The notes under the pieces are model-generated. The model did not search any database. It saw nothing but the letters and a program-made list of their open reading frames with translations, and was not told the DNA's origin. Shown piece by piece: positions 1-64,000 of a DNA stretch of 64,000 nt. Location of the stretch: positions 5,688-69,687 of the forward strand of contig CAZTBI010000001.1 in the NCBI GenBank assembly GCA_964612055.1. The letters run 5' to 3'. The number at the start of each line of letters is the position of its first letter. Positions within the stretch are counted from its first letter, which is position 1. The DNA comes from an uncultured Bdellovibrionales bacterium. GTDB lineage: Bacteria > Patescibacteriota > Minisyncoccia > Moranbacterales > UBA1568. Position numbers and translations under genes: made by a program.

Positions 1-238
1 AAAAGTCCTCCACACCTGACCGTACCAGAGGTGCGAAAAGGAGGCAGATTTGTGTTCAACCAGGGGGAGCTCGCATCGTCGCAGCTCCCCTTAACCCTTT
101 TTAGGCTAAAATGAGTATCCAGCGGAAGCTGGTTTTTGTTTGACTTCGCCTCGCCTTTTTGCGATACTAGTTCTTCAGTTCTTTGGTGGTTTTCCTTTGG
201 GAAGGCTGGTGTGTGACGTTGTTTTGTAGGAGAGTGTC

Positions 239-748
239 ATGTCTGAGATGAAAGTGCCTGTGGGAAGCCTGGTCGGTGTTCCGAATGTGGCTCATTCCGG
301 CTATCGACTCGGGTTGGTCGTAGATCAAGGGGCTGGAGAGCGTTGGGCCGCAAAGGATCCCACCCCTCCCCACAAGCCTGAATCATCCAAGGTAATACTT
401 CTCGTCCGACTGTTGGGGCTGTGTCAAGAAGAGGCCTGGCATGACGACAGCGACAAGGTGTGGGGTCGGGAACCCCGACGGACCCAGACGGTCCGCTGGG
501 CCTATGTCCAGACCACCCCGAATCCTCCCTGGGTGATCGCTGGTCCAGACACGGGCTCCATCGAGGAGTTTTTCGGTGCTTGCAGGACTTGCGAAAAGCT
601 CGGTATGACCGGGGCAACGTTCATGGTCGACCTGTCGATCCTGCTCGGTCACCTCAAGCAAAACAAGCTGGTGGTGGACGATACGGGCATCTTTGAACGG
701 CGCTATCGGGCGATGCTTGCCGACATATTGCCCTTGCCGAGTGAATGA
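239..748 (+). CDS. hypothetical protein (169 aa) in high-GC islet
   Basis: ORF with AGGAG 8 nt upstream of ATG; GC3-rich codons unlike bulk genome; no recognisable domain. Confidence 0.4.
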   Translation: MSEMKVPVGSLVGVPNVAHSGYRLGLVVDQGAGERWAAKDPTPPHKPESSKVILLVRLLGLCQEEAWHDDSDKVWGREPRRTQTVRWAYVQTTPNPPWVIAGPDTGSIEEFFGACRTCEKLGMTGATFMVDLSILLGHLKQNKLVVDDTGIFERRYRAMLADILPLPSE

Positions 749-1217
749 ACATGAGAAGGTGTTGAGGTTTGCTGCGCTGCGCGCGGTGAGCCTTTTTTCT
801 TTTTACAGCTGTATCATCTTGACAGTAATGAGGAAATATGCGATTATAGAGTTCCTGAATAGAAAAAGGTAACTTCACAGAGTATCAAGACTTTTGAGAG
901 ATACGTTCTCAGAGGTGTCCTGCCAACATTATCCGAAGGCTATCTCCCTCCCTGGGTGGCCAAAGGAACGGCGGTGTAGCTGTCTTCGAGCAGCAACAAG
1001 ACGATCTTCTTTTGGCTGATCCCCACGAGAAACCATCTGCTTGTCCGAATGTTGGGGTAAGGGTCAGTGTCCAGTCGTTTAGCGAGTTCACTTGACCTAA
1101 GCCATGCTGAAGAGGAGGGTGGTCTACGTGCCATCCTCCTCTTCTCCCAAAAGTATTGATGGAAACATCTCTTTAGTAAGTGGTGTTTTTGTTTTATTTA
1201 AAGCCCATTTTGAACAA

Positions 1218-1246
1218 TTGACAAAATGGTAAAAATGTGCTAATAT
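1218..1246 (+). promoter_or_regulatory. sigma70-like promoter TTGACA-N17-TAATAT
   Basis: TTGACA 1218-1223, 17-nt spacer, TAATAT 1241-1246; about 100 nt upstream of ORF 1354. Confidence 0.4.
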
Positions 1247-1353
1247 AAAACGTTGATTTAAAAATGTGTTTTTGGAAGAAATGCTAAATATGGCTGGCTC
1301 AGAGAGCTTGTCATAGAGGCGTTTTTTCCAACCCTAAAGAGGAAGAGGCGAAG

Positions 1354-1611
1354 ATGACTGTCAAAACTGTCACCGTATGGCGCACCACTGGCGATGGCCG
1401 GCAGTGCAAGTCCCACGAGATCATCGGCTCCAAGGTTCGCACCTCGGTCGGCCAGGAAGGCACTAGCGAAAAGCCGCAAGGCCATCGGCCTTCCGGAAAG
1501 ACCCTGGCCGACTTCCTGATCAGGGATCCCGAACCGACGGCATCGTCTGTCCGTCGCGCCGGGTTCCGTTCCCGCGGTTCCTCGCTCTGCCTGCATCAGC
1601 ATTCGCTGTAA
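1354..1611 (+). CDS. hypothetical small basic protein (85 aa), GC3-rich
   Basis: AGGAAGAGG RBS before ATG; third-codon positions about 75% G/C; followed by hairpin 1631-1668. Confidence 0.3.
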   Translation: MTVKTVTVWRTTGDGRQCKSHEIIGSKVRTSVGQEGTSEKPQGHRPSGKTLADFLIRDPEPTASSVRRAGFRSRGSSLCLHQHSL

Positions 1612-1672
1612 GGCAGCCCCTCAACCCGAAGCTCCTGCTGTCCCTTGTGACACCAGGAGCTTTCAAATTTTA

Positions 1673-2065
1673 TTGACAAGTTCGGGGTGATTTTGCTATA
1701 TTCTCCCCAAGTTCGATTGACAACTTTTATTAGAATTCTTGAGAGAGATTTCTCCAAGGTTTTTCTAGCGCTTGTTTGCGGTAAGGCAGGGGATGACAGG
1801 GTTCCCCAAGGCTGATACCGCTCTTGTGATAGCGACACGGGGGTCGCCTTATCATAAGGCAGTCACTGGGATAGTGGCGGCAGAGAGTGTTGCGGGGTCG
1901 AGTCTGCATCCCGCACAACCTTTGTAAGCAGCATGCGCTGGGGGAGGCTCGGGTGTTCACATCCGGGTCGTCCTATTCGAGGGGAAGCAAGTGAATCACT
2001 TCGCTTCCTTCCTTCTCAAGAATTCTGATATCTCAAAAACACCTTTCGAGGTGTTTTTTGTTTTT
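1673..2065 (+). ncRNA. candidate non-coding transcript (promoter to intrinsic terminator, about 370 nt), identity unknown
   Basis: TTGACA at 1673-1678 with TATATT-like -10 at about 1698; no convincing ORF; terminator ACACCT-TTCG-AGGTGT plus T-run at 2036-2065; GTAAGGCAG motif repeated three times. Confidence 0.25.
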
Positions 2066-2205
2066 ATAAGTCTCGCAATCTGACACTTGCCTTTTTATGA
2101 AAGTGGGTGTAGAGCGGGTGTATAATAAAAACAGCAGGGAGTGCCGGTGGCACCAAGGTCGATCCCATATTTCTTTAGGGTGATAACTATTATCTTTACA
2201 ACACT

Positions 2206-2421
2206 ATGAATATGCATAAACTCGCTTTTGTGCTTTTGGTAGTCGGAGGTTTGAACTGGCTCTTGCAGGGTGTCTTGGGATGGGAAATTGGCTCTTTCAT
2301 CGGAGGCATGGACTCTATGCCAGCCCGTGTCATCTATGTCCTGGTGGGACTAGCCGCTATCTATGAGGTAGCGACCCACAAGGGAAACTGCAAGATGTGC
2401 GGGACGTCTCAGTCAATGTAA
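2206..2421 (+). CDS. DUF378 family small membrane protein
   Basis: KLAFVLLVVGGLNWLLQGV...ARVIYVLVGLAAIYE matches the DUF378 pattern. Confidence 0.65.
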   Translation: MNMHKLAFVLLVVGGLNWLLQGVLGWEIGSFIGGMDSMPARVIYVLVGLAAIYEVATHKGNCKMCGTSQSM

Positions 2422-2519
2422 AGAAAGTACATCTGGCCACCTCGCTTCCGTGGGGTGGCTTTTGTTTTGGTCGGAAAAAAGCGTTATACTGGAGTCAGAG
2501 TAATTTTTGAAATGCGGGT

Positions 2520-3281
2520 ATGCAAGAAAATATGGTAAAAATGATCAAAGCAGCAGCTCTTGTTTTGATAGCGGTGGCGGCAGTGATGGCATCGTATCAG
2601 TATAAACTTTCGGTTAGTGGCACCTATCCGACGAGGACATTCTCGGTGGATGGGACGGGTGAGATTGATGCTGTTCCAGACCTCGCTACTTTTTCAGTGA
2701 CCGTGACGACGGATGGTGGGAAGAATGTGACTGAGGTACAAACAGCGAATACGGAGAAGATGAATACGGTGACAGCATTTCTCAAAGAGCAGGGAATCGA
2801 TAAGAAAGATTTGAAGACGAGTCAGTATAACCTCTCGCCGCGGTATAGCTACGTACAGTGTTTTGCAGCAGGGAATTGCCCAGCCCCGACTATTACAGGT
2901 TACAATCTTACGCAGACTTTGGAAGTGAAGGTGCGCGAGAGCGATAAGCTCGGTGATTTACTCTCAGGCGTGGTGACGAGTGGTGCTAATAGTGTTTCGG
3001 AGGTGCGTTTTGTTGTAGATGATGACACAGAAGCTAAGGATGCAGCTCGCGAAGAAGCGATAGCGGATGCCAAGAAGAAGGCAAAAGCAACAGCCAAAGC
3101 TGCTGGGTTTCGTCTTGGGAAACTCGTAACGTTGTATGAAAATGCTACCCCAGTTATGCCGTATGGTATGGGTGGAGCTCTCGATATGGCGGCTACGAAG
3201 TCTGAGGCTGTCCCAGTAGTGGAGCCAGGGACGCAGTCGACCAAGGTGCAGGTGACTCTGACCTACGAAGTCAAAGACTAG
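2520..3281 (+). CDS. SIMPL domain (DUF541) periplasmic protein
   Basis: N-terminal TM/signal, SIMPL-like core; terminator follows. Confidence 0.65.
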   Translation: MQENMVKMIKAAALVLIAVAAVMASYQYKLSVSGTYPTRTFSVDGTGEIDAVPDLATFSVTVTTDGGKNVTEVQTANTEKMNTVTAFLKEQGIDKKDLKTSQYNLSPRYSYVQCFAAGNCPAPTITGYNLTQTLEVKVRESDKLGDLLSGVVTSGANSVSEVRFVVDDDTEAKDAAREEAIADAKKKAKATAKAAGFRLGKLVTLYENATPVMPYGMGGALDMAATKSEAVPVVEPGTQSTKVQVTLTYEVKD

Positions 3282-3291
3282 AAATCAAAAG

Positions 3292-3330
3292 AAAGAACCC
3301 GCCCTTTTCCGAGGGCGGGTTTTGTTTTAG
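3292..3330 (+). terminator. rho-independent terminator
   Basis: AACCCGCCC-loop-GGGCGGGTT followed by TTTTGTTTT. Confidence 0.7.
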
Positions 3331-3341
3331 GGAGGGATTTG

Positions 3342-3473
3342 ATCCCGCACCTTTTTAGCTTCAAAGTTTTAATTATCAAGGAGTAGTTTGTTGAGTGATG
3401 AACGCAAGCAGGTGGATAGAGGTTTTTTTAGGGCGCATACATCCGTTTTTGTTAAGCTAAAAAGGTGCGGGAT
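3342..3473. repeat. perfect 20-bp inverted repeat (ATCCCGCACCTTTTTAGCTT) with 92-bp spacer
   Basis: arms 3342-3361 and 3454-3473 are exact reverse complements; right arm abuts the lexA -35. Confidence 0.8.
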
Positions 3474-3500
3474 TGACAACTTAAAAATCAGTTGTATACT
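3473..3500 (+). promoter_or_regulatory. lexA promoter (TTGACA-N16/17-TATACT) with candidate operator just downstream
   Basis: TTGACA 3473-3478, TATACT 3495-3500; TAGTGTAA at 3505-3512 recurs at 4183-4190 before the next gene. Confidence 0.45.
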
Positions 3501-3530
3501 TCATAGTGTAATATAGATAAACAAAAAAGT

Positions 3531-4184
3531 ATGCAAATTTTAACACCCAAGCAGAAGATCGTACTCCAGGCGATTAAGGAGTTTTTCTCCGAAAATGGAG
3601 CTATGCCGACGGTTCGAGAGATCCAAGAGGTATCGGGAAAACTGGGACTGAAGCTAAAGAGTCTACGGAGCTTTTTTATCTACTTGAATGAGCTTGAAGA
3701 AAAGGGCTATATCGAACGTACCTCGGAGGATCGTGGGATTAAGTTGAAAGGGGTCACCCAGGATAGTTTCTTAGATGTACCGGTCTTTGGTATGGCCAAT
3801 GCTGGGGCGGCCACTATGTTTGCGGAGCAGTATATCGAAGGTTACCTGAAGGTTTCGAAGCGCATCGTCCGTGATAGCCGCAATGTTTTTGCAATACAGG
3901 TATCAGGGACTTCTATGAATAAAGCGCGGGTGAATAGTAAAACCATTCAAAACGGAGACTTTATTCTTGTGGATTCAACCTGGAAGCACTACGACAATGG
4001 TGACAAAGTGCTGGTGGTGATCAATGGTATGGCAACGGTAAAAACCTACCGCACGGTTGATGGGAAAAATATCGTTCTCTTGCCGGAATCTACCGACAAA
4101 AAGCATAAACCGATCTTTCTGACAGAAGAAGATGACTTCGTGATTAATGGCAAAGTTATCGATGTATTGAAGCTCGGTTCTTAG
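3531..4184 (+). CDS. lexA: LexA transcriptional repressor (S24 peptidase)
   Basis: N-terminal wHTH, Ala-Gly cleavage region, GTSM serine and VKTY lysine of the S24 dyad. Confidence 0.85.
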   Translation: MQILTPKQKIVLQAIKEFFSENGAMPTVREIQEVSGKLGLKLKSLRSFFIYLNELEEKGYIERTSEDRGIKLKGVTQDSFLDVPVFGMANAGAATMFAEQYIEGYLKVSKRIVRDSRNVFAIQVSGTSMNKARVNSKTIQNGDFILVDSTWKHYDNGDKVLVVINGMATVKTYRTVDGKNIVLLPESTDKKHKPIFLTEEDDFVINGKVIDVLKLGS

Positions 4185-4230
4185 TGTAAAGTGAGCGGAG
4201 AGCTTCGTCTAAGCATGATATAATAGGGGC

Positions 4231-5625
4231 ATGCGGAATATGTACGATATCCGCCGCTTGTGGTTGCGGCGAATGGTGAAACTCCATACGTTTCTTTTCA
4301 CTGTCTCCTTAGGAGTGTATTTTGTTTTGGCTTTTTTTGATCCAGGGCTTCTCTCCTACGACCTCCGTCAGAAATTTCATGCTCTGGCAGACGAGACGAT
4401 TGCGGTGACGGCGACTGTTCTCGGTCCACCGGCACAACCGGTCGTGACAGCAGTTGCGGATTGCGACGAAACAAGTGGCGTGCTGAGTGTCGAGCTTGAT
4501 TGGGCAGATGATACCAATACCTATACTTATGACATTGAGCGGGATAGCGCGCCTTTGGTGAGCGGTCTTTCGAGCTCTGCCTACAGTGATACAAATGTTG
4601 TCGTAAGTACAGCCTATGAGTATGAGGTGACCGCTAATGGTCCTATGGGATCGGGTCAGGCGACATCAGACCCCGTCTCGGTGACGACTCCGGCCCTATG
4701 CGAGATCACAGCTGCTACTCCGACTGTGACTATTGTCTCCTTCTCTGGGAAAAACGTCGATTCTTATGATGGAACACCGCGTGTCAGTAACCGGCGGCCT
4801 CTCTTTACTGGGACGACGAGTATGCCGGGCGCTACTATACTTGTAACGATTGGAAACAGCTTCATCGCGGAATTTTCTGCCAATGAGAATGGGTATTGGG
4901 AATGGCGGCCACCGTATAGTATCTCATCGGGGGCGCATACCTTTACTGTGACAGCGACTGATCCAGATGATGGTTCTCGGCAGGCAACAGCGACACTGCG
5001 TTTTGATACCTTGAAAGAGAGCGATGCTGCTCAGGATGGGAAGAAGAAAGATAATCCGCTCTTAGGGGGCGGAGTTGGACAGAGTTCTTCAAGTAGTGGT
5101 CCGGGGTCTATGAATATCTCACTTTCTTTTGAGAATGATGAGTCCTTGGTACTTCAGGGAAAAGAGCTGAAACTCCACATGATGATCAGGTCGCTTATCG
5201 AACGGTACACTCATATCACCATCCCTATTCGTTATAGTTTCATCGATCAGGATTATGAGATTATTTCTTCAGAGATGCGGGACTCCTATATCGTGAATGA
5301 AGGGGAGATCCGCGAATCCTTTCCTATTCCATCATATATGTTGCCGGGGAACTACTTCCTTCAGGTGGAACTTCTTTTTGATGACATGAATATCAGTCGT
5401 ATGATACCGTTTTCTGTACAAGAGCTTCCCTTGATACAGCTTTCTAGCGGCGAGGCTGTCACCTATGCGGATGTTATTCGCAATCTCGGTTGGATAGTTT
5501 TTTTCTTCCTATTTCTCTTTCTTTTCTGGTGCTTCCTTTTCATCCGTGAGTTTGCGTTGTCTCTTCGAAGGGATAAGGAAGTGACGGAATATGATTTGAA
5601 AAAAGCAGGGTTTATTCGTAAATAG
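4231..5625 (+). CDS. membrane-anchored protein with FN3 and Ig-like domains (464 aa)
   Basis: N- and C-terminal TM helices; FN3-like block (TYTYDIERDSAPLV...YEYEVTANG); TATAAT at 4217-4222. Confidence 0.5.
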   Translation: MRNMYDIRRLWLRRMVKLHTFLFTVSLGVYFVLAFFDPGLLSYDLRQKFHALADETIAVTATVLGPPAQPVVTAVADCDETSGVLSVELDWADDTNTYTYDIERDSAPLVSGLSSSAYSDTNVVVSTAYEYEVTANGPMGSGQATSDPVSVTTPALCEITAATPTVTIVSFSGKNVDSYDGTPRVSNRRPLFTGTTSMPGATILVTIGNSFIAEFSANENGYWEWRPPYSISSGAHTFTVTATDPDDGSRQATATLRFDTLKESDAAQDGKKKDNPLLGGGVGQSSSSSGPGSMNISLSFENDESLVLQGKELKLHMMIRSLIERYTHITIPIRYSFIDQDYEIISSEMRDSYIVNEGEIRESFPIPSYMLPGNYFLQVELLFDDMNISRMIPFSVQELPLIQLSSGEAVTYADVIRNLGWIVFFFLFLFLFWCFLFIREFALSLRRDKEVTEYDLKKAGFIRK

Positions 5626-5640
5626 AAAGGGGGTGTCACT

Positions 5641-5949
5641 ATGAATATGGATATGATATTTCTTGGAGTGGATATGTTGACTATCGGATTGTTTCTTCTG
5701 GTGTTAGTATTTTCGATCGGTATCGTCTGGCGCGTAGAGAAGGAACTCGACTGGTCGTACAAGTTTTTCGTAGTGGCCGCCACCAGTGTTATGCTGGCTG
5801 ATGTCTTTGGACTGTACGCTGTCGGGCAGGGATCTACGACGATCTTACTTGGCAAAGGCTTGCGCTTCGTCGGTGCGGTAGCCTTTCTCGTGAGCGTGCT
5901 TTTTATGCGCGACATTGTACGTCGGCTCGATCATGAAAAGAAGAATTAA
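5641..5949 (+). CDS. small integral membrane protein (102 aa)
   Basis: AAAGGGGGTG RBS; three predicted TM segments. Confidence 0.5.
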   Translation: MNMDMIFLGVDMLTIGLFLLVLVFSIGIVWRVEKELDWSYKFFVVAATSVMLADVFGLYAVGQGSTTILLGKGLRFVGAVAFLVSVLFMRDIVRRLDHEKKN

Positions 5950-5951
5950 TT

Positions 5952-6497
5952 ATGGCTTATCTCAGTACTCCAAAGGTTGTTTTCCCCATTGATCCATACC
6001 GGGTAAATGGTGCCTCTTTCGGAAAGCGCGCTGCTTATGAAGGGGTATTTTGGGGTGTGCACTTGGGAGAGGACTGTGTCGTACCAGCAGGTACTGATGT
6101 CCGGGCGATTGGGCGTGGAACAGTAGTGTACGCCGCTCTCCATGTTGGTTCAAGTGAAAAGGGTAACTGGGGGTATATCGTGATTATTCGTCACAAACGG
6201 CCTCGTTCTAAAGACGTGTTTTATTCCTTGTATGGACATTTAGGTGCGAGTTTCAAGCGGATCGGAGAAAAAGTAGATGCTGGTGAGCCGCTTGGGTTTG
6301 TTGGCGAGGCCTTTACTCCCGAGAATGGTTTCTGGGAAGCTCACCTTCATTTTGCTATCTATACTGGCCCCTGGAAGGATGAGGTGTTGCCTGGTTATTG
6401 GAAGGATGGTGAAACTCGTACTCGCCCCGAATGGTGGCAGGTACCAAGTGAATTCATCATCAATTACGGTAAAGATGCACAGAAAAAAACTGCCTAG
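5952..6497 (+). CDS. M23 family metallopeptidase (LytM domain)
   Basis: HLGED ... YGHL ... HLHFAIY motif order typical of M23. Confidence 0.7.
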   Translation: MAYLSTPKVVFPIDPYRVNGASFGKRAAYEGVFWGVHLGEDCVVPAGTDVRAIGRGTVVYAALHVGSSEKGNWGYIVIIRHKRPRSKDVFYSLYGHLGASFKRIGEKVDAGEPLGFVGEAFTPENGFWEAHLHFAIYTGPWKDEVLPGYWKDGETRTRPEWWQVPSEFIINYGKDAQKKTA

Positions 6498-6515
6498 AAG
6501 GCAGTTTTTTTTCGT
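6483..6515 (+). terminator. rho-independent terminator
   Basis: CTGCCT-AGAA-GGCAG followed by T8. Confidence 0.7.
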
Positions 6516-6531
6516 CAATTTGTGCGCTCGG
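6511..6531. repeat. 21-bp duplicate of tRNA-Arg(TCG) 3' end plus flank (TTCGTCAATTTGTGCGCTCGG)
   Basis: identical to 6760-6780, which overlaps the true tRNA 3' end. Confidence 0.8.
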
Positions 6532-6612
6532 CCTGCTTCGGCCCATGCCCTTGGGACGAGAGGGGATTGGTCACAGATTCGGAGGGGATCAGTCACAGCC
6601 GGCTTTAAATCG

Positions 6613-6741
6613 GAGGGAATCTCCCTCGACTAAACCTTTGTTGTCACAAAGGTTTGTCTGGGCACCGCCTCACGATTTCGTCTGCTGACGAAATAACGTT
6701 CCGGCGTTCGACCCCCTACGCAAGCCAAGCAGTTGGCTTGC
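6613..6741. other. ORF-free segment with four stem-loops and degenerate tandem GAGGGGAT(T/C)NGTCACAG
   Basis: hairpins at 6613-6627, 6632-6655, 6675-6694, 6720-6741 (8-9 bp stems). Confidence 0.5.
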
Positions 6742-6771
6742 TCCGAGGCGCAAATTTCCTTCGTCAATTTG

Positions 6772-6845
6772 TGCGCTCGGAGGGGATCGAACCCCCGACC
6801 CTCTGGTTCGAAGCCAGATGCTCTAATCCACTGAGCTACGAGCGC
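6772..6845 (-). tRNA. tRNA-Arg (anticodon TCG)
   Basis: cloverleaf resolved by hand; acceptor GCGCTCG/CGAGCGC, loop CTTCGAA; no encoded CCA. Confidence 0.85.
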
Positions 6846-7676
6846 TTAGATAGCTACTGTACCTGATTTTGGTTCCTTGGTCAATGGAAGGAGCTTCCAC
6901 AGAAAGCGTCGGTGAGTATAGAGATTTCCGATAAGAAGTGCGATCACATAGGCCTCAACGAAGTGGAAAAAGAGTCCAATGGCAACAAGGCTACCAACAA
7001 GCATGCCGTAGACGATTTGTTCTTTCTTTGTGTTCGGTGAGGTCTTTGGTTCTGGTACCATCACGAGAAGAAAGAAGAGAAGAGTACCTTCGAGAGCAAT
7101 GTAGAGTGGGTTCTGACCAAAGAGAATGGTATATACAAGGGAAAAGGCTACGAGGGCGGCGACACTGACGGCGAGTTTTCGGTAACGATAGGCGACGTAG
7201 CCAGCACAAGTGAGGGTGAAGAATGCGATGATACTGATCTCTTCGCCGAAGAGGGGTATACGTGGAGCTGGGTTCACGCCCCACCAAGAAGGGAAGAATC
7301 CAAAGACACTCAAAATGAGTGTGCCGAGAGCTGCTGGGTTCCACAGAGGACCGCCTGTGGTCCGGAAGAAGTATTGGCAGGCCTCTGTCACGACTCCAAG
7401 GGCGAAAAAGACCCACCAGGGAGAGAAAGAATCAAAGAGGAGGAAGAGGATAAGTGCGGTAATAATACGATGCTCAATGCGAAAGGTGGCTTGCGGGTCG
7501 ATGCCTTTGACGATGAGGAATCGAATCAGGAGACCGGAGGTGAAGAGAAGGGCGAGATTACGTATCTGGATAGCCCAGGATGATACGTCGGTACCGCTCC
7601 AGGCATAGGACGACCAGAGAGCAAGAACCTGGAGGAAGATAATGAGGATATTGATTGGAAGAAGTCTATTTTTCAT
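6846..7676 (-). CDS. polytopic membrane protein, possibly NqrB/RnfD-like
   Basis: about 8 TM; TGGPLWNPAALG resembles the RnfD GQNPFNPAM region; abuts the tRNA. Confidence 0.35.
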   Translation of the reverse strand: MKNRLLPINILIIFLQVLALWSSYAWSGTDVSSWAIQIRNLALLFTSGLLIRFLIVKGIDPQATFRIEHRIITALILFLLFDSFSPWWVFFALGVVTEACQYFFRTTGGPLWNPAALGTLILSVFGFFPSWWGVNPAPRIPLFGEEISIIAFFTLTCAGYVAYRYRKLAVSVAALVAFSLVYTILFGQNPLYIALEGTLLFFLLVMVPEPKTSPNTKKEQIVYGMLVGSLVAIGLFFHFVEAYVIALLIGNLYTHRRFLWKLLPLTKEPKSGTVAI

Positions 7677-7715
7677 GTTATTATTCTACAGGGTTAATAA
7701 TTTTTTTCCAAATAT

Positions 7716-8195
7716 ATGGCTATTATCAGCAAGAAGACCGCTCTCGTGTGGGTACTCATTGTGGCGGGAGCGGTGACGCTCTGGAAGTTCGTTTGGAAAT
7801 CGGAGAACGATGATGCTATGATGGCCCCTGCTACCACGCGTACTACGGAGCCGGTGTCGGGAAATGGCGCGATGATGGAGAGTCGGAATCCAGCCATGAT
7901 GGCCGATAAGAAGATTGTCACAACTCGGACAAGTTACAAGAATCCAGCCGGAGAGGACGAGGTGGCATTTTCTCTGACGGTAGACGATAACGGTGTCATC
8001 ACGGATGCTGCTACTGAAGTATTGGCTATCCATGATATTTCAAAGATGCGCCAAGTCGCTTTTTCGGATGGGTTGCTAGCGGTTCTCAAGGGAAAGAAAT
8101 TGAACGAGTTATCCTCCATCGATAGAGTTGGTGGGTCTTCGCTGACGACGACCGCTTTCAACAAGGCGCTTCCAGAATTGAAGGCGCAGCTCTAA
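7716..8195 (+). CDS. FMN-binding domain protein (NqrC/RnfG-like), membrane-anchored
   Basis: N-terminal TM; C-terminal DRVGGSSLTTTAF resembles the flavinylation motif region. Confidence 0.5.
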   Translation: MAIISKKTALVWVLIVAGAVTLWKFVWKSENDDAMMAPATTRTTEPVSGNGAMMESRNPAMMADKKIVTTRTSYKNPAGEDEVAFSLTVDDNGVITDAATEVLAIHDISKMRQVAFSDGLLAVLKGKKLNELSSIDRVGGSSLTTTAFNKALPELKAQL

Positions 8196-8204
8196 TTTCC
8201 AGAC

Positions 8205-9071
8205 ATGGAAACTTTTGCTTTTTCTGCGCTCGGCACGCAGTGGAGTATTCTCGTCGACCACGAACATTTTTTGGAGTCACATAAAAAAGCGATGCTCGAT
8301 GCTGTAGCGGTATTTGAGCGTCGCTTTTCTCGTTTTCTTCCAGAAAGTGAAGTGAATCAATTCCGAGAAGCATCAGCCGGAACGTACGTTGTTTCGGATG
8401 AATTTGCTTCGCTTTTGACTGCGGCTGATCGACTGCGGACACTGACTGGCGGTGTCTACGATCCAGCGGTGGGCGGATTGCTGGAACATGCTGGTTATGA
8501 TAAAGAGTACCGCATGGAACCGGACGAGGAAGTGGAGAACTACGCGCTGCCTCAGTGGTCACTGTCTGAAAAGAAAATCACGATCGGTGGTCCGGTTGTT
8601 TTCGATTTCGGTGGTATCGGCAAAGGATACTGTATCGATCTCGTAGCCGAACTTCTGAAAAAACAGGGGTACACATATTTTCTGGTGGAGGGAGGGGGTG
8701 ATATGTATGGCACGACCAAGCGTGATGGCAGTGCGTATCGGATCGCTCTGGAGTGGCCAGGGAAGCCCGATACGGCCTTTGGGGTAGTCGAGCTTAGGAA
8801 TCAGGGCGTGGCGGTCTCAGATAGCTTCAAACGACGTTGGCCCGCTTCGGCGAAGGCCGGCCGAGACGAGAAGAACTGGCATCATATTATCGATCCCCAA
8901 TCAAAAAAACCGATCGAACAAGTCGTCGGTTGCACAGCGCTGGCTCAGACAGCCTTTGCGGCAGATTGTATGACTTCTGCTTTGTTCCTCTCTTCTTTTG
9001 AGAAATACCCTGGACTTTCAGAACAGCTCCAGGCAGAGTATGTGGTCTTCAGGCAGGATGGTGTGGTGTAG
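8205..9071 (+). CDS. apbE: FAD:protein FMN transferase (ApbE family)
   Basis: GGIGKGY, GGGD, HHIIDPQS motifs. Confidence 0.8.
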   Translation: METFAFSALGTQWSILVDHEHFLESHKKAMLDAVAVFERRFSRFLPESEVNQFREASAGTYVVSDEFASLLTAADRLRTLTGGVYDPAVGGLLEHAGYDKEYRMEPDEEVENYALPQWSLSEKKITIGGPVVFDFGGIGKGYCIDLVAELLKKQGYTYFLVEGGGDMYGTTKRDGSAYRIALEWPGKPDTAFGVVELRNQGVAVSDSFKRRWPASAKAGRDEKNWHHIIDPQSKKPIEQVVGCTALAQTAFAADCMTSALFLSSFEKYPGLSEQLQAEYVVFRQDGVV

Positions 9072-9127
9072 AGGTCAGCCGAAACTGGCTAGGAGAGCTT
9101 TTTTAGACATAAAAAAAGACCCACAGG

Positions 9128-9199
9128 GGTGGCCAGAGGGAATCGAACCCTCATTCATGGTACCACAAACCATTGTCCTGCCATTGAACGATGGCCACC
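9128..9199 (-). tRNA. tRNA-His (anticodon GTG) with genomically encoded G-1
   Basis: acceptor GTGGCCA/TGGCCAC, extra 5' G, discriminator C, loop TTGTGGT. Confidence 0.8.
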
Positions 9200-9222
9200 C
9201 CTCTAAGTCTTTTTATCCTCTG

Positions 9223-9294
9223 TGCCCTCGGTTGGAATCGAACCAACATCAACGGCTTAGAAGTCCGCGGCTCTATCCATTGAGCTACAAGGGC
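9223..9294 (-). tRNA. tRNA-Arg (anticodon TCT)
   Basis: acceptor GCCCTTG/CGAGGGC, loop CTTCTAA; one 31-39 mismatch. Confidence 0.65.
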
Positions 9295-9313
9295 GTCTCC
9301 AAATTTCTGAGGG

Positions 9314-9386
9314 TGGGTGTAGCAGGATTCGAACCTGCGACCGTTGGCTTAAGAGGCCACTGCTCTACCAACTGAGCTATACACCC
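9314..9386 (-). tRNA. tRNA-Lys (anticodon CTT)
   Basis: acceptor GGGTGTA/TACACCC, loop CTCTTAA, T-arm GCAGG-TTCGAAT-CCTGC. Confidence 0.8.
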
Positions 9387-9450
9387 TCTATTCAAAGCAA
9401 AAAACGTCGCTTTGGAACGTGTGTCGATTGTAACAAAAAGGCAAGAGTGA

Positions 9451-9495
9451 GTCAATAAAAATGGAAGGGGCTCGCAAGTGGTGTTCTTGCGAGCC
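9451..9495 (-). terminator. intrinsic terminator on minus strand
   Basis: 10-bp stem GGCTCGCAAG/CTTGCGAGCC; on minus strand followed by TTCCATTTTTATT. Confidence 0.55.
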
Positions 9496-9499
9496 CGGT

Positions 9500-9903
9500 T
9501 GAGAACCGACACGAGGTCGGGTGAATGGAAGGCGAGGTTCTTCCTCGCGGTCCGTCAGGTGACGCCGGTCGAAGCAGCGTTCTGGCGGTCCAGCGGCTGG
9601 ATTGCCGCAGGCTTCATCTTGGCCATGGCCCAGCGCGGGTTAGGCCGGCGCCGCGGTGGCCGTGCCCTGGTGCGGGCCGGCGCCGATCAGCGTGTTGTCG
9701 AAGTTCATGGCGGCCATCGGCACGCCCAGCAGGTCGATCGTGGAGCAGTTCACCGAAGCGGTATGGACAGGGGAGGTCCTTAGAGTCCGGTTGGAGCGCA
9801 TAGCGCACCTCACTTTCTTTGCAAAGTTGATGACACCACAACGAATACCACGAGGGTCTATCAGTGACCAATGCGGTTCCCGAAGCGGCAGGGTAGACAC
9901 CAA
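9500..9903 (-). pseudogene. high-GC (about 68%) foreign gene remnant with GC3-saturated reading frame
   Basis: frame ...IDLLGVPMAAMNFDNTLIGAGPHQGTATAAPA* has G/C at essentially every third position; followed by a second GC3-rich mini-ORF MAKMKPAAIQPLDRQNAASTGVT. Confidence 0.4.
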
Positions 9904-9970
9904 ACATGATATCCATTCTGCCGCCTAGGAATCTAAAAACCTCTGAAATCGTCTTAAAGAGCTAAATACT

Positions 9971-9999
9971 TTTATACACCCAAAGAGTATTTTTGTCAA
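9971..9999 (-). promoter_or_regulatory. sigma70-like promoter TTGACA-N17-TATAAA reading leftward into the high-GC islet
   Basis: reverse complement of 9971-9999 gives TTGACA-aaaatactctttgggtg-TATAAA. Confidence 0.5.
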
Positions 10000-11339
10000 G
10001 GGTGGATAGCCTTGTAATCTTTCCACTGTTTTTCGGACCAATCTTTGGGTTTAGTGGTGTAGATAGTCTCTTGGCCTGGGTGCGGGAAGAGGCTTGGAGA
10101 CTTATAGTTACTCCAGAAGCTGTCACGGATGAAGTTTTGGCCGGTAGCGTTGTTTACTTCTTGGGTGAAGACGGTTTTCATGCTGCCATCTGGGTTCCAG
10201 GCGAGGATATGGGGACCATCGACAGCAACGGTACGACCATCTCTTGTTCCGAAGAAGCGGAAAGTGAGGTCATAGCCATCAATACTCGATTGCATGAGGA
10301 TATAACCAGGAGTGTTATTCATGAATGCTAGGTCAGGCTTCGGGATATAGATGGTGGCGTCCATGCCGTAGGGTTTGTAGTACTGGACCGGGTAGGCATG
10401 ATTGCGGCGCTCGGTGATCTTGAGGCCGCTATAAATAGCGGCACGAAAAACAGTGCTTGAGACTTGGCAGATACCGCCACCGAATTCTGGAGTGGTCTGA
10501 TTGTTCTTGATGACGAGCTCTGGCAGGTAGCCATGTTCGCCGTCGACTTCGCCCAGGTAGTCAACAAAAGAGAATTCTTGGCCGGGAGCGATCAGGATAT
10601 TTTGAAATTGCTGTAAAGCACGATTGATATTGTAGATACGGTTCTTCGGGGAGCCTTTGAAGTTGGTTTTCCCCTCGCCGACCAATTCTTTCAGGCCCAA
10701 ACGTTCCCGGTCAGTGCTGACGATGGTCGGTTTGGCGACTTCGGTCGGAAGTGTCAGGGATAGCGAGAGGTTGTTTGTATTTTCTCCGAGGAGGGTATGG
10801 AGGATAAGGGCTGTGCTTTCGTTTTCATCAAGCAAGCGACCGAGTTTTTCTGGCTCGCTCACGATAATCTGATTCTCTGGTCCGACTCCAAAGATGGCAT
10901 CTTTTGGTTCTTGGTTGATCTGTGGAGCGAGCGTGGCAACAAAGCTGCGGATATTCTCTTCATTTACGGTTTTCACCGAGCGGATCGCCATGTGTTCTCG
11001 AGCTCCGCGAGAAAGAGAGAAGACGCAGTACAGAGCGTCGGTCGGACAGTAGCTGGTATCCTCTATTTCTGAAGGAACTGTATTCCCCGCGACCAGTTGT
11101 GTATCGGTTTGAAACCAAGAAGCAAAATCAGAAGCAGCCAGAGTTTGCTTGTAGTCAGAAGCAATGATTTCTATAGACAGGGGACCGCGATCAATGGCTC
11201 CGTGCGCAGCAGGAGAGAATGAAAAAGCTCCCGCGGCCAGACCGAGGAATGTCAAGGAGAGTAAAGAAGTAGAACGAAAAGAGGTCATAGAGAGAAAAAG
11301 GAACGCCGACCCCATCGAAACGGAACCGGCGAAAGACAT
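9996..11339 (-). CDS. VanW family protein with signal peptide
   Basis: GGGICQVSSTVFRAAIYSGL; start moved from the TTG extension to ATG 11339 (MSFAG...) to avoid overlap with the hsp20 gene. Confidence 0.65.
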   Translation of the reverse strand: MSFAGSVSMGSAFLFLSMTSFRSTSLLSLTFLGLAAGAFSFSPAAHGAIDRGPLSIEIIASDYKQTLAASDFASWFQTDTQLVAGNTVPSEIEDTSYCPTDALYCVFSLSRGAREHMAIRSVKTVNEENIRSFVATLAPQINQEPKDAIFGVGPENQIIVSEPEKLGRLLDENESTALILHTLLGENTNNLSLSLTLPTEVAKPTIVSTDRERLGLKELVGEGKTNFKGSPKNRIYNINRALQQFQNILIAPGQEFSFVDYLGEVDGEHGYLPELVIKNNQTTPEFGGGICQVSSTVFRAAIYSGLKITERRNHAYPVQYYKPYGMDATIYIPKPDLAFMNNTPGYILMQSSIDGYDLTFRFFGTRDGRTVAVDGPHILAWNPDGSMKTVFTQEVNNATGQNFIRDSFWSNYKSPSLFPHPGQETIYTTKPKDWSEKQWKDYKAIHP

Positions 11340-11361
11340 ATCCCGCAGAAGATGGGCCGCT

Positions 11362-11892
11362 TTAGAATCCGCGTACCTGTATTTTTTTAGTCTTGGTGGT
11401 GTCAGCTTTCGGGAGACGAATCGTGAGAATACCGTTTTTGAGAGAGGCGTCAGCCTTTTCTGGAATAACATCGACTGGCAGGAGGACGGAGCGGGAGAAA
11501 GATCCCCAGTAACATTCTTGATAGTAATAGTTTCCATTTTCTACCACTTCCTCGTTCTTGCGCTCGCCTTTGACGGTCACCATATCATTGTTGATCGAAA
11601 CATCGAGATCTTCTGGTTTTACTCCAGCGATAGTCGACTTGATGACGATATCGTTTTCGGTCTGGTAGACATCGATGGTCAGTTGTCCTTCGGCGCCATC
11701 GCTATCGTTTTGAGGGAAGGATGATTGAGCCCAGGACTCTTCTTCTCGGACAGCAAAAGATGTCGGTTCCTCTCGCATAACAACAGGAGACTCCTCTTCT
11801 TCGGTATAGACAGGGACCTCATTGAAATCGCTCCCTTCGACACTATTGGCGCCAGTCAGGCGTTCGAAGAAGGACTTTTTTTGTTTTGTCAT
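11362..11892 (-). CDS. Hsp20/alpha-crystallin small heat-shock protein
   Basis: alpha-crystallin domain (IAGVKPEDLDVSINNDMVTVKGERK...GSFSRSVLLP...GILTIRLPK). Confidence 0.8.
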   Translation of the reverse strand: MTKQKKSFFERLTGANSVEGSDFNEVPVYTEEEESPVVMREEPTSFAVREEESWAQSSFPQNDSDGAEGQLTIDVYQTENDIVIKSTIAGVKPEDLDVSINNDMVTVKGERKNEEVVENGNYYYQECYWGSFSRSVLLPVDVIPEKADASLKNGILTIRLPKADTTKTKKIQVRGF

Positions 11893-11968
11893 AAGGTCAT
11901 CAATTTAGGAATAATCGTCTTTAGTATAGAGTATTTCCGGGGATGGCGCAAGAAAGAGAAAATATGCC

Positions 11969-12457
11969 CTACCACAGGCCAAAAGAGAGAGTGATATTGT
12001 AGATCAAGTGGAGGGCAAAGGCGAGGCCAAGAGGAAGAAAAAACCTTCCCAAAGGGCGGCCAGCCTCGTTTTTCAGGAAGAAAAGAATGATCAGGCTGGT
12101 TGCGATATGGAGGAGGGCGGTGGCGAGGATACGTAAGAGGTCACTTTGGGCAGGGTTTCCAGAAAGGGCAAAAGCTACTTCGATAGTAGCAAAGCCAGCT
12201 CCAAAAAAGAATCCGATGACAAGAAGCTTGAGGGTGTCGAGAGTGATGCCTGCGAAGAAGCGGGCGAGGTATTTTCTGACAAAAAGATATTTCGACCCTT
12301 CTTCGATGAGGGCGGCGGTAGCTAGAATACCGAGATTGGAAAAGTCAAAAGCAAGAGAAGAATAGTCATGGAGACTGGAAAGATTGAGCACGACCAGTTC
12401 TACGACGAGCGCAAAGCTTGCGGCGAGTAGTCCGAAAATGAACACGGTTAGGGGCAT
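11969..12457 (-). CDS. CPBP family intramembrane metalloprotease (CAAX protease-like)
   Basis: EE...R, H and HLIYN motifs in TM helices. Confidence 0.5.
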   Translation of the reverse strand: MPLTVFIFGLLAASFALVVELVVLNLSSLHDYSSLAFDFSNLGILATAALIEEGSKYLFVRKYLARFFAGITLDTLKLLVIGFFFGAGFATIEVAFALSGNPAQSDLLRILATALLHIATSLIILFFLKNEAGRPLGRFFLPLGLAFALHLIYNITLSFGLW

Positions 12458-12461
12458 ATTT

Positions 12462-15059
12462 TTATGAGACGAGAGCGTCTAAGTACTTGCCAAGCTCAGT
12501 GATCTTTTGTTCGGTTTCAGTCAGGCTCGCGCGGTTTTGTTCCAGGATATGGGCCGGTGCTTTGGCGGTGAAGTTTTCATCTCCGAGACGTTTCTCGATA
12601 CCAGATTTGTATTTTTCAGCCGATTCTTTTTCTTTGGTCAGGCGGATACGTTCTTTCTCGATATCAATCAGGCCACTCAAGTGGACGAAGACCGAAGTCG
12701 CGCCACTTCCGATGCGGGCGGTTTCTTTCGGTTGTGTCTCATCATCAGTGATCACGACTTCTTCGATACGGGCGAGACGTTCGATGAGAGGGACGTATGA
12801 CTCCCAGTCGGATTTTTTACCGACAATGGTGAGCCATGGTTTTTCTCCTGGATCGACGTGGTAAATAGCTCGGACGTTTCTGATTTTCTGGATCAGTTCG
12901 ATGATTGATTGGAAGGCGGTATCCGTTTCGATCTTTTCTTCACTCTTTGGCCAAGGCGCTACCATGAGCAGTGTTTTCTCATTCGGGTAGAGCGACTGGA
13001 AGAGGGCTTCGGTCACAAAGGGCATGAAGGGGTGCCAGAGCTTCAAAAGCTCATTCCAGACAGCGATCAAGACGGCGTCATTTTTCTCAATCTTGTGAAT
13101 CTCGACGTACCAATCGGCATATTCGTTCCAGGTGAAATCGCGAAGGGTTTCTGCGGCGAGGGAAACATTGAAACTTTCGAGATGACGGGTCACTTCAGCA
13201 CGTGTCGCAGCGAGGCGTGACAGAATCCATTGATCAGCTGGTGAGAGTACTTCCTTTCTGAGAGCGACCTTTTCCCATACTACATTTTCTTCGGCGGAGG
13301 CAGTAGTGACGTAGCGGCCGATATTCCAAAGTTTGTTGGCAAAGTTGCGGAACGATTCTACTTTCTTGAAGGAAAGGGGAATATTGTTGCCTGGAGCATT
13401 GCCGGTGATGAGGGCCATACGGAGAGCATCGGTGCCGTACTGTTCGATCAGGTCATTTGGACTGATGACGTTGCCTTTGCTCTTACTCATCTTTTGGCCG
13501 TGTTCGTCATTGACGAGGCCGTGGAGATAAACATGTCGAAAAGGAATTTCTTTCTTGAGATACAAACTGAAGATGACCATGCGAGGAACCCACTTGAAAA
13601 TGAGATCATGTCCTGTTTCCATGACGGTGGTTGGGTGGTAGGTGGCAACATCAGAGGAATCTGGATAGCCAAGTGACAGAAGCGGCCACTGTCCGGAAGA
13701 GAACCAGGTATCAAAGGTATCAGTCTCAGCGACGATTTCGCCACCACAGCTGCAGGTGTCTCCGGCTTTGGCATCGATATAGCCAATGTTACAGGTGGTG
13801 CAGTACTGGGCCGGAATCGGAATACCCCAAACAATCTGACGGGAGATGTTCCAGTCGATAGTGTTTTCCATCCAGTAGGTAAAAATCTTTTCGTAGTTCT
13901 TGGGATGAAACTCGATTTCCTTGTTATCACGTACGGCCTGGAGCGCGAGTTCGGCGAGCGGCTTCATTTTCACGAACCACTGGTCGCGAGCTTGCGGCTC
14001 GATGACGGTCTCGCACTTGTAACAGACCTTCTTGGTGTTCGTATAATTTTCGTCGATTTTTACGAGGAGACCTTTCTTTTCGAGCTTTGCCACGATTTTT
14101 TCGCGTGCTTCATCGATGCTCATACCAGAAAATTCTTCGGCAATAGGGAGGAGCTTCCCTTGTTCATCGATGATCTGCTCGCTCTCGAGATGGTATTTTT
14201 GCGCTAATTCATAGTCGACTTGGGAATGCCAGGGAGTGATAGTCATGACACCGGTGCCGAAAGTCATATCCATGACTGGATCTTTGATGATGGTAGCTTC
14301 GATCGGACCATTGATCCATTCGACTGTCAGTTTGTCACCATGTTTGTAGGCAGCATAGCGCTCGTCATCGGGATGCGTGACGACATACTTATCGCCAAAT
14401 TTTGTTTCAGGGCGAACAGTGGCGATATCGAAAGGGCCATACTTGAAGTAGTAGAGTTTGGAGACAGCCTCCTTAGTTTCGGTCTCGACATCAGAAAGTC
14501 CGGTTTGGTGCTTCGAACACCAGTTGACGATACGCTTTCCTCGATAGACCAAGCCGTCTTGGAACATCTTGTGGAAGGTCTCTTGTACGACGGCGACAAT
14601 CTTTGGATCAAGGGTAAAAGCATTACGGCTCCAATCACAACTGGCGCCGAGCTTACGGAGATCACTTTCCATGTACTTTTTATTTTCCATGGTGAAGTCG
14701 TAGATCTCCTGATAGAGGTCTTCACGTGAGAGATCGAAGCGGGATCGGCCTTCTTTCTCGAGTTTCTTTTCGTATACTACTTGGGTTTCGAAACCAGCAT
14801 GGTCAGCGCCTGGCACCCAGAGCGCCTTTTTCCCGTTCATACGATGAAAACGAGTGAAGATATCTTCGATGGTGACGAAAAGGGCGTGACCAGCGTGCAA
14901 ACGGCCGTTGGCGTTTGGCGGCGGCATGATAATCGAAAAGGCCTCGGTGCGATCACCGGGCAGATTGTCTGGATTGAAAAAACCGCTCTTCTCCCACTGG
15001 GCGTAGAGTTTTTCTTCCCAATCTTTGGCAGTGTAGGTTTTTGGGATTTCTTTGTCCAT
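12462..15059 (-). CDS. valS: valine--tRNA ligase
   Basis: HAGH (HIGH) and KMSKS motifs; ValRS editing and anticodon-binding regions. Track start 15095 is TTG; ATG at 15059 has GAGAGG RBS. Confidence 0.9.
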   Translation of the reverse strand: MDKEIPKTYTAKDWEEKLYAQWEKSGFFNPDNLPGDRTEAFSIIMPPPNANGRLHAGHALFVTIEDIFTRFHRMNGKKALWVPGADHAGFETQVVYEKKLEKEGRSRFDLSREDLYQEIYDFTMENKKYMESDLRKLGASCDWSRNAFTLDPKIVAVVQETFHKMFQDGLVYRGKRIVNWCSKHQTGLSDVETETKEAVSKLYYFKYGPFDIATVRPETKFGDKYVVTHPDDERYAAYKHGDKLTVEWINGPIEATIIKDPVMDMTFGTGVMTITPWHSQVDYELAQKYHLESEQIIDEQGKLLPIAEEFSGMSIDEAREKIVAKLEKKGLLVKIDENYTNTKKVCYKCETVIEPQARDQWFVKMKPLAELALQAVRDNKEIEFHPKNYEKIFTYWMENTIDWNISRQIVWGIPIPAQYCTTCNIGYIDAKAGDTCSCGGEIVAETDTFDTWFSSGQWPLLSLGYPDSSDVATYHPTTVMETGHDLIFKWVPRMVIFSLYLKKEIPFRHVYLHGLVNDEHGQKMSKSKGNVISPNDLIEQYGTDALRMALITGNAPGNNIPLSFKKVESFRNFANKLWNIGRYVTTASAEENVVWEKVALRKEVLSPADQWILSRLAATRAEVTRHLESFNVSLAAETLRDFTWNEYADWYVEIHKIEKNDAVLIAVWNELLKLWHPFMPFVTEALFQSLYPNEKTLLMVAPWPKSEEKIETDTAFQSIIELIQKIRNVRAIYHVDPGEKPWLTIVGKKSDWESYVPLIERLARIEEVVITDDETQPKETARIGSGATSVFVHLSGLIDIEKERIRLTKEKESAEKYKSGIEKRLGDENFTAKAPAHILEQNRASLTETEQKITELGKYLDALVS

Positions 15060-15100
15060 GCCTCTCACGATAGCAGAGAAAAGCCTGAGATTCAAGGACT

Positions 15101-15844
15101 TTAGCCCCTCTTTGTGCCCTTTTTCAGTTTTTTGAAGTTGAAGAGCGGGGCGAAAAGATCGTCTCCGAGGGCGGGCTTGAAATAGGTAAGTTCTTTCTTT
15201 GTTGGAGAGCTTGGTGAAAATTTTACGAAGGGGATATCATTTACGAGAGCGAGCGGTGTCTGCTCATCACCCTCGCCCATAGTCAGGGAGGCAGCGGTCG
15301 CGAGCGCATCGACGTGGTTGGCGTGTGAAGTAAAGAGTGTGCCAAAGATATCAGGGACATGTTCGTAGCCTTTGAGTCCCTCGAAACCGCTCCAGCCAAT
15401 AGCGACCCCAGTGACACCGCGCCGTAGGGGACTGGAATGGCTGTCGACGATAACAACACCGGCTTGTTTAGTGCCAAAACGTTTCACGAGATAGGAGCGA
15501 ACTTTTCTGGCAGTAGCGTAACTATCTTTGGGAAGGAGAGAATAGTAGCCTCCAGTATTGGAAGCGTCCATGCCAGCGCGTGCGATGAAGGCGTTATCTT
15601 TGATGGTGAGAGCAACGCCGTAGCGACTCGCTTGTTTCGGTAAGTAGTAGTCAGCTTCTTGTTTCAGGGTGCCTTCGCTTATTTTTTCGAGCGGGACAAT
15701 GCGTCCTTCACAGAGCGCAACAATTTTTGAGGTGATGACCAAAATTGATCGCTCGGGAAATTTCTTGAGACTGCGATCAAGGAGCGCGGTCAGTGTTGTT
15801 GAGCGTGGCAAGACCTTTTCAGTTTTGATGGGCGTTATCTTCAT
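15101..15844 (-). CDS. CofE-like gamma-glutamyl ligase family protein
   Basis: ITSKIVALCEGR core typical of the F420-0:gamma-glutamyl ligase fold. Confidence 0.5.
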   Translation of the reverse strand: MKITPIKTEKVLPRSTTLTALLDRSLKKFPERSILVITSKIVALCEGRIVPLEKISEGTLKQEADYYLPKQASRYGVALTIKDNAFIARAGMDASNTGGYYSLLPKDSYATARKVRSYLVKRFGTKQAGVVIVDSHSSPLRRGVTGVAIGWSGFEGLKGYEHVPDIFGTLFTSHANHVDALATAASLTMGEGDEQTPLALVNDIPFVKFSPSSPTKKELTYFKPALGDDLFAPLFNFKKLKKGTKRG

Positions 15845-16938
15845 ATCAGATCTTGCAGGGGGAGGTTAGCGTTTGGTTCGAGGGCGGCATAGGATTCTTT
15901 GAGCGCTGCACGATCATTTTCGTTCATGCGTTCGTAGCGGAGCGCAGCCGCGATAGCGATCATAGCGGCATTGTCGAGTGAGTAAGAGAATTCTGGAGTG
16001 AGGAATTGGGTGTTCGGAAACTGTTCGTTGATCAAGCCCTGGAGTCTTTCGCGTAGCCTTACATTGGCGGAGACGCCGCCAGCGATGACAAAAGTTTCTG
16101 GCGAATAGAGTGCGATAGCCTTTTTTGTTTTGCCAGCCAAGACATCGACGACAGCTTCCTGGAATTCGTGGCAGACTTGGTCAATGAATGTTTCATCTTT
16201 CTTTTGTTCTTCGTGTTTTTTGAGAAAGTAGAGGACGGAAGTTTTCAATCCTGAGAAAGAAAAATCAAAATTGTCGGCATCGAGCATCGGGCGAGGAAAG
16301 GAAAATGTTGATGCAGTGCCAGGGTGTTGTAATCGGAAGCTGTCAGCTCTCTTGGCAACGATGGGTCCGCCAGGATAATCGAGACCGAGCATTTTGGCGA
16401 CTTTGTCGAACGCCTCACCGGAAGCGTCATCTTGCGTTTCGCCGAGGATCTCGTAGGTGAAATGATTGTTCATGAGAACGAGTTCGGTGTGGCCACCAGA
16501 AACGACCAAAGCGAGAAGTGGAAAACGCAGTTCAGCATTTTCTTTGAGTAAGTTAGCATAGATGTGGCCTTCCAAGTGCTGGATGCCGATGAGGGGTTTT
16601 TCCCAGAGAAGCGCCAGGAGTTTGGAAGCTGTGACTCCGATGACGAGGGCTGGCATGAGACCAGGGCCTTCGGTGACTGCGATGAGATCAATGTCGGCTG
16701 GAGAGAGCTTGGCTCGATCCAGGGTTTCTTCGACGACGGGGACGATGTTCCGGATATGTTCCCGTGAAGCCAAATCAGGCACGACCCCGCCCCATTTGGC
16801 ATGGAGAGAGGCTTGGGAGGAAACGGTATTGGCGAGGACGGTAGCTTGTGTGCCGCCCGCCTCGGCTTGAGACGGGTTCCAGTCGACGATAGCCGCTGCT
16901 GTCTCATCGCAGGATGTCTCGATGGAGAGGACTTTCAT
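15841..16938 (-). CDS. tsaD: tRNA N6-adenosine threonylcarbamoyltransferase
   Basis: MKVLSIETSCDETAAAIV N-terminus and Kae1/Gcp metal-binding histidines. Confidence 0.9.
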   Translation of the reverse strand: MKVLSIETSCDETAAAIVDWNPSQAEAGGTQATVLANTVSSQASLHAKWGGVVPDLASREHIRNIVPVVEETLDRAKLSPADIDLIAVTEGPGLMPALVIGVTASKLLALLWEKPLIGIQHLEGHIYANLLKENAELRFPLLALVVSGGHTELVLMNNHFTYEILGETQDDASGEAFDKVAKMLGLDYPGGPIVAKRADSFRLQHPGTASTFSFPRPMLDADNFDFSFSGLKTSVLYFLKKHEEQKKDETFIDQVCHEFQEAVVDVLAGKTKKAIALYSPETFVIAGGVSANVRLRERLQGLINEQFPNTQFLTPEFSYSLDNAAMIAIAAALRYERMNENDRAALKESYAALEPNANLPLQDLI

Positions 16939-16985
16939 AGTGTTCTTACTCTACCGAGAGTGGGGGAAAATGGCAAGAATTGAGT

Positions 16986-17810
16986 CTAACCGAGAGAAGC
17001 TTTTTTCACTGTGATCCTTTGTCCGAAGAACTGACTGCCGAGATGCTGAAATTTTTCGGTACGATCAGTAGAATAGAAGGTGCGGGTATGATTTTTACCA
17101 AGTTTTATTTCTATCTCAGGATGGCGTTTCAAATAATCTCGAAGTTTTCTCGCTACCACCGATGTCTCAGAGATGATGGCGATATTTTTCCCAACAATGT
17201 CTCTGATCTTTTTTTCGAGGATACCGTAGTGAGTGCAACCAAGAATGAGAGCATCAATCTTTTTCTTGAGGAGAGGTGTGAGATATTTTTGCAGAACAGC
17301 CCCTACTACCTCTCCACGATGTTCGCCAGCTTCTACTATGGGGACGAGGAGGGGACAGGGATTCTGGAAGACCTGAATTTTTGGATCGAGTTTTCGGAGT
17401 TCTCGGACGAAGGCTTTGGAGGCGACAGTTTGTTCGGTAGCGATGACACCGATTTTCTGATTCCTTGTTTTGGTGACAGCTGCTTCTGCGGCTGGAATAA
17501 TGACCCCAAGGACTTTTTTGTTGGGGTGAAAATTTGGGAGATATTCTTGTTGGATGCGACGGAGCGCCTCACTGGAAGCTGTGTTGCAGGCAAGAATGAC
17601 GAGATCGCAATCTTTTGAAAAAAGAAAATCAACCGCTTGGCGCGTGAATTCGTAAATGACTTCTTGAGAACGCGAACCATACGGAGTACGAGCCGTGTCT
17701 CCGAGATAGGTATAGTTGTACTCGGGTAATTCTTTCACCAGCCCGCGCAGGATAGTCAGTCCGCCGAACCCCGAATCAAACACCCCGATAGATTTCTTTT
17801 TCTTGGACAT
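16986..17810 (-). CDS. murI: glutamate racemase
   Basis: IGVFDSGFGGLT and ILACNTAS motifs; track start is TTG, ATG at 17810 (MSKKKKSIGVFDSG). Confidence 0.85.
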   Translation of the reverse strand: MSKKKKSIGVFDSGFGGLTILRGLVKELPEYNYTYLGDTARTPYGSRSQEVIYEFTRQAVDFLFSKDCDLVILACNTASSEALRRIQQEYLPNFHPNKKVLGVIIPAAEAAVTKTRNQKIGVIATEQTVASKAFVRELRKLDPKIQVFQNPCPLLVPIVEAGEHRGEVVGAVLQKYLTPLLKKKIDALILGCTHYGILEKKIRDIVGKNIAIISETSVVARKLRDYLKRHPEIEIKLGKNHTRTFYSTDRTEKFQHLGSQFFGQRITVKKASLG

Positions 17811-17903
17811 AGTAGGTTTCAGTAGTTCTTTCTTAGAGTATCGTACATCAGGAAAAAACAAAAATCCCTGCCTCTCGCAGGGATTTTGTAAGGACTTGTG
17901 GTA

Positions 17904-18152
17904 CTAGCGGAGGGCCTTGAGGATGGCGATAAGCACGACGGCACCAATTAAGGCGACGACGAAGCTGCCGAGGTTAAAGCCGCTGACGCTGCCACCGAGA
18001 CCGAGAAGACTAAAGATCCAGCTTCCAAGGACAGCTCCAACAATGCCGACAACGACATTGAGAAGGATGCCTTGTTGTCCATCGGTACCCATAAGCATTG
18101 ATGCTACCCAACCGACGAGACCTCCGAAGATGATATAAACGAGAAAACTCAT
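17904..18152 (-). CDS. GlsB/YeaQ/YmgE family stress-response membrane protein
   Basis: 82 aa, glycine-zipper TM pattern typical of the transglycosylase-associated family. Confidence 0.65.
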   Translation of the reverse strand: MSFLVYIIFGGLVGWVASMLMGTDGQQGILLNVVVGIVGAVLGSWIFSLLGLGGSVSGFNLGSFVVALIGAVVLIAILKALR

Positions 18153-18170
18153 AAGTGTGTGTTTTACAAA

Positions 18171-18527
18171 TTATTGATCCTGGCGATCAAGTTTGACTGC
18201 GGCCTCTGGTGTGGAAACCGTCTTGCCCATGACAAGCATCTTGATGATGCCCCAGGCGACAATGTAGTAAACCAACATAGCGAGGAGAGTCGTCCATTCG
18301 AAGACGCTACCTTGAGCCTTGGAGACTTTGAAGACAGTGACGAAAGGCGCGGCAAAGGGCGCCGTGATCATGTAGATGAAGTTGGTGAATCCAGCTCCGG
18401 CATTGGCACCGAGGAGTTTCAGAACAAACCGAAAGGCAAGGGCAACTTCGACGAGACCGAGGATATACCAGACAATCTGTGTCCCACGATAGAGGGGCTG
18501 GGTGCTGCTAGATGATTGCGCATCCAT
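18171..18527 (-). CDS. YggT family membrane protein
   Basis: FRFVLKLLGANAGAGFTNFIYMITAPF resembles the YggT/Ycf19 core. Confidence 0.45.
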   Translation of the reverse strand: MDAQSSSSTQPLYRGTQIVWYILGLVEVALAFRFVLKLLGANAGAGFTNFIYMITAPFAAPFVTVFKVSKAQGSVFEWTTLLAMLVYYIVAWGIIKMLVMGKTVSTPEAAVKLDRQDQ

Positions 18528-18714
18528 AGAGTTAAAATTAACAATTACAACGCTGTTCCCAAAGAACGAGGTAGAACCATACGCGTATGTAGTTATGAAT
18601 TTTCACTCTCCCTATCTGTATTTTTAGTATACTCCTCTTAGTCAAGAATAGCGAATTTGTGTATGAAAATTGGGGAAACAAAAACCACCATTGGGAGATG
18701 GTAGTTTTCTTTGG

Positions 18715-18789
18715 TGGTAGCCCCAAGGGGAGTCGAACCCCTCTTACCAGGATGAAAACCTGGTGTCCTAACCGATAGACGATGGGGCC
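18715..18789 (-). tRNA. tRNA-Glu (anticodon TTC), CCA encoded
   Basis: GGCCCCA-TC-GTC...TTTTCAT...TTCGACT...TGGGGCT-A-CCA parallels E. coli tRNA-Glu; G1:U72 wobble. Confidence 0.75.
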
Positions 18790-19104
18790 ATATTATTGGC
18801 CAAGTGAATACAAAAAAAGCAGACCAAACTGCGTGGCTAGTATAGCACAAAAACTCATTCTGGCAAGACTAGCGGTCATCGCCTCTTTCGTAGCCTTCTA
18901 CATCTATATTTGCAGCGCGTTCACGACCCAAAAGGCGGGCAATTTCTTGCTCTCTCGTTTCTTGAGTATTCTTTACTACTTTTCTATCACTATCTGGTCG
19001 TCCGCTATCTGTCCATATAGAGTGAGCTCCGAGTTCGCCTGTCAGTTCTTTATCTTTGGGTAACTCTGGGAGTCGTCTCAAAGGCATTTCCATAGCTTTC
19101 TGTA

Positions 19105-20391
19105 TTAGGATTGAATTTTTGGACTCTTCTCTATTTCTATCTCCAAAGCGTTTTCTTGGCAAATCTGAGCATAGAAGAGGGCGGCCTTTCGGACAATGCG
19201 TTCCTGGTCTTCATAGTCAACAGCGATCAGGCCAAAACGTGGCCAAAAGCCTTTATCCCATTCGAAATTGTCGAGGAGTGACCAGTAAAAGTAGCCACGG
19301 ACATCAACGCCTTCCTCGATGGCCTGGTGGATCCAGAGCAAGTGATCGCGGATGAAATCGATACGGTAATCGTCGAAAGCATCGGCCAAACCGTTTTCGG
19401 TGATATAGATAGGGAGGTTGTACTGATGGAGTTCTTTCAAGACATTGTAAATGCCTTTGGGATAAATTTCCCAACCAAGATCGTTGATTGGTTTATCGCC
19501 CAAGTGGACCTTGCGGGGGAATTTGAAACGGTTGTGGAAATAATACTGAGCAGTGAGGAAGTCATGGGTGCCGCGGGTTAAACGGAGGAAGTATTCATTG
19601 GTGAAGAAATGTGAGAAACGAATCATGAGCGTGTCGAAGAACGAGTGCTCGTGGTAGGGCTCAAAGGAGTGAAGGAGATTGGCCAAACCGACTTGGGCGT
19701 TTGGATTGATCTCGTGAATGACGTGGTAGGCTCGCTTGTGGGAGTCGGCCAAAATTTTGTAGACACGATGTGCGACGAAGTAACTTTTCTTTTGTGGTGG
19801 CCACTGGCCGGTAGTATAAGAGCCAGCGATGACGGAGGTCGGTTCATTGAGAGGAATCCAAAACGTCACCAAATCATTGAGTCGGGAAACAACGAAGTGG
19901 GTATAGCGTTCAAAGTAAACTGGAAATTCTTTTGAAGACACTCCGCCTTTGTCACGAAGCCATAGAGGCATAGTCCAATGCCAGAGAGTGACGAAAGGAG
20001 TGAGGCCACGCTCATGGAGGGCGAGTAAAACATCGCGGTAGTGATTGAGAGCCTGCTCGTCGAACTGGCCTTCGACCGGTTCGATGCGTGACCATTCAAT
20101 AGAAAATCGGTGGGCGTTGTGGTGGAGTGATTTGGCCAGGTCGAAGTCTTCCTTGAATCGGTTGTAGTGATCGCAGGCGATGCCAGAGATGTAGTTTTTT
20201 GGATCTTCGGCTTCGGGGCGGAGGCGCTCCCAGTATTTGATATGGCCGAATTTCTTATGAGCTTCTTTGGCGAGGCGTTCGGCGTTTTCTTTTTCCCATT
20301 CAGACCAATCGTTGGTAGTATTTCCCTCAACTTGGTGGGCAGAAGTGGCCGCGCCCCAGAGAAAGCCTTTTGGAAATTGCAATTTGGACAT
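19105..20391 (-). CDS. glycoside hydrolase family 1 (beta-glucosidase)
   Basis: FLWGAATSAHQVEG, LNEP and ITENG catalytic motifs; start moved to ATG 20391 (MSKLQFPKGF). Confidence 0.85.
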   Translation of the reverse strand: MSKLQFPKGFLWGAATSAHQVEGNTTNDWSEWEKENAERLAKEAHKKFGHIKYWERLRPEAEDPKNYISGIACDHYNRFKEDFDLAKSLHHNAHRFSIEWSRIEPVEGQFDEQALNHYRDVLLALHERGLTPFVTLWHWTMPLWLRDKGGVSSKEFPVYFERYTHFVVSRLNDLVTFWIPLNEPTSVIAGSYTTGQWPPQKKSYFVAHRVYKILADSHKRAYHVIHEINPNAQVGLANLLHSFEPYHEHSFFDTLMIRFSHFFTNEYFLRLTRGTHDFLTAQYYFHNRFKFPRKVHLGDKPINDLGWEIYPKGIYNVLKELHQYNLPIYITENGLADAFDDYRIDFIRDHLLWIHQAIEEGVDVRGYFYWSLLDNFEWDKGFWPRFGLIAVDYEDQERIVRKAALFYAQICQENALEIEIEKSPKIQS

Positions 20392-20789
20392 ACGGAAAAA
20401 GAAAATGTATCTGAGGTGAATTGTAGCGTAGATTGAAGGAAAAAGAAAAAGCTGCAGGCACGTTGTGCTGCAGCAGAAATTAGTAGGGGTTGGTTTAGCC
20501 AAGATGCTTCGCGAGATTGGTCAGGCTTTCACTTGCGCTTATTGCCCTGACGTTGTAACACCTCACCAGCCACCTGCGTTGTGAGACTTAGATCCATAAG
20601 GCGCATTACGCCTAACTTCAGATTCCCACTGGCCCCTCCTTCCACCCAGGCTATTCACCTGAGTAAAGGAATCTCGGTTGATTTCTTCCAACGCCCTTAA
20701 CTTTAACTACTGCATATTTTAATGGATAAGTTTTTCTTTGGCAAGTGTTGACTTTTTACTCAAAAATAGGTATGGTATAAGATGTACTT

Positions 20790-22484
20790 ATGAGTGATTT
20801 TTCCTTTCCTGATCCAAAAACTACCGAGCCGAAAAAACGGCGCGTTCAGCGGGCGATTGAGATGATCCCGGGTCTTTTGACGTGGACGACTCTTTTGGGG
20901 ATGTTGGCGCTCTCTTTCTTCTTGCCGGTGTGGGCGGCGGTGCTCGTCATTGTCTTTGATATTTACTGGATTCACAAGGCGTTCTATATCTCACTTTTCT
21001 CGGTGGCGGGGAATATAGATGTGGAAGAGGGGAAGCGCATCAACTGGTGGGAGCGTTGCCAGAACGTTGCTCATCCGGAAGCCTATAGCGAACTGCTCGA
21101 GGAGCGAATCAAAAGTATCTACGACGGCGCGAAGGAAATCCCATTTTTTCACTTTCGAGAGCGTCGCACCGTGAGGAAAGAAATTGCTCGCCTCAAAAAG
21201 ATTCGCAAAGAAACGCGAGAACTTATCCCAATTCAGGATCAAATCATGGATTGGCGCGAGGTGCTCCACGTCGTTTTGCTTCCGACAGCAGGGGAACCAG
21301 CGGACGTTATCGAGCCGGCACTGCAATCCTTGGCTGACAATAATTTTCCGAAGGAGCAGATGATTATTCTTTTGGCGACAGAAGAGCGTGAGGATCCGGA
21401 GACGCGTTTGCCAAAGGTGGAATATTTGAAGAAAAAGTTTGATGGTGTGTTTCGTGATTTTCTGGTGACGACCCACATCGTCGAAGGCGGCGAGATGAAG
21501 TGTAAGGCATCGAATGCGAAGTTTGCTGCCCGGGAACTCCAGAAGTATCTTGACGAACGAGCGATTGATTACAAGCGCGTCATTTTTTCGAACTTTGACT
21601 GTGATAGCGTGGCGCATCCAGAGTACTTTGCGGCGCTCACTTATGAATACATCATCGATCCCAAGCGTTTGCAGCGTGCGTACCAGCCGCTTCCGATGTA
21701 TCACAACAACATCTGGGATACGAATGCTTTTGTGCGCCTGGTGGTGACTGGTTCGTCATTTTGGCATCTGTACCAGAGTACGCGCAAAGAGATGGTGACG
21801 TTCTCATCGCACTCGGAGCCGTTTGATACGTTGGTCAAGGTGGGTTTCTGGCCGGTGAATATGATCAGTGAAGACTCAGTGATTTACTGGAAGTGTCTGG
21901 CGTATTTCCATGGCGACTATCGGGTGCAGCCAATCCATCTGCCGATATCACTTGATGCGGTACTTGCTGAGACGTATTGGAAGACGCTCAAGAATCAGTA
22001 CAAACAGAAACGGCGCTGGGCCTATGGTATCGAGAACTTCCCGGTGACGATGCGGGCTATTTGGCCAGACAAAGTCATCGCGCTTCGCACCAAACTGCGC
22101 ATTACCTTTGAGATGCTTGAAGGTCACTATTCCTGGGCTACGACCTCGTTCATCCTGACGTTCCTCGGATGGTTGCCACTTGTTTTGGGCGGATCAGCTT
22201 TCCGAGAAAGCGTCTTGGCACACAATCTACCTTTTATTACCAAAACTCTCATGACGCTCGGTATGATGGGGCTTCTTATCTCGATTCCGATGTCACTTCT
22301 GTCGTTACCACCGCGACCAAAACGCTATCATTGGAGCCGACACTTTCTCATGGTTTTTCAGTGGGTGTTGATCCCCTTGGTTGGTTTCCTTTCGGCACTC
22401 CCGGCTATTGATTCGCAGACGCGTATCTTGCTTGGGAAATACTTTGGTGAATTCTGGGTCACAGAAAAAATGCGCAAAAACTAG
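20790..22484 (+). CDS. processive family-2 glycosyltransferase (cellulose/chitin-synthase-like), membrane
   Basis: N-terminal TM, D,D,D spacing and QKRRW (QxxRW) motif, C-terminal TM bundle. Confidence 0.65.
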   Translation: MSDFSFPDPKTTEPKKRRVQRAIEMIPGLLTWTTLLGMLALSFFLPVWAAVLVIVFDIYWIHKAFYISLFSVAGNIDVEEGKRINWWERCQNVAHPEAYSELLEERIKSIYDGAKEIPFFHFRERRTVRKEIARLKKIRKETRELIPIQDQIMDWREVLHVVLLPTAGEPADVIEPALQSLADNNFPKEQMIILLATEEREDPETRLPKVEYLKKKFDGVFRDFLVTTHIVEGGEMKCKASNAKFAARELQKYLDERAIDYKRVIFSNFDCDSVAHPEYFAALTYEYIIDPKRLQRAYQPLPMYHNNIWDTNAFVRLVVTGSSFWHLYQSTRKEMVTFSSHSEPFDTLVKVGFWPVNMISEDSVIYWKCLAYFHGDYRVQPIHLPISLDAVLAETYWKTLKNQYKQKRRWAYGIENFPVTMRAIWPDKVIALRTKLRITFEMLEGHYSWATTSFILTFLGWLPLVLGGSAFRESVLAHNLPFITKTLMTLGMMGLLISIPMSLLSLPPRPKRYHWSRHFLMVFQWVLIPLVGFLSALPAIDSQTRILLGKYFGEFWVTEKMRKN

Positions 22485-22581
22485 ATTAGAAACAGAGAAA
22501 AAAGCAGGCGCCTCGTGAAAACTTGGCGCCTTTTTTATCGTAGTAACAGTGTAGGTATCTCTCAAATTGCAACACTATTCT

Positions 22582-23199
22582 ATGAAATTCATTCTTTTTT
22601 TGCAGAACATAGTCATCGGTATCTCCTTATTTTTACTGGGGCTTATACCGGTATATTCTCAAGTTTTTGGGATGGATTTTACCGTGCGAGGTATCTTGTA
22701 TACGATCTCGTTTGCAGCAGTGTTTGCGGTTATGGTGGTTCGGCCGCTGGCAGACATTACGAACTGGTCTTTTCTGCGTCGCCTGGTAATCTTGCGCAAG
22801 GGTTTTGGCATCTTGTCCTCATCGATCATTGTCGGTTTCATGATTGATGCTATTGTCACGCCAGGCTCTCCTTACATCGCGTCGCTTCTTGCGGGGACAT
22901 TCTTCTCCTTTAGTCACCTGGTATTCTTCGCTCATCTTGGCGATATTTCTGGGCTGATCCTGCTCCTCACCTCGAACACTTTTTCCCAGAAACTCCTCAA
23001 ACAAAACTGGAAGCGAGTTCAGCGTCTCTCCTATGTGTATTTCTATGCCGGTGGCATTTACGAGGCGTTCACACTTGATAGCATGTTCGCGCTGTATGCT
23101 ATTTTGCTGGTGACGAATCTGACGGTTCTGGCCTGGGCAATCAAGATATATCGTCGATCAGGGATTACCAAACAAAATCCTGTCATGTCCGTGGCCTAG
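22582..23199 (+). CDS. polytopic membrane protein, ferric-reductase/MsrQ-like?
   Basis: 6 TM with conserved His residues; track start is TTG, ATG at 22582. Confidence 0.3.
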   Translation: MKFILFLQNIVIGISLFLLGLIPVYSQVFGMDFTVRGILYTISFAAVFAVMVVRPLADITNWSFLRRLVILRKGFGILSSSIIVGFMIDAIVTPGSPYIASLLAGTFFSFSHLVFFAHLGDISGLILLLTSNTFSQKLLKQNWKRVQRLSYVYFYAGGIYEAFTLDSMFALYAILLVTNLTVLAWAIKIYRRSGITKQNPVMSVA

Positions 23200-25284
23200 C
23201 TATTCGAGATGAATTTTTTCTTCGAAGATCCGCAGAGCCTTCTGAAGGAGTGGATGCTTGGTAAGGAGGGGATCAGAAACAAGAATATTCTTCGCCTCAT
23301 CACGAGCGATGGTGATGAGTTTCATATTGTTTAGGTTTTCCATAGCAATGTCTGGCAGACCTGACTGGCGACTGCCGAAAAAGGCTCCAGGGCCCCGGAT
23401 ACCGAGGTCCACCTCGGCAATTTCGAAGCCGTTATTGGTCTTCTCGAGAATCTTCAGACGTTCGTTGTTTACGCCAGATTCTTTCCCGGGAAGAAGAAAA
23501 CAGTACGACTGATGTTCGCCTCTTCCGACACGTCCACGGAATTGGTGCAGTTGGGCGAGACCGAAGCGCTCGGCTTCTTCGATCATCATGATGCTGGCGT
23601 TTGGTACATCGATTCCCACTTCGACGACAGCGGTCGCGACCAAGATATCATACTTCTTTTCTTTGAAATCACGCATCACTGATTCTTTTTCTTTTGCTTT
23701 CAGTTTGCCATGAAGCAGTCCAATCGAGAGGTGAGGAAAGATGCTTTCGGCCAAATGCTCACGCTCTGCGACAGCCGCTTTCACATCTTTGAGTGCCATG
23801 GATTCTTCGACTAATGGAAAGATGATAAATGCTTGGCGACCTTTGGTGATTTCGCTTCGGATGAATTCATAGATCTTCTCACGGTCTTTTCCGTTCCTCG
23901 CGATTTTAGTAATGATCGGCTTGCGATTTTTTGGGAGTTCATCCAAGAGTGAGAGGTCAAGGTTGCCGAAAAAAGCGAGCGTGAGCGTGCGCGGGATAGG
24001 AGTAGCGGTCATGGAGAGGAAGTGCGGCACAAACTCCTTCGATCCGTCCAAGCTATTGAAAGAAAGCTCTTGGAGTTTGGCGCGCTGAGAAACACCAAAG
24101 CGATGCTGTTCGTCGACAACGATGAGAGCCAGGTTGTCGAAAGCGACGTCATCTTGGATCAAGGCGTGGGTGCCGACGATGATCCTTGGGATGCCGGCCC
24201 GGATAGCTTTGAGGAGCGTCGGACGGGTGGTTGTTTGACCATCCAAGATCCGGTAGCTACCAGTGAAGAGGGCGATATCGTGGTTGGTAGCAGCAAAGAC
24301 TTTGGTAAGACTTTCAAAGTGTTGGCGCGCGAGAACTTCGGTTGGAGCAAGGATGGCAGTTTGGAATCCATTTTCTGCAGCCACAAAGGCGGCCAAGCCT
24401 GCGACAATGGTTTTGCCACTTCCCACGTCGCCGTTTAAGAGACGGTTCATTGGTCGTGCCTGCTTCATGTCTTGTAGGATTTCGGAACTTGCTTTGTGTT
24501 GGGCGTTGGTGAGGGTGAAGGGAAGTAAACTTACAAATTTTTTTACGAGATCGTCAGTATAGGGGAGTGCGGTAGCTTGGGCAGTTTCAAAGAGCGCCTT
24601 TACTTGCAAGGCTTTGAGTTGTACAAAGAGCATTTCGTCAAAAGCGAAACGTTTTCGAGCAAGAAGTTCGTGTGTGGCATCAACGGGAAAGTGAATATAG
24701 AAGAGTGCTTGTTTCAAAGAAGGGAGGTGAAGTTTTTTCAAGATATCTTCTGGAACGGGATCTGGAAAGTCGGTGAGTTTTTGAAAAATACCGGTGAGTT
24801 GCCAGCGGAAGAATTTTGAAGTAAGCCCTGCTGTTTCTGGGTAGACCGGAACCAGACGACCAGTGTGCGTGGCGTCACGCGCTGAACGTTCAAAAGCCGG
24901 ATTCTGCATGAGGATACCTTGTCTATCGCTGGTCACTTTGCCGCTGACGCGGATAGTCATGCCAGCTTTCAATGTCTGGGCGACGAAACGTTGATTGAAC
25001 CAGATGAGGCGAATTTTTCCGCTCGCATCCTCGAGTGTCACCTCGGTCAGAAACATTTTTTTCTTGAAAGTGCGCCCGGCTTCGATAGTAGTCACAGTTC
25101 CCTCGATGGTGCAGAGCTCATTTGGAACAAGGGCGTCGATGGTGAGGACAGAGGAGTAGTCTTCGTAGCGAAAAGGAAAGTGGTAGAGCAGGTCGCGCAC
25201 GGTCATAATACCCATGCGCTCAAGCTTGGCGAGGGTCAGTTTTTTGATTGAAGAAATGGTGGAAAGCGGAGTTTCGAAAGTCAT
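23200..25284 (-). CDS. recG: ATP-dependent DNA helicase RecG
   Basis: wedge domain; GDVGSGKT Walker A; DEQHRFGV. Confidence 0.9.
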   Translation of the reverse strand: MTFETPLSTISSIKKLTLAKLERMGIMTVRDLLYHFPFRYEDYSSVLTIDALVPNELCTIEGTVTTIEAGRTFKKKMFLTEVTLEDASGKIRLIWFNQRFVAQTLKAGMTIRVSGKVTSDRQGILMQNPAFERSARDATHTGRLVPVYPETAGLTSKFFRWQLTGIFQKLTDFPDPVPEDILKKLHLPSLKQALFYIHFPVDATHELLARKRFAFDEMLFVQLKALQVKALFETAQATALPYTDDLVKKFVSLLPFTLTNAQHKASSEILQDMKQARPMNRLLNGDVGSGKTIVAGLAAFVAAENGFQTAILAPTEVLARQHFESLTKVFAATNHDIALFTGSYRILDGQTTTRPTLLKAIRAGIPRIIVGTHALIQDDVAFDNLALIVVDEQHRFGVSQRAKLQELSFNSLDGSKEFVPHFLSMTATPIPRTLTLAFFGNLDLSLLDELPKNRKPIITKIARNGKDREKIYEFIRSEITKGRQAFIIFPLVEESMALKDVKAAVAEREHLAESIFPHLSIGLLHGKLKAKEKESVMRDFKEKKYDILVATAVVEVGIDVPNASIMMIEEAERFGLAQLHQFRGRVGRGEHQSYCFLLPGKESGVNNERLKILEKTNNGFEIAEVDLGIRGPGAFFGSRQSGLPDIAMENLNNMKLITIARDEAKNILVSDPLLTKHPLLQKALRIFEEKIHLE

Positions 25285-25329
25285 GTTTCCAGTATATCAT
25301 CCTGGAGTCCTGAGAAAAAAAGCAGACCT

Positions 25330-25375
25330 GCCACACGTGAGAGCATGGCAGGTCTAAAAGATCCGCATTTACGTC
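25330..25375 (-). terminator. intrinsic terminator
   Basis: AGACCTGCC/GGCAGGTCT stem with T7 on minus strand. Confidence 0.6.
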
Positions 25376-25407
25376 GCGGACCGAGGAGGGCAAGGAACAG
25401 GGTGATG

Positions 25408-25854
25408 TCAGGCCGTAAGCTGCTGGGAAGCAGTTGCGGTCACGGTATAGCTGAGGGGCAGGGAACGTTGTCGGCGTTCCTGTTTCTTCGGTTCTTCATA
25501 GTGGAACCCGATGCTCTCCAGATAGAGCAGAAGCTCTTCCTGGAGTTTCTCGGGAGCGTCGGTTGTTGTGGTGGCTGGACGGAAGTACAACCCGTTCAGA
25601 GCTGTGGTCATGTCGAAAGGTGTTCGCCCAGCGTGTTTTTGTTCGCGCTTGGCGTAGCCAATGACAGTGCCCAGTGACCTGATCGGGGGAATTCCCTCGG
25701 TAAAGGTCACGGAAAACCCGGTTCCATCGAAGGAGACGGAGGAAAAGGTAGCGATTCTCATTGAGTCCTCATTGATTGTTGGTCTTTCCTTGTCCTTCTC
25801 GTTGGTATTGTTAAGTAGCTTTCTTAAAGTACTGAAGAAGAGATCTTTTGTCAA
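25408..25854 (-). CDS. hypothetical protein (148 aa)
   Basis: ORF with terminator; no recognisable motif. Confidence 0.4.
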   Translation of the reverse strand: MTKDLFFSTLRKLLNNTNEKDKERPTINEDSMRIATFSSVSFDGTGFSVTFTEGIPPIRSLGTVIGYAKREQKHAGRTPFDMTTALNGLYFRPATTTTDAPEKLQEELLLYLESIGFHYEEPKKQERRQRSLPLSYTVTATASQQLTA

Positions 25855-25864
25855 CTAAAAAATG

Positions 25865-25936
25865 TGTCCTCGCGTGGAATCGAACCACGATTTCATCCTT
25901 CGGAGGGATGTGTCTTATCCGTTATACGACGAGGAC
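25865..25936 (-). tRNA. tRNA-Arg (anticodon CCG)
   Basis: acceptor GTCCTCG/CGAGGAC, stem CATCC/GGATG, loop CTCCGAA; one D-stem mismatch. Confidence 0.7.
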
Positions 25937-25985
25937 GTAGCTTTCCTATACTACTGAAAGACAAGGTAAATGGCAAAACCTCAAG

Positions 25986-26031
25986 CGGGCAACTCCCGTT
26001 TCCCGACCCCTTCCTATCCGATTCTTGCCGG
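25986..26031 (-). repeat. tRNA-associated repeat, copy C
   Basis: reverse complement reads CCGGCAAGAATCGGA-TAGGAAGGGGTCGGGAAACGGGAGTTGCCCG; first 15 nt are antisense to the T-arm of the adjacent tRNA-Arg(GCG). Confidence 0.75.
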
Positions 26032-26039
26032 ACACAAAC

Positions 26040-26075
26040 AAAAAAAAGAATCCCATAAAGGAATTCTTTTTTGTT
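26040..26075. terminator. bidirectional hairpin terminator
   Basis: AAAAAAGAAT/ATTCTTTTTT stem flanked by A- and T-runs, downstream of tRNA-Arg(GCG). Confidence 0.55.
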
Positions 26076-26081
26076 TCATTG

Positions 26082-26154
26082 TGCGCCCGGCAAGAATCGG
26101 ACTTACGACCTTCTGGACCGCAACCAGACGCTCTATCCACTGAGCTACGGGCGC
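26082..26154 (-). tRNA. tRNA-Arg (anticodon GCG)
   Basis: acceptor GCGCCCG/CGGGCGC, stem TCTGG/CCAGA, loop TTGCGGT; T-loop TCCGATT. Confidence 0.75.
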
Positions 26155-26166
26155 AACGCGGCACCC

Positions 26167-26736
26167 TTAAATATGCAGCAATTTCTCAATACTGTCAACC
26201 AGTCCTGGTTCATGTTTGTCCTCGGGTACAAATTGCACCAAGACCTGGTAGAGCTCTTCAACCGGCAAAGTAGTGATAGGAATATGAACATGAGAGACGA
26301 GATGACCGTTCGTTTTGATGGAAAGAAGATTGTCAAAAGGGGGTTCATCGTAGAGATGAAAGGACTCGATATCCTCGTATTCGTAGAATTCTTTGGCGGC
26401 CACAATACCTTTGGTGGTCAGGTAAAAAGGTAGGATACGTGGTTCATGACCAAGCGCCAGATAGCCCGTCATGCCGATGAGAATAAAAGTGATGGCCATG
26501 AGGGGGCTGTTGGTATAGAGCGCCCAGGCGATAATAGCAATAAGAAGAAACAGCACGACGATGCGGGACTTGGGTCCGAGTTCCAAGGGTTCGTGTTCTG
26601 GCGCATCCCAGTGAAGGAGGATTTGGCCATACTGCGGGGCAAGGGTGTGCGTGTCGCGAGGTGTCTGAGGCACCGGTGTTGGTTGAGAAGTCTTGTTTAC
26701 TTTTCCACCGTCGTGAAACGAGTGATGAGCGTTCAT
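26167..26736 (-). CDS. hypothetical membrane protein (189 aa)
   Basis: two TM helices; no recognisable motif. Confidence 0.45.
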   Translation of the reverse strand: MNAHHSFHDGGKVNKTSQPTPVPQTPRDTHTLAPQYGQILLHWDAPEHEPLELGPKSRIVVLFLLIAIIAWALYTNSPLMAITFILIGMTGYLALGHEPRILPFYLTTKGIVAAKEFYEYEDIESFHLYDEPPFDNLLSIKTNGHLVSHVHIPITTLPVEELYQVLVQFVPEDKHEPGLVDSIEKLLHI

Positions 26737-26836
26737 AGGGTAATATTGATTTTCTTTACTATACCATATTTTTACTGAAAACAGATACTCTTCACAAAGG
26801 CAGGCATGCCTGATACCATGACGAGGTAGAAAATTT

Positions 26837-26923
26837 GGAAGCGTGGCCGAGTGGTTGAAGGCAACAGTCTTGAAAACTGTCGTACCCGAAAGGGTATCGT
26901 GAGTTCGAATCTCACCGCTTCCG
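26837..26923 (+). tRNA. tRNA-Ser (anticodon TGA)
   Basis: GGAAGCG-TG-GCC-GAGTGGTTGAAGGC...CTTGAAA...long variable arm...GTGAG-TTCGAAT-CTCAC-CGCTTCC-G. Confidence 0.85.
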
Positions 26924-26930
26924 CTGTTGA

Positions 26931-26975
26931 AGTAAAGAAGGAACTACCTTGTGCAGTTCCTTCTTTACTTTTATG
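26931..26975 (+). terminator. 14-bp-stem terminator
   Basis: GTAAAGAAGGAACT/AGTTCCTTCTTTAC plus TTTTAT. Confidence 0.7.
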
Positions 26976-26977
26976 AT

Positions 26978-27025
26978 GGAGGTGAGATTCGAACAGGGAA
27001 GGGGTCGGGAAACGGGAGTTGCCCG
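26978..27025 (+). repeat. tRNA-associated repeat, copy A
   Basis: GGAGGTGAGATTCGAAC (antisense of tRNA-Ser(TGA) T-arm) + AGGGAAGGGGTCGGGAAACGGGAGTTGCCCG. Confidence 0.75.
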
Positions 27026-27136
27026 TTCGGGGTGACCCAGACTTGTTCTGGGACTAGAGGGCGGCCCGTCTCGACGAGGCAAGCCGAGGTGGAAAGCCCT
27101 ATAGAACGCAGTCCGCTTCTGCATTTGTAGTTTGTT

Positions 27137-27760
27137 ATGTCAAAAAAAGCTCTTCTTTTTGTGAGTGTAGGAGCGGTTCTTATCGGACTTCTTGTGTTTT
27201 GGTATTTTTCTCGAGACTGGGAGATCAAGAACTATCCTTCTTCGAAGAGCGGGCCGGTACTGATGTTCGGTGATAGCTTGGTAGAGGGGGTTGGCGCGAC
27301 AGCGGGCAATACATTGCCAGATCAGCTTGGGAAATCCATCGGCATCTCTATTTTGAATTACGGTGTCAGTGGCGACACGACCCGTGATGGACTAGCGCGA
27401 CTCAGTCCGGCGCTCAAAGAAAATCCCAAAGTTGCAATCATTCTTCTTGGAGGGAATGATTTCTTGAAAAAGATTCCTCGCGAGGAAACCTTTCAGAATT
27501 TAGAAAAAATTGTTGTTGCTTTTCAGGCACAAGGATCGATCACGGTAGTTGTCGGAGTACGGAGTGGTATCGTCAGCGGGGGAGCGGACGAAGAATATGA
27601 AGCTCTGGCCGAGCGTACTGGATCGATCTATGTATCAGATGTCCTTTCCGGTGTTTTCGCTCACTCAGATCTGATGAGCGATGCCCTTCATCCGAATGAT
27701 CGTGGCTATCAGCAGATTGCGGAGCGTTTGACTCCATTACTCTCGAAATACTTGAAATAG
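27137..27760 (+). CDS. SGNH/GDSL hydrolase
   Basis: GDSL block I (VLMFGDSLVEG), block III (GGNDF), block V (DALHPN). Confidence 0.75.
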   Translation: MSKKALLFVSVGAVLIGLLVFWYFSRDWEIKNYPSSKSGPVLMFGDSLVEGVGATAGNTLPDQLGKSIGISILNYGVSGDTTRDGLARLSPALKENPKVAIILLGGNDFLKKIPREETFQNLEKIVVAFQAQGSITVVVGVRSGIVSGGADEEYEALAERTGSIYVSDVLSGVFAHSDLMSDALHPNDRGYQQIAERLTPLLSKYLK

Positions 27761-27853
27761 TCGCTTACTCTAGAGTTAGCACTCTCATTGGTAGTTTGCT
27801 AGTTTTCTGGTATTTGAGTATACTGGGAGAATACTAATATTTTTTATAACACT

Positions 27854-28381
27854 ATGGCAAAGATATCGATGTACAATGCAACTGTTCCGGAGTTCAAGCG
27901 TTCGCTTTTGGCGCTTCAGGCTATTTTGGTCAAAGCGGAAGCATTTGTGGCAGAGAAGAAGATCGCTGACAGCGTGCTTCTCGGAGCCTATCTCGCTCTT
28001 GATCAATTCCCCTTTGTGAAACAAGTGCAGGTTGTCTGCGATACTGCCAAGGGAACAGCGGGGCGATTGGCTGGAGTGGAGTTGCCAAAGATGGAAGATA
28101 ACGAAGTGACTCTCAAGGAATTGGAAGCACGTATCGACAAGACCATAGCATTTCTTGATTCACTCAAGCCAGAGCAGTTCGAAGGCGCTGAAGATCGAGA
28201 GATCCCTATTTACTACTTTCCCGGTAAAGCGCTTTCTGGTCTCGAATATGTCAATGCTCAGGGGCTACCGAATTTTTATTTCCATCTGACGACCGCTTAT
28301 TCGATCCTGCGTCACAATGGGATGAATATCGGTAAGGCTGACTACATGGGGCAGGTAGCCTTTCATGATGAAAAGAAATAA
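27854..28381 (+). CDS. DUF1993 domain protein
   Basis: FYFHLTTAYSILRHNG C-terminal signature as I recall for DUF1993. Confidence 0.5.
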   Translation: MAKISMYNATVPEFKRSLLALQAILVKAEAFVAEKKIADSVLLGAYLALDQFPFVKQVQVVCDTAKGTAGRLAGVELPKMEDNEVTLKELEARIDKTIAFLDSLKPEQFEGAEDREIPIYYFPGKALSGLEYVNAQGLPNFYFHLTTAYSILRHNGMNIGKADYMGQVAFHDEKK

Positions 28382-28582
28382 ATGATTTCTTTGGTTCCTT
28401 GGATAGACGTTCATTGAAAAAATTCCTTTTGCGACCCACTCGTTTGCCCAGCGGCAAACTTGCTCTGTGAAAGTCTCGTGATTCTGTCTGTTACAGAAAC
28501 CATGCTCACAAGCCTTTCAGCGGTCTCAAAAGAAATATTTTTCTAATGAACGAGTTAGAATAGAGGATAGTTTTATGAGTAA

Positions 28583-29512
28583 ATGATATTTATGGCGAAT
28601 GCACTTGAGATAAAAAATTTGAAGAAGATATATGGGAATGGTGTGGAGGCACTGAAGGGCGTGAACCTGACAGTGGCCGCCGGTGATTTCTTTGCGCTCC
28701 TCGGTCCCAATGGTGCCGGTAAGAGTACGACGATCAACGTCATTTGCGGGCTGGTGAATAAAACAAGCGGGGAGGTCTGGATCGAAGGACTGTCTATTGA
28801 TGATGATTATCAGAAAGCCAAGATGCATGTGGGAATTGTCCCGCAGGAGTTTAACTTTGGTATTTTCGAAAAGGTGATTGATATCATTCTTGATCAAGCG
28901 GGATACTACGGCATTCCTCGTCGTGAAGCATTACCGAAAGCTGAGAAATTATTGAAGCAGCTCGGGTTGTACGAAAAGCGCAATGAAAAATCGATGACCC
29001 TTTCTGGTGGTATGAAGCGACGGTTGATGATCGCGCGGGGATTGGTGCATGATCCAAAGGTACTTATCTTGGATGAGCCGACGGCCGGTGTTGATATTGA
29101 GATTCGCCGTGAGATGTGGGATTTTCTCCGTGAGCTGAATCAGAACGGGACGACTATCATCCTGACGACGCACTATCTGGAAGAAGCAGAGCAACTCTGT
29201 AACAATATGGCTATCATCAATAAGGGTGAGGTGGTAGAGCAGGGGTCGGTAAAGGAGTTATTGGGCAAGATGGATAAAGAAACATTTATCTTTGATCTTG
29301 AGCAGCCACTACCAGAAAAAACTGAAACTCTCGTGGCGCAGTTTGGGGTCAAAAAAATTGATACTGATACCATAGAGATGACGGTCAATCAGGGTGAATC
29401 GATCAATGATGCTATCAGCGCCTTGAATCGTCTCGATATCCGGGTACGAAGCATGCGCAATAAATCAAACCGTCTGGAAGAATTTTTCCTCCAGAAAATC
29501 AATAAAGCTTAA
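28583..29512 (+). CDS. ABC transporter ATP-binding protein (ABC-2 type)
   Basis: Walker A GPNGAGKST, signature LSGGMKRRL, Walker B ILDEPT. Confidence 0.85.
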   Translation: MIFMANALEIKNLKKIYGNGVEALKGVNLTVAAGDFFALLGPNGAGKSTTINVICGLVNKTSGEVWIEGLSIDDDYQKAKMHVGIVPQEFNFGIFEKVIDIILDQAGYYGIPRREALPKAEKLLKQLGLYEKRNEKSMTLSGGMKRRLMIARGLVHDPKVLILDEPTAGVDIEIRREMWDFLRELNQNGTTIILTTHYLEEAEQLCNNMAIINKGEVVEQGSVKELLGKMDKETFIFDLEQPLPEKTETLVAQFGVKKIDTDTIEMTVNQGESINDAISALNRLDIRVRSMRNKSNRLEEFFLQKINKA

Positions 29513-29516
29513 AGGT

Positions 29517-30290
29517 ATGAATGGAAAACAAATGTGGGCAGCGTATATGACGATCGTGCGGAAGGAATTCCTCCGTATGTTTCGTGTATGGGTGCAGGCG
29601 CTCTTACCACCAGCAGTGACTACGGTACTTTACTTCCTCGTCTTCGGGAAGTTCATCGGGGCGCAGGTCGCGCCGATCAACGGGATGAGCTACATGGAGT
29701 TTATCGTGCCAGGCATCATCATGATGTCGGTGATCACGCAGTCGTTTATGCACTCGGCTTTCGGTTATTATATGGCCAAGTTCCAGAAATCGATCGAAGA
29801 AATTCAAGTCTCACCAACCCCGTATTGGGTAATGATTTTGGGGTATGTGACTGGGGGTGTTCTTCGTGGGCTGGTGACGGGGGCGATCTTGCTTGTTATC
29901 TCTCTCTTCTTCACACCGATTGCTATTCATAATCCGCTTCATGTCGTAGCCTTTGCCTTTCTGACGGCAGTCGTTTTCTCTCTAGCAGGGCTCATCAATG
30001 CTATCTTTGCCAAGAACTTCGACAGTATCTCCATCTTCCCGACATTCATCCTGACGCCACTGACGTATCTCGCTGGGACGTTCTACTCGCTTTCGATGTT
30101 GCCAGCTATTTGGCACCAGATATCGCTTTGGAATCCGCTTCTCTATATGGTCAATGGTTTCCGCTACGGCCTGATCGGTGCGACCGACGTGAGTATCGTA
30201 ACGGCGTATGTCATCCTTATTGTCTTAGCATCCACGCTCTCATTTGTGGTTTGGTATTTGTTTTACTCCGGTCGCGGTGTTCGCACCTAG
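29517..30290 (+). CDS. ABC-2 type transporter permease
   Basis: 6-TM ABC-2 fold; translationally coupled to the ATPase. Confidence 0.8.
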
Positions 30291-30307
30291 AGGTGTATAC
30301 TGGAGAT

Positions 30308-30817
30308 ATGTATAATATTTCCTCACGTACCATGTTGTTCGTAACAGTCCCACTTGCTGTGTTGGGGATGTTTGCTTATTACTTTTTTCAAACCCGTATG
30401 GAAGAAAAAAATGTTGCTAGTGAAGGCGCGGCGTGTGGGATCGATGGCTGTGTCGAAATGACACCGGAGCAGGCGCGGATTCTCCGTGACAAAGGCACTG
30501 AGCCGCCGTTTAGCAGTCCACTCTATAACGAACATCGCAAAGGGGTGTACGTTTCAGCTGATAATAACGAGCCAGTATTTCGCTCCGAAGATAAGTTTGA
30601 TTCCGGGACTGGTTGGCCCAGTTTTACACAGCCAATCAAGCCGGATGCTATTAAAACTGATACTGACGCAACGTTTGGAATGACCCGGACCGAAGTGCTC
30701 TCCAAAGACGGTGGCCACCTGGGCCATGTCTTTAACGACGGCCCGGAACCGACTGGTCTGCGCTACTGTATCAACGGTGATGCTTTGAAGTTTATTCCAG
30801 ACGAAGAGGGTGAATAA
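30308..30817 (+). CDS. msrB: peptide methionine sulfoxide reductase MsrB with N-terminal TM anchor
   Basis: GTGWPSF ... [10 protein letters not shown] ... RYCIN; GGAG RBS before ATG 30308 (track ORF 30110 is an upstream read-through). Confidence 0.8.
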
Positions 30818-31072
30818 TTCCTTTCTCCCAAACAACTCTCTTGTGCCGTCAAAACTCCAGCGTAGTTTTTACTGACGTGTGAGCGAACTTTTTTGCTTAC
30901 GCAAAAACCATGCAAGTTCGCTCCCAAGTCGCCCAAGAGAATTTTTGGAAGAAGGTAAAGAGTATATAAAGTTTGGAAAAAGTTCCCTAAAAATGATTCA
31001 AGGCAGCGAACGCGGATGCGTTGCTGCCCTGTGTGTTGAAAAAGTGGTATTGAAAGACGACGAGTGCCCGCT

Positions 31073-31267
31073 TCAGAGCCGGCAGCGAATCACCACGAGG
31101 CTCTCCGGCATGGACACGAATTCGCCAGCATGCACACAGCATGGCTGGCCATCTGCCTCCCGCACCTTCTGGATTACGTCGAGCGGTACTCCTGGTACCT
31201 GGAGGTTGAGCGCGGTGATGAAGTGACAGTCCACTGGCAGGTCGGCAATGGTCTCTCTGTTTTCCAT
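31073..31267 (-). CDS. hypothetical 64-aa protein, GC3-rich, with textbook promoter and RBS
   Basis: on minus strand TTGACT-N17-TATCAT (31317-31345) then GAAAGGAG-N5-ATG; nearly all third positions G/C. Confidence 0.45.
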   Translation of the reverse strand: MENRETIADLPVDCHFITALNLQVPGVPLDVIQKVREADGQPCCVHAGEFVSMPESLVVIRCRL

Positions 31268-31380
31268 GACTACTCCTTTCGAGCGATTGTTGGTGAGAGG
31301 AACTACTTAACCGTATATGATAGCATAAAAAAGAGAAAAAGTCAATATTAGAGTATAAAAATGGCTTAAAAAAGGGAAAA

Positions 31381-31405
31381 TAAAAAACCCGGCGCGTTGC
31401 GTCGG
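31381..31405 (-). terminator. intrinsic terminator
   Basis: CCCGACG-CAACG-CGCCGGG stem then TTTTTTATTTT on minus strand. Confidence 0.55.
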
Positions 31406-31426
31406 GCAGTGTGGTTCTGAAGACCT

Positions 31427-31753
31427 TCAGAACTTCTTGGGTGGGTTGGCAAGTAGGTGGTGACCAAAGCCAGCCATGACGATGGCGGCGTGGAGTTCGT
31501 TGATGTTGATGTCGAGATCGACGGGACAGACTTTCTTGTTTCTTTCGCCTTCTCCGATGACAGGAACGAGGGACTCCGCATCTTTGGGTATGGGCCACGT
31601 GAAGCGTAAGGCATGGTCCTCGTTCAGTTTCACCAGGATACGCAGCCCCTTGTTTCCGCGATAGCCGAGAGGTGTCGAGACGGCCTTCTCGATCTCATCG
31701 GTGAAGATGAAGCCTTGGAGCTGGGAGAGACTGGAGTAAGGAGGAGGTGACAT
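31427..31753 (-). CDS. hypothetical protein (about 108 aa), GC3-rich
   Basis: start placed at ATG 31753 (MSPPPY...), track first ATG 31834; terminator downstream. Confidence 0.4.
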   Translation of the reverse strand: MSPPPYSSLSQLQGFIFTDEIEKAVSTPLGYRGNKGLRILVKLNEDHALRFTWPIPKDAESLVPVIGEGERNKKVCPVDLDININELHAAIVMAGFGHHLLANPPKKF

Positions 31754-31845
31754 AGGCGTCTTTCTGCAGTGTGACTGCTTTGGTTGGAGGAAGGAACAGG
31801 TGTATACTATTACAGAAATATCAATAAAAGTCAAGAGAGCACGCT

Positions 31846-32328
31846 ATGACAATTTTGAAAAAAGCGACATTTGGGGCGGGGTGTTTCTGGGGTGTGGAGG
31901 CACTGTTTCGGAAAGTGTCTGGAGTTATTGATGCTGTTTCTGGTTATACTGGTGGGACACTGAAAAATCCGACCTATGAAGATGTCTGTAACAGTGAGAC
32001 GGGTCATGCGGAAGCTGTGGAAGTGACCTATGATGGAGATAAGGTGAGTTATGAGCGCCTACTTGAAGTGTTCTGGATGAATCATAATCCAACGACGCCA
32101 AATCAGCAGGGACCAGATCGTGGTTCACAATATCGTTCCGTCATCTTTTATCATGATGAAGAGCAGAAGAAACTGGCCGAAGCTTCAAAAGAGACATTGG
32201 CGCAGTCAGGGAAATGGCAGAAACCAATCGTGACGGAAATTACTCCAGCCGAGACCTTTTATAAGGCCGAAGAGTATCACCAACGCTATTTTGAAAAGCT
32301 CGGTATTGAGCCGACCTGCCATCTTTGA
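31846..32328 (+). CDS. msrA: peptide methionine sulfoxide reductase MsrA
   Basis: GAGCFWGVE active-site motif. Confidence 0.9.
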   Translation: MTILKKATFGAGCFWGVEALFRKVSGVIDAVSGYTGGTLKNPTYEDVCNSETGHAEAVEVTYDGDKVSYERLLEVFWMNHNPTTPNQQGPDRGSQYRSVIFYHDEEQKKLAEASKETLAQSGKWQKPIVTEITPAETFYKAEEYHQRYFEKLGIEPTCHL

Positions 32329-32538
32329 TTTGGGAAAAAGGATCTAGATTCGCAGTGAAAGTCTTGCTTTTTTCGCTTAACCATGCTATGGTAGGGGTGT
32401 TGTAAGTTTTCTCTCTGGAAGCCACTTAGACGAGACATTCGGTTGCCAAACTTGAATTCCGTGAAGTAGAGCCAGAAAAAGAGCGCAAGCTCGCAGGGAA
32501 AGGTCCACTTACACGGTAATTCAGTCAGTAGATTCGAT

Positions 32539-32856
32539 ATGGCAACCAAATTGTATGTTGGTGGCGTTTCCTACGGTACAACCGAGGACGGTCTCCGCGA
32601 TGCTTTCGCGCAGGCTGGGAATGTCACTTCTGCCAAGATCATCATCGACAAGATGACAGGCCGCTCTCGCGGTTTCGCCTTTGTTGAGATGGCTACAGAC
32701 GACGAAGCCCAAAAGGCTATTGAACTCTGGAATGGTAAGGAGTTAGACGGACGAACGCTGACTGTCAACGAAGCTCGTCCTCTGGAAGAGCGCGCTCCTC
32801 GCACCGGCAACGGTGGCGGATACCGCGATCAGAACCAGGGTGGCAGCCGTTGGTAA
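32539..32856 (+). CDS. RRM-type RNA-binding protein
   Basis: RNP-2 LYVGGV and RNP-1 RGFAFVEM; Gly-rich C-terminal tail. Confidence 0.8.
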   Translation: MATKLYVGGVSYGTTEDGLRDAFAQAGNVTSAKIIIDKMTGRSRGFAFVEMATDDEAQKAIELWNGKELDGRTLTVNEARPLEERAPRTGNGGGYRDQNQGGSRW

Positions 32857-32941
32857 TTGATTTTCGAGCATCATTCGTGATGTTCGAAATGACACCAAAA
32901 AACAGCTCTGAGTAATCGGAGCTGTTTTTGTTTTACTTCTT

Positions 32942-33541
32942 TTAGATTGATGAGGGGAGTTTCTTCACTTCTTGGTAACGGAAACAATCAGTGGTGTGAT
33001 CATTGACCATGCCGATAGCTTGCATGTAGGCGTAGCCGATGATGGGACCAAAAAATTTGAAACCACGTGCTTTCAGGTCACTGGCCAATTGTTCGGATTG
33101 TTCGGTGAGTACAGGGACCTCTGAGAGAGAGCGGCGTTTCCCATCGAGCGTCTTGCCATTTACGAATTGAGAGAGATATTTGGCAAAAGAACCGTATTCA
33201 CGCTGGACTTCAAGAAAAAGGCGGGCGTTACTAATAGCCGCTTCGATTTTCAAACGATGCCGAATGATCCCGCTATTTTTCATGAGCCGGTCAATATCGC
33301 GTCTATTGAAGCGGGCAATTTTCTCCGGGTCAAAATGGGCAAAGGCCTCTCTGTACGCGTGACGTTTCTTGAGAATAGTTTCCCAGGAGAGTCCTGCCTG
33401 AGCACTTTCGAGAAGAAGAAATTCAAACAGTCGTCGATCGTCATAGGTTCGTACGCCCCATTCGGTATCGTGATACTGTTCGTACAGTGTATTGCCAGGA
33501 CGTACCCAGCCACAGCGTTTTGGTGATGAAGTTTTTGGCAT
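32942..33541 (-). CDS. tag: DNA-3-methyladenine glycosylase I
   Basis: YHDTEWGV ... LLESAQAGLSWETILKKR ... Tag family. Confidence 0.85.
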   Translation of the reverse strand: MPKTSSPKRCGWVRPGNTLYEQYHDTEWGVRTYDDRRLFEFLLLESAQAGLSWETILKKRHAYREAFAHFDPEKIARFNRRDIDRLMKNSGIIRHRLKIEAAISNARLFLEVQREYGSFAKYLSQFVNGKTLDGKRRSLSEVPVLTEQSEQLASDLKARGFKFFGPIIGYAYMQAIGMVNDHTTDCFRYQEVKKLPSSI

Positions 33542-33638
33542 GTTATTGACAGTGTACCATGATATGATCCGTTTTCTCTGTGAAAATTCTTTTTAATGGT
33601 ATAATGTTATCTGTAGATAAAAATAAAAATTTACCATC

Positions 33639-35060
33639 ATGTTTTTTCCTCTGTATCGAGGCAAGATAGCGTTTGTGGTTATCGTAGGATCACTGGTAAC
33701 AGTGGGTCTGGTGGCCGCTACCGGACTGTATTTTCTCGAGAATCGTGCTTCGGATCAGGCATTGAAACAAGAGGTTGATACGAAGCAGGGCGAGACCCCG
33801 ATTACGTTCAGTGAGCCACTTTCTGGAAGCGGCGTGTTTAACTCTGATATGATCGATGTCGTGAGGGAAGAAAGGATAGAGGAGGGTGATGCGAGCAGCG
33901 CTGACTCCGAGTCTGGTTCTCAGAGTTTGTCCTATGTACTCCCCGAGGCTACAGATTGGAACGAAGTACCATCGACTCCTGCAGCAACAGTAGTGGACGA
34001 CAACACTACCTCTGATGGTTCGAGTACTGTGAGTCCTGATCATAATACCGTGTATCGTCTGAGGACGCAGGGGGATAAAATATACTATCCTTCTGGAAAA
34101 GAAGCGATGCTTCGCGGTTTTACTTGGGGAGCATGGGATACTACGCGGTTTCATGACGCCGACCGTAATGCGGGAGAAGGAGCAAACACAGTGCGTATTG
34201 TACTGCGCTGGTGGGGAAAATATTTTGACGATAGCGTCGATAGTCGTGACGATGATGCTCCTGGAAACATAGATCGAGAACATTTAGCGGAGCTTGATCG
34301 TATGATTGAACAGGCTTCGGAGAAAGGGTTATGGATAGACTTGGCTATTGATTCTGATTGCGGACAGAGTGGTTTGCAGCAAGACCCGATTGGTACCCAG
34401 GCCTATTGTGATCCGAGCGGAAAATATGGTTCTGCGGGACATAATTTTTGGACGGATCCAGAGGCTCGTGCCCGCTTCGTAGAGACCTGGAAATTCGTTG
34501 CTGATCGCTACAAAGACACCCCGTATATCGGTATGTTCGAGCTTTTGCCTGAGCCGAATCCTATTGCTTTTCCTGCAGCCAAAATATCGGAATTTTATCA
34601 GGAGCTTATAGCAGTGGTTCACCCGATTGATTTGCGCACCCCGTTTCTCATCGGTAGTCGAGTCTACATGATTAAGCTAGTGGAATCGGCATACCTGAAT
34701 ACGGGAGTGCCTATCATTTATACTGGGAACTTGTTTGCTCATCCAGAAATAGGGGCCTATGAGGATGTCATGTACGACTTGGAGTATCGACTCGGGCATC
34801 TGACTGATTTTCGAGAGAAGTACAATGTCCCGATCTTCGTCCAGCAGACCGGAGTTCGTTCTGTGGATGATCCTGGGGAAGTCTATACGAATGCTGTTTT
34901 GGCGCTTCTCAATAAAAACAGTGTTGGTTGGGATTGGTGGGAGTACCGACAGCAGGGTCCCTACCCGGGTGGCTACGGTATCTGGTATGCGAAAGGCGAT
35001 GGAACATGGATAAAGAAGGATGCTGTGCTGAAGGTCATTTCTAAATATTTCAAGGAGTAG
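33639..35060 (+). CDS. glycoside hydrolase family 5 (cellulase-like), N-terminal TM anchor
   Basis: GH5 (beta/alpha)8 pattern with NEP catalytic acid (FELLPEPN); acidic S/T-rich linker. Confidence 0.65.
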   Translation: MFFPLYRGKIAFVVIVGSLVTVGLVAATGLYFLENRASDQALKQEVDTKQGETPITFSEPLSGSGVFNSDMIDVVREERIEEGDASSADSESGSQSLSYVLPEATDWNEVPSTPAATVVDDNTTSDGSSTVSPDHNTVYRLRTQGDKIYYPSGKEAMLRGFTWGAWDTTRFHDADRNAGEGANTVRIVLRWWGKYFDDSVDSRDDDAPGNIDREHLAELDRMIEQASEKGLWIDLAIDSDCGQSGLQQDPIGTQAYCDPSGKYGSAGHNFWTDPEARARFVETWKFVADRYKDTPYIGMFELLPEPNPIAFPAAKISEFYQELIAVVHPIDLRTPFLIGSRVYMIKLVESAYLNTGVPIIYTGNLFAHPEIGAYEDVMYDLEYRLGHLTDFREKYNVPIFVQQTGVRSVDDPGEVYTNAVLALLNKNSVGWDWWEYRQQGPYPGGYGIWYAKGDGTWIKKDAVLKVISKYFKE

Positions 35061-35072
35061 AAATATCTTACG

Positions 35073-36488
35073 ATGTTTCCTTTTTACCAAAGTAGAACAA
35101 TCTTTGTTGTAGTTGTTGGGTCCCTGGTCACGATCAGTCTTGTTGCGGCTGCCGGTTTTTATTTTCTCGAGAATAAAAAAGCAGAAGAGGCGATCAAAGA
35201 GCAGCAGGTTGCCAATGAAGAAATGCAAAAATATATTCGAAACGGAAGCGTCCTTCCTGGAGGTCAGCAGCCGAATTTTGGATCGACTGGTGACGGCACC
35301 TCTTCGGATGGGAGTAGTGGTACTCTGGGAACTGATGGTTTACCGTATACGTTGCCCGAAGCGACTGATTGGACCGAAGTAGGAAGTGGAACAGATACGC
35401 TCACAGACGACTTGTTGACTGATCCTGACTCTGATACTGACACTGATTCTGAAACAGACTCGAATCGGTTAACAGTGAAAGGGGATAAACTTTACGATCC
35501 TTCTGGGCATCAAGTAACGCTCCGTGGATTTAACTGGGGTTGGTGGGGAACGGCTCAGGAGCAAGATGGAGCTGCTAACAAGGATCAAGGAGCGACGGCT
35601 GTTCGTATGCCTATTCGTTGGTATTTTGAAGGGACAAAGAATGATATCCGAGAAACCGGCGGTACCTGCAATATCTCAGCTGATGGTTTAAAAGCGATTG
35701 ATGCCAATATCGCTTGGGCTACAAAAGAGCATCTTTGGGTGGTGTTGTTTATGGGGTCAGATCTCGGTGCTGGAAATTCAGATGATAATTATTGGACAAA
35801 TCCGGAACTCAAGGCGGAATTTAAGGCCACGTGGTTGTGTTTGGCGCAGCGCTACAAGAATGTGCCGTACATTGCTGCCTACGAAATCCTTTCCGAGCCG
35901 CATCCTAAAAAATCATACACTAACAATGACCCAGAGGGCGCTGTCAAAGCTTTCTATGAAGAAATGATTCAGGCTATTCGGACAGTGGACGAGGACACGC
36001 CGCTTATGATTGGGCCAAATGATCATTATGAAATTTTACAGCTTCCTGGTCTCTATACAACGGTAGATAAAAAGATTATCTACACCTTTAACTTTTACTA
36101 CCCAGCAGAATACGTGAAAGAGACGAAGGATGGGAGTGGTCATACGTACCGTTACCCAGGCAGTCTCACTCTGAAGGATGGCCAGGTCGTGACGAATGAC
36201 AAAGCCTATCTCGAAGATATGCTCAAAAATGGTACTGATTTTCGAGATGATCACGATGTCCCGATTTTTATCAATCAGGTAGGTATTGCCTCAGATGTCC
36301 CAGATGCCAAGGCTTATATCACTGATACGCTTGATCTCTTTGAAAGCTATGGTATCGGTTTTGCTTATTGGACATATCGAGTGAGAGGGACTATCAATGA
36401 CATGGGCATCTATTACCAAGATCCGAAAACCAATGTTTGGAGCGTGAAGTCTGACTGGCTGACGCTGATCTCGGACTATTTCGATTAG
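35073..36488 (+). CDS. glycoside hydrolase family 5 paralog, N-terminal TM anchor
   Basis: tandem paralog of the previous gene; YEILSEPH (NEP motif). Confidence 0.65.
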   Translation: MFPFYQSRTIFVVVVGSLVTISLVAAAGFYFLENKKAEEAIKEQQVANEEMQKYIRNGSVLPGGQQPNFGSTGDGTSSDGSSGTLGTDGLPYTLPEATDWTEVGSGTDTLTDDLLTDPDSDTDTDSETDSNRLTVKGDKLYDPSGHQVTLRGFNWGWWGTAQEQDGAANKDQGATAVRMPIRWYFEGTKNDIRETGGTCNISADGLKAIDANIAWATKEHLWVVLFMGSDLGAGNSDDNYWTNPELKAEFKATWLCLAQRYKNVPYIAAYEILSEPHPKKSYTNNDPEGAVKAFYEEMIQAIRTVDEDTPLMIGPNDHYEILQLPGLYTTVDKKIIYTFNFYYPAEYVKETKDGSGHTYRYPGSLTLKDGQVVTNDKAYLEDMLKNGTDFRDDHDVPIFINQVGIASDVPDAKAYITDTLDLFESYGIGFAYWTYRVRGTINDMGIYYQDPKTNVWSVKSDWLTLISDYFD

Positions 36489-36507
36489 GAGAGTGCTTTT
36501 GCGATAA

Positions 36508-36540
36508 AAATCCCTGTGAGGTTCAGGGGTTTTATCTTTT
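36508..36540 (+). terminator. intrinsic terminator
   Basis: CCCTG-TGAGGTT-CAGGG followed by GTTTTATCTTTT. Confidence 0.6.
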
Positions 36541-36604
36541 CTGGGAGGAGTCTTGATTTTGGGGTAAAAAGTTGATAGGCTGAGTATTGTAGCGTAAAAA
36601 CCCT

Positions 36605-36691
36605 GGAGAGGTGGCCGAGTGGCTGAAGGCACCACACTGCTAACGTGGCGGGGCGTTAAAACCCTCGAGAGTTCGAATCTCTCCCTCTCCG
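36605..36691 (+). tRNA. tRNA-Ser (anticodon GCT)
   Basis: GGAGAGG-TG-GCC-GAGTGGCTGAAGGC...CTGCTAA...long variable arm...GAGAG-TTCGAAT-CTCTC-CCTCTCC-G. Confidence 0.85.
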
Positions 36692-36739
36692 CAAAGTAAA
36701 GAATGATGCTCTTGTGGCATCATTTTTGCTTTTGAGCTA

Positions 36740-36784
36740 GAGTAGATTCGAACGGGGAAAGGGTCGGAAAACGGGAGTTTTCCG
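36740..36784 (+). repeat. tRNA-associated repeat, copy B
   Basis: GAGTAGATTCGAAC + GGGGAAAGGGTCGGAAAACGGGAGTTTTCCG, homologous to copies A and C. Confidence 0.7.
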
Positions 36785-36843
36785 TGAGAGGAAAGCAGCG
36801 AAGTGCTGAGAACCGTGGGTTCTTAGAAGGAGCAAAGCGACGC

Positions 36844-36902
36844 GTTCAATCTCTCCCTCTCCGCAGTAGTAAAAAGGAATCATCTTGCGTGGTTCCTTTT
36901 TT
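36844..36902 (+). repeat. direct duplicate of tRNA-Ser(GCT) 3' end plus terminator
   Basis: GTTCAATCTCTCCCTCTCCGCA + hairpin + T-run parallels 36671-36735 with about 80% identity. Confidence 0.7.
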
Positions 36903-36960
36903 GCTTCTACCATAGACTTATAGTGACCGTGGGATTCTAGGGACTATTTTTTCAAACTTT

Positions 36961-37365
36961 ATGACTACGGGTTATTCGGGCACACCGCTGAAACAAAAAC
37001 TGGGTATGAAGGAGGGGATGAAAATCGCCCTGGTTCATCAACCGAAGAATTACGCGGCTTTACTCGATGGGCTACCGGAGGGTGTGCGACCGGGTCGTAA
37101 AGATATTGATTTTGTTCATATCTTTTCAAAAGACGAGCGCAGTCTCAGGCAGGATATCGAGCGGTACAAGGATCTCATCCGCAAAAATGGCATCATCTGG
37201 ATTTCTTGGCCAAAAAAATCTGCCAAAGTCGAAACGGATATTACGGAACAGACTATCCGAGACATCGCTCTGCCTCTAGGGCTGGTTGATATCAAAGTAT
37301 GCGCTGTTGATGAGATATGGTCTGGTTTGAAGCTTATGTGGCGAAAAGAATTGAGAGGGCTATGA
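36961..37365 (+). CDS. DUF3052-like hypothetical protein
   Basis: YSGTPL..KLG N-terminal pattern. Confidence 0.4.
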   Translation: MTTGYSGTPLKQKLGMKEGMKIALVHQPKNYAALLDGLPEGVRPGRKDIDFVHIFSKDERSLRQDIERYKDLIRKNGIIWISWPKKSAKVETDITEQTIRDIALPLGLVDIKVCAVDEIWSGLKLMWRKELRGL

Positions 37366-37374
37366 TGAGCATCT

Positions 37375-38490
37375 TTAATCAAAAGAAAAGAAGCGTTTGA
37401 TTTTTGCAAACACTGCCCCAATACTTTCTTTTACATGATCAGTCTTGCTTTTGACGTCGTTGCTAGATCCTGTTTCCGTGTCTGAAACTCTTTTTTTATT
37501 ATCAGCACTTGCAGTATCTTTCTTTGGATTACTCGTAGTGAGTTCGGTCATATTTCGACTTTCCTGGCACTCAGGAGCCAGAGTTTCTCTGCAGGAGAGG
37601 GATAAATCAATAAAGCGTGTGACGTGGTCGAAAACAGTGAGCCCGGTCTCCTTCACCTTCCAGTTGTATACTCCATCACCAGCGAGGCCGTGACCAGAAC
37701 CAATAGCCGTTATTCTCTGGTAAGGGATATTGACGGCGGTTGCTTGGCTTACCAATCGATCCGACATTTCATAGGGTACGGTGGTGTCAGTTGTTCCATG
37801 AATGATGAGAACGTTGGCATCACCACGACTCATGTGCTGCTTGTTCCCTGGTATACCACCCGATATTTCAATGATACCGATCGGGTTTTCCTTTTTGTTG
37901 AAGACATAGTCAGCAAGATAGGCCATGTTGATAGCCGTGAAAGCACCAGCTGAACCGCCCTGGATAAACCAGCGGGTGTCAATTTTCCCTGCAAACTGTT
38001 TCTGTACAAATTCCTTGGCTTTGATGGTATCTTCCAGAGCGACCAGTGCGCCATACGTCTGTTCCGGTCTCCCGCCTTCCTCTGTGAATTCGGTGACGAA
38101 TGCCTGTGCTGCATCTTCGCTCAATGACTCGATTACGGGTTTTTTGTTTTTCTCTACAAGTCGATAATCTATAGCAAAGACAGCGTAACCTGCCTCTGCA
38201 AAGCGAATCTTGTTTTCCACGCCGGACGATCTGCTTCCATGAAGAAAGCCTCCTCCGTGAATCTGACCTATAGGAATAGGGAGCTTATCGGAGCCGTTTT
38301 TACAGTTTGTTGGTAAGTAGGCGTCTAAGTACAAAGGTACTGTTGTAGTATTGTTTCCCTCTTGAATAACCCCATCACCATACTTGATGTCTTTTGTAAT
38401 GGTGTAAGAGCATTCGTCGCTCGCATGAGCGGCTCTCAAGGGAAGGAGTGCTGCGATAATAAGAAGAAAAAAGACCTTTTTCATACACAA
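37375..38490 (-). CDS. secreted alpha/beta hydrolase (carboxylesterase/lipase)
   Basis: signal peptide; HGGGF oxyanion hole; GGSAGA nucleophile elbow. Confidence 0.7.
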   Translation of the reverse strand: MCMKKVFFLLIIAALLPLRAAHASDECSYTITKDIKYGDGVIQEGNNTTTVPLYLDAYLPTNCKNGSDKLPIPIGQIHGGGFLHGSRSSGVENKIRFAEAGYAVFAIDYRLVEKNKKPVIESLSEDAAQAFVTEFTEEGGRPEQTYGALVALEDTIKAKEFVQKQFAGKIDTRWFIQGGSAGAFTAINMAYLADYVFNKKENPIGIIEISGGIPGNKQHMSRGDANVLIIHGTTDTTVPYEMSDRLVSQATAVNIPYQRITAIGSGHGLAGDGVYNWKVKETGLTVFDHVTRFIDLSLSCRETLAPECQESRNMTELTTSNPKKDTASADNKKRVSDTETGSSNDVKSKTDHVKESIGAVFAKIKRFFSFD

Positions 38491-38543
38491 ATTATATAAA
38501 ATTTAGTTCTCCTATAGAAAACGACGGAGATCGGTTTTTGTGA

Positions 38544-39293
38544 CTAGCGGGCCAAAACAATGCCAAAAACAGCCTTGGCACCATGTCTCTTAAGAAGGGT
38601 AGCACACTCTTCGAGGGTCGTGCCAGTGGTGGCGACGTCATCGATGAGCCACAGGTATTTTCCTCGAATGAGGGCTTCTTTTCCTGCTGCGAGAGCAAAG
38701 GCGCCTTTCAGATTCATCAGACGTTCTTCACGAGAGGTTGTTTTCATTTGTGGCTTGGTGTAACGAATGCGTAGGAGAATATCATTGGAGAGCGGAATTT
38801 CTAGACCCGGCGTCAGACCTAAGGAGAGTTCTCGAGCGATCAGTTCAGATTGGTTGAAACCACGGAAACGTAAGCGTTTTTTATGGAGCGGAACAGGAAT
38901 GAGCAAGTCGGGGAGTCGCAGAGGACTTTTCTCCAGAGCGTTCTTCAGGATATTTCCGAATGGAACCGAGAGGTGAGGGATAAAACGGTACTTGTACGTG
39001 TGGAGGGCATGCGCAAAGAGCGGTTCCTTGTAGTAGGAAGCGACGAAGATGCCATCGAGCGCTGGTTTCCTTTTGTCACGACAAGCAAAACAAACCTCTC
39101 CAGTGGGAGTGATATGCCGGAGGCAGACAGGACAGTACTGCTCGGTTCGAAGCATGATTCGGTGTTCGCAGACGCTACATATCCAGGCGCCTTTGGTACG
39201 GCAACCCAAGCAACGGAGCGGAAAGAGGGTATCGAGAATCTGTTTCTCGACCCCTTGGAGAAAAGAGGAAAATGTTTCGTGATTTAGGCGCAC
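38544..39293 (-). CDS. comF: ComF family protein (PRTase domain with Zn-finger)
   Basis: CxxC...CxxC N-terminus and LIDDVATTGTT PRPP motif; GTG start. Confidence 0.75.
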   Translation of the reverse strand: MRLNHETFSSFLQGVEKQILDTLFPLRCLGCRTKGAWICSVCEHRIMLRTEQYCPVCLRHITPTGEVCFACRDKRKPALDGIFVASYYKEPLFAHALHTYKYRFIPHLSVPFGNILKNALEKSPLRLPDLLIPVPLHKKRLRFRGFNQSELIARELSLGLTPGLEIPLSNDILLRIRYTKPQMKTTSREERLMNLKGAFALAAGKEALIRGKYLWLIDDVATTGTTLEECATLLKRHGAKAVFGIVLAR

Positions 39294-41764
39294 AAAACGG
39301 TATCACCTTTGAGAGAGAGACGGAGAGACTTCTTTTTCGGGAGAGTGAGGAGCTTCTTGGCGATTGGTTTTTCGACAAGGTCCTGAACATTTTTTCGTAC
39401 CAAGCGAGCGCCTTGTTCTGGGGCAAAGCTTTTCTTTCCGATGAAGGAGGGGATATTTTTTCCGTAAGTGAGGGCGATACCTTTCTCTTTGAGTCTTTTC
39501 TTCAAAGTATCGAGTTCGAGGGTGGCAATATGCTCGATAGCTGTGGCAGAGAGAGGATTGAAGACGATCACTTGGTCGAGTCGAGCCAGGAGTTCTGGGC
39601 GGATTTCTTTCTTCAATTCTCCCAAGACTTCACGTTTGATATTTTCAAATTGTTCGCTCATATTTTTCTTCCCCAGTTCTTTCTCGAAGCCGATGCGGGC
39701 TTCTCTGGTGAAAGCGGCGGTACCGATGTTTGAGGTGAGAATGATAAGCGTGTTTTTGAAGCTGACACTGCGCCCTTCGGCGTCAGTCAGCGTGCCTTCA
39801 TCCAAGATTTGTAGGAGAATATTCCAGACATCGGGGTGTGCTTTCTCAATTTCATCAAAGAGAACGACGCTATAGGGTTTGCGGCGGATGATTTCGGTCA
39901 ACTTGCCACCTTCACCATGGCCGACATAGCCTGCTGGAGCGCCCAAGATCTGGGCGACACTGTGGCGCTCCATGAATTCACTCATATCGAGACGAACGAG
40001 TGCTTGTTTACTTCCGAAAAACTCTTCGGCCAGCAGTTTCCCGATGAAGGTCTTGCCGACGCCGGTCGGTCCGAGGAAGAGGAAAGAGCCTAAGGGGCGA
40101 TCAGGGTCCCCGATATTACTGACCGAGCGGATCAGCGTCTCTTCGAGTGCGGTAGCGGCCTCTTGTTGTCCGACTAAGCGCTTTTCGAAGGCTTCATGGA
40201 GTCGGGTTAGTTTTTCCCCTGGATTTTCTGCCGAGAGTTTCTCAAAAGGAATGCCCGTCATGTGGGAAATGGTGCGGTAGATATGCTCCTCAGTCACTAC
40301 CTTGGTATCGAGGAGTGATTCTTCGTGATGCTTCTTTTTCAGCTGGGCGATCTTTTTCTCAAGCTCCTTTTCTCGAGCGTACCATTTGGCGGCATCATCG
40401 TAATTCTCGTGCTTCGTCAAGGATTCTTTCAGTGAGACACTCGCGCGGAGCTCTTCTTCGAGTTGGAAGAGAGCGGTAGCAAAGGGTGACTTATTTTTGC
40501 CTTGTTTCGCCAGAGCCGAGGCTTCATCGATGATATCAAAGGCTTTGTCAGGAAAGAAGCGGTCAGGAATGTGACGGAGAGAAAGGTCAACAGCGAGATC
40601 GATGATGGTGCCTGAGAGCGTGACATTGTGGAAGGTTTCGTAGCTTGCTTTGACCTGAGAGAGAATATGCTTGGTTTCTTCGAGGGTTGGTTCGGCAACG
40701 AGGAGCGACTGGAAACGTCGATCAAGGGCCGGATCCTTCTCTATGTGGCGTTTGTACTCGGAAAGGGTGGTGGCACCAATACACTGGATATCGCCACGGG
40801 AGAGGGCTGGTTTCAGGATATTGGCTGCATCCAGACCGCCGCTCGTGTTGCCTGCGCCGACGATCGTGTGAATTTCATCAATAAAGAGGATGACATCGGT
40901 ATTTTGTGTGGCTTCTTTGATGATTTCCTTCAGGCGAGCTTCGAATTCGCCACGGAAATTGGTGCCAGCAACAACCAGAGTAAGATCAAGTGACAAAATG
41001 CGCTTCCCAAAAAGGGTATGTGGGACATCGCCACGGGAAATTTTCTTGGCCAGCGCCGCTACCAGGGCCGTCTTGCCGACACCAGGCTCACCAATCAAAA
41101 GCGGATTGTTCTTATTTTTTCTGGTCAGTATTTGTACCATGCGGTCGAGCTCGGCCTTGCGTCCGACAAGAACATTTTCTTTGACAGAAGCATCTTTTCC
41201 CATATCGAGGGTAAATTGATCGAGCGAAGGCGTCGCTTTGCCGCCTTTTTTAGGATTTTCTTCAGTCAGGATATCTGGTGCGTCGAACATTTTGGAAAGT
41301 TGTGGAAAATGATCAAAGTTGAGGTGAGCTTCGATAACAGACTGAATCTTCTTTTCTTTGATTTTGAGTGCCAAGAGAATGTCATCGAGTCGATCACTCC
41401 TCATTTCGAGGAGGGCATAGACGAGATGTTCGGTGCCGACGTAAGGATAGTGGAATTCACTGGCGAGGGAGTAGGCGCGGCGTAAACTGTCCTTCAAAAG
41501 GGGTGAGAGGGGAAGAGGGTGAGTTTTTGGGAGAATCTTGCCGCCGACTTTTTTCTTGAGACACGATTTGGCGAGGGTTTCTTTTTCAAAACCAATATTT
41601 TCGAGCAAAATACTCCCGAGACTGCCATTTTCGAGGAAAATAGCGAGGAGCAAGTGCTCAGGCTCGATGGTAGTGTGCCGAGTATAGTGAGCAATTTCAC
41701 GAGCCTCTTTCAGGCTATGACGGGCGTGGAGGGTCAATTTCTGGCTAAAAGTAGTTTCGAGCAT
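39284..41764 (-). CDS. Clp/Hsp100 AAA+ chaperone (ClpC/ClpB-like)
   Basis: Clp_N repeats and two AAA modules (GEPGVGKT and GPTGVGKT Walker A). Confidence 0.85.
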
Positions 41765-41927
41765 ACAGGATTTCAGGTGGGTAATCTATGCTTCATTCTA
41801 TGGTTTTTTTCTATGTACTGTCAATCATGCTTTTCCGTGTATATTGATGCCGTATTTTTTTGAAAAAATGGCGAAGGCATGCTATACTTCGTAGGAAGAA
41901 AGATAAACAAAATACAAACACACAAGA

Positions 41928-43046
41928 ATGTTTCTTGGTCTACGAAAACCTTATTTTCTGGGCGTTGATTTCGGTACTGCTTCGATCAAAGTTGTTGAGT
42001 TGACCCTTGAGAATGGAAAACCGAAGCTTACGAACTACGGTCAGGCTGATTTGATGAAGCTGGAAAAGGATCGCACCCCAGGCGTTGGTCTCGGTGGTGA
42101 TGATTCGGTAGTCTATCTGCGGGCGCTTCTCGAGCAGTTACATCCAAAGAGCCAGTCAGCCTACGTTGCTATGCCGGCTTTTATTGGTCTGGTCTCTCTG
42201 ATCGAGCTTCCGGAGATGGATGAGTCTGATCTCGGTGATGCTATCAAGTTTGAAGCCCACAAATATATCCCGTCTCCGCTCGAAGAGGTGGCACTGAGCT
42301 ATGAAGTGGTAGGGATACGTCAAGGGGAAGATGGTTCACAGAAGATGGAGGTGCTTTTGGTTGCAGCGCTCAACAAGGAAGTGGATCGTTACAAACAATG
42401 TATCACTGATGCTCATCTCAAGTTGGAATTTTTGGAACTGGAAACTTTTTCTCTAGCGCGATCCCTGGTTCAGAAACAAGAAGGCTTGTATTTGATAGCT
42501 GATATCGGTTCTCGGGCTACTAATCTCATTTTGGTTGATAACGGTTTGGTGAAAGTGAGTCGTAATCTCGATGCGGGCGGGAAGGACATTACTCGCACTC
42601 TTCATGAAAGTCTTAATATTGCTGTAGAGCGAGCGGAGACTTTGAAAAAGAGTGACAAGGACTTTCTTAATGTGCCTGAGTCAGCCATGGTGTTTCCGAC
42701 CTTGGAGATGGTAGCGAGTGAAGCACAGAGGATGCTCGATACTTACCTCGCGAAATATCCAGAAAAAGAGTGCCAGGAGATGATCCTTTCTGGCGGTACG
42801 GCTCATATGGCTGGTTTGGTGGAGTACTACAAGCGGGTGCTTGGCCTCTCGGTGCGTGTTGGTGACCCGTGGCAAGGAATACAGCACGATGCCAATCGAG
42901 CGGAGGATATCAAGCAACTCGGGACTTCATTTTCTGTGGCGATTGGTCTGGCACTCGCTGGCACCGAGGCTATCACCAAAAAAGAGAAGCCCATTACTTC
43001 GAAAAAGTCTTTTTCCCTGAAAGAGCTGCTCAATAAAAAACTTTAA
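41928..43046 (+). CDS. pilM: type IV pilus assembly ATPase-like protein PilM
   Basis: actin-like fold; FLGVDFGTASIKVVEL. Confidence 0.8.
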   Translation: MFLGLRKPYFLGVDFGTASIKVVELTLENGKPKLTNYGQADLMKLEKDRTPGVGLGGDDSVVYLRALLEQLHPKSQSAYVAMPAFIGLVSLIELPEMDESDLGDAIKFEAHKYIPSPLEEVALSYEVVGIRQGEDGSQKMEVLLVAALNKEVDRYKQCITDAHLKLEFLELETFSLARSLVQKQEGLYLIADIGSRATNLILVDNGLVKVSRNLDAGGKDITRTLHESLNIAVERAETLKKSDKDFLNVPESAMVFPTLEMVASEAQRMLDTYLAKYPEKECQEMILSGGTAHMAGLVEYYKRVLGLSVRVGDPWQGIQHDANRAEDIKQLGTSFSVAIGLALAGTEAITKKEKPITSKKSFSLKELLNKKL

Positions 43047-43063
43047 CCCTTTAAAACAAAAAC

Positions 43064-43597
43064 ATGGCTGGTGTTAATCTCTCACAATCGATGACGGCTC
43101 CGGAGGGAAGATTGAAGAAAAGCGCTTCAATGTCCTTTGGTTTTCCTATCAGTATTGTCTTATTCGTGCTGACGCTCCTCGGTTGGGGAGGATTGCGTTG
43201 GTACATGTCGAGTCTCGATGGCAAGATCGCCCGTCTTGATGTCGAAATTGCTGCCAATAGCGCTGAGTTTCATAGTGAACGTGTGGAGCGAGTCGAAAAT
43301 TTCGATGACCGGCTTTCTCTCTTGAATGTTGACCCAGCGGAATCGATTGATCCGGAAAGTATTTTTCTTAAACTTGAAAGTGTCATGGTGCCTCAGGTGG
43401 TTTTGACGGAATATGAATACAATGGCGGGGAGAAACAAGTGACCGTGTCTGGAAAGACGGATAATTTCCGCTATGTTGCTGAGCAGATCATCAGTCTCAA
43501 GTCGGATCCGATGTTTTCTCAGGTTGTCGTGAGTGCTATTTCCCGGGACAAAGATGGGAAAATAACATTCACACTCGTCTCTCAATTTTTAAATTAA
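43064..43597 (+). CDS. PilN-like pilus assembly protein
   Basis: single N-terminal TM plus coiled-coil; position after pilM. Confidence 0.55.
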   Translation: MAGVNLSQSMTAPEGRLKKSASMSFGFPISIVLFVLTLLGWGGLRWYMSSLDGKIARLDVEIAANSAEFHSERVERVENFDDRLSLLNVDPAESIDPESIFLKLESVMVPQVVLTEYEYNGGEKQVTVSGKTDNFRYVAEQIISLKSDPMFSQVVVSAISRDKDGKITFTLVSQFLN

Positions 43598-43613
43598 AAG
43601 AAGTTCTTTTCCT

Positions 43614-44357
43614 ATGAGCCTGAAAATTTTGATGATTCCATTTTCGATTCTCATGATACTGGTGCTCGGTATCGGTTTTATCAAGCCGGATTTTAGCTTG
43701 ATGCAGGAGAAAAAAGTTATCTATGCGACCAAATTGCAGCAGCAGCAGAATGCTCAGATGCTGCTCGATAACATCGGAGCCCTCACGAGTTCTGTGGAAA
43801 GTCAGAAAGAAGCGGAGAAGTTTTTGGAGGACTATGTGCCAAAGGATCTCGACCAAGACAGAGTGATTGATATGCTCAACTTTTTGGCTGGTCAATCTGG
43901 GGTCGTAGCGGATGGTATCGCGCTCGAAAAAGCGGAGAAGGAGGAGGTTGTTGACGAGTCAATGCTTCTCGATGAGGCGGGGGTGCCAATCGTTCCTCCG
44001 TACACGGTCAAGACCGGCACTTATTCGGCGAAAGTGACCGTCAGGGGGCATTATGAAAATATCAAGGAGTTTTTTGGTCGCGTGGCTCATATGAATCGAT
44101 TGCACAAAACGCGAGATTTCTCTATCAATACTTCAGAAAAGAGTGAAGAGACTGCTGATGCGAGTATCTTGGAGGGGAGTTTTCGGGCAGATTTTGACTA
44201 TCTCGCACCGCGGCCAGTAGAAAGCGCGCTTAATGTGCCGGTCTTCAGTCGTGGCACATTTGATACCAATCCTTTGGGCGTTGTCTCTCAATGGGTGACC
44301 AATACGGTGCCGCTGCTTGAAAAACCAGGTACCGGCCGAGCCAATCCTTTTCAGTGA
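43614..44357 (+). CDS. PilO-like pilus assembly protein
   Basis: single TM plus coiled-coil; synteny. Confidence 0.5.
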   Translation: MSLKILMIPFSILMILVLGIGFIKPDFSLMQEKKVIYATKLQQQQNAQMLLDNIGALTSSVESQKEAEKFLEDYVPKDLDQDRVIDMLNFLAGQSGVVADGIALEKAEKEEVVDESMLLDEAGVPIVPPYTVKTGTYSAKVTVRGHYENIKEFFGRVAHMNRLHKTRDFSINTSEKSEETADASILEGSFRADFDYLAPRPVESALNVPVFSRGTFDTNPLGVVSQWVTNTVPLLEKPGTGRANPFQ

Positions 44358-44407
44358 GAGGGCACGTGATGGGTAGATGTTGATTCTCTCTATATCTTGT
44401 TTCTCTC

Positions 44408-46072
44408 TTGGGCAATATGGCAGACCAGAAAGTGACGGTAAAAAATACGAGTGATATTGAGGCTCAGGCCAAGGCTCTGGGGCTGCCGTTTTTGGAAGTG
44501 GTTCCCGAGAAAATCGACAAAACTATCCTGTCTATTATTCCTGAAGATGCTGCCAAGAAATATCACATGGCGGTCTTCCAAAGGGAGGGCGAGAGTTTGT
44601 CGGTAGCTATGGTGAATCCCCAGGACTTTGAGGCGCTGAACGTACTTCGTTTTCTGGCTGAAAAAGAGCGTTTGGATATTCAGGTGTTTCTGGTTTCCGA
44701 CAAAGTTTTTGACGAAATACTAAAAGCCTATGCTGGAACTGATCGGGCTTTGAATGAAGCTATTCTGTCCCTGAAAAAAGATGACCTGGTGATTTCCGAA
44801 AGAGAGAGTGAGGTGAAGAAGGCGTCTGAAGAAGCTGATGTCTTTCAGGATGCGCCGATAGCCAAATTGGTAGAAGTCGTTGTGAAGCACGCTCTCGATA
44901 CCCGGGCCAGCGATATCCATATTGAACCGATAGATGGTAATTACCGGGTGCGCTTTCGGGTCGATGGTTTGCTTCGTGCTGACCTGGTCTTTCCACGAGA
45001 TGTCGGACGGGCAGTTATTTCTCGTATCAAGATTCTTTCTAATCTGAAAATTGACGAAAATCGTAAACCACAGGACGGACGTTTCCGTTTTGAGACCAAG
45101 GATAGTTTCATTGACTTACGTGTTTCGAGCTTGCCGGTCATGGAGGGGGAAAAAGTCGTTATGCGTGTGCTCGAAAAAAATTCTGACGTCAGTGACTTAG
45201 AAAAACTCGGTCTCTGGGGACGGAATCGCTCGGTTCTCGAGAAAAAGATTCGCGAACCTTTTGGTATCATCTTGATTACCGGGCCGACGGGCTCTGGAAA
45301 GTCGACATCGCTCTACGCCTTTCTTCAGATTTTGAATAAAGAGGATCGAAATATCATTACCCTCGAAGACCCGGTAGAGTATTATATGGACGGTATCAAC
45401 CAGAGTCAGGTGCGTCCAGAGATTGGCTATACCTTTGCGGCGGGACTGCGCTCCGTCTTGCGTCAGGATCCAAACGTCATCATGGTGGGTGAAATCCGCG
45501 ATGGTGAGACGGCGGAACTAGCTATTCACGCGGCTCTTACGGGACACTTGGTACTCTCGACCCTTCACACCAATGACGCTATCGGAGCTATTCCTCGGCT
45601 GGTTGATATGGGCATTGAGCCGTTTCTTCTTTCTTCATCGCTTCAGGCCGTGGCGGCACAGCGTTTGGTGCGTCGTATCTGTGATGCTTGCAAAGAAGAC
45701 TTTTCGGTGACCGAAATACAGATGGGAAGAATCAAAACGCTTTTTCAGACCATTCCAAAAGTAGAGGTCGAGGCGTATGGGCTGGATGAGAATATGAAGC
45801 TCACCTTTTTCCATGGCAAGGGATGTGATAAGTGTGGCATGACCGGATATAAAGGGAGAATCGCTCTGTATGAAACGATCGAAATTGATGACGCCTTTCA
45901 CGACATCATCGCGGATCAGAAAGGAAATGAAGGGGCAGTTGGAAAAGCGGCGATAGCTCAGGGGATGCTGTTTATGAAACAGGATGGTTTACTCAAAGTA
46001 TTGAAAGGAATTACGACACTTTCCGAAGTAGAGCGTGTCACGGAAGGAAAGCTGCTTATCGATGAGGAGTAA
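44408..46072 (+). CDS. pilB: type IV pilus extension ATPase PilB/GspE
   Basis: N-terminal T2SSE_N domain, Walker A GPTGSGKST, Asp/His boxes, C-terminal CxxC...CxxC. Confidence 0.9.
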   Translation: MGNMADQKVTVKNTSDIEAQAKALGLPFLEVVPEKIDKTILSIIPEDAAKKYHMAVFQREGESLSVAMVNPQDFEALNVLRFLAEKERLDIQVFLVSDKVFDEILKAYAGTDRALNEAILSLKKDDLVISERESEVKKASEEADVFQDAPIAKLVEVVVKHALDTRASDIHIEPIDGNYRVRFRVDGLLRADLVFPRDVGRAVISRIKILSNLKIDENRKPQDGRFRFETKDSFIDLRVSSLPVMEGEKVVMRVLEKNSDVSDLEKLGLWGRNRSVLEKKIREPFGIILITGPTGSGKSTSLYAFLQILNKEDRNIITLEDPVEYYMDGINQSQVRPEIGYTFAAGLRSVLRQDPNVIMVGEIRDGETAELAIHAALTGHLVLSTLHTNDAIGAIPRLVDMGIEPFLLSSSLQAVAAQRLVRRICDACKEDFSVTEIQMGRIKTLFQTIPKVEVEAYGLDENMKLTFFHGKGCDKCGMTGYKGRIALYETIEIDDAFHDIIADQKGNEGAVGKAAIAQGMLFMKQDGLLKVLKGITTLSEVERVTEGKLLIDEE

Positions 46073-46162
46073 GAGGGTTTAATCAATAGAGGAAATCTGG
46101 TATTCTGAAGGAGATATCTTCCGAGCGTTCGAAATTCTTCGAACCTTTGGTTTAAAATAAAT

Positions 46163-47242
46163 ATGGAAACATTGCAAGTAGAGCAACGCCTGAAGAATCT
46201 GCTCCTCCTCGTGGGTCAGCAGGGGGCATCTGATCTTCACTTGGTAGTAGGGCGTTACCCGACGCTGCGTATCGATGGCAAGCTTCATCCGATTCTGCAA
46301 GAAAAGATTTTGACGCCGGCTGATACCAAGGCTTTGAGTGATGTTCTTCTGACCAATGAAAAGAAAGAAGAGCTTCTCGCGGTGGGACAAACAGACTTTT
46401 CGTATAATTTTGATGACAAGGCGCGTTTTCGTACGAACGTGTTTTTCCAAAAGGGCTACATCAGTGTCACTATGCGCTTTATCATGGATAAACTGCGCAA
46501 TTTGGAGGAGTTAAACGTCCCTAAGGCACTCTATGACTTTGCTGGGCATTCTCAGGGGCTAGTGCTCGTGACTGGGCCGGTGGGTCATGGGAAGTCGACG
46601 ACCTTGGCGGCTATCATCGACTATATCAATCACAACCAGGAGAAGCACATCGTTACTATCGAGGATCCGATCGAATTTGTGTACAATCAGGATCGCTGTA
46701 TCATCAATCAGCGTGAGATCGGTCGTGATGCCAAGACCTTTCCGGATGCTCTGCGCGCCATCTTTCGTGAAGACGTGAACGTGGTGCTTTTGGGAGAGCT
46801 TCGTGACCTCGAGACGATCAGTACCGCGATGACAGCTGCGGAAACAGGGCATCTCATTTTTGCTACTCTCCATACCAACGACAGTTCTCAGACCATCGAT
46901 CGTATCGTCGATGTTTTCCCAGCGTATCAGCAAAACCAGATTCGCTCTCAACTGGCGAGCGTGCTTCTCGGGGTTATCTCGCAGCGTCTTTTGCCGCAAA
47001 CGAGTGGTGGACGTGTGCCCGCGGTGGAAATCATGATCAAGAACCACGCTATTGAGAACCTTATTCGGGAGAACAAGGATCATCAGCTTGATTCCGTGAT
47101 TGAAACGAGTTTGAAAGAAGGGATGGTGTCTTTGGATCGATCCTTAGCTGACCTGGTGCTCCGTGGCCTGGTATCGGTCAATGATGCCTTTGTTTACGCC
47201 AAGAATCGTGATTATCTCCAGATGCTTCTTTCAAAAAAATAA
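46163..47242 (+). CDS. pilT: twitching-motility retraction ATPase PilT
   Basis: GPVGHGKSTT Walker A; AIRHLIRE-like C-terminal region (AIENLIRE). Confidence 0.9.
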   Translation: METLQVEQRLKNLLLLVGQQGASDLHLVVGRYPTLRIDGKLHPILQEKILTPADTKALSDVLLTNEKKEELLAVGQTDFSYNFDDKARFRTNVFFQKGYISVTMRFIMDKLRNLEELNVPKALYDFAGHSQGLVLVTGPVGHGKSTTLAAIIDYINHNQEKHIVTIEDPIEFVYNQDRCIINQREIGRDAKTFPDALRAIFREDVNVVLLGELRDLETISTAMTAAETGHLIFATLHTNDSSQTIDRIVDVFPAYQQNQIRSQLASVLLGVISQRLLPQTSGGRVPAVEIMIKNHAIENLIRENKDHQLDSVIETSLKEGMVSLDRSLADLVLRGLVSVNDAFVYAKNRDYLQMLLSKK

Positions 47243-47275
47243 AGAGAATATTATCAAAAAGTGAGCTGAATACCT

Positions 47276-48484
47276 ATGAAGTTTGTTTTCAAGGCAAAAA
47301 ATAGTCAGGGCAAGGTACGCGAAGGCATGGTAGAGTCTCTCAATGCTGAGTCGGCCGCTACCATATTGGAACGCAACAACCTAGTGCCGATTTCGATAGT
47401 CGAAGAAAAGCAGGTGCCAACTATCGTGAAGCAAGTCCAAAAGCTGTGGGAGGGCGTAAAGCAGAAAGAGCTTATGGTGTTCTTTCAGCAGCTTTCGACG
47501 CTCATTGGGGCGCATGTACCCGTGGTTTCGGCCCTCCGCACTATTGAAGAGCAGGTAGCTAACCGCTATTTCAAGATCGTGATCAAGGAAATGGCCGATG
47601 ATGTCGAAGATGGGTTACAGTTCTCATCAGCGATCGAAAAACATGCAGACGTTTTTTCGCCACTCACTGTCAGTATGCTCCGCGCTGGGGAGGTCTCCGG
47701 AGAGCTTCAGCGGGCCATCGATGTGGTTTCTCAGAATATTGAGAAAAACTACCAGTTGAGTGCCAAGATCAAAGGTGCCTTGTACTACCCGATCTTCGTC
47801 ATCACGGTGGCTCTTATCATTGGTTTTTTGGTGGTGACCTTTATCTTGCCGAGAATTACTGTCATGATCAAGGACCTCCATGTTCCTATCCCATGGTATA
47901 CGGCAGTGCTCATTTGGGTGGGAGATTTCATGAGTGTCTATTGGTGGGCAGTACTCCTGGCGATTATCGCCATGGTAGGAGGAGTTCTGTATTATGCTCG
48001 GACTCCGGTGGGGAAGAGAGAGTGGGAGCAGCTTCTCCTCAAGATTCCGGTTGTTGGGGCACTCTCGCGCAATATCTATATCACGCGTTTTTCAGAAAAT
48101 CTTGCTGCTTTGCTTGATGGTGGCATTCCGGTAGTACGGGCTCTGACTATCGCCAGTGAAGTAGTGGGCAATAATGTCTACGAAAAAATTATTTTGAAGG
48201 CGGCTGATGAGGTGAAGTCAGGCGGTACTATGAGTACAGTCTTTCTTCGTTCCAATGAATTCCCCCCAATTGTTTCGCAGATGGTACGGATTGGTGAGGA
48301 AACAGGGTCGCTTGCTTCGGTACTGATGAGTGTTGCCAAGTTTTATAATCAGGAGGTAGAAACTATGACGCGAAGCTTGACCGCTTTGATCGAGCCAATT
48401 CTTATTGTCTTTCTGGGTATCGGTGTCGGTATACTGGTGGTTGGGGTACTGCTTCCAATTTACAATATCGCTTCGCAGTTGTAA
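47276..48484 (+). CDS. pilC: type IV pilus platform protein PilC (two T2SS-F domains)
   Basis: duplicated GspF domains, three TM. Confidence 0.85.
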   Translation: MKFVFKAKNSQGKVREGMVESLNAESAATILERNNLVPISIVEEKQVPTIVKQVQKLWEGVKQKELMVFFQQLSTLIGAHVPVVSALRTIEEQVANRYFKIVIKEMADDVEDGLQFSSAIEKHADVFSPLTVSMLRAGEVSGELQRAIDVVSQNIEKNYQLSAKIKGALYYPIFVITVALIIGFLVVTFILPRITVMIKDLHVPIPWYTAVLIWVGDFMSVYWWAVLLAIIAMVGGVLYYARTPVGKREWEQLLLKIPVVGALSRNIYITRFSENLAALLDGGIPVVRALTIASEVVGNNVYEKIILKAADEVKSGGTMSTVFLRSNEFPPIVSQMVRIGEETGSLASVLMSVAKFYNQEVETMTRSLTALIEPILIVFLGIGVGILVVGVLLPIYNIASQL

Positions 48485-48584
48485 CTGTAACGGTTGTGGT
48501 CTGAAGGGGAAATATATGTTATACTAAAAAAAGAAAAGAAGAGTAAAAATAAAAATTAAAAACAAAAAAGAAGGAGGTGAGCAT

Positions 48585-48965
48585 ATGAAAAAAACATTGA
48601 AAGGATTTACGCTGATTGAACTTTTGATCGTTATCGCCATTATTGGTATTTTGGCATCGATCGTGTTGGTAAGTTTGAGCGGTGCTCGTGTAAAGGCTCA
48701 AAAAGCAGCATTTAAAGCTGAAGTAGCTGGCGCGACTGCTGGTCTTAATATCGGGTGTGATGATGCTGATACTGTTACATTTGTAGAACCGGCTGATACT
48801 GCAACAACAGACTGGGCTGCTTTTACGGGCACTCCAAGCTGTGGAGCGGCAGGTGATGGTACGTTCTCTATCGACGCTGTGCCTTTGGCAGCTGGTGTTA
48901 TTGCGGATGGCTGTACTGGAGCAACAGTAACAGAAACAGGTGCTGATTTTACAAATTGTCCATAA
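48585..48965 (+). CDS. type IV major pilin
   Basis: AAGGAGGTGA RBS; class III signal MKKTLKG|[17 protein letters not shown]; two Cys near C-terminus. Confidence 0.8.
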
Positions 48966-49002
48966 TCTCTCGTATCATTTAAATCAAAGGGAGGTGAATC
49001 TT

Positions 49003-49362
49003 ATGAAAAAAACATTAAAAGGATTTACGCTGATTGAACTCTTGATCGTTATCGCGATCATCGGTATTTTGGCGTCGATCGTGTTGGTAAGCTTGAGCAG
49101 CGCTCGAGGTAAGGCTCAGTTGGCAGCATTTAAAGCTGAAACAGCTGGTGCTGTGGCTGGACTTCTTATTGTATGTGATACAGGCAATATTACGCTCCCA
49201 AACGATACTACAACTACGAATTGGGGGGCAATAACTAACCAGAGTTGTGGTCCAACAAGAGGTGGTGGATTTAACGTTACAGCAACCCCGATTAATGCGG
49301 GTATTGTCTGTAATGCTACAGTGAGTGGTACTGGAACCACGTACGTTGGAGCAGGATGTTAG
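49003..49362 (+). CDS. type IV major pilin paralog
   Basis: AAAGGGAGGTGA RBS; N-terminal about 50 aa nearly identical to the upstream pilin, C-terminal divergent. Confidence 0.8.
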
Positions 49363-49380
49363 TGTCTTGCAATAAAGCTT

Positions 49381-49415
49381 TTAAAACAAGGGCGTAATGC
49401 CCTTGTTTTATCTTA
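49381..49415 (+). terminator. intrinsic terminator after pilin pair
   Basis: ACAAGGGC-GTAAT-GCCCTTGT followed by TTTATCTT. Confidence 0.7.
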
Positions 49416-49517
49416 TAGATCACGCTTCAGTACTTAATGTTCGTTGTTCAAGAGACGGGTCTATGGTATTCTAAGAGTACTAATACTCCCTTTAACGGGT
49501 AGTTTATTTTTAGTATT

Positions 49518-51191
49518 ATGACCATACCAAGGGTACTCTCCCAGAGTCTGGGAAGAATTTATCGGCTGTTCGTATCGAGTACTGCCCTTAGGTTTTTTTT
49601 TGTTTTTATTTTTTTCTGCCTCTTTTTTTCGTTTTACCTCTTTTTCTATACTTTCACCTCTACTGATGACCAATTCTTCAATGTAAGATTGGCGCAAAAA
49701 ATCAGCGTCGAGGGGCTTAGTATTCTTCAAAACTTCAATGAATTTTCTGAAGTAACTGCCCGTCCATGGGTTTTTAATATTCTTTTTTATTATCTCCTTA
49801 TTCCTTTTACGTGGTTTTATCCTCTTGAACTAGGGATTAAGGTCTTTGCTGTAACTAGCTTGGCGTTTACATTTACCGTCATCTTCTTTTTTCTTGAAAA
49901 AAATAATATTAAAAAGTCGTTTCTTTGGTTGTTATTAGCTGTTGGTTTTTTCTTTACCCCTCCTGATCTCTGGCATTTTTTAATGGCACGTGCCTTTGTA
50001 TTGGTGCCAGCTTTACTTATCCTCCTTCTCTATTTTTTACAAATAAAGAATTATGGAGCTCTTTTTTTTCTATCCTTCCTTTCTTTTTTTCTCCACACAG
50101 CAACTTTCTTTTTGCCGCTGGTAGTAGGAATAATCTTTTGCGTTTTTTCTTGGCAAAGTACAAGACGTTCAGTATTGTTTTCGTTGTTGAGTGTTGTAGG
50201 CGGAACTGCCGCAGCGCTTCTTCTTGGCGCTCTTTTTATCCCGGGTTTTCTTCCCATTGTGTGGAATTTCTGGGATTCTCTTTATAGAATTGTAGTATCT
50301 TTTCATGTATCAAGTTTCGTGCAAATTGATGAAGGAATGGAAAGTTATCCGACGACGTTGTTTGATATTTTTTCACAGCACGCGATTTTGATCGCGCTTC
50401 TTATCATGTTCACCGGTTCGTACGTAGCACGTATTTTTGAGGCGAATCGAAGAAGGGTATCTTTTGGAAATCCTGTGCAGCTCACCTTGATGGCGCTTTC
50501 CATTCTTTTTTTATTGGGATCATTTATTACTAAGCGTAACCTGGATTTTTTCTTCGTCTTTTCTAGTCTATTTCTGCTGCTGGCTCTCTCTGAATTCTTT
50601 GAAACTATAAAATTCAATGTAAAAAGAATACATATTTTTTCTTTAGGGGTGGTTATTTTCGTGGCTCTCGCCTCTCAATTGTTGGCTATTATGGATATGC
50701 TTGCTGTCTCTTCTGATTATGCAAGTATCAAAGGAGCCGCTCAATGGGCGAAAGAGCATACAGAAAAAGGCAGCGTGGTCTTCAATCCTACGATGAATTT
50801 TTTTCCAACATTTTATTTCTATAATGAGGGTCATAATAAGATGATTGTCGGTATTGAGCCGCGAGATTTTTATCAGACCAATTCAAGGAAATACTGGCTC
50901 TGGTATAACCTCTCTGCTTATGGAGTGATTTGCGGAGAGCAAAAGTGCGCTAGAGAAACTGCTTTGCGTGACGCGATGCTACAATCTTATAAAGACCAAT
51001 GGTACAAGGAAAACGGAGAAAGAGTGAGGGATCTTCTTCTGAATGAATTTTCAACGAACTTGATACTTGTAAGGCCTGATTTTATTGCTTTACAGCCATT
51101 GTTGCAAAACAGTCCTTCATTTGAAGAGGTCTACGCTACGCCGATAACGAAAACATATACTCTGTATCGTATAAAAGAAATTGATAAATAA
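49518..51191 (+). CDS. GT-C-fold-like polytopic membrane protein (ArnT/PMT/TfpW-like glycosyltransferase candidate)
   Basis: about 12-13 TM N-terminal domain plus about 130-aa soluble C-terminal domain. Confidence 0.4.
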   Translation: MTIPRVLSQSLGRIYRLFVSSTALRFFFVFIFFCLFFSFYLFFYTFTSTDDQFFNVRLAQKISVEGLSILQNFNEFSEVTARPWVFNILFYYLLIPFTWFYPLELGIKVFAVTSLAFTFTVIFFFLEKNNIKKSFLWLLLAVGFFFTPPDLWHFLMARAFVLVPALLILLLYFLQIKNYGALFFLSFLSFFLHTATFFLPLVVGIIFCVFSWQSTRRSVLFSLLSVVGGTAAALLLGALFIPGFLPIVWNFWDSLYRIVVSFHVSSFVQIDEGMESYPTTLFDIFSQHAILIALLIMFTGSYVARIFEANRRRVSFGNPVQLTLMALSILFLLGSFITKRNLDFFFVFSSLFLLLALSEFFETIKFNVKRIHIFSLGVVIFVALASQLLAIMDMLAVSSDYASIKGAAQWAKEHTEKGSVVFNPTMNFFPTFYFYNEGHNKMIVGIEPRDFYQTNSRKYWLWYNLSAYGVICGEQKCARETALRDAMLQSYKDQWYKENGERVRDLLLNEFSTNLILVRPDFIALQPLLQNSPSFEEVYATPITKTYTLYRIKEIDK

Positions 51192-51194
51192 TGT

Positions 51195-52235
51195 ATGGAT
51201 TCTCAGTTACGTATTATCGTGATTGGAGGTGGATGGGTAACCGAGAATAGGCATTTGCCTGCTTTAAGAAAAGAGAGGCGTATCTTGCTTCAGTCTGTAA
51301 TAAGCAAGAATGTCGATCGGGCTGAATTTCTCAAAAAGAAATTTTCTGCCAAGACATATTTTGGCGGGGATGGAGTGGATTTCTCACAGGTACTCCAAGG
51401 TTGTGATGCGGTAGTGATAGGATCGGACCCATTTTCTCATTATGAAATTGCCAAACAAGCCATTGCTTTAGGTAAGCATGTTTTAATGGAAAAACCGCTG
51501 ACGTTGTCGGTGGTAGAGTCGGCCGAATTGGTAGGGTTAGCTAAAGAGAAAAAGATACGTTTTGCGGTGGTGCATAATTTCCAGTTTTCCCAATCAGCCT
51601 CTGCTCTGAAAGAAGATATAGAGAAGGGCAAACTCGGAGAGATCCGGTCTTTGGAGGCAAAGCAATATAGTAACGAGAAAAGAAGACTGCCAGTTTGGTA
51701 TGAGGATTTGCCCTGGGGTCTTTTTTATGATGAATCGCCGCATCTTTTGTATCTTCTTGAGATGGTAGGAGGAAAACAAAGCCTTCAACATTCTCAGGTG
51801 CTGTTTCGATCAGGGGTCACTACGCCTGTGTTGGTGGAAGGTCTTTTAATAGGTGAAACAGGAATACCTTCGGTGCTGAGTATGAACTTTTCTGCTTCAC
51901 TTTCTGAATGGTTCCTTATTGTTCATGGATCAAAACGCACCGGTATACTTGATATTTTCCGGGATACTTACTTTTCTCTCCCAAATGACGGTAAACACAC
52001 GCCCAAGGATATTTTCCGGACTTCATGGCTCGTCTTTTTTGGGCATTTTACGGGAGTTGTAAAAAGTGGAATCAAGGTATTGAGAGGGGGCTATCTTTGC
52101 GGTAATGAAGAAGTGGTCAAGAGATTTGTTGATGCTGTTTTGGATAACAGGCCGCTGGGGACTCTGGATGCTGAAAACGGACTGCGGATAAACGCTTTGC
52201 AACATGAAATAATGGAGCGCTCATTTCATCTATAG
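51195..52235 (+). CDS. Gfo/Idh/MocA family NAD(P)-dependent oxidoreductase
   Basis: Rossmann IVIGGGWVTENRHLPAL and EKP motif. Confidence 0.8.
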   Translation: MDSQLRIIVIGGGWVTENRHLPALRKERRILLQSVISKNVDRAEFLKKKFSAKTYFGGDGVDFSQVLQGCDAVVIGSDPFSHYEIAKQAIALGKHVLMEKPLTLSVVESAELVGLAKEKKIRFAVVHNFQFSQSASALKEDIEKGKLGEIRSLEAKQYSNEKRRLPVWYEDLPWGLFYDESPHLLYLLEMVGGKQSLQHSQVLFRSGVTTPVLVEGLLIGETGIPSVLSMNFSASLSEWFLIVHGSKRTGILDIFRDTYFSLPNDGKHTPKDIFRTSWLVFFGHFTGVVKSGIKVLRGGYLCGNEEVVKRFVDAVLDNRPLGTLDAENGLRINALQHEIMERSFHL

Positions 52236-53380
52236 TGTCTATGCTTGCAACGAAAAAGAAGGTGTTGGTAGTGGCTACTCATTTTCCTCCCCACACAGGG
52301 GGAGTAGAAAAATACACCCTCGACTTTTTTTCAGTATTAGGACAGGAATATCGAAATCTCGACATCAGTATTCTTTCCCTGCAAACCGCCAAAGCACCAA
52401 AGCGTGAAAGGATAGGGGTGCTAAATGTGGTGAGGGTTCCATGTTTTGGATCAGATATTAATCCATTTTTTTCTCCTAAAAAAGTCCAGGGAGCTTTAGA
52501 GGACATGGATTTTTCTTCTTTCGATCTCGTCATTACCCAATGCCGGTATTATCTTTTCACTGGATACATGGTCTTTACAGCGCGGCGTAAAGGAATGCCT
52601 GTGTTGCACATCGAGCATAATGCCGGATACATGCTTCACAAGAACCCCCTCATTACTTTGATAGCGAGACTGTACGATGTTTTTATTGGTAGAAAAGTTT
52701 TGAGTAAGGCGACGTCTATTGTTGCGATTTCTGAGAGCGTGAAAAAATTTCTTAAAGAAAATTTCAAGATAACGGGTGCTATTGAAGTGATTCCTGGCGG
52801 CATACAGACAAAAGAGTGGGTCGGTTCAGAATCTCTTTCTGATACAAAAACGTTTGTGTATTGCGGAAGGCTTATTCGTGAAAAGGGCGTTTCGATCCTT
52901 TTGGAAGCATTCGAAATGTTGCAAAATAAGTATCCGGAAACTTCTCTCAAGATTCTGGGAGATGGTCCTGAGATGGGGCTTCTAAAAAGACAAGTTTTAG
53001 AAAAAAAATTGGAGAAACGGGTGGAGTTCTTTGGTGTAGTATCAAGCGATTTTATAAAGAATCTTTATAAAATAAAACCCGTCTTTGTCAATCCTTCATT
53101 CTATGCAGAAGGTTTTCAAATCGCTCTCTTAGAAGCAGTAGCGAGTGGATTACCGATTATTACTACTTCAGTCGGCGGGGCAGGGGAATTGCTCGAAGCA
53201 AATAGGAGTGCCCTTTTTGTTGTTTCTCGGGATAAAAAATCTCTTTTTTATGCCATGGAAGAGTATTTGCTTTTTCCACAAAAAGCAGATACGTATAGCT
53301 CTGTCGCTTCACGGAAGGTGAAGGAATATTTTTCGCAAGAGAAAATGGTTGAAAAGTTCTACCGATATGTTTTTTCATAG
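52235..53380 (+). CDS. family-4 glycosyltransferase (GT-B)
   Basis: EGFQIALLEAVASGLPIITTSVGG (E-X7-E motif). Confidence 0.8.
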   Translation: MSMLATKKKVLVVATHFPPHTGGVEKYTLDFFSVLGQEYRNLDISILSLQTAKAPKRERIGVLNVVRVPCFGSDINPFFSPKKVQGALEDMDFSSFDLVITQCRYYLFTGYMVFTARRKGMPVLHIEHNAGYMLHKNPLITLIARLYDVFIGRKVLSKATSIVAISESVKKFLKENFKITGAIEVIPGGIQTKEWVGSESLSDTKTFVYCGRLIREKGVSILLEAFEMLQNKYPETSLKILGDGPEMGLLKRQVLEKKLEKRVEFFGVVSSDFIKNLYKIKPVFVNPSFYAEGFQIALLEAVASGLPIITTSVGGAGELLEANRSALFVVSRDKKSLFYAMEEYLLFPQKADTYSSVASRKVKEYFSQEKMVEKFYRYVFS

Positions 53381-53756
53381 AAATCTTCAATTTTTTCGTT
53401 TTGTTGTAATCGGAGGTTTTTCTTATGGATTAAGTCTTCTCTTTTTGATATTTTTGATAGAAATTCTTGCCCTTCCTTACCTTGTAGCAACAGCACTTGT
53501 CTTTTTTGGTATCAACGGTTTAAGCTTTTTTATGAATAAGAGGTATACTTTTTTATTAACAGGGGGTCTTTTCCAAACAGAGCTTCTTCGATATTATGGA
53601 ATCATGCTTCTCAGCTTGATTCTGAATTTGGCTGGAATGTATATGTTGGTAGGGATTCTGCAGTTTTCTATAGTCGTAGCGAGTATAATTGTGTCAGGCG
53701 TTCTTTTATTTTTTAACTATTTTTTTCATAAAAATTTTACTTTTCGTACCAAATAA
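53367..53756 (+). CDS. GtrA family protein
   Basis: four TM; FFRFVVIGGFSYGLSL; overlaps the GT4 stop. Confidence 0.6.
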   Translation: MFFHRNLQFFRFVVIGGFSYGLSLLFLIFLIEILALPYLVATALVFFGINGLSFFMNKRYTFLLTGGLFQTELLRYYGIMLLSLILNLAGMYMLVGILQFSIVVASIIVSGVLLFFNYFFHKNFTFRTK

Positions 53757-53760
53757 TTTT

Positions 53761-54510
53761 ATGGCTCAGTACGATATTTTCTTTCAGAACGAACATCCAA
53801 AAATAGCTCAGAGATTTTTAACCTGGCTGAATTTTTCTTTGTTTCAGTTTCTTAAAAGGAACATTGTTTCTAAAGAAGCAAGCAAGGTGCGTATCTTGGA
53901 GATCGGTCCTGGGAAAGGATACTTTTACCAAGCAATATCGAAAGCAAAAAATGTTTCTTATGTGGCATGTGACCGAAACATTTCTTTCCGTCAATCTTTT
54001 CCAGAAGCTGAATTTTACCTTGCTACAGCGCCTTCCTTTCCTGAAAACATCGGTACTTTCGACATGATTTACGCATCTTATGTAGTGGAGCATCTGAGTG
54101 ATGGATTGGCTGTGGCAGAACTTCTCCGCGGTTGTCTGAAACACCTCAATCCTGGTGGGATTGTAGTTATAACTTGTCCAAATGCTTTGGCGCAGAAGTT
54201 TGAATTTTGGAATATGGATTATACCCATCGATATCCTACAACCGCACGAAATATACACATGGCTTTTTTAGAAGCCGGATTTTCTAGCACGGAGATATAT
54301 GAAATATCTGGATTGTTGACGTTCCCAGGCTTTACTTTCAGGCCATTTCAGTGGTGTCTCAAAGTGGTATTGTTTTTTTATCGTTACAGAGTGATGCATT
54401 TTTTCTTTGGCTGGATTTTGAAAAAGAAATTATACGAATTGAATAACTCTTTCTACCGATTATATTGTCTAGTAAAGCAGGAAAATTTACTGTGTATTGG
54501 TAAGAAATAA
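53761..54510 (+). CDS. class I SAM-dependent methyltransferase
   Basis: motif I LEIGPGKGY; ATG 53761 follows the GtrA stop. Confidence 0.7.
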   Translation: MAQYDIFFQNEHPKIAQRFLTWLNFSLFQFLKRNIVSKEASKVRILEIGPGKGYFYQAISKAKNVSYVACDRNISFRQSFPEAEFYLATAPSFPENIGTFDMIYASYVVEHLSDGLAVAELLRGCLKHLNPGGIVVITCPNALAQKFEFWNMDYTHRYPTTARNIHMAFLEAGFSSTEIYEISGLLTFPGFTFRPFQWCLKVVLFFYRYRVMHFFFGWILKKKLYELNNSFYRLYCLVKQENLLCIGKK

Positions 54511-54514
54511 AACT

Positions 54515-55660
54515 ATGACAGAAGTTTCTGTTGTTATTCCTTGCTTGAATGAGGCAAAAACTTTGCCTATCGTTATTGATATGGCCAAAAGCGGCCTGTC
54601 GAAAGTTTCGCTTTCTGGAGAAATAATGATCGCTGATAACGGTTCAGATGATGGTTCTCAGGTTTTGGCGGAATCACTTGGTGCCCGGGTGGTTCCTGTG
54701 AAGAACAGGGGGTATGGCAATGCTCTTGCCACGGGAATTCTTGCTGCAGAAGGAAAGTATATTATCTTTGCTGATGCCGATGGTTCATATGACTTCAGTC
54801 AGCTTCCTGTCTTTATTGAGGCTTTACGAAAGGGCGCCGATCTTGTTATTGGCAATCGCTTTGCAAGGAAGATGGAGAGAGGTGCTATGCCAGCGCTTCA
54901 TCGTTATCTTGGAACTCCTGTGCTTACTGCGCTTATCAATTTCTTTTTCAAAACAAAAATCTCTGATTGTAATTGTGGCATGCGGGGGATAAAAAAAGAG
55001 TCTTTTGAAAAAATGCAGATTCTTTCGACAGGCATGGAATTTGCTTCAGAAATGGTTATTAAGGCTGGATTACTCGGTATGAAAGTGGTAGAGGCACCGA
55101 TTTATTTTATGAAAGATAAAAGAGATAGAGAACCTCATCTGCGTACTTGGCATGATGGGTGGAGGCATCTGCGTCTCATTCTTATCTACGCCCCTAACTA
55201 CCTATTTATTTATCCAGGAAGCATCCTTTTTATTTCGGGAAGCATCCTACTTTTTATGCAGCTTTTTGGGCCGGTGATTATCGGACCGATGTATATGGAT
55301 CTTCATTTTATGATTCTTGGGCTTATGCTGAGTGTTCTAGGTCTTTCTATTTTTCTTATGGGAGCTACTATCAAGCAATTTTCTTATCAACACGACTACT
55401 ATTTGGAGGATTTTACCGTCACTTTTTTTGAAAGAAGTTCTTTTGAAAAGAAGCTTGTTCCAGGAACTCTTTTTTTCGCTATCGGGACAGGGTTGGCCGT
55501 GGGGATCTTTATTCGTTGGATTGGCGGTCATTTTGCCAATCCTAACATGCTGCGAGGAGCACTTTTTAGTCTCTACTTTATGTCTACTGGTTTGCTTGTT
55601 TCCCTTTTCTCTTTTCTTGAGCTTGTGATGAGAATACAGAACAAAGAAAAAAATAAATGA
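54515..55660 (+). CDS. polyprenyl-phosphate sugar synthase-like GT2 (DPM1/ArnC-like) with C-terminal TM domain
   Basis: VVIPCLNE, DNGSDDGS, D-x-D and four C-terminal TM helices. Confidence 0.8.
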   Translation: MTEVSVVIPCLNEAKTLPIVIDMAKSGLSKVSLSGEIMIADNGSDDGSQVLAESLGARVVPVKNRGYGNALATGILAAEGKYIIFADADGSYDFSQLPVFIEALRKGADLVIGNRFARKMERGAMPALHRYLGTPVLTALINFFFKTKISDCNCGMRGIKKESFEKMQILSTGMEFASEMVIKAGLLGMKVVEAPIYFMKDKRDREPHLRTWHDGWRHLRLILIYAPNYLFIYPGSILFISGSILLFMQLFGPVIIGPMYMDLHFMILGLMLSVLGLSIFLMGATIKQFSYQHDYYLEDFTVTFFERSSFEKKLVPGTLFFAIGTGLAVGIFIRWIGGHFANPNMLRGALFSLYFMSTGLLVSLFSFLELVMRIQNKEKNK

Positions 55661-55939
55661 TTTTTTCTTTGTTGCCGCTGGGGCCCTGCTCTAGGAGTCG
55701 CGTGCCTACAGAACATTGTTGATTTCGGTCTCCCTAGGGATTTCGAACCTAATCGGAACCGATCTTTTTAGAGGCTTCTTGGTGCAGGTGATAGCCATTT
55801 GGCGCTTTTTTTTCTAATGTTGGCAATACGCATCTGTGGTAACGGTATTTTGAACGTAACCGAGCTTTCTTTTGGATTTTTCTTAGTATATACTATGGAT
55901 GTATTTTATCTTTTTTAACCAATAACCTTTCAGAACGGT

Positions 55940-58900
55940 ATGTTGTACTCAGCGTTCGTTTCCCGCGCTGTTCTTGTTGTAACGTTTTCCTTGTTCGCCT
56001 TCTTTGCTGCTCCTTTTTTGGTATCTGCGGCTACCGAAGTATCTGGTCCTATCGATACAAATACCACGTGGACCAAAGCTAATGGTCCGTATGTGGTCAC
56101 TGGTCTGGTGACGGTGGAGAAGGGCGTGACGCTTACTATTAAACCGGGCGCGGTGGTGAAAGTGCAACAAGCAGGCGGAGGCTTTTACAACGGCCTTACT
56201 GTTAAAGGGAAATTGAATGCTACGGGTACCGCTACGGCCCGTATTTCTTTTACTGCTTATACTGATGATTCCGTAGGGGGCGATACGAACGGTGACGGAT
56301 CAGGAACGTCCCCAGCGCCTGGTTATTGGACAGAAATCCGTGTAGCGAGCAAGGGCATAGCGAATTTGCGCTATGCCAATGTCCGTTATGCAGGGAGTAC
56401 ATCAGAAGATGGAAAATCAAACGGCCTGCGTAATGATGGAGGGACGCTATTGTTTGAAAATGGAACCTTGGAATATAACGAGAATTACAGTCTTTATCAC
56501 TCGGGCGGTACGAGTACTGTTGCATCAAGTAAGGTACGCAATCATAATATAGCTATCTCTGTGCAGAATCCCTTTGTTTCCGTGACGGGATCGGAGTTTT
56601 CTGGAAACCAACAGGTGTTCGATATCGGTCCTGGTGGAAATGCTTGGATTTCTGAATCAGGTAACACTATTGTAGATGGTCAAAGGGGATATATATCTAT
56701 CCCCGGAGCCAATATTACGAGTGATACGACCTGGCAAGGAAGTAGCTTTCCCTATGTCATTTCCGGTACTGTCGTTGTCAATCAAGGCGCTACTCTTACC
56801 ATGAACCCGGGCGTGATTATCAAGGGAAGAATCAACAACTCCCTTTTCATGATACAAGGTACCCTTCTGGCTCTCGGGACTGCCGAAGCCCCTATCATTT
56901 TTACTGCTGCCAATGATGATGCCGCTGGAGGGGATACGGATGGCGACGGCGGCATTCCGGAAGCGGGATACTGGAAAGGGATTCGCGTGGAACCCACCGG
57001 TACTGCTAGGTTCGATCATACAGCTGTTCGTTACGCGGGAGGGTATGAGTACGCATATACTGAATTCTCGAACCTTATCAATCAGGGCGGTACCCTTGAG
57101 TTTACCAACTCAGAGACTTCTTTTGCTAGTCAAAATGGTATCAAGCACAATGCTGGAACGACGACGGTGGCGGGGAGTAACCTGGCACATACTCCAGTAG
57201 GTGTTTATATCACTGCTCCTTTTGTTTCCGTGACTGACTCGGTATTTGATACTACTCCAACAGCCATAAGTGTTGCTGGCGGTGATTACTCCTCAGATAT
57301 TTTTACAGCATCGGGTAATACATATGTCGGGAACCAGGTTCCTATTATTGAGATATCTAGCATGAATGTTGTCGGGAATGTTACATGGGGAAGTAGCTTT
57401 CCCTATGTCATTTCCGGTACTGTCGTTGTCAATCAAGGCGCTACTCTTACCATGAACCCGGGCGTGATTATCAAGGGAAGAATCAACAACTCCCTTTTCA
57501 TGATACAAGGTACCCTTCTGGCTCTCGGGACTGCCGAAGCCCCTATCATTTTTACTGCTGCCAATGATGATGCCGCTGGAGGGGATACGGATGGCGACGG
57601 CGGCATTCCGGAAGCGGGATACTGGAAAGGGATTCGCGTGGAACCCACCGGTACTGCTAGGTTCGATCATACAGCTGTTCGTTACGCGGGAGGGTATGAG
57701 TACGCATATACTGAATTCTCGAACCTTATCAATCAGGGCGGTACCCTTGAGTTTACCAACTCAGAGACTTCTTTTGCTAGTCAAAATGGTATCAAGCACA
57801 ATGCTGGAACGACGACGGTGGCGGGGAGTAATTTAACCAATAACGGCGCTTACGGGATAGAGAGTTCTTTGTTCTCATCTAATATCGATGCGCGTAATAA
57901 CTGGTGGGGAAGTCCGTCCGGACCATATCATGCAACAAAAAATCCTGATGGTACTGGTAATGGAATATCGGGTCGTGTCAGTTTTCAGCCTTGGGCTATG
58001 GCACCATTTGATATCGGCTTGTCTTGCGTTGTTGGTACTAAGGGCTGTTACTCCAATGTTCTCTTTCTTCCAGGTATTATGGGGAGCAATCTGTATCAGT
58101 CAGATGAAGAGAAGTGTTGGTTACAGGATATGAACCATGTTGGAGATACTGACTATGATTGTGTAAGGATGAGTAGCGCTGACACTCCGAACACTTCCGG
58201 GCTGCGTACGAAAAATTTAGTATCTTACGATGGGTTGGCGGCTCCCTATCAAGCGATAGAAGATGCTATGAAGGGGTGGCAAACGGAATTGGGTATCGCG
58301 GCGATTACCACTCCGTATGATTGGCGTTATGATTTCGATCACACTGTACGAAGTGGTACCGTGGAGGGTAATGGATATATTTCCTATGAAGACACGGTCA
58401 GTAAGGGGTATATCGAAAAAGAACTTCGGGCGCTGGCAGCGAATTCAAAAACTGGAAAAGTAACAGTAGTAGCGCATTCCATGGGTGGACTAGTAGCCAA
58501 AGAGCTGTTTTCAAAGATCGGGAGTAGTGAGACGGCTCGTCTAGTTGATAAGTTTATTTTGATTGCTTCGCCGCAACTTGGAACCCCCAAGGCAGTAGCT
58601 GCGCTGCTTCATGGTACGGACATGGCGTTAGGGAGTATTTTTTGGACTCTTGTTACGGACGCTCAAGCGCGAGGACTTTCTCATGACATGCAAAGCGCTT
58701 ATAATCTACTTCCCTCACAGGAGTATCTGGATTCTCTGGAGCGTGATGGGAATGGCGTACCATATGATCCGGCAGTGAGATTCTCGAATGAAAACGGTTA
58801 TTTCGACCGTATGATCGGAGATTATGGTGACAATATTGTTGATCGGACGAAACTTGCTGGGTTTATGTCGGATGGCCAGTGGAGCGGTACATCATTCAAT

Positions 58901-59725
58901 GATACGAAAACTCCATGGCAAGCGATACGGACGATGTCTGATGATGCGGAAGTTACACATAGCGCACTTGATAGTTGGAAGCCGCCAAAAGGAGTGAAGT
59001 TTACAACTCTTGCTGGGTGGGGGATGGATACGATATCTACCTTACAGTACGCAGAACATGAGGAAGATAATGAAGAGGTAATTGAAATGAGTCCTCAGCA
59101 TGTCGTTGATGGTGACGAGACCGTGGTGACTGGAAGTGCCTTGTATTCGAGCAACAGGAGTGATGTAGAACGGTATTGGTTGGATCTTCCGAGTGCTGGT
59201 GGTCAGACTCACTCAAAAATTTTTGATGTCCCGTCACTTCGTACCTTCATCCACAACAAAATTACTGGCGAGCCTGTGAACTCTCTCGATTACATCTATA
59301 CTTCCCGGCCGTCAGATTCTCAGATCAAACGTCTTCATTTCGTTCTGCATTCGCCACTGACACTCGGGTTCCGTGATGATCAAGGTCGCTATACCGGTAA
59401 GACAATCGATGGTAAAGTAAAGCTAGAGATTCCCGGATCTCAATATGAACGCTATGGTGAAGTGCAATGGCTCTCTCTTCCGGTACAGACTATTGGTCAG
59501 CTTGAGCTTGTCGGGACGGCTGATGGAAAATTCACCCTTGAGGTAAGAGAGAAGCAGGGTAATACTCTCAAGAAACAGATCGATTTCGAACGAATTGCTT
59601 CGAGGAAGGATACGTTTGTCCGGATGCGTTTCGATGGAAAATCTGGGCCGGTCGTGACTGATGATCTGAAGCTGGAAATTGACCTGGATCATAATGGGGA
59701 ATTCCAATCTATTGGAGCAAATTAG
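55940..59725 (+). CDS. giant secreted beta-helix repeat protein with C-terminal alpha/beta-hydrolase (lipase-like) domain
   Basis: signal peptide; parallel beta-helix-like repeats (NxGxxxxF... pattern); AHSMGG nucleophile elbow. Confidence 0.6.
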   Translation: MLYSAFVSRAVLVVTFSLFAFFAAPFLVSAATEVSGPIDTNTTWTKANGPYVVTGLVTVEKGVTLTIKPGAVVKVQQAGGGFYNGLTVKGKLNATGTATARISFTAYTDDSVGGDTNGDGSGTSPAPGYWTEIRVASKGIANLRYANVRYAGSTSEDGKSNGLRNDGGTLLFENGTLEYNENYSLYHSGGTSTVASSKVRNHNIAISVQNPFVSVTGSEFSGNQQVFDIGPGGNAWISESGNTIVDGQRGYISIPGANITSDTTWQGSSFPYVISGTVVVNQGATLTMNPGVIIKGRINNSLFMIQGTLLALGTAEAPIIFTAANDDAAGGDTDGDGGIPEAGYWKGIRVEPTGTARFDHTAVRYAGGYEYAYTEFSNLINQGGTLEFTNSETSFASQNGIKHNAGTTTVAGSNLAHTPVGVYITAPFVSVTDSVFDTTPTAISVAGGDYSSDIFTASGNTYVGNQVPIIEISSMNVVGNVTWGSSFPYVISGTVVVNQGATLTMNPGVIIKGRINNSLFMIQGTLLALGTAEAPIIFTAANDDAAGGDTDGDGGIPEAGYWKGIRVEPTGTARFDHTAVRYAGGYEYAYTEFSNLINQGGTLEFTNSETSFASQNGIKHNAGTTTVAGSNLTNNGAYGIESSLFSSNIDARNNWWGSPSGPYHATKNPDGTGNGISGRVSFQPWAMAPFDIGLSCVVGTKGCYSNVLFLPGIMGSNLYQSDEEKCWLQDMNHVGDTDYDCVRMSSADTPNTSGLRTKNLVSYDGLAAPYQAIEDAMKGWQTELGIAAITTPYDWRYDFDHTVRSGTVEGNGYISYEDTVSKGYIEKELRALAANSKTGKVTVVAHSMGGLVAKELFSKIGSSETARLVDKFILIASPQLGTPKAVAALLHGTDMALGSIFWTLVTDAQARGLSHDMQSAYNLLPSQEYLDSLERDGNGVPYDPAVRFSNENGYFDRMIGDYGDNIVDRTKLAGFMSDGQWSGTSFNDTKTPWQAIRTMSDDAEVTHSALDSWKPPKGVKFTTLAGWGMDTISTLQYAEHEEDNEEVIEMSPQHVVDGDETVVTGSALYSSNRSDVERYWLDLPSAGGQTHSKIFDVPSLRTFIHNKITGEPVNSLDYIYTSRPSDSQIKRLHFVLHSPLTLGFRDDQGRYTGKTIDGKVKLEIPGSQYERYGEVQWLSLPVQTIGQLELVGTADGKFTLEVREKQGNTLKKQIDFERIASRKDTFVRMRFDGKSGPVVTDDLKLEIDLDHNGEFQSIGAN
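56741..57833 (+). repeat. 442-bp perfect direct repeat (56741-57182 and 57392-57833), period 651 bp, in frame inside the giant gene
   Basis: identical nucleotide strings including GGAAGTAGCTTTCCCTATGTCATTTCC...GTGGCGGGGAGTAA. Confidence 0.85.
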
Positions 59726-59760
59726 GCCTTCCTCTCCTCTTTTTGTGATATACTAGAGGT

Positions 59761-60558
59761 ATGCATATATTTCTTTTTTTCATTCTCGGACTGGCAGTCG
59801 GGAGTTTTCTCAATGTTTTAGTCTATCGTTTGAAGGATGGTGAGACATTGGGTGGGCGTTCCTACTGTCGACACTGCAAGCATCAGATTCGCTGGTATGA
59901 TAACGTGCCGCTTCTGAGTTTTCTTGTTCTTGGGGGAAAGTGTCGTGATTGCAAAGAGCGACTTTCTTGGCAGTATCCACTCCTTGAGGCAGCGACAGGT
60001 ATTGGTTTTGTATTGGTAGGAAACTTCTTCTTTGTGCTTGAGGATCAAATGACGTGGATTGAAACTGGGTGGCTTCTGGGTATTGTCGCCTTGTTTCTGG
60101 CTATTGCGGCTTATGACCTCATCAATATGGAAATCCCGCTGTCACTTCTGGTGGCGAGCGCTTTGTGGACAGGGGCATTTCTTCTTATGACGTTGTATAT
60201 GGAGCCATTGCCGAGAGAGTTGTGGTGGGAAGCTCGTCTGGCGCAAGGTGTGCTTGGTGGTGGTGTGATAGCGCTTTTTTTCTTTGCTCTGGTGTACGCT
60301 TCCAAGGAAACATGGATGGGATGGGGAGATGTCTGGCTCGGTGGGGTGGCAGGGATGATTGTAGGACTACCGGCAGCACTTCTCATGCTGACGCTTTCTT
60401 TTGGCTTCGGTGCACTTTTTGGTCTCGGTATGATTGCGTTTCATAAGAAGGGGATGAAAAGTCAGATTCCTTTTGCTCCGTATTTGGTACTTGGTACTCT
60501 TCTGACGCTTTTTCTCCCGAAGATGCTTCCTCAATTGATAGGACAGATTTTGCTGTAG
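59761..60558 (+). CDS. pilD: prepilin peptidase/N-methyltransferase (A24 family)
   Basis: CxxC...CxxC zinc-binding tetracysteine and A24 TM core. Confidence 0.85.
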   Translation: MHIFLFFILGLAVGSFLNVLVYRLKDGETLGGRSYCRHCKHQIRWYDNVPLLSFLVLGGKCRDCKERLSWQYPLLEAATGIGFVLVGNFFFVLEDQMTWIETGWLLGIVALFLAIAAYDLINMEIPLSLLVASALWTGAFLLMTLYMEPLPRELWWEARLAQGVLGGGVIALFFFALVYASKETWMGWGDVWLGGVAGMIVGLPAALLMLTLSFGFGALFGLGMIAFHKKGMKSQIPFAPYLVLGTLLTLFLPKMLPQLIGQILL

Positions 60559-60576
60559 TCATTTGCTCGTGACGAT

Positions 60577-61119
60577 TTGGAAAAACAAAAAGAAGCTATG
60601 CAAAAAACATCAAAAACTCTCAAAGCCTTTACCTTGATTGAAATACTGATCGTGATCGCTATTATCATGATCATGTCTGCGGTAATCTTGACGAACTATA
60701 GCAGTAGTCGTTCAGCAGAGCAGCTGGAAAGCGCGGCGAGAGAAGTGGAGGCAGCCGTGAGAGAGGCGCAGAGCTACGCTTTAACTGGCTACCAGGGAGT
60801 GGTCGCTACCGACCCCTGTCGCTTTGAGGTTCGATGGAGTGGGTCTACTTACTCAGTGACGTACTGGTATAAGAATGCGAGTGATGTTTGTGATCAGCGA
60901 CTGGTTTTGGGATCATACGCAGTTAGAAATGGCGTCACCTTTAATTCAGGTAGCAGTTTTTATTACACGCCGCCGTATGCCACAGCAGTTTTCTCCCCTC
61001 CGCCACCACCACCGACGGGTCTGCCCATTGTTTTGAGACAAGCGAGTACCTATCACACGGTCTGTGTGTATGCGAGGGGTGTCATTAATAATCGTACTGG
61101 GCAGTCAACTTGTCCGTAG
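60577..61119 (+). CDS. minor pilin / pseudopilin
   Basis: KAFTLIEILIVIAIIMI prepilin motif; true start may be ATG 60598. Confidence 0.6.
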   Translation: MEKQKEAMQKTSKTLKAFTLIEILIVIAIIMIMSAVILTNYSSSRSAEQLESAAREVEAAVREAQSYALTGYQGVVATDPCRFEVRWSGSTYSVTYWYKNASDVCDQRLVLGSYAVRNGVTFNSGSSFYYTPPYATAVFSPPPPPPTGLPIVLRQASTYHTVCVYARGVINNRTGQSTCP

Positions 61120-61125
61120 TCTTAT

Positions 61126-61695
61126 ATGAGTATCATGCGGTTAAAACAAAAGACGACATTGAAAGCGTTCTCGATTCCTGAGGTGCTGCTTTCTATGTTT
61201 GTACTGTCGATTGGTCTCGTTACTATCGTAGCGGTGATGGCGGGATCACTCCGTCATTCGTATGATACGAGTGAGCTGATTGTAGCGACCGGCTTGGCCC
61301 AGGAGGGCGTGGAACTGATCCGTAATGCCCGTGACAGTGGGTTTACTTTGGGATCTGGTAGAGGCTTCGATTATTTTTCTGATACTAATAAATATTGCCG
61401 AGCGCGGTATAATAGTTCTCAAACTGCTAATATCGACTGTTTTTCCAACCCGGACCCAGCGAATCGTTATTACCTCCAATACAGTGGCGGATTGTATGGT
61501 CACTTTAATGCCACGAAGGAGCGTTACTCCCGTTTCATTTATGTAGATTATGATGCGACCAACAAGACGGCCTTGGTGCGGAGTTTCGTCTATTGGGATA
61601 CCGCTGATATTCGACCAGCCGATGGTGATCCGGCGACTTGCAATGCTTCTTCGTCTTGTGTCTATACCGAGATATTTTTGACCGCTTGGAAATAG
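61126..61695 (+). CDS. minor pilin-like protein (PilV-like?)
   Basis: degenerate prepilin motif KAFSIPEVLLSMFVL with Glu+5. Confidence 0.45.
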   Translation: MSIMRLKQKTTLKAFSIPEVLLSMFVLSIGLVTIVAVMAGSLRHSYDTSELIVATGLAQEGVELIRNARDSGFTLGSGRGFDYFSDTNKYCRARYNSSQTANIDCFSNPDPANRYYLQYSGGLYGHFNATKERYSRFIYVDYDATNKTALVRSFVYWDTADIRPADGDPATCNASSSCVYTEIFLTAWK

Positions 61696-61699
61696 TTGT

Positions 61700-62290
61700 A
61701 TGAAAATTTTTTTGAGAAAATCATATAAGGGACTGACACTCATAGAAGTGCTGGTTTCGCTGTTTATTTTTTCGATCATGATGGCGGCGACAGCGCAAAT
61801 TTTTACCAAGGCTTTTTCTGGGTATCGGAATACTCGAGCCATACAGCGTGATGTGGAAAATGCTCAGTATGCTCTAAACCTTATTTCCAAAGAGCTTCGG
61901 ACGAGTACGGTCGTCGCGCCACTTACTGGTCCTTTTCCGAAACCTTTCGCTTCTGTAAAATTCTATGACCATTCACAAGGGCGCTGTTTTTACTATCGTA
62001 TTGATACTACTGCTAAAGCTCTTCAGGTGGCGTCAGCGCTTTCCACAGGACCTGCTGATTGTACGACGAAGAATGTTGGGACCCCTGCCACGATTAGTAC
62101 TGGTACGGTTTCTGGATCATTTCAGGTGACGCCATCGTGTAGTAGCGTGGTAACGTCTGGGTGTACTGGAGCGAAACGGGCAGGTAAGGTAACCATAAGT
62201 CTCGATATCTCAGAAGGAGCTGGTTCTACTCATAAAGCTCAAATTCAAACGACCTCCTCGCTGCGCGATTTCGGATACATTGGCTTTTAA
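61700..62290 (+). CDS. minor pilin-like protein (PilW-like?)
   Basis: KGLTLIEVLVSLFIF prepilin motif. Confidence 0.55.
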   Translation: MKIFLRKSYKGLTLIEVLVSLFIFSIMMAATAQIFTKAFSGYRNTRAIQRDVENAQYALNLISKELRTSTVVAPLTGPFPKPFASVKFYDHSQGRCFYYRIDTTAKALQVASALSTGPADCTTKNVGTPATISTGTVSGSFQVTPSCSSVVTSGCTGAKRAGKVTISLDISEGAGSTHKAQIQTTSSLRDFGYIGF

Positions 62291-62299
62291 CGTTATTGT

Positions 62300-64000
<1,701 letters not shown>

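Follow-up and report, generated by a model that had tools for sequence, protein, structure and literature searches.

A predicted two-part LexA operator at the lexA promoter of a Moranbacteria genome, and a probably separate module of downstream envelope genes

In several bacteria, small membrane or cell-wall-related proteins that inhibit division during the SOS response are encoded next to lexA. In a 64,000-nucleotide stretch of DNA (here called the window) from a member of the Moranbacteria, within the candidate phyla radiation, three genes for envelope-like proteins come after a lexA gene and share its strand. The original prediction held that the 8-mer TAGTGTAA, seen once behind the −10 element of lexA and once at the lexA stop codon, was a candidate operator and that the three genes were analogous to YneA, Rv2719c, SidA and DivS. 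The locus raises the question of where LexA acts here and whether its control extends to the downstream genes.

The identification of the first gene was borne out. ORF 3531-4184 (+ strand) encodes a LexA repressor of 217 amino acids that scored 119.8 bits against TIGR00498 in a profile search (equivalog cutoff, 110.95), with matches to an N-terminal winged-helix domain (PF01726, 41.1 bits) and a C-terminal S24 autopeptidase domain (PF00717, 78.7 bits). Alignment to E. coli LexA structures placed the cleavage site at Ala91-Gly92 and the predicted catalytic residues at Ser128 and Lys171, corresponding to Ala84-Gly85, Ser119 and Lys156 of E. coli, and these positions were unchanged across 15 homologues. 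Judged by its sequence, the product is a canonical LexA, sharing with the autoregulated E. coli repressor its domain architecture, Ala-Gly cleavage site and Ser/Lys dyad. The two proteins differ in the presumed recognition helix, which reads KSLRSFF here and SPNAAEEH in E. coli LexA and is preceded here by an insertion of 2 to 5 residues.

The promoter scan found a near-consensus sigma-70 promoter upstream of lexA, with a −35 element TTGACA (3473-3478, + strand) and a −10 element TATACT (3495-3500, + strand) separated by 16 nt and matching the consensus at 11 of 12 positions. The −35 element holds a conserved position in the aligned upstream regions of Moranbacteria lexA genes, and the alignment columns that correspond to the −10 element (−23 to −18) carry 0.5 to 1.8 bits each. 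The 5′ boundary of the transcription unit is marked by an intrinsic terminator behind a SIMPL/DUF541 gene, which the terminator scan located and which was also seen as an inverted repeat (3296-3329, no strand assigned; stem AACCCGCCC...GGGCGGGTT, then a T-rich tail). At the other end is an intrinsic terminator at 6483-6512 (+ strand; an A-run, CTGCC-TAGAA-GGCAG and T8) that holds the stop codon of the last gene inside its loop; it was absent from the list of the automatic scan and was found by reading the sequence. Between these two terminators lie lexA and, as the original prediction had stated, three more genes on the same strand (4231-5625, 5641-5949 and 5952-6497), with gaps of 46, 15 and 2 bp.

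We compared this promoter with those of 77 Moranbacteria lexA loci, 74 of which could be assessed for the presence of a site and 60 of which had upstream regions that were aligned. These loci share a conserved module composed of TTGACA, a spacer of 16 to 18 nt, TATACT, 5 nt and then RTG(T/A)AA-N5-GTAAACA, a two-part site of 19 bp immediately 3′ of the lexA −10 element. Of the 74 assessable loci, 73 have the two-part site: in 65 it precedes lexA directly, and in the other 8 it is found at the promoter of a co-oriented operon gene further upstream. In the window, it corresponds to a predicted LexA operator, or SOS box, at 3505-3523 (+ strand; AGTGTAATATAGATAAACA), with a left half GTGTAA (3506-3511) and a right half ATAAACA (3517-3523), and it overlaps the expected start of lexA transcription. 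The operator scored 22.6 bits with a position-specific scoring matrix (PSSM), against a maximum of 15.1 bits in shuffled versions of the window, and was the only site in a promoter context that the PSSM scan found in the window. When the scan was extended to 766 kb of related DNA, sites of at least 15.5 bits occurred at 63 lexA promoters and 14 other promoters and nowhere else, in every case just 3′ of a −10 element. The −10-like hexamer closest to a second match in the window (18662-18680, 17.7 bits) is 30 nt away; no plus-strand gene lies downstream of this match, which adjoins a tRNA-Glu gene on the minus strand and which we treated as nonfunctional or a relic.

The distance from the site to the −10 element is fixed, while that to the start codon varies from about 10 to 100 nt, and the site is therefore likely to act at the level of DNA. 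On the same grounds, we rejected a role for it as a translation signal or an element of the leader RNA. A hairpin or other RNA element in the operator spacer was also dropped, as the excess complementarity over 57 sites was at most 0.18 and its register was inconsistent. Some loci (L017, L037 and L044) show 9 bp of complementarity between the −10 element and the right half of the site.

As at the SOS boxes through which lexA is autoregulated in E. coli and in Gram-positive bacteria, the predicted operator overlaps the gene's own promoter, and the site recurs, in related genomes, before other genes such as dinD. Its occurrence at the promoter of lexA itself in 73 of the 74 assessable loci, and in distant LexA lineages as well, is the signature of LexA autoregulation, and these observations support RTG(T/A)AA-N5-GTAAACA as the LexA box of this lineage, with its position and the content of its regulon as the grounds for regarding LexA as the binder. 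It differs in sequence and symmetry from the E. coli box (CTGT-N8-ACAG) and the Gram-positive box (GAAC-N4-GTTC), and a text search of the literature for GTAAAC together with LexA gave nothing relevant.

The content of the putative regulon points the same way. In related genomes, the same promoter-operator module precedes genes for DinD, Bro-N, KilA-N, RhuM/Fic, PemK, DUF3800 and NUDIX proteins, which supports the identity of the site as a LexA box. In E. coli, DinD (DNA damage-inducible protein D) is among the classic targets of LexA, and two full-length DinD equivalogs (NF008573; 338.6 and 326.2 bits against a cutoff of 242) are encoded directly behind the module on independent contigs, one in L070 and the other in the L146/L165 cluster; as these genes belong to related genomes and not to the window, they are evidence on the regulon only. 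Among the matches listed, site-bearing promoters mostly precede genes for DinD, Bro-N, KilA-N, RhuM, Fic and toxins rather than repair genes. A pattern scan of metagenomes that required an exact TTGACA yielded, among the matches listed, no operator-bearing promoter in front of recA, uvrA/B, ruvAB or a translesion polymerase gene. None of these genes was found in the window or the fetched loci, and a tblastn search of the window and all 212 loci with an approximate sequence of E. coli RecA gave no recA. The window does hold recG and tag, both recognised from their translations only, and by the PSSM scan they appear to lack the site. Many chance matches in AT-rich DNA were set aside from the metagenome scan, for example, an identical gut sequence that recurred at least 15 times; this sequence lies 76 to 107 nt upstream of a 70-aa ORF.

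The missing repair genes are one reason to ask whether the conserved element might be the target of another regulator, or a promoter-proximal or 5′-leader element of a portable promoter cassette. Consistent with a cassette, modules of about 50 nt stand nearly identical before different accessory genes (L016, L018, L019 and L072), as if copied whole, and the case for LexA binding is drawn from sequence. Against such an element are its near-universal presence at lexA, extending to distant LexA lineages, its recurrence before dinD on independent contigs, the spacing that is fixed to the −10 element and not to the start codon, and the weak and inconsistent complementarity of the spacer. We consider this reading very improbable, and a LexA box remains our interpretation of the site.

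How LexA would read the site is less clear-cut. The best reading of its sequence is a GTAA(AC) direct repeat of 9-bp period, the period at which self-identity peaks (0.47 and 0.55 in two sets of sites). A lineage whose LexA is only about 40% identical to that of the window appears to share the predicted box, and it is in these loci, with LexAs 40 to 42% identical, that a perfect GTAAACA-AG-GTAAACA is found at the same position (L105, L170, L183, L192 and L195, among the matches listed). Alternatively, LexA might read 3505-3523 as an imperfect palindrome, with half-sites (G/A)TGTA and TAAAC (GTnTA-N7-TAnAC) or as TGT-N11-ACA with an E. coli-like TGTA left half. Complementarity about one centre reaches 0.50 in the Moranbacteria sites, matching the direct-repeat signal, one locus (L044) has a perfect TAGTGT...ACACTA, and the majority of known LexA boxes are palindromic (PMC8565304). 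Nevertheless, the halves are conserved asymmetrically, and where GTAAAC(A) forms a clean tandem, in the lineage with the 40 to 42% identical LexA and in L040, L060 and L061, a palindromic reading keeps only three of five positions. A study of the SOS network of Patescibacteria, the same superphylum (Sanchez-Osuna, Barbe and Erill, Environ Microbiol 2017; reference 52 in PMC7739468 and reference 9 in PMC8565304), is classed in PMC7739468 among cases of LexA evolving direct-repeat recognition; to the extent of that classification, it agrees with the structure seen here and counts against a palindrome. We regard the palindrome as a serious but unlikely contender and favour the direct repeat. Half-sites in the same orientation are also bound by canonical LexA proteins in Alphaproteobacteria (GTTC-N7-GTTC) and Balneolaeota (TTACACATATTTTWTACATA) (PMC8565304, PMC7739468). 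The opposite strand of the present site reads TGTTTAC-N5-TTACA and has the TTAC core in common with the Balneolaeota motif, whereas the period (9 bp here, 11 bp in Alphaproteobacteria and about 13 bp in Balneolaeota) and the half-site sequence are different.

The repeated motif on which the original prediction was built can now be placed. The 8-mer TAGTGTAA does lie 3′ of the lexA −10 element and forms the left half of the conserved site, so that the candidate operator had been partly recognised but its right half missed. Both copies are real. They extend to a 12-mer, TTCNTAGTGTAA, present exactly twice in the window (3500-3511 and 4178-4189), from which it follows that the coordinates first given for the 8-mer were one base too high. 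The 12-mer comprises spacer and left half-site, and the TTC-N-T prefix earlier seen as part of the motif is simply unconserved spacer between the −10 element and the operator. Whereas the 8-mer core is unexceptional in number (2 copies against 0.81 expected; at least 2 in 19 of 100 shuffles), the 12-mer did not occur in any of 100 shuffles.

An exact repeat of this kind could mean that TTCNTAGTGTAA is itself the LexA operator, present twice, and that lexA and its neighbours form an SOS operon of four genes, with the membrane, Ig-like and M23 products serving, as YneA, ChiZ, SidA and DivS do, to inhibit division once damage has induced them. The close spacing of the four genes on one strand, with terminators at either end and none within, would suit such an operon. 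The second copy (4178-4189, + strand; TTCTTAGTGTAA), however, runs from the last lexA codons, GGT TCT TAG, into the start of the intergenic sequence. Its PSSM score was only −3.4 bits, and the conserved right half is absent. The sequence at the 3′ junction of lexA differs in every other species examined, including one with a 97% identical LexA, and the copy is identical only in contigs of the same species (L079 to L081). We therefore rejected it as an operator, contrary to the original prediction, and judge it to be a species-specific coincidence; with two occurrences of the 12-mer inside 680 bp and none in 100 shuffles, "coincidence" is a judgement that rests on non-conservation.

The genes beyond this junction appear to have a promoter of their own. 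As originally predicted, the first is preceded by a TATAAT (4219-4224), which, together with a preceding TG-a, makes an extended −10 element (TGaTATAAT, 4216-4224, + strand). Only 6 nt separate its end from the ATG at 4231, implying a leaderless or nearly leaderless mRNA. Sixteen loci conserve a corresponding element, cGTGGTATAAT or TGATATAAT, at 6 to 8 nt in front of the start codon; L042 and L072 are among them, with DUF378 in place of lexA as the preceding gene. We rejected a terminator or attenuator at the junction between lexA and the 4231 gene, as the scan found no terminator there and the fold was no better than that of shuffled sequences (z = −0.52).

The first protein (4231-5625, + strand; 464 aa) had been described as a bitopic FN3/Ig membrane protein. 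The Ig-like assignment holds on a weak Big_13 match (29.7 bits against a cutoff of 27), and hydropathy gives an N-terminal hydrophobic segment (residues 18 to 36) and a C-terminal transmembrane helix (residues 420 to 438) that leads into a basic tail; the sole hint of FN3 is a subthreshold match to part of an exoglucanase model. Orthologues in 16 loci are 45 to 65% identical. The second protein, TM102 (5641-5949, + strand; 102 aa), is a membrane protein, as previously proposed, with three hydrophobic segments and no match to a Pfam family, and in the fetched loci it is encoded only directly 3′ of the Ig-like gene. The third (5952-6497, + strand; 181 aa) was correctly recognised as an M23-family metallopeptidase-like protein (PF01551, 55.2 bits) and retains the HxxxD and HxH zinc-binding motifs (H37-L-G-E-D41 and H131-L-H133); its closest NCBIfam model is the internal domain of the 1,015-aa PRK06148. 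An apparent "M23 cluster" beside lexA in several loci proved to include another family as well, membrane proteins of about 167 aa that have a CPLC motif and look DsbB-like by eye; the two had been joined by way of an ORF with a frameshift in L075.

Nothing at these three genes suggests direct control by LexA. The best PSSM scores upstream of them were −3.4, −6.9 and −2.3, and in 766 kb no LexA box of at least 15.5 bits was found near an orthologue of the Ig-like, TM102 or M23 gene. Linkage to lexA is not generally conserved either. The order lexA, Ig-like, TM102, M23 is confined to L065 and to loci whose LexA is at least 91% identical; L042 and L072 have it in rearranged form, and in L024 the module lies 5.6 kb upstream of lexA. 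Adjacency is a feature of one clade and of scattered rearranged cases only, and in about half of the loci the module is absent within 6 kb of lexA. From these sequences, the three genes are probably a separate module with its own operator-less promoter, which it keeps whether or not lexA is its neighbour.

It follows that the analogy with known inhibitors, drawn in the original prediction, fails on one testable feature, namely, a LexA box in the genes' own promoter. The genes for the known lexA-adjacent inhibitors are each preceded by a promoter with a LexA box, and most are transcribed divergently from lexA. Like the genes for YneA, ChiZ (Rv2719c), DivS and SosA, and also SidA, those described here are small membrane or cell-wall-related genes beside lexA, but they are co-directional with it and read from a promoter without a LexA box; the family scan found no LysM domain in them, and in the M23 protein hydropathy revealed no signal peptide, transmembrane segment or hydrophobic N terminus, where export to the cell wall would be expected of a peptidoglycan hydrolase. 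Many Moranbacteria do have an M23 gene no more than about 2 kb downstream of lexA, and the arrangement takes several different forms. Even so, we consider a four-gene SOS operon very improbable, and the idea of the envelope genes as SOS-induced division inhibitors unsupported.

Taken together, these results make it probable that lexA is self-repressed through a two-part operator at 3505-3523, that the envelope genes are separate and have their own promoter, and that the second 12-mer copy is coincidental. In the mechanism that we propose, lexA would be transcribed from TTGACA and TATACT, and a LexA dimer bound across the transcription start would block RNA polymerase and so repress lexA itself. 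Upon DNA damage, RecA filaments would promote self-cleavage of LexA at Ala91-Gly92 via Ser128 and Lys171, and repression would be lifted. The genes found behind the same module in related genomes would form the damage-inducible regulon of the lineage, while the envelope genes would be driven from the extended −10 element, free of an operator, as a leaderless mRNA.

Because there is no terminator between lexA and the envelope genes, some damage-induced read-through is possible. That derepression of the lexA promoter raises the Ig-like/TM102/M23 module above its constitutive level in this way seems to us doubtful. One locus, L039, where the M23 gene starts 50 nt after lexA with no visible promoter, counts against a fully separate envelope module. 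If read-through does occur, this direct junction would be its simplest form, and read-through would remodel the envelope or delay division, giving the candidate phyla radiation an analogue of YneA and ChiZ that worked by operon read-through and not by a LexA box of its own.

With this analysis, the appealing but unsupported notion of the neighbouring envelope genes as SOS division inhibitors falls away, and the site may add a further case of LexA reading a direct repeat. For the Moranbacteria, it provides a concrete candidate LexA box, RTG(T/A)AA-N5-GTAAACA at the transcription start, that can be used to predict SOS regulons and so opens such prediction for uncultured bacteria with small genomes.

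The lexA gene (3531-4184, + strand) encodes a protein with matches to PF01726 and PF00717 and a TIGR00498 score of 119.8 bits (cut-off, 110.95). Alignment with E. coli LexA structures identified A91-G92 as the cleavage site and Ser128/Lys171 as the dyad, all unchanged across 15 homologues. The homologues carry the source names Candidatus Moranbacteria or Moraniibacteriota (Patescibacteria, candidate phyla radiation), and a scan in which each species was represented by a single genome yielded a comparison set of 77 Moranbacteria lexA loci, with LexA proteins 60 to 97% identical to that of the window, plus one unrelated locus (loci and metagenome contigs are designated by L numbers). Among the public MAG records with a Moranbacteria-type lexA and synteny (L001 to L074), many bear the title "uncultured Bdellovibrionales bacterium" and one bears that of "Candidatus Fimivivens," which probably reflects mislabelling of the bins.

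When aligned, the lexA upstream regions share a module consisting of TTGACA, 16 to 18 nt, TATACT, 5 nt, R, TG(T/A)AA, N5, and (G)TAAACA. In the window, the two-part site within this module is AGTGTAATATAGATAAACA at 3505-3523 (+), the predicted LexA operator. The site lies immediately upstream of lexA in 65 of 74 assessable loci. In 8 more, it is found at the promoter of the preceding gene, which has the same orientation, implying that lexA is the second gene of an operon there. Only a variant is present in L075, a divergent locus. The window site had a position-matrix score of 22.6 bits versus at most 15.1 bits in shuffled windows, and in 766 kb of related DNA, all sites of at least 15.5 bits (63 at lexA and 14 others) were directly downstream of a −10 element, with none in any other context. 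The distance from the site to the −10 element is constant, whereas that to the start codon varies from ~10 to ~100 nt, which argues that the element is part of the promoter rather than of the mRNA leader. The operator would span the expected transcription start, the position of which we infer. Supported by autoregulation and by the regulon content in relatives, the conserved two-part site is the predicted LexA box of this lineage.

The original prediction had assigned operator function to a repeated motif, TTCNTAGTGTAA. This motif is indeed present twice, exactly, at 3500-3511 and 4178-4189, and was absent from 100 shuffles, the frequency of its 8-mer core by itself being unremarkable. Its TAGTGTAA portion is the left half-site of the operator, such that the proposal was correct for one half of the site only, and the TTC-N-T prefix regarded as part of the motif is unconserved spacer. 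The second copy, also proposed as an operator, lacks the right half and scores −3.4 bits; it is made up of GGT TCT TAG (Gly-Ser-stop) followed by TGTAA. The sequence of this lexA stop junction is kept only in same-species contigs and is different in every other species examined, including L001, whose LexA is 97% identical. We judge from these comparisons that the second copy is non-functional, though its statistical rarity remains unexplained. Apart from 3505-3523, the window contains a single operator-like site, TATGAAAATTGGGGAAACA at 18662-18680 (+), which scores 17.7 bits, exceeding 20 of 20 shuffles; it is not positioned behind a −10 element, has no same-strand gene downstream, and sits between a membrane-protein gene and tRNA-Glu.

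As had been proposed, lexA is followed by three co-directional genes, the successive intergenic gaps being 46, 15, and 2 bp. They encode an Ig-like protein (4231-5625; 464 aa, a weak Big_13 match, and a hydrophobic segment at each end), TM102 (5641-5949; 102 aa, three hydrophobic segments, and no matching family), and an M23-type protein (5952-6497; 181 aa, HxxxD and HxH motifs, and no hydrophobic N terminus). Terminators bracket the unit at ~3296-3329 and 6483-6512; a terminator scan and folding found none at the junction of lexA and the Ig-like gene. The TATAAT ascribed to the Ig-like gene proved to be part of a conserved extended −10 element, TGnTATAAT (4216-4224), ending 6 nt upstream of the ATG, a gap that implies a leaderless transcript. 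In 16 loci, among them L042 and L072, where the Ig-like gene comes after DUF378 and not lexA, the sequence cGTGGTATAAT lies 6 to 8 nt upstream of the start of this gene. Dedicated promoters are also usual for the M23 genes; those of L016 and L018 have the same layout (TGGTATACT, 6 nt, ATG).

It had been suggested that these genes form an SOS operon encoding division inhibitors, a reading testable by whether they have a LexA box of their own. A matrix scan of the window and its relatives found no such box at the Ig-like, TM102, or M23 genes, leaving this reading unsupported. Furthermore, the order lexA, Ig-like, TM102, M23 is found only in L065 and in the clade in which LexA identity is 91% or higher; at other loci, the gene after lexA is a SIMPL, DUF378, DsbB-like, M23, or unrelated gene. 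Judged from gene order, lexA lies in a block of envelope genes that is loosely conserved. Damage-driven read-through from lexA into these genes is possible, and the best hint of it comes from L039, because the M23 gene there lies 50 nt downstream of lexA with no visible promoter. The M23-type protein of the window has intact zinc motifs but neither a signal peptide nor a membrane segment, and its top NCBIfam match is to an internal domain of the large protein PRK06148. Because of this missing export signal and internal match, it is doubtful whether the protein acts as a secreted peptidoglycan hydrolase.

Several other elements were seen around lexA and elsewhere in the window. A 92-bp segment abutting the lexA −35 element is enclosed by perfect inverted repeats of 20 bp (3342-3361 and 3454-3473), with TTGA at both outer flanks. 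Elements of this type also occur upstream of lexA in L003, L015, L009, L005 to L007, and L012 and are absent from loci such as L002, L008, L011, and L014. Between L003 and L015 the element is inverted (117 nt, 74% identity, minus strand), with arms and flanks in the same orientation; three same-species contigs show a single orientation. Either a miniature inverted-repeat insertion or an invertible promoter-adjacent segment could account for it. In L011, L012, L034, and L064, the stretch from the operator to the lexA ATG contains a 40- to 50-nt insertion with a conserved hairpin (GTTACA...TGTAAC) and, after it, GGGACAAG. At 1673-2065 (+), a TTGACA-N17-TATATT promoter is followed by ~340 nt free of ORFs, with an intrinsic terminator at the end. 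This candidate structured non-coding RNA has a folding energy of −152.9 kcal/mol versus −113 ± 5.8 for shuffles (z = −6.9) and matched no Rfam family at E ≤ 1. It is 100% conserved in L079 and only 78% conserved in L080 and L081 despite identical LexA, with compensatory changes at seven base pairs and retention of a 20-bp closing helix. Judged from ORF translations and composition, 41900-61200 appears to be a type IV pilus-like cluster (ATPases, a platform protein, a prepilin peptidase-like ORF, and several ORFs resembling prepilins), with glycosyltransferase-like ORFs in a lower-GC stretch (0.39 to 0.41 at 48 to 56 kb).

The operator can be read as a direct repeat or as an imperfect palindrome. 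Its self-identity is maximal at a 9-bp period (0.47 and 0.55), and the palindrome GTnTA-N7-TAnAC scores similarly in Moranbacteria sites. Among the metagenome matches listed, three LexAs are only 40 to 42% identical to that of the window yet share its KSxRS helix, and GTAAACA-AG-GTAAACA, a perfect tandem, occupies the corresponding position at their genes. The same tandem precedes a 244-aa LexA paralogue on two metagenome contigs with a GC content of ~0.31 (L105, 288-1100; L192, 3743-4560). The identity of this paralogue to the window LexA is only 26%, its helix differs (SSEQAVLRLL), and its operator is the same as that of the main LexA type in low-GC contigs; it may be a second LexA under LexA control. 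PMC7739468 lists a Patescibacteria study among cases of LexA evolving direct-repeat recognition. We prefer the direct repeat over the imperfect palindrome because of the clean tandem sites, and this reading also agrees with that listing. The window operator is probably a direct repeat of the kind reported earlier for the superphylum.

In relatives, the same promoter-operator module was found upstream of NUDIX genes (L021, L022, and L024), a DinD equivalog (L070; 338.6 bits, cut-off 242), Bro-N genes (L019 and L072), and RhuM, RhuM-Fic, DUF3800, and PemK-like toxin genes. In E. coli, dinD is among the classic targets of LexA. A metagenome scan for the promoter plus operator, requiring exact TTGACA, gave, among the matches listed, at least 19 further lexA, 9 Bro-N, 3 RhuM, 2 DinD (326.2 bits), and 1 KilA-N genes and at least 2 genes for a 717-aa GHKL-type ATPase; the other listed matches were set aside as AT-rich chance matches. 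No recA, uvr, or polymerase promoter of this lineage turned up in the window or in the loci compared. In the window, recG and tag, recognised from their translations and not core SOS genes, apparently lack the operator.

In some genomes, accessory genes (DUF3800, RhuM, RhuM-Fic, Bro-N, and PemK-like) lie just upstream of lexA (L016, 1800-3650; L018, 600-1590; L019, 4430-5360; L072, 3270-4360; L009, 600-2360; L012, 360-820), each with its own near-identical copy of the entire ~50-nt module. The window lexA is, as read from its sequence, an ordinary autoregulated lexA with a lineage-specific predicted operator, and the arrangement in relatives suggests that damage-inducible cassettes accumulate beside lexA.

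Follow-up and report, generated by a model that had tools for sequence, protein, structure and literature searches.

A probably native, hypervariable small-ORF unit with persistently high third-position GC downstream of a vanW-like gene in Candidatus Moranbacteria

Organization of the locus

The stretch of DNA that was analysed (64 kb in all, hereafter the window) comes from a member of Candidatus Moranbacteria, in agreement with an earlier sequence-only reading that had assigned it to a CPR bacterium. Positions 9458–9999 carry on the minus strand what can be followed, element by element, as a predicted self-contained transcription unit: a promoter, a leader with a hairpin, a ribosome binding site, two short open reading frames (ORF1 and ORF2), a 3′ module and a terminator. 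These elements and the features bordering them are as follows.

9996–11537, minus strand: vanW-like gene, given as context (Pfam VanW, E = 5e-41, plus PG_binding_4)
9994–9999, minus strand: −35 box TTGACA, read directly; it contains the TGA stop codon of the vanW-like gene (9998–9996)
9971–9976, minus strand: −10 box TATAAA, after a 17-nt spacer and preceded by GGGTG
9802–9964, minus strand: 5′ leader of about 163 nt, 48% GC, with three hairpins in minimum free energy (MFE) folding
9870–9938, minus strand: conserved hairpin of the leader, about 22 bp, GGCGGCAG...CUGCCGC, with UCC/GGA closing the base and GGGAAC after it
9808–9811, minus strand: ribosome binding site GAGG, 6 nt upstream of the ORF1 ATG
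9640–9801, minus strand: ORF1, 53 aa, MRSNRTLRTSPVHTASVNCSTIDLLGVPMAAMNFDNTLIGAGPHQGTATAAPA followed by a stop, with ATG at 9801 and the GAGG ribosome binding site
9555–9626, minus strand: ORF2, 23 aa, MAKMKPAAIQPLDRQNAASTGVT followed by a stop, tentatively coding, in the +1 frame relative to ORF1 and starting 13 nt past its stop
9497–9554, minus strand: 3′ untranslated stretch, the type A module, common to the window and locus L042
9458–9496, minus strand: intrinsic terminator with an 11-bp stem (8 G-C pairs), a 7-nt loop and a T-run
9427–9455, minus strand: promoter of the tRNA-Lys/Arg/His operon, TTGACT-17-TACAAT, which borders the unit and is not a part of it

The sequence-only reading had described the region as a fragment with its own promoter and terminator, and both elements were recovered. 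The two boxes lie where it had placed them (TTGACA at 9999–9994 and TATAAA at 9976–9971, 17 nt apart) and form a putative sigma-70-type promoter, matching at 6/6 positions in the −35 box and at 5/6 positions of TATAAT in the −10 box; an automated promoter scan did not report this site because the −10 box lacks the final T. TTGACA is kept in relatives at the vanW stop or just past it, the arrangement TTGACA-N12-GGGTG-TATAAT/TATACT is conserved in loci L040, L014 and L016, and the −10 region is identical in the same-species loci L042–L045. From a promoter overlapping the vanW stop, transcription would yield an RNA of about 505 nt. Across L042–L045 the leader is almost 100% identical, and it folds with an MFE of −56.4 kcal/mol (z = −3.08 against dinucleotide shuffles). 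The terminator consists of the 11-bp stem at 9496–9468 and then CTTCCATTTTT, with its T-run, as is typical of Rho-independent terminators.

The neighbours of the unit are vanW, apbE, hsp20 and prsW, and an exact-protein look-up of the vanW product returned no record. The apbE contigs end before reaching the region. The tRNA-operon promoter is the only intergenic part with blastn conservation across relatives; the tRNA genes themselves are found at 9126–9386.

Base composition and codon usage

The jump in GC content that had drawn attention to this region was confirmed, with 67–69% GC across 9500–9800 against 47% for the window. The 200-nt segments 9500–9699 and 9600–9799 have 0.69 and 0.68 GC, and the 300-nt GC maximum of the whole window (0.67) is at 9501, compared with a window mean of 0.472 and a standard deviation of 0.045. 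The reported run of G or C at third codon positions is also present. In the minus-strand frame ending at TAA 9642–9640, which is ORF1, codons 18–53 have G or C at 36/36 third positions and codons 1–17 at 12/17, giving an overall third-position GC (GC3) of 0.91. The best 37-codon stretch scores 37/37, a run reached by 1/20,000 mononucleotide shuffles of 9497–9801. The other ORFs of the window have GC3 values of 0.29–0.66; among those of at least 200 aa GC3 never exceeds 0.61, and the top value among those of at least 120 aa is 0.66. The codons favoured in the patch are GCC, GGC, CCG, CTG and ACG, with NNC and never NNT, so that its codon usage does look like that of a high-GC organism. In base composition and codon usage the patch is as atypical as would be expected of an acquired island.

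The open reading frames and their relatives

The GC3-rich frame had been taken for the remnant of an ORF. ORF1 is, however, intact, with 53 codons from ATG 9801 behind GAGG at 9811–9808, and relatives carry AAGGAG or GGAGG at the same distance before an ATG-CGC (Met-Arg) start. Its homologs P0017–P0019 (53–55 aa, 84–87% identity, E = 2e-18 to 3e-15) were called as genes independently in other assemblies. They lie downstream of vanW, with or without an intervening cheY gene, and upstream of tRNA-Lys, which places them in the same short-form family. The sole indel among the close homologs of ORF1 is 6 nt long and in frame, and a distant homolog in L003 is 47.6% identical over 42 aa (E = 4e-5 in a small database).

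The second GC3-rich mini-ORF of the sequence-only reading corresponds to ORF2 (9626–9555, G or C at 19/23 third positions). The M-x-K-K-P motif at its start recurs after ORF1 in L042, L046, L003, L043, L011 and L040; L010 keeps the nucleotide motif with the ATG absent. The downstream parts of ORF2 differ by 1-nt indels between L011 and L040, and its ribosome binding site is weak.

Across relatives the ORF length ranges from 36 to 170 aa, full-length members of the long form having 136–170 aa. Long forms have a signal-peptide-like N-terminus and keep the motifs GAVCVLVP, LKLLxGSTMNGRYVD and HHxEPRR across deep divergence. They share with the window unit the same locus, a promoter overlapping the vanW stop or just after it, and the leader hairpin described below. 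A profile of the long form, run with hmmsearch against six-frame translations of the window, gave no match at E ≤ 10; homology between the ORF bodies of different forms therefore stays unproven, and only the features around them are demonstrably homologous. AlphaFold2 run on the long-form alignment yielded no confident fold (pLDDT 47.6), and Pfam, NCBIfam and PADLOC searches with all candidate ORFs and the long forms assigned no family. Two further candidates were rejected: P0030 (555 aa), an apparent long-form relative, is a spurious translation of a repeat, and an alternative 100-aa frame starting in the hairpin loop (9916–9614) is broken by leader indels in L046.

A covarying hairpin in the leader

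RNAalifold gave 22 base pairs in the leader hairpin, 14 of them with compensatory changes. The proportion of paired positions is 87.7%, compared with 76.5% in shuffles (0/500) and 38–50% when the pairing pattern is slid. A covariance model (R1), built from the leaders of short forms together with L018, L019 and L021, scores 71.1 bits at the hairpin on the minus strand and 27.3 bits on the plus strand. This model locates a single forward-strand site, with a reverse-strand echo, in 18/18 element-bearing loci and nowhere else in 362 kb, and it matches the leaders of the long-form loci L007, L008 and L032 at the same position with 28–30 bits (E about 1e-6).

The UCC/GGA base and a GCAGCAG core suggest a specific putative binding partner. 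The hairpin would probably govern the stability or processing of the mRNA, and the 22-bp duplex would be long enough for RNase III. In E. coli, stem-loops in the ompA 5′ UTR and in the pnp and rnc leaders set mRNA stability or form RNase III sites. The hairpin resembles these in being a near-perfect duplex of 19–31 bp near the predicted 5′ end of the mRNA, and in being conserved in structure more than in sequence; unlike them, it is a candidate known from sequence alone and matches no Rfam family.

Synteny and distribution

Synteny was compared over loci L003–L046. In every examined locus that carries it, the unit is found downstream of vanW on the same strand, and it adjoins vanW directly except in L003 and L042–L045, where cheY lies between. 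A stretch of 64–74% GC follows vanW in 14/29 genome loci and also in metagenome loci, and the unit is found across the greater part of the vanW tree, with gaps here and there. In farther Moranbacteria, the same promoter and leader hairpin precede GC3-rich ORFs that are homologs or analogs. The tRNA cluster is inverted in several relatives and the unit stays with vanW, so that the association with the tRNA cluster proposed earlier gives way to one with vanW. In five other sequencing runs, loci of the same species have the unit in an identical place and align continuously over both boundaries (10003–9338, 93.8% identity). This rules out a chimeric assembly, and it provides the close relative at the syntenic position that the sequence-only reading had itself named as evidence against a foreign fragment.

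A word-indexed search of 5.8 billion proteins returned three relatives of ORF1, all downstream of vanW, one labelled Moranbacteria and none outside the lineage. An exhaustive search of 1.84 billion representatives with the long-form profile returned 19 relatives, again with none outside the lineage. When 9460–9990 was compared with plasmids and phages by blastn, one 57-nt Streptomyces match at chance level (E = 3e-3) was the only result, and scans of viral contigs with the long-form alignment and with ORF1 found none. No prior description of the unit was found in the literature.

Hypervariability and mosaic alleles

The flanks of the unit in the window, L042, L043 and L046 are 95–97% identical (90% between the window and L046). 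Despite these near-identical flanks, the four loci have three unrelated 3′ modules and ORF1 products with differing C-termini. The type A module contains two short hairpins, GCGAGG...CCUCGC (9548–9532) and CCGAC...GUCGG, and in the same-species loci L043–L045 and in L046 it is replaced by the unrelated types B and C. Between L011 and L040, the 3′ modules are 89–91% identical and the ORF1 bodies are unrelated. Variable columns in ORF1 are distributed over codon positions 1, 2 and 3 as 10/14/5. Long forms show dN/dS of 0.73–1.51 at dS of 0.22–0.73, compared with 0.04–0.23 for the adjacent vanW at dS of 1.5–5.2 except in the closest pair (0.35); these NG86 estimates come from short, compositionally extreme sequences and are rough, and a dN/dS near 1 is also expected of a non-functional ORF.

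In these comparisons the promoter, leader hairpin and start context are a conserved chassis, and the ORF body and 3′ module are a hypervariable cassette that is apparently reshuffled by recombination even inside one species. Taken with the searches above, the comparisons establish conservation, hypervariability and lineage restriction as properties of the predicted unit. Gene conversion from a donor cassette or paralog in the window, and a target of a diversity-generating retroelement, were considered and rejected: nowhere else in the 64 kb is any part of the element repeated, and no reverse transcriptase was found among the neighbours. There is a likeness to hypervariable small-protein loci that evolve under diversifying selection (contingency or arms-race loci, genes for variable effectors or bacteriocin-like peptides), with which the unit shares a conserved chassis and N-terminus, a variable body and C-terminus, alleles exchanged between lineages, and dN/dS at or near 1. 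Unlike such loci, the unit has no adjacent processing, export or immunity genes, no recognisable leader-peptide motif and no Pfam, NCBIfam or PADLOC match, and its extreme GC3 is not a feature of that class.

An imported cheY gene and the persistence of GC3

In L003 and the same-species loci L042–L045 a cheY gene lies between vanW and the unit; the window has none. This cheY is 75–86% identical in amino acids and 77–82% in nucleotides to cheY of Burkholderiales, and on these identities it was plainly acquired from high-GC Burkholderiales. The locus therefore does accept high-GC foreign DNA, in the slot upstream of the unit. The capture of high-GC DNA envisaged by the sequence-only reading is real for this neighbouring slot in relatives and fails for the fragment itself. 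The donor of cheY is no actinobacterium, and the window has no cheY. The junction between presence and absence of cheY is marked by a 7-nt repeat, CTTGACA, which includes the −35 TTGACA of the unit. A separate proposal, that the GC-rich ORFs came from the surroundings of cheY in the donor (motB or cheZ), was rejected, tblastx giving only scattered matches of 30–45 bits on random strands and at random positions.

The GC3 of cheY has fallen from 0.92–0.95 in Burkholderiales to 0.72–0.74 in Moranbacteria, with 29–33 changes from G/C to A/T and 3–7 from A/T to G/C at third positions. ORF1 in the cheY-carrying genomes has a GC3 of 0.88–0.91. Because the foreign neighbour has lost GC3 and ORF1 has not, the GC3 of ORF1 appears to be actively maintained. 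In 14 loci GC3 is 0.78–0.93 in genomes of 45–56% GC, and in the same comparison the leaders have 0.43–0.63 GC and the 3′ regions 0.53–0.62 GC. As far as these sequences tell, near-total G/C at third positions is a trait of this gene family, actively held against the AT-ward drift of the genome.

The persistence of GC3 is directly evident; the force that holds it may be gene conversion biased towards GC where recombination is hot, or selection that acts directly on the mRNA or on synonymous sites. A preference for G/C-ending codons through translational selection was tried and rejected, since pilin, Hsp20 and Clp in the window have GC3 of 0.38–0.54 (0.38–0.56 with ValRS included), a weak test because the window contains no ribosomal protein gene. 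The mouse gene Fxy, moved into the pseudoautosomal region, is a hot-spot gene of GC-biased gene conversion. Like such genes, the unit has GC3 near saturation and raised amino-acid substitution, is rich in Gly, Ala, Arg and Pro, and bears signs of frequent recombination (mosaic alleles in one species). On the other hand, biased conversion should lift the GC content of the adjoining non-coding 3′ module equally, and this module has only 0.53–0.62 GC; recombination at the unit is moreover deduced from the mosaic alleles. Reported effects of biased conversion in bacteria amount to a few percent, far less than the shift of GC3 in the unit (about 0.5 to about 0.9). A gain of GC3 in bacterial genes that recombine has been proposed (Lassalle et al. 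2015, PMC4450053).

Native unit or alternative

We consider it probable that 9458–9999 on the minus strand is a native unit restricted to Moranbacteria, not an imported one, and that it carries a hypervariable, translated small ORF with maintained GC3. Translation of ORF1 would give a peptide that evolves fast, is probably disordered and experiences diversifying or relaxed selection. Its role would most plausibly lie in an interaction, with a partner cell, a phage or a competitor, and would be tied to the cell-envelope gene vanW.

The copy in the window might instead be a dying pseudogene of a long form of 150–170 aa, with ORF1 as its N-terminal stub and ORF2 and the 3′ region as frameshifted debris. 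ORF1 has 53 aa against 136–170 aa in full-length long forms, G/C periodicity runs on downstream in another frame and past the ORF2 stop, the N-terminal AAM..NF resembles LAAMSTNF of the long form, L019 and L021 hold in-frame deletion variants of that form, and dN/dS is near 1. We nevertheless find this reading unlikely. Two-ORF short forms occur in L003, L010, L011 and L040, whose VanW is 65–84% identical to that of the window, and other short forms in L016 (VanW 47%) and L034 (65%); the short-form state must be old to be found in lineages with VanW that divergent, and in spite of its age the start, frame and approximate length of ORF1 have been kept. Four distinct alleles within one species hold ORF1 open at 53–55 aa despite many substitutions, no residual match to the long-form profile is found in any frame, and a remnant evolving neutrally would be expected to have lost GC3 in the way that cheY is losing it.

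It is less likely still that the unit is a non-coding RNA, either a GC-rich structured sRNA or a housekeeping RNA, with incidental ORFs. In genomes of middle or low GC content, a GC-rich island is often an RNA gene. Like the islands of tmRNA, RNase P RNA and 6S RNA, the unit is a GC-rich island some 500 nt long beside tRNA genes that has a predicted promoter and terminator of its own, and it contains a short ORF with a non-polar end (…TAAPA). Compared with shuffled sequence, the whole transcript is more stably folded (z = −4.6 on the minus strand, −2.5 on the plus strand), two cUUCGg tetraloops occur in it besides the covarying leader hairpin, dN/dS is near 1, and the 3′ modules of L011 and L040 keep their nucleotide identity despite frame-breaking 1-nt indels. 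However, the GC-rich part by itself is not significantly better folded than shuffled sequence (z = −1.5), and strict 3-nt G/C periodicity is unexpected of a structural RNA. The ribosome binding site and ATG stand at a fixed, conserved distance, the ORF1 indel is in frame, and the long forms retain their three peptide motifs; in its ribosome binding site, start codon and codon periodicity the unit differs from GC-rich RNA genes. Only tRNAs reach the Rfam 15 gathering score, the best other score in 9380–10020 being 15.5 bits against a gathering score of 50, and no Rfam family matches the unit even at E ≤ 10. ARAGORN finds no tmRNA, Rfam no RNase P, 6S or riboswitch, and the unit has no tRNA-like domain.

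The native reading must finally be set against the one with which the locus was first presented, namely recent capture of high-GC host DNA beside the tRNA cluster, with the ORFs as decaying remnants of donor genes. The locus does resemble tRNA-adjacent islets of acquired DNA in its atypical composition by tRNA genes, in gene content that varies between close relatives, and in the laterally acquired cheY that occupies the neighbouring slot of sister genomes. In the favour of capture are also the codon usage of a high-GC bacterium and the recent changes of ORF1 in single genomes, mostly from G/C to A/T. Unlike such islets, the locus has no integrase, tRNA attachment site or flanking direct repeats of the tRNA 3′ end; repeats of the element are absent from the window, and the sole junction repeat is the CTTGACA of relatives. 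No homolog in a donor lineage emerged from the protein, plasmid, phage, viral and cheY-neighbourhood comparisons, the last of which gave noise-level likeness, and far from being absent in close relatives the unit is present in L042–L046 and in many farther Moranbacteria. Capture is contradicted by these syntenic homologs and is hardly credible for a unit that keeps one position over most of the Moranbacteria vanW tree, is tied to vanW and not to tRNAs, has a native-type promoter, leader and ribosome binding site and an intact, conserved reading frame, and has kept its GC3 where the truly foreign cheY lost it.

Implications

The locus offers a tempting misreading, and its correction bears on other islands of this kind: a compositional island with 'foreign' codons can be old and native, so composition alone is no evidence of transfer. 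With this unit, an uncultured phylum also gains a small-protein family that had gone unannotated, together with a new leader hairpin that shows covariation.

A bolder extension of the native reading, which we regard as doubtful but worth stating, is that this is a recombination-hot, diversifying small-protein locus in which a GC-ward force, either biased conversion or synonymous selection, has kept GC3 close to 0.9 over the entire radiation of Moranbacteria with the protein changing freely, and that the cheY capture points to Burkholderiales hosts and to a role at the interface with them. If true, bacteria would have in this locus a counterpart to the Fxy-type hot spot of mammals. That the slot captured a Burkholderiales cheY would suggest high-GC betaproteobacteria as physical partners (hosts), with the small gene at the interface, and the cheY that Moranbacteria received from Burkholderiales gives a concrete clue to who the partners of these episymbiont-like bacteria are. 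The adjoining of two high-GC3 genes, an imported cheY that is decaying and a native ORF held at about 0.9, is a rare natural control, and with both at one locus the question of what maintains synonymous-site GC in bacteria may become directly testable.

Composition and anatomy of the unit

The jump in GC content that the sequence-only reading had placed next to the tRNA cluster is the strongest in the window, with values of 0.69 at 9500–9699 and 0.68 at 9600–9799 (200-nt windows), and the GC-richest 300-nt window in all 64 kb starts at 9501 (0.67, as against a mean of 0.472 and a standard deviation of 0.045). The promoter, the terminator and the second mini-ORF rich in G or C at third codon positions (GC3) described in that reading were all found, and the features are as follows.

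9996–11537, minus strand: upstream gene (vanW), VanW-family protein
9999–9971, minus strand: promoter of the unit, TTGACA (9999–9994), 17 nt, TATAAA (9976–9971)
9811–9808, minus strand: ribosome-binding site of ORF1, GAGG
9801 (ATG) to 9642–9640 (TAA), minus strand: ORF1, its ATG six bases after GAGG
9626–9555, minus strand: ORF2, the second mini-ORF, in the +1 frame, with 19/23 third positions G or C
9496–9468, minus strand: terminator stem, followed by a T-run
9455–9427: separate promoter, TTGACT-17-TACAAT, serving the tRNA-Lys/Arg/His operon at 9386–9126

The TGA stop codon of vanW sits within the −35 box of the unit. The extreme third-position periodicity on the minus strand was also borne out: the third position is G or C in 36/36 of codons 18–53 of ORF1 and in 12 of the less extreme first 17, and the best 37-codon window of this frame (37/37) was matched by 1 of 20,000 shuffles of 9497–9801. 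The GC3 ceiling among ORFs in the window is 0.61 at a length of at least 200 aa and 0.66 at a length of at least 120 aa, the latter value belonging to a 169-aa ORF at 239–748 (plus strand, GC about 0.6) with no Pfam match.

A second self-contained small unit at 1210–1690 (plus strand) has a layout like that of the vanW-downstream unit and a less extreme composition. It comprises a TTGACA-17-TAATAT promoter, a AGGAAGAGG ribosome-binding site, an 85-aa ORF at 1354–1611 (GC3 0.73, local GC up to 0.645, no Pfam match) and a terminator followed at once by another promoter, TTGACA-17-TATATT. The gene block at 48900–55700 has unusually low GC3 (0.29–0.40, versus about 0.5 elsewhere), includes a methyltransferase at 53689–54510 and may represent a surface-modification island of lateral origin. 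The stretches 33639–36488 and 59761–62806 of the window contain two tandem GH5 cellulase-family genes and a type IV pilus cluster that includes a prepilin peptidase and several genes resembling N-methyl pilins, which together fit a surface-attached lifestyle.

Distribution and synteny in Moranbacteria

The search for vanW relatives returned loci from genomes (29) and from metagenomes (10), denoted by L numbers, and those informatively named belong to Candidatus Moranbacteria (Moraniibacteriota), a CPR lineage. In about half of these loci a stretch of 64–74% GC directly follows vanW and holds GC3-rich ORFs on the vanW strand. By blastn against the relatives' loci, the GC-rich part of the window had no similarity and the tRNA promoter was the sole match. 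Short ORFs of 36–99 aa stand at this position in L003, L010, L011, L016, L034, L040 and L023/L025/L037, and the unit is absent from L006, L012, L017, L022, L024, L027 and L031, where tRNA-Lys lies 70–190 nt after vanW. On the vanW tree the unit is present in most clades and its absences are scattered. Several relatives have the tRNA cluster in inverted orientation, and there the GC-rich ORF is still downstream of vanW. Near the inverted cluster in L007 (6370–6440 and 6615–6680), and also in L041 and L032, partial tRNA-like copies are broken by a GC-rich hairpin (CCCAGCCCGCAGAAGCTACGCTTCAAGCGTTGCTGGCGGGG) that is about 45 nt long and repeated, and in L032 another palindrome (CCCTGCCTGCCGGCAGGCAGGG) is found there; such insertions resemble small mobile hairpins.

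The ORF1 query retrieved three proteins of 53–55 aa, 84–87% identical and called as genes in other assemblies. The contigs carrying ORF1 relatives (L042–L046) come from five different sequencing runs and have the ORF at the same position as the window. L042 and L043 are 96–97% identical to the window across prsW-hsp20-vanW and are therefore of the same species, and the L042 alignment is unbroken over window 10003–9338, which excludes a chimeric assembly of the window. A ribosome-binding site and an ATG-CGC start are kept at equal spacing in relatives, and the sole ORF1 indel among close relatives is of 6 nt and in frame. A remoter ORF1 homolog in L003 (47.6% over 42 aa) is followed by an ORF2-like M-I-A-K-K-P peptide. 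The sequence-only reading had taken 9400–9999 for captured host DNA holding a gene remnant, and had itself named a close relative at the syntenic position, which L042–L046 now supply, as arguing for an ancestral gene. The stretch is instead a native, conserved unit for which no relatives were found outside the lineage, and its small ORF is intact.

The leader hairpin

MFE folding revealed a long hairpin of 19–31 pairs in 16 of 20 leaders, starting 45–100 nt past the −35 box; in L034 an equivalent hairpin escaped the automatic pick, and none was clearly seen by this folding in L023, L025 and L037. The leader sequences carrying the hairpin diverge widely. A MAFFT alignment of ten leaders has a 22-pair consensus with both-side changes in 14 pairs, and 87.7% of its cells are paired, versus 76.5% in shuffled alignments (0/500 reach the observed value) and 38–50% with the partner columns slid. 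The covariance model from this alignment scored 71 bits at 9938–9870 on the minus strand versus 27 on the plus strand. It found one forward-strand site and its reverse-strand echo per locus in 18 element-bearing loci, including L007, L008 and L032 with the long form of the ORF, and no matches beyond these in 362 kb; no Rfam family matched the hairpin. The whole leader is stabler than shuffled sequence (z = −3.1), whereas for the GC-rich remainder, ORF plus 3' part, folding stability does not exceed that of shuffled sequence (z = −1.5), so that the structured element is the leader and not the GC-rich segment.

The variable cassette

Same-species genomes hardly differ in promoter and leader, and the parts that vary are the C-terminal end of ORF1, the spacer before ORF2 and the entire 3' module. 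Three types of 3' module occur, the first in the window and L042, the second in L043–L045 (related to L011 and L040) and the third in L046. The L046 module is 88.6% identical to that of L003, with vanW between them just 80.7% identical, and L011 and L040 share a module at 89–91% nucleotide identity with unrelated leaders and ORF1 bodies. This last module (L011 5930–6130, L040 1015–1200, motif CGTAACGGAGAAAGCTGCC) is better conserved than vanW, whose coding sequence is 78% identical, even though 1-nt indels break the frame; either a function as a 3' RNA element or a recent exchange could explain this. Of the variable columns of ORF1, 10 fall at first, 14 at second and 5 at third codon positions, with about 10 non-synonymous versus 2 synonymous codon differences. 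Over 14 loci, ORF1 GC3 is 0.78–0.93, and GC content is 0.43–0.63 in leaders and 0.53–0.62 in 3' modules.

The long form

A long-form ORF of 150–170 aa is found in L007, L008, L009 and L018 (where the contig end cuts the copy). The promoter ahead of it, TTGACA-17-TACAAT, lies at the vanW stop, its leader is about 130 nt long and its ribosome-binding site is GGAG; its conserved motifs are GAVCVLVP, LKLLxGSTMNGRYVD.AAAKKLLAD and HHxEPRR. The N-terminus looks like a weak signal peptide that has an AxA site. Relatives numbered 16 in a word-indexed search of 5.8 billion proteins and 19 when 1.84 billion cluster representatives were searched exhaustively with a profile; no family in Pfam, NCBIfam or PADLOC matched, and structure prediction gave no confident fold. 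The NG86 estimates, which are rough for such short and biased sequences, gave dN/dS of 0.73–1.51 with dS only 0.22–0.73, versus dN/dS of 0.04–0.23 for vanW in the same genome pairs, with dS of 1.5–5.2 save for the closest pair (0.35). The low dS has the look of saturation where third positions are confined to G/C.

A foreign cheY gene beside the unit

A stand-alone receiver gene of 132 aa (cheY) lies between vanW and the unit in L042–L045 and L003.

L042 2335–2733: cheY
L043 2344–2742: cheY
L003 5588–5983: cheY
Window, junction at about 9994–10000: cheY absent

Compared over the full length, its product shares 72–77% (L042) and 86% (L003) identity with CheY of Burkholderiales, the matched proteins being flagellar chemotaxis proteins of Rubrivivax, Ideonella, Aquabacterium and others of that order; in L042 and L043 residues are altered around T87/A88, a conserved region in which L003 is canonical. 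Nucleotide identity is 77–82%. The Burkholderiales genes lie in flhDC-motAB-cheY-cheZ clusters of 68–70% GC and have only the cheY ORF, not its flanks, in common with the Moranbacteria loci; the small ORFs of the unit resemble these donor loci at noise level only. GC3 is 0.92–0.95 in the donors versus 0.72–0.74 in the Moranbacteria copies, and third-position changes from G/C to A/T number 29–33 versus only 3–7 from A/T to G/C, the expected decay of a foreign gene toward recipient composition. The gene has crossed between phyla into a CPR genome and is possibly a clue to the host. The suggestion of high-GC uptake at this locus is partly borne out, in sister genomes, with a donor in Burkholderiales and not in the actinobacteria. 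The window and L046 are without cheY, and the two −35 boxes give rise to a 7-nt repeat, CTTGACA, which is the presence/absence junction. Loss of the gene from the window is the simpler reading, given its presence in the outgroup L003.

Interpretation

The unit consists of a promoter, a structured leader, a ribosome-binding site, a small ORF and a terminator, and forms a conserved chassis bearing a hypervariable, recombining cassette with persistent GC3. Its proteins are annotated as hypothetical only, and we found no paper describing the locus. ORF1 is probably translated, and its peptide would be fast-evolving and probably disordered, with diversifying or relaxed selection acting on it; the leader hairpin probably sets mRNA stability or processing.

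Its spread across the vanW tree means that the unit long predates the insertion of cheY, and yet it keeps a GC3 of 0.88–0.91 where cheY fell to 0.72–0.74; GC3 is thus no passive relic. One candidate for the force that holds it is GC-biased gene conversion at a hot spot of recombination, a process previously proposed for bacteria (PMC4450053), which is favoured by the mosaic alleles, by a raised rate of amino-acid substitution and by an amino-acid composition that is GC-rich; the non-coding 3' module, only moderately GC-rich, speaks against it. Direct selection on synonymous sites or mRNA is the other candidate and would account for the third-position peak and the milder first 17 codons, although pilin, chaperone and Clp genes have no such preference. 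ORF1 could be a decaying stub of the long form, a reading weakened by the age of the short form and the conservation of its open frame. The periodicity, the conservation of the start context and the peptide motifs of the long form make a pure ncRNA unlikely, and recent capture of foreign DNA is contradicted by synteny. Small-protein loci that are hypervariable and have a structured leader are familiar; the unusual part is the locking of GC3 in mid-GC genomes beside a decaying foreign gene.

Follow-up and report, generated by a model that had tools for sequence, protein, structure and literature searches.

Three short repeats in the window, the 64,000-nt stretch of DNA analysed here, are members of an apparently undescribed family of hairpin-rich, protein-less elements of ~100-220 nt that is spread across the Patescibacteria (CPR). 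Their units follow one order, in which a gene ending in a segment X1 is succeeded by a spacer, an antisense arm (AS), a core and X2, a copy of the gene's 3' end. Tentatively, and with several competing readings in mind, we favour the view that the repeats are tiny non-autonomous integrative elements, which bring a replacement gene 3' end together with a terminator and displace the original one.

A repeat family downstream of tRNA and protein genes

The pattern GGGTCGG[G/A]AAACGGGAGTT matches the window with 0 mismatches at 27002-27020 (+), 36761-36779 (+) and 25991-26009 (-), three matches against 0.02 expected, and none of 100 shuffles contained three. A covariance model derived from other genomes matched these three copies only (67, 41 and 35 bits; next match 11.6), so that both searches agree with the initial annotation on the number and position of the cores. 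Its placement of each copy near a tRNA gene is likewise correct: copy A follows Ser-TGA, copy B Ser-GCT and copy C Arg-GCG, the tRNA being always upstream and on the same strand. An exact-pattern scan of 185,579 species genomes yielded at least 120 core loci, and almost all of those listed are Patescibacteria. The set of 123 copies considered below rests on these loci, with tRNAs sought within 200 nt upstream. Among the matches listed, 87 of the 123 copies have a tRNA or tmRNA gene upstream on the same strand, 25-130 nt away, while none has a tRNA neighbour on the opposite strand; the tRNA-linked copies cover more than 20 anticodon types plus one tmRNA (L099), and the orientation of the element relative to its gene is constant across the listed copies. 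The tRNA association expected genome-wide thus applies to most copies, and the minority behind other genes widens the finding without refuting it. Approximately 12-15 copies with the same layout follow protein genes (rplK, rplL, rpmG, a uvrB-like gene, gap) and carry the 3' ends of those genes both as an antisense and as a direct copy. We therefore had to abandon the earlier view of T-arms as the target, since recurrence of the layout at protein-gene ends implies that the rule is 'target 3' end' rather than 'T-arm'.

Genomes hold several copies at different targets, and copies within a MAG are more similar to each other (0.73) than random pairs (0.62). Copy number and the set of occupied tRNAs differ between genomes, and the core is near-invariant across distant Patescibacteria lineages. 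Comparison with Rfam gave no family for the core: the gathering-threshold scan of the window reported 9 tRNAs and no other family, the core also remained without a match when copies A and C, copy B and the intact copy A of L125 were scanned at E<=10, and eight further loci gave tRNAs only. No element copies were present in the viral contigs searched, the element was nowhere met in a free, circular or plasmid form, and we found nothing relevant in the literature on the core sequence or on CPR tRNA-flanking elements. Clustering of ORFs within 4 kb around 120 loci revealed no protein family in common and no linked recombinase or reverse transcriptase. As a separate observation, small GIY-YIG ORFs lie upstream of the tRNA in ~6 loci.

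Within a unit, the spacer between X1 and AS is non-conserved, measures 0-85 nt and usually contains a terminator hairpin; in several loci a terminator-like hairpin also follows X2. At tRNA genes, AS is antisense to the T-loop, the 3' T-stem and the acceptor 3' strand, and at G.U positions it complements the 3' strand instead of copying the 5' strand (copy C has GCAAG rather than GTAAG; likewise L011). In most units, 7-8 nt separate the end of AS from GGTCGG. The conserved core of ~60-100 nt begins with the invariant GGGAAGGGGU, continues with a GNRA-capped hairpin (P2) and then with covarying hairpins, which downstream of P2 are either the variable P3 and P4 or a class-2 module. X2 at tRNAs is a direct copy of the last 13-24 nt of the tRNA, and at a score of at least 25 such a direct repeat (T-stem 3' strand, acceptor 3' strand, discriminator) was called in 63 of 85 tRNA-linked units, 37-170 nt after the core. 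The extent of ~45 nt originally assigned to the repeats is accordingly too short, as the unit spans 100-220 nt and ends in the direct copy of the tRNA 3' end.

The three copies in the window and their relatives

Copy B, on the plus strand, is a complete unit. Its target is tRNA-Ser(GCT) at 36605-36692 (ARAGORN; Rfam tRNA, 53.8 bits), the last ~22 nt of which constitute X1. The spacer (36693-36739) contains a hairpin, AATGATGC..GCATCATT, that together with the T-run behind it resembles a terminator; this plus-strand terminator is our reading of the sequence, the hairpin scan reporting the structure on the minus strand only (36724-36702). The antisense arm GAGTAGATTCGAAC (36740-36753) is complementary to the T-loop and 3' T-stem of the tRNA with one mismatch. 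The core (36754-36826), supported by covariance model R1 (67.1 bits, E 7e-16) and by covariation counts, consists of GGGGAAAGGGU, P2 (CGGAAAAC-GGGA-GUUUUCCG, 36765-36784), UGAGAGGAAAG with a small insert, and P3 (CUGAGAACC-GUG-GGUUCUUAG, 36806-36826). It is followed by the 3' linker AAGGAGCAAAGCGACGC (36827-36843), in family alignments an instance of the motif GGAGC-NNN-GCGACG, and by X2, GTTC-AATCTCTCCCTCTCCGCA (36844-36865), which lacks one T-loop base and is otherwise identical to the 3' end of tRNA-Ser(GCT). A second terminator-like hairpin (36866-36907), to which the spacer is weakly similar, lies behind X2. Fold z-scores of -1.4 for the plus and -2.8 for the minus strand do not single out a functional strand.

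Copy A, also on the plus strand, has lost part of its 3' end. Behind tRNA-Ser(TGA) (26837-26924; ARAGORN, Rfam), a spacer (26925-26980) with the terminator-like hairpin AAGTAAAGAAGGAACT..AGTTCCTTCTTTACTT and TTTTAT leads to the antisense arm GGTGAGATTCGAAC (26981-26994), an exact complement of GTTCGAATCTCACC in the tRNA. The universal module (26995-27025; 41 bits in the covariance model) comprises AGGGAAGGGGU and P2 (27006-27025, with an A.G mismatch). The class-2 body (27026-27112) consists of UUCGGGGUGACC, a hairpin and then GGACUAGAGGGCGG..AAAGCCCUAUAGAACGCAG; its GGGC/GCCC hairpin holds an extra insert, and the module is common to other loci (L001, L014, L022, L024, L026, L033, L042, L053, L083, L096, L102, L114, L120). 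What follows is a direct-repeat remnant, CCGCTTCTGCA (27113-27123), which marks the point where 33 nt present in L125 and L126 are missing. Since these closer relatives keep GTCCGCTTTTGGTGGAC-GAGTAGTGAGTGT-TCTCACCGCTTCTGCA here and have a complete copy A, we conclude that the window copy lost the 33 nt. This remnant and X2 of copy B are the direct copies of tRNA 3' ends that had been overlooked.

Copy C is a 5' fragment on the minus strand. Its target tRNA-Arg(GCG) (26081-26154; ARAGORN, Rfam scan) has an unusual T-loop, TCCGATT, and is separated from the copy by a terminator hairpin (26042-26072). The antisense arm CCGGCAAGAATCGGA (26017-26031) is complementary to TCCGATTCTTGCCGG and thus matches precisely this unusual T-loop, which makes the match locus-specific. 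The universal module (25977-26016; 34.7 bits in the covariance model) contains UAGGAAGGGGU, P2 (26005-25986) and CUUGAGG, beyond which the copy is truncated after ~55 nt. The adjoining sequence supplies a -35-like TTGCCA for tRNA-Arg(CCG), with a promoter-like site at 25976-25948. That each arm is the reverse complement of its own neighbour's T-loop and 3' T-stem, as initially proposed, therefore stands for all three copies, and the combination of a locus-specific, tRNA-derived arm with a shared module is borne out as a real repeat family.

A syntenic relative, L127, lacks copy A and the whole copy C insert. Its tRNA-Arg-GCG is identical to that of the window and the downstream promoter sequence is shared; the terminator differs from that of the filled site, which at ~82% protein identity could be ordinary divergence. 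Between close relatives, copies are lost, truncated or deleted without replacement. A metagenome search for empty sites with the pattern TTCGAATCTCACCGCTTCNGCATTTG gave no match, and no site with X2 plus downstream flank as the ancestral state was found. The 98% identical strain L121 is uninformative as an empty site, its synteny breaking exactly at 36960.

Hairpins, antisense arm and the two gene ends

P2 is an 8-bp stem, CGGGAAAC-GGGA-GUUUCCCG, with a GNRA loop, and in copies A and C it contains an A.G mismatch. The short stem described earlier is to be corrected accordingly; the G-C to A-U change in copy B is indeed compensatory. Pairs changed on both sides amount to 1 of 8 in P2 and 5 of 9 in P3. 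Across the helices, 96% of cells are paired and 51 double changes were counted where shuffling gave 20.5 (none of 500 shuffles came as high), while slid controls gave much lower pairing. G.U accounts for only ~2 of 459 cells in the covarying helices. The arms of P3 pair better with their cognate partner (-6.1 kcal/mol) than with non-cognate ones (-2.6 kcal/mol); counts of G.U versus A.C in P3 are confounded by a bulged A. The hairpins of the element are under selection, a pattern of covariation that would also fit single-stranded DNA hairpins.

The antisense arm matches X1 better than X2 in 61 of 63 tRNA units (-25.1 vs -17.4 kcal/mol), and by inspection also in L087 and L044, so that AS co-varies with X1. 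The helix closed by AS and X2 is nevertheless unit-specific, as non-cognate pairs reach only -11.4 kcal/mol compared to -17.4 for cognate ones. Where the target is a protein gene, nearly all differences between X1 and X2 fall on synonymous third-codon positions: all changes are synonymous in L044 and L087 (5/5), L040 has four synonymous changes and one codon that alters the residue (GTG to ACT, V to T), and stop codons are kept in X2. These third-position differences imply that the two copies diverged under coding constraint with separate histories, as would attP-borne and host gene ends; the same divergence would also follow if both were expressed in one genome, as in a model with an intron or an alternative 3' exon.

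X2 decays, as seen from acceptor-breaking substitutions (L024, L027, L042), the 33 nt lost from copy A and the shortened copy C. A terminal CCA is present on X2 but absent from the gene in 8 of 41 loci (P ~2e-7 under a 1/64 null). The complement of AS straddles the left boundary of the duplicated segment, with 8 nt in the T-loop and 12-13 nt inside X at tRNAs; in L040 the split is 7+11 nt, in L028 4+16 nt. In L093 the AS target begins 17 nt into the duplicated segment, in L087 hardly any loop separates the gene end from AS and the two make up a near-perfect palindrome, and in the tRNA-Lys(CTT) loci L062, L084 and L095 AS and X2 track different acceptor sequences. Two further regularities were rejected: a duplication running through the terminator occurs only in L053, L057, L083 and window copy B, and complementarity of the junction UGNNGGAA to X2, noted by eye in L009 and L056, is inconsistent across units.

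Competing readings and comparison with known systems

What kind of element would leave such a structure behind? In the integrative reading, the mobile unit would be X1, spacer, AS and core, and would recombine with the chromosome inside X. The rebuilt gene would owe its 3' end and terminator to the element, and the original 3' end, pushed downstream as X2, would decay there. The stem formed by AS and X may mimic the double-stranded target, and the order X ... rcX - loop - X would be the product of an integration of the CTXphi type with a single-stranded hairpin attP. Since the element is accompanied by no gene of its own, recombination would have to rely on machinery that acts in trans or is nucleic-acid-based. 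For this reading we count that the family is real and gene-associated, that the layout is shared, that X1 and X2 have their own histories, that AS co-varies with X1, that X2 decays, that presence varies between relatives, that one genome can contain several copies at different targets and that the hairpins are under selection. Against it stand the absence of a linked recombinase or reverse transcriptase and of copies in viral contigs. The reading would also require AS and X to change in concert whenever a lineage takes on a new target. With its deep conservation across Patescibacteria classes and its GNRA loops, the core is no less compatible with a functional RNA than with a recombination site, and the CCA-ended X2 suggests either that an RNA intermediate was involved or that a tRNA-like RNA end was selected for, neither of which is predicted by purely DNA-level integration. 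Among the three explanations offered initially, att-site remnants of a tRNA-targeting element come closest to the integrative reading, with the correction that the T-arm is not the target as such.

A bolder version, which we regard as doubtful, takes the core as the scaffold of a nucleic-acid-guided integration or RNA-rewriting system, in which AS and X are programmable arms pairing with both target strands or with the transcript. Such a system would be able to insert at, or replace, the 3' end of practically any gene, by a trans-encoded enzyme or by catalysis of the core itself, and the CCA-bearing X2 would record mature tRNA ends captured through an RNA intermediate. 

If the overall picture of the family holds, Patescibacteria would harbour a widespread element of ~100-220 nt that has no protein gene, consists of a hairpin core with two target-copied arms and sits at the 3' ends of tRNA, tmRNA and ribosomal-protein genes while leaving these intact, hence a new kind of mobile or guide-bearing element. 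Changes of ~15-25 nt would suffice to address many targets, a property for which programmable recombinases and guide RNAs are prized. Annotation is affected as well: the units give rise to spurious ORFs and to pseudo-3'-ends of tRNAs, and copy C provides a neighbouring tRNA with promoter sequence. The region 36590-36910 of the window and positions 700-1050 of L125 offer a concrete system for asking how bacteria with reduced genomes move DNA or RNA without dedicated enzymes.

Could the units instead be RNAs acting on their own gene? That they are guide-bearing catalytic or intron-like RNAs, with AS as internal guide, the core as a small ribozyme or scaffold of a trans-acting enzyme and X2 as 3' exon, appears unlikely to us. 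The 3' part of AS would pair with the end of the upstream 'exon' (P1-like) and its 5' part with the start of X (P10-like), and splicing in cis or trans would swap X1, spacer, AS and core for X2, giving an intact tRNA or mRNA. The straddled boundary of the duplicated segment suits such a guide, as do the GNRA tetraloops, the covarying helices, the invariant purine-rich junction and the CCA encoded at X2 where the gene lacks it; synonymous-only divergence with kept stop codons is expected of two expressed alternative 3' exons, and self-splicing introns abound in the tRNA genes of Patescibacteria (PMC13011429). However, a core of ~60-100 nt lies far below known self-splicing introns, models of groups I and II gave no match at E<=10, and the last base of the T-loop (position 60) pairs with an A in AS, not with the G of the group I U.G wobble. 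The gene is complete without splicing, X2 copies of tRNAs carry acceptor-breaking changes and deletions, and the offset of 17 nt in L093 does not fit. Since a terminator usually lies between X1 and AS, read-through transcripts would moreover be rare.

With somewhat less credence, we consider a stable cellular small RNA, in which AS and X2 close a minihelix of acceptor and T-stem type and the core would have a role in the cell, for instance in protein binding or regulation. The minihelix could be processed from tRNA-operon transcripts by RNase P, RNase Z and the CCA-adding enzyme, and the resemblance to the neighbouring tRNA would stem from local duplication and concerted evolution, which does not explain the synonymous-site divergence of X1 and X2. 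A near-invariant core with covarying helices across distant Patescibacteria, the unit-specific AS:X2 helix, the terminator after X2 in several loci, the enrichment of CCA at its end and the different acceptors tracked by AS and X2 in the three tRNA-Lys(CTT) loci all accord with a small RNA. On the other hand, the real tRNA is a better pairing partner for AS than X2 in nearly every unit, copies disappear between close relatives without replacement, copy number and occupied tRNAs vary by genome, and tRNA mimicry cannot be the shared function because the protein-gene copies have no tRNA-like end.

A by-product of replication or repair is the reading we think very unlikely: fold-back or template switching at hairpin-prone gene ends (terminators, the palindromic T-arm) would yield X, rcX, X triplications, and the core would be a captured and spread sequence or a hairpin module of single-stranded DNA on which a host enzyme acts. 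Template switches have X ... rcX ... X as their signature, and L087 is a near-perfect palindrome; the scarcity of G.U pairs and the GCGAAGC-type mini-hairpins in the element fit pairing at the DNA level, d(GCGAAGC) being a known, very stable DNA hairpin. Random switching would nevertheless not set the same covarying core of 35-100 nt independently at over 100 sites, spread across many phyla-level lineages, the orientation to the gene is constant, and the coding histories of X1 and X2 are separate.

Several known identities were rejected. The 5' part GAGAUUCGAAC-GGG recalls a tmRNA or two-piece tmRNA, but ARAGORN and Rfam find none, there are three copies, and the true tmRNA in L099 is itself a target. 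HDV-like 'theta' ribozymes follow phage tRNAs (PMC10879173); here, by inspection, GGGAAGG has no P1/P1.1 partner, and there is no Rfam match. A diversity-generating retroelement (TR/VR) is discounted, as differences are not adenine-specific and no reverse transcriptase lies nearby.

MITEs and REP/BIME repeats are likewise small, protein-less, multi-copy, hairpin-rich and intergenic, whereas the terminal inverted repeats found here are locus-specific and target-derived instead of element-specific, position and orientation to the gene 3' end are strict, and the core is conserved at deep taxonomic levels. The internal guide of group I introns (P1/P10) and engineered trans-splicing ribozymes recall our units, in which a guide-like 5' arm spans a junction and precedes a structured core bearing GNRA loops and an 'exon' copy. 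As a group I intron, however, the core is much too small, lacking the P3-P9 core of at least ~200 nt; it has no match to RF00028 at E<=10 and no U.G wobble at the putative splice site, the upstream gene is already complete and followed by a terminator, and the one relevant paper deals with introns of the anticodon loop and makes no mention of the T-loop or of duplications. IS110 bridge RNAs, IS1111 seekRNAs and the OMEGA RNAs of IscB/TnpB resemble our units in joining a structured scaffold to a target complement of 14-24 nt, in matching both target strands and in their implied programmability, each target having its own arms. They differ in that no recombinase or nuclease gene (DEDD/Tnp, IscB, TnpB) is adjacent here and that our arms cover one segment on both strands, not left and right halves; moreover, IS110 and IS200/605 do not duplicate tens of target nucleotides, as the elements here do.

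Genomic islands and prophages enter tRNA and tmRNA genes by tyrosine integrases, with the T-loop as one sublocation, and their attL and attR duplicate the tRNA 3' end. As in our units, the direct repeat reaches from the T-loop or 3' T-stem to the tRNA 3' end, the replacement 3' end keeps the gene intact while the displaced copy decays, and a tmRNA (here L099) as well as protein-gene 3' ends are used. In contrast to such islands, the insert here measures ~100-220 nt and has neither an integrase nor another protein gene, an inverted target copy sits beside the conserved hairpins of the core, and more than 20 targets share a single core family. IMEX of the CTXphi type carry an attP that is a single-stranded DNA hairpin and is integrated by the host XerCD. 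Whereas these use dif, the elements here sit at tRNAs of more than 20 types, one tmRNA and several protein genes; conservation resides in the 'loop', and the 'genome' part is a spacer of 0-85 nt without replication genes. In both, inverted target-like sites (~90 nt apart in CTXphi) can fold into a target-mimicking stem, no recombinase of the element is needed, and integration leaves the order X - element - rcX - ~90-nt loop - X, which recurs as X1 - spacer - AS - core - X2 in tRNA and protein-gene loci alike, with AS:X pairing specific to each unit.

Window copies and their relatives

An exact-pattern search for the core, GGGTCGG[G/A]AAACGGGAGTT, returned exactly three matches in the window, namely copy A (27002-27020, plus strand), copy B (36761-36779, plus strand) and copy C (25991-26009, minus strand), compared to a mean of 0.02 matches in shuffled versions of the window, none of 100 of which held three. 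The same three sites were the only window hits of a covariance model built from other genomes (67 bits for copy B, 41 for copy A and 35 for copy C; next best 11.6). According to ARAGORN and Rfam, a tRNA gene lies just 5' of every copy on the same strand (Ser-TGA, Ser-GCT and Arg-GCG for A, B and C, respectively), with a terminator-like hairpin between tRNA and copy in all three cases. In each copy, the core is directly preceded by 14-15 nt that read as the reverse complement of the T-loop and 3' T-stem of the copy's own tRNA. Since the T-loop of tRNA-Arg-GCG is atypical (TCCGATT) and the arm of copy C complements this very sequence, the match is specific to the neighbour rather than to a generic T-loop. 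At tRNA G.U positions, the arm complements the 3' strand instead of copying the 5' strand (copy C and L011, a locus in another genome). The initial annotation had described three core copies, each adjoining a tRNA gene and carrying an antisense arm to that particular neighbour; as the checks of arm, core and tRNA agree, this description is correct. It had missed an 8-bp hairpin of the core with a GNRA loop (CGGGAAAC-GGGA-GUUUCCCG; P2), within which copy B shows a compensatory replacement of G-C by A-U.

Copy B extends 80 nt further than previously noted, its end being GTTC-AATCTCTCCCTCTCCGCA (36844-36865, plus strand), which duplicates the final 22 nt of tRNA-Ser-GCT in direct orientation; another terminator-like hairpin comes next. 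L121, from a 98% identical strain, shares the window sequence throughout downstream of 36960 (L121 position 1412), but upstream of that point has an MFS transporter gene instead of tRNA-Ser(GCT) and copy B, so that a rearrangement breakpoint lies just after the element. Copy A represents a second body type (class 2), found in full in two close relatives (L125 and L126, 90-97% identity), where it ends in ...GTCCGCTTTTGGTGGAC-GAGTAGTGAGTGT-TCTCACCGCTTCTGCA; compared to these, 33 nt between two CCGCTT repeats are missing from the window copy. Copy C breaks off after approximately 55 nt. Beyond it lies a promoter-like site for tRNA-Arg-CCG (25948-25976, minus strand), and its -35-like TTGCCA falls in a stretch absent at this position from the syntenic relative L127. 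The truncated copy may contribute promoter sequence to this next tRNA gene.

In L127, where gene order is conserved and the neighbouring esterase is 82% identical, both copy A and copy C are absent. Here the identical tRNA-Arg-GCG precedes a different terminator, after which the shared GTCTTTCAGTAGTATA promoter region of tRNA-Arg-CCG follows immediately; downstream of tRNA-Ser-TGA, a terminator gives way to unrelated sequence. After the latter terminator (approximately 970-990 of L127), GCGGAGAGGTGGGATTAG loosely resembles the antisense of the tRNA 3' end (expected: GCGGAGGCGGAAGGATTCG), which may be a remnant of an element since lost or a coincidence.

Distribution and anatomy of the family

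Scanning one genome per species for exact matches to GGTCGGNAAACGGGAGTTNNCCG yielded at least 120 loci, including two chance matches in other phyla (L003, L037). The remaining listed loci belong to Patescibacteria MAGs (Saccharibacteria, Parcubacteria/Paceibacteria, Moran-, Kaiser-, Zambryski-, Taylor- and Berkelbacteria) or to MAGs labelled Bdellovibrionales or Gammaproteobacteria with the same element. The elements in such 'uncultured Bdellovibrionales' or 'Gammaproteobacteria' MAGs are typical and mostly of the Moranbacteria-like class 2 (L001, L004, L024, L026, L033, L053, L069, L102; L025, L031), and these taxonomic labels may be wrong. The genome to which the window belongs is a Candidatus Moranbacteria one. 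A tRNA gene lies 25-130 nt upstream on the same strand in 87 of 123 copies and on the opposite strand in none of the 123; these upstream tRNAs cover more than 20 anticodon types, and one locus carries a tmRNA. The tRNA association thus extends beyond the window, but not to every copy: approximately 12-15 loci lack a tRNA and follow protein genes.

Among the 85 tRNA-linked units, most have an antisense arm (AS) whose end is 7-8 nt short of GGTCGG, and 63 have a clear direct repeat located 37-170 nt beyond the core and spanning the 3' T-stem, acceptor 3' strand and discriminator, then CA or CCA; in this second copy, the T-loop is swapped for a GUGAGAU-, GUGAAAU- or GUUCAAU-like sequence. With X1 as the gene's own 3' end and X2 as its downstream direct copy, the class 1 consensus reads AS, (N)GGGAAGGGGU, P2, UGNNGGAARR, an optional hairpin, P3 (xxxAACC-GWG-GGUUxxx), a 3' module (GGAGC-NNN-GCGACG or a larger hairpin) and X2. 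Class 2 carries UUUGGGGUGACC, a hairpin, GGACUAGAGGGCGGAAGCCCUAUAGAGCGCAG, a further hairpin and GAGCAGUGAGUGU in place of P3. CCA is not encoded by most of these Patescibacteria tRNA genes, which instead carry 'CA' immediately behind the discriminator (e.g. GCAAAG, ACAAAA; in the window at 26923-26926 and 36691-36694); this may be a 3'-processing signal.

Pairing of the variable hairpin P3 is kept across at least 52 distinct sequences, with -6.1 kcal/mol for cognate arms compared to -2.6 for non-cognate arms. In a 27-sequence alignment, 96% of cells were paired (88% when shuffled) and double changes numbered 51 (20.5 when shuffled; 0 of 500 shuffles as high), while pairing collapsed in slid-register controls. 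The strand that is sense to the upstream gene carries the GNRA loops (GGGA, GGAA) and the GCGAAGC mini-hairpins. As G.U pairs are nearly absent from the covarying helices and fold z-scores did not separate the two strands, the hairpins could act in RNA or single-stranded DNA.

Several copies carry additional sequence. Two distant loci (L060, minus strand, approximately 50 nt after the core; L076, minus strand) share an insertion of about 50 nt in the P3 loop (AACCGTGGG|CGACC..AATTT..hairpin..GAAGTACTCTTGTGGTG|TTyyCAG), which looks like a nested mini-insert in the element's most conserved loop. L049 and L066 hold 66-80 nt within the P3 5' strand with the conserved motif AAGGTGTAC[AT]GCT[TC]CTGTAAG[AG]AG, similar to one downstream in L060; this insert, without a match in Rfam at gathering threshold, may be another small structured module. 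A third, complete copy of T-arm and acceptor 3' strand (GGTCCCTGGTTCGAGTCCAGGCAGGCGCACA) between tRNA-Ile(TAT) and the antisense arm of L047 and L049 suggests repeated insertion or rearrangement at one site.

Protein-gene copies and divergence of the repeats

At the loci without tRNA, the element sits behind the stop codon or terminator of rplK (L019, L081, L104), rplL (L044, L087), rpmG (L040), a uvrB-like gene (L093), gap (L058) or further protein genes. The layout is that of the tRNA loci: an arm antisense to sequence near the gene end, then the core, then a direct copy of the gene's last 25-75 nt, stop codon included. X1 and X2 differ here almost only at third codon positions, with 5 of 5 changes synonymous in each of L044 and L087, four synonymous changes and one replacement codon (GTG to ACT, V to T) in L040, and a run of period-3 changes in L028. 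Such differences indicate that both diverged while coding and hence have separate histories. No other single clue to the element's origin is as strong. By inspection, the arms of L087 and L044 match the gene's own end, upstream, rather than the downstream copy; likewise, the arm pairs better with the tRNA itself than with X2 in 61 of 63 tRNA units. Downstream copies gather acceptor-breaking substitutions and deletions. Copies from the same MAG are more alike than random pairs (identity 0.73 compared to 0.62 over the variable 60 nt).

Neither a protein family common to the surroundings of element loci nor a match of the core in viral contigs was found. Small GIY-YIG-type ORFs (approximately 70-90 aa) lie directly upstream of the element-bearing tRNA on the same strand at about 6 of the at least 120 loci (L013 3616-3876, L025 89-310, L082 1212-1439, L090 2687-2911, L054 9-170, L052 1972-2079); in L040, one is found downstream. 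They could reflect general mobility near CPR tRNAs or a real link to the element.

Possible origin and relation to known systems

The repeats constitute a small, multi-copy element that is gained and lost; its hairpin core is under selection, and its inverted and direct repeats derive from the target. Its mechanism is open to several readings, among which we tentatively favour an integrative element recombining within X, as this accounts for most of the facts. Such an element would consist of a replacement 3' end (X1), terminator, AS and core; upon recombination within X, the host's own 3' end would be displaced downstream and become X2. This would explain why the gene is intact, why X1 and X2 have separate coding histories, why AS tracks X1 and why X2 decays. 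Integration of a folded single-stranded hairpin attP (CTXphi type) yields the order seen here, X ... rcX - loop - X.

The integrative model does not account for the catalyst of recombination at over 20 unrelated targets, for the way in which new AS/X pairs come about, or for the finding that X2 ends in CCA although the gene lacks it in 8 of 41 downstream copies (P ~2e-7 under a 1/64 null). This last finding hints that there is an RNA intermediate, or that a tRNA-like RNA end is under selection. A ribozyme or intron with guide and 3' exon is an unlikely reading of the units, and a stable tRNA-minihelix small RNA somewhat less likely again. That the repeats are products of template switching or a DNA hairpin appears improbable.

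The finding is real, and both more general and stranger than first noted. The initial annotation knew of no family with such an architecture, and no Rfam 15 family matched the element. The literature, thinly covered for subscription journals so that an earlier description is possible, contained no account of it, anticodon-loop group I introns of Patescibacteria being the sole related subject; as far as can be told, the element is undescribed. It has the att duplication of tRNA-integrating islands, the hairpin layout of IMEX elements, a guide-like arm across a junction resembling that of group I introns, and the scaffold with target-matched arm of bridge and OMEGA RNAs, but misses a defining feature of each.
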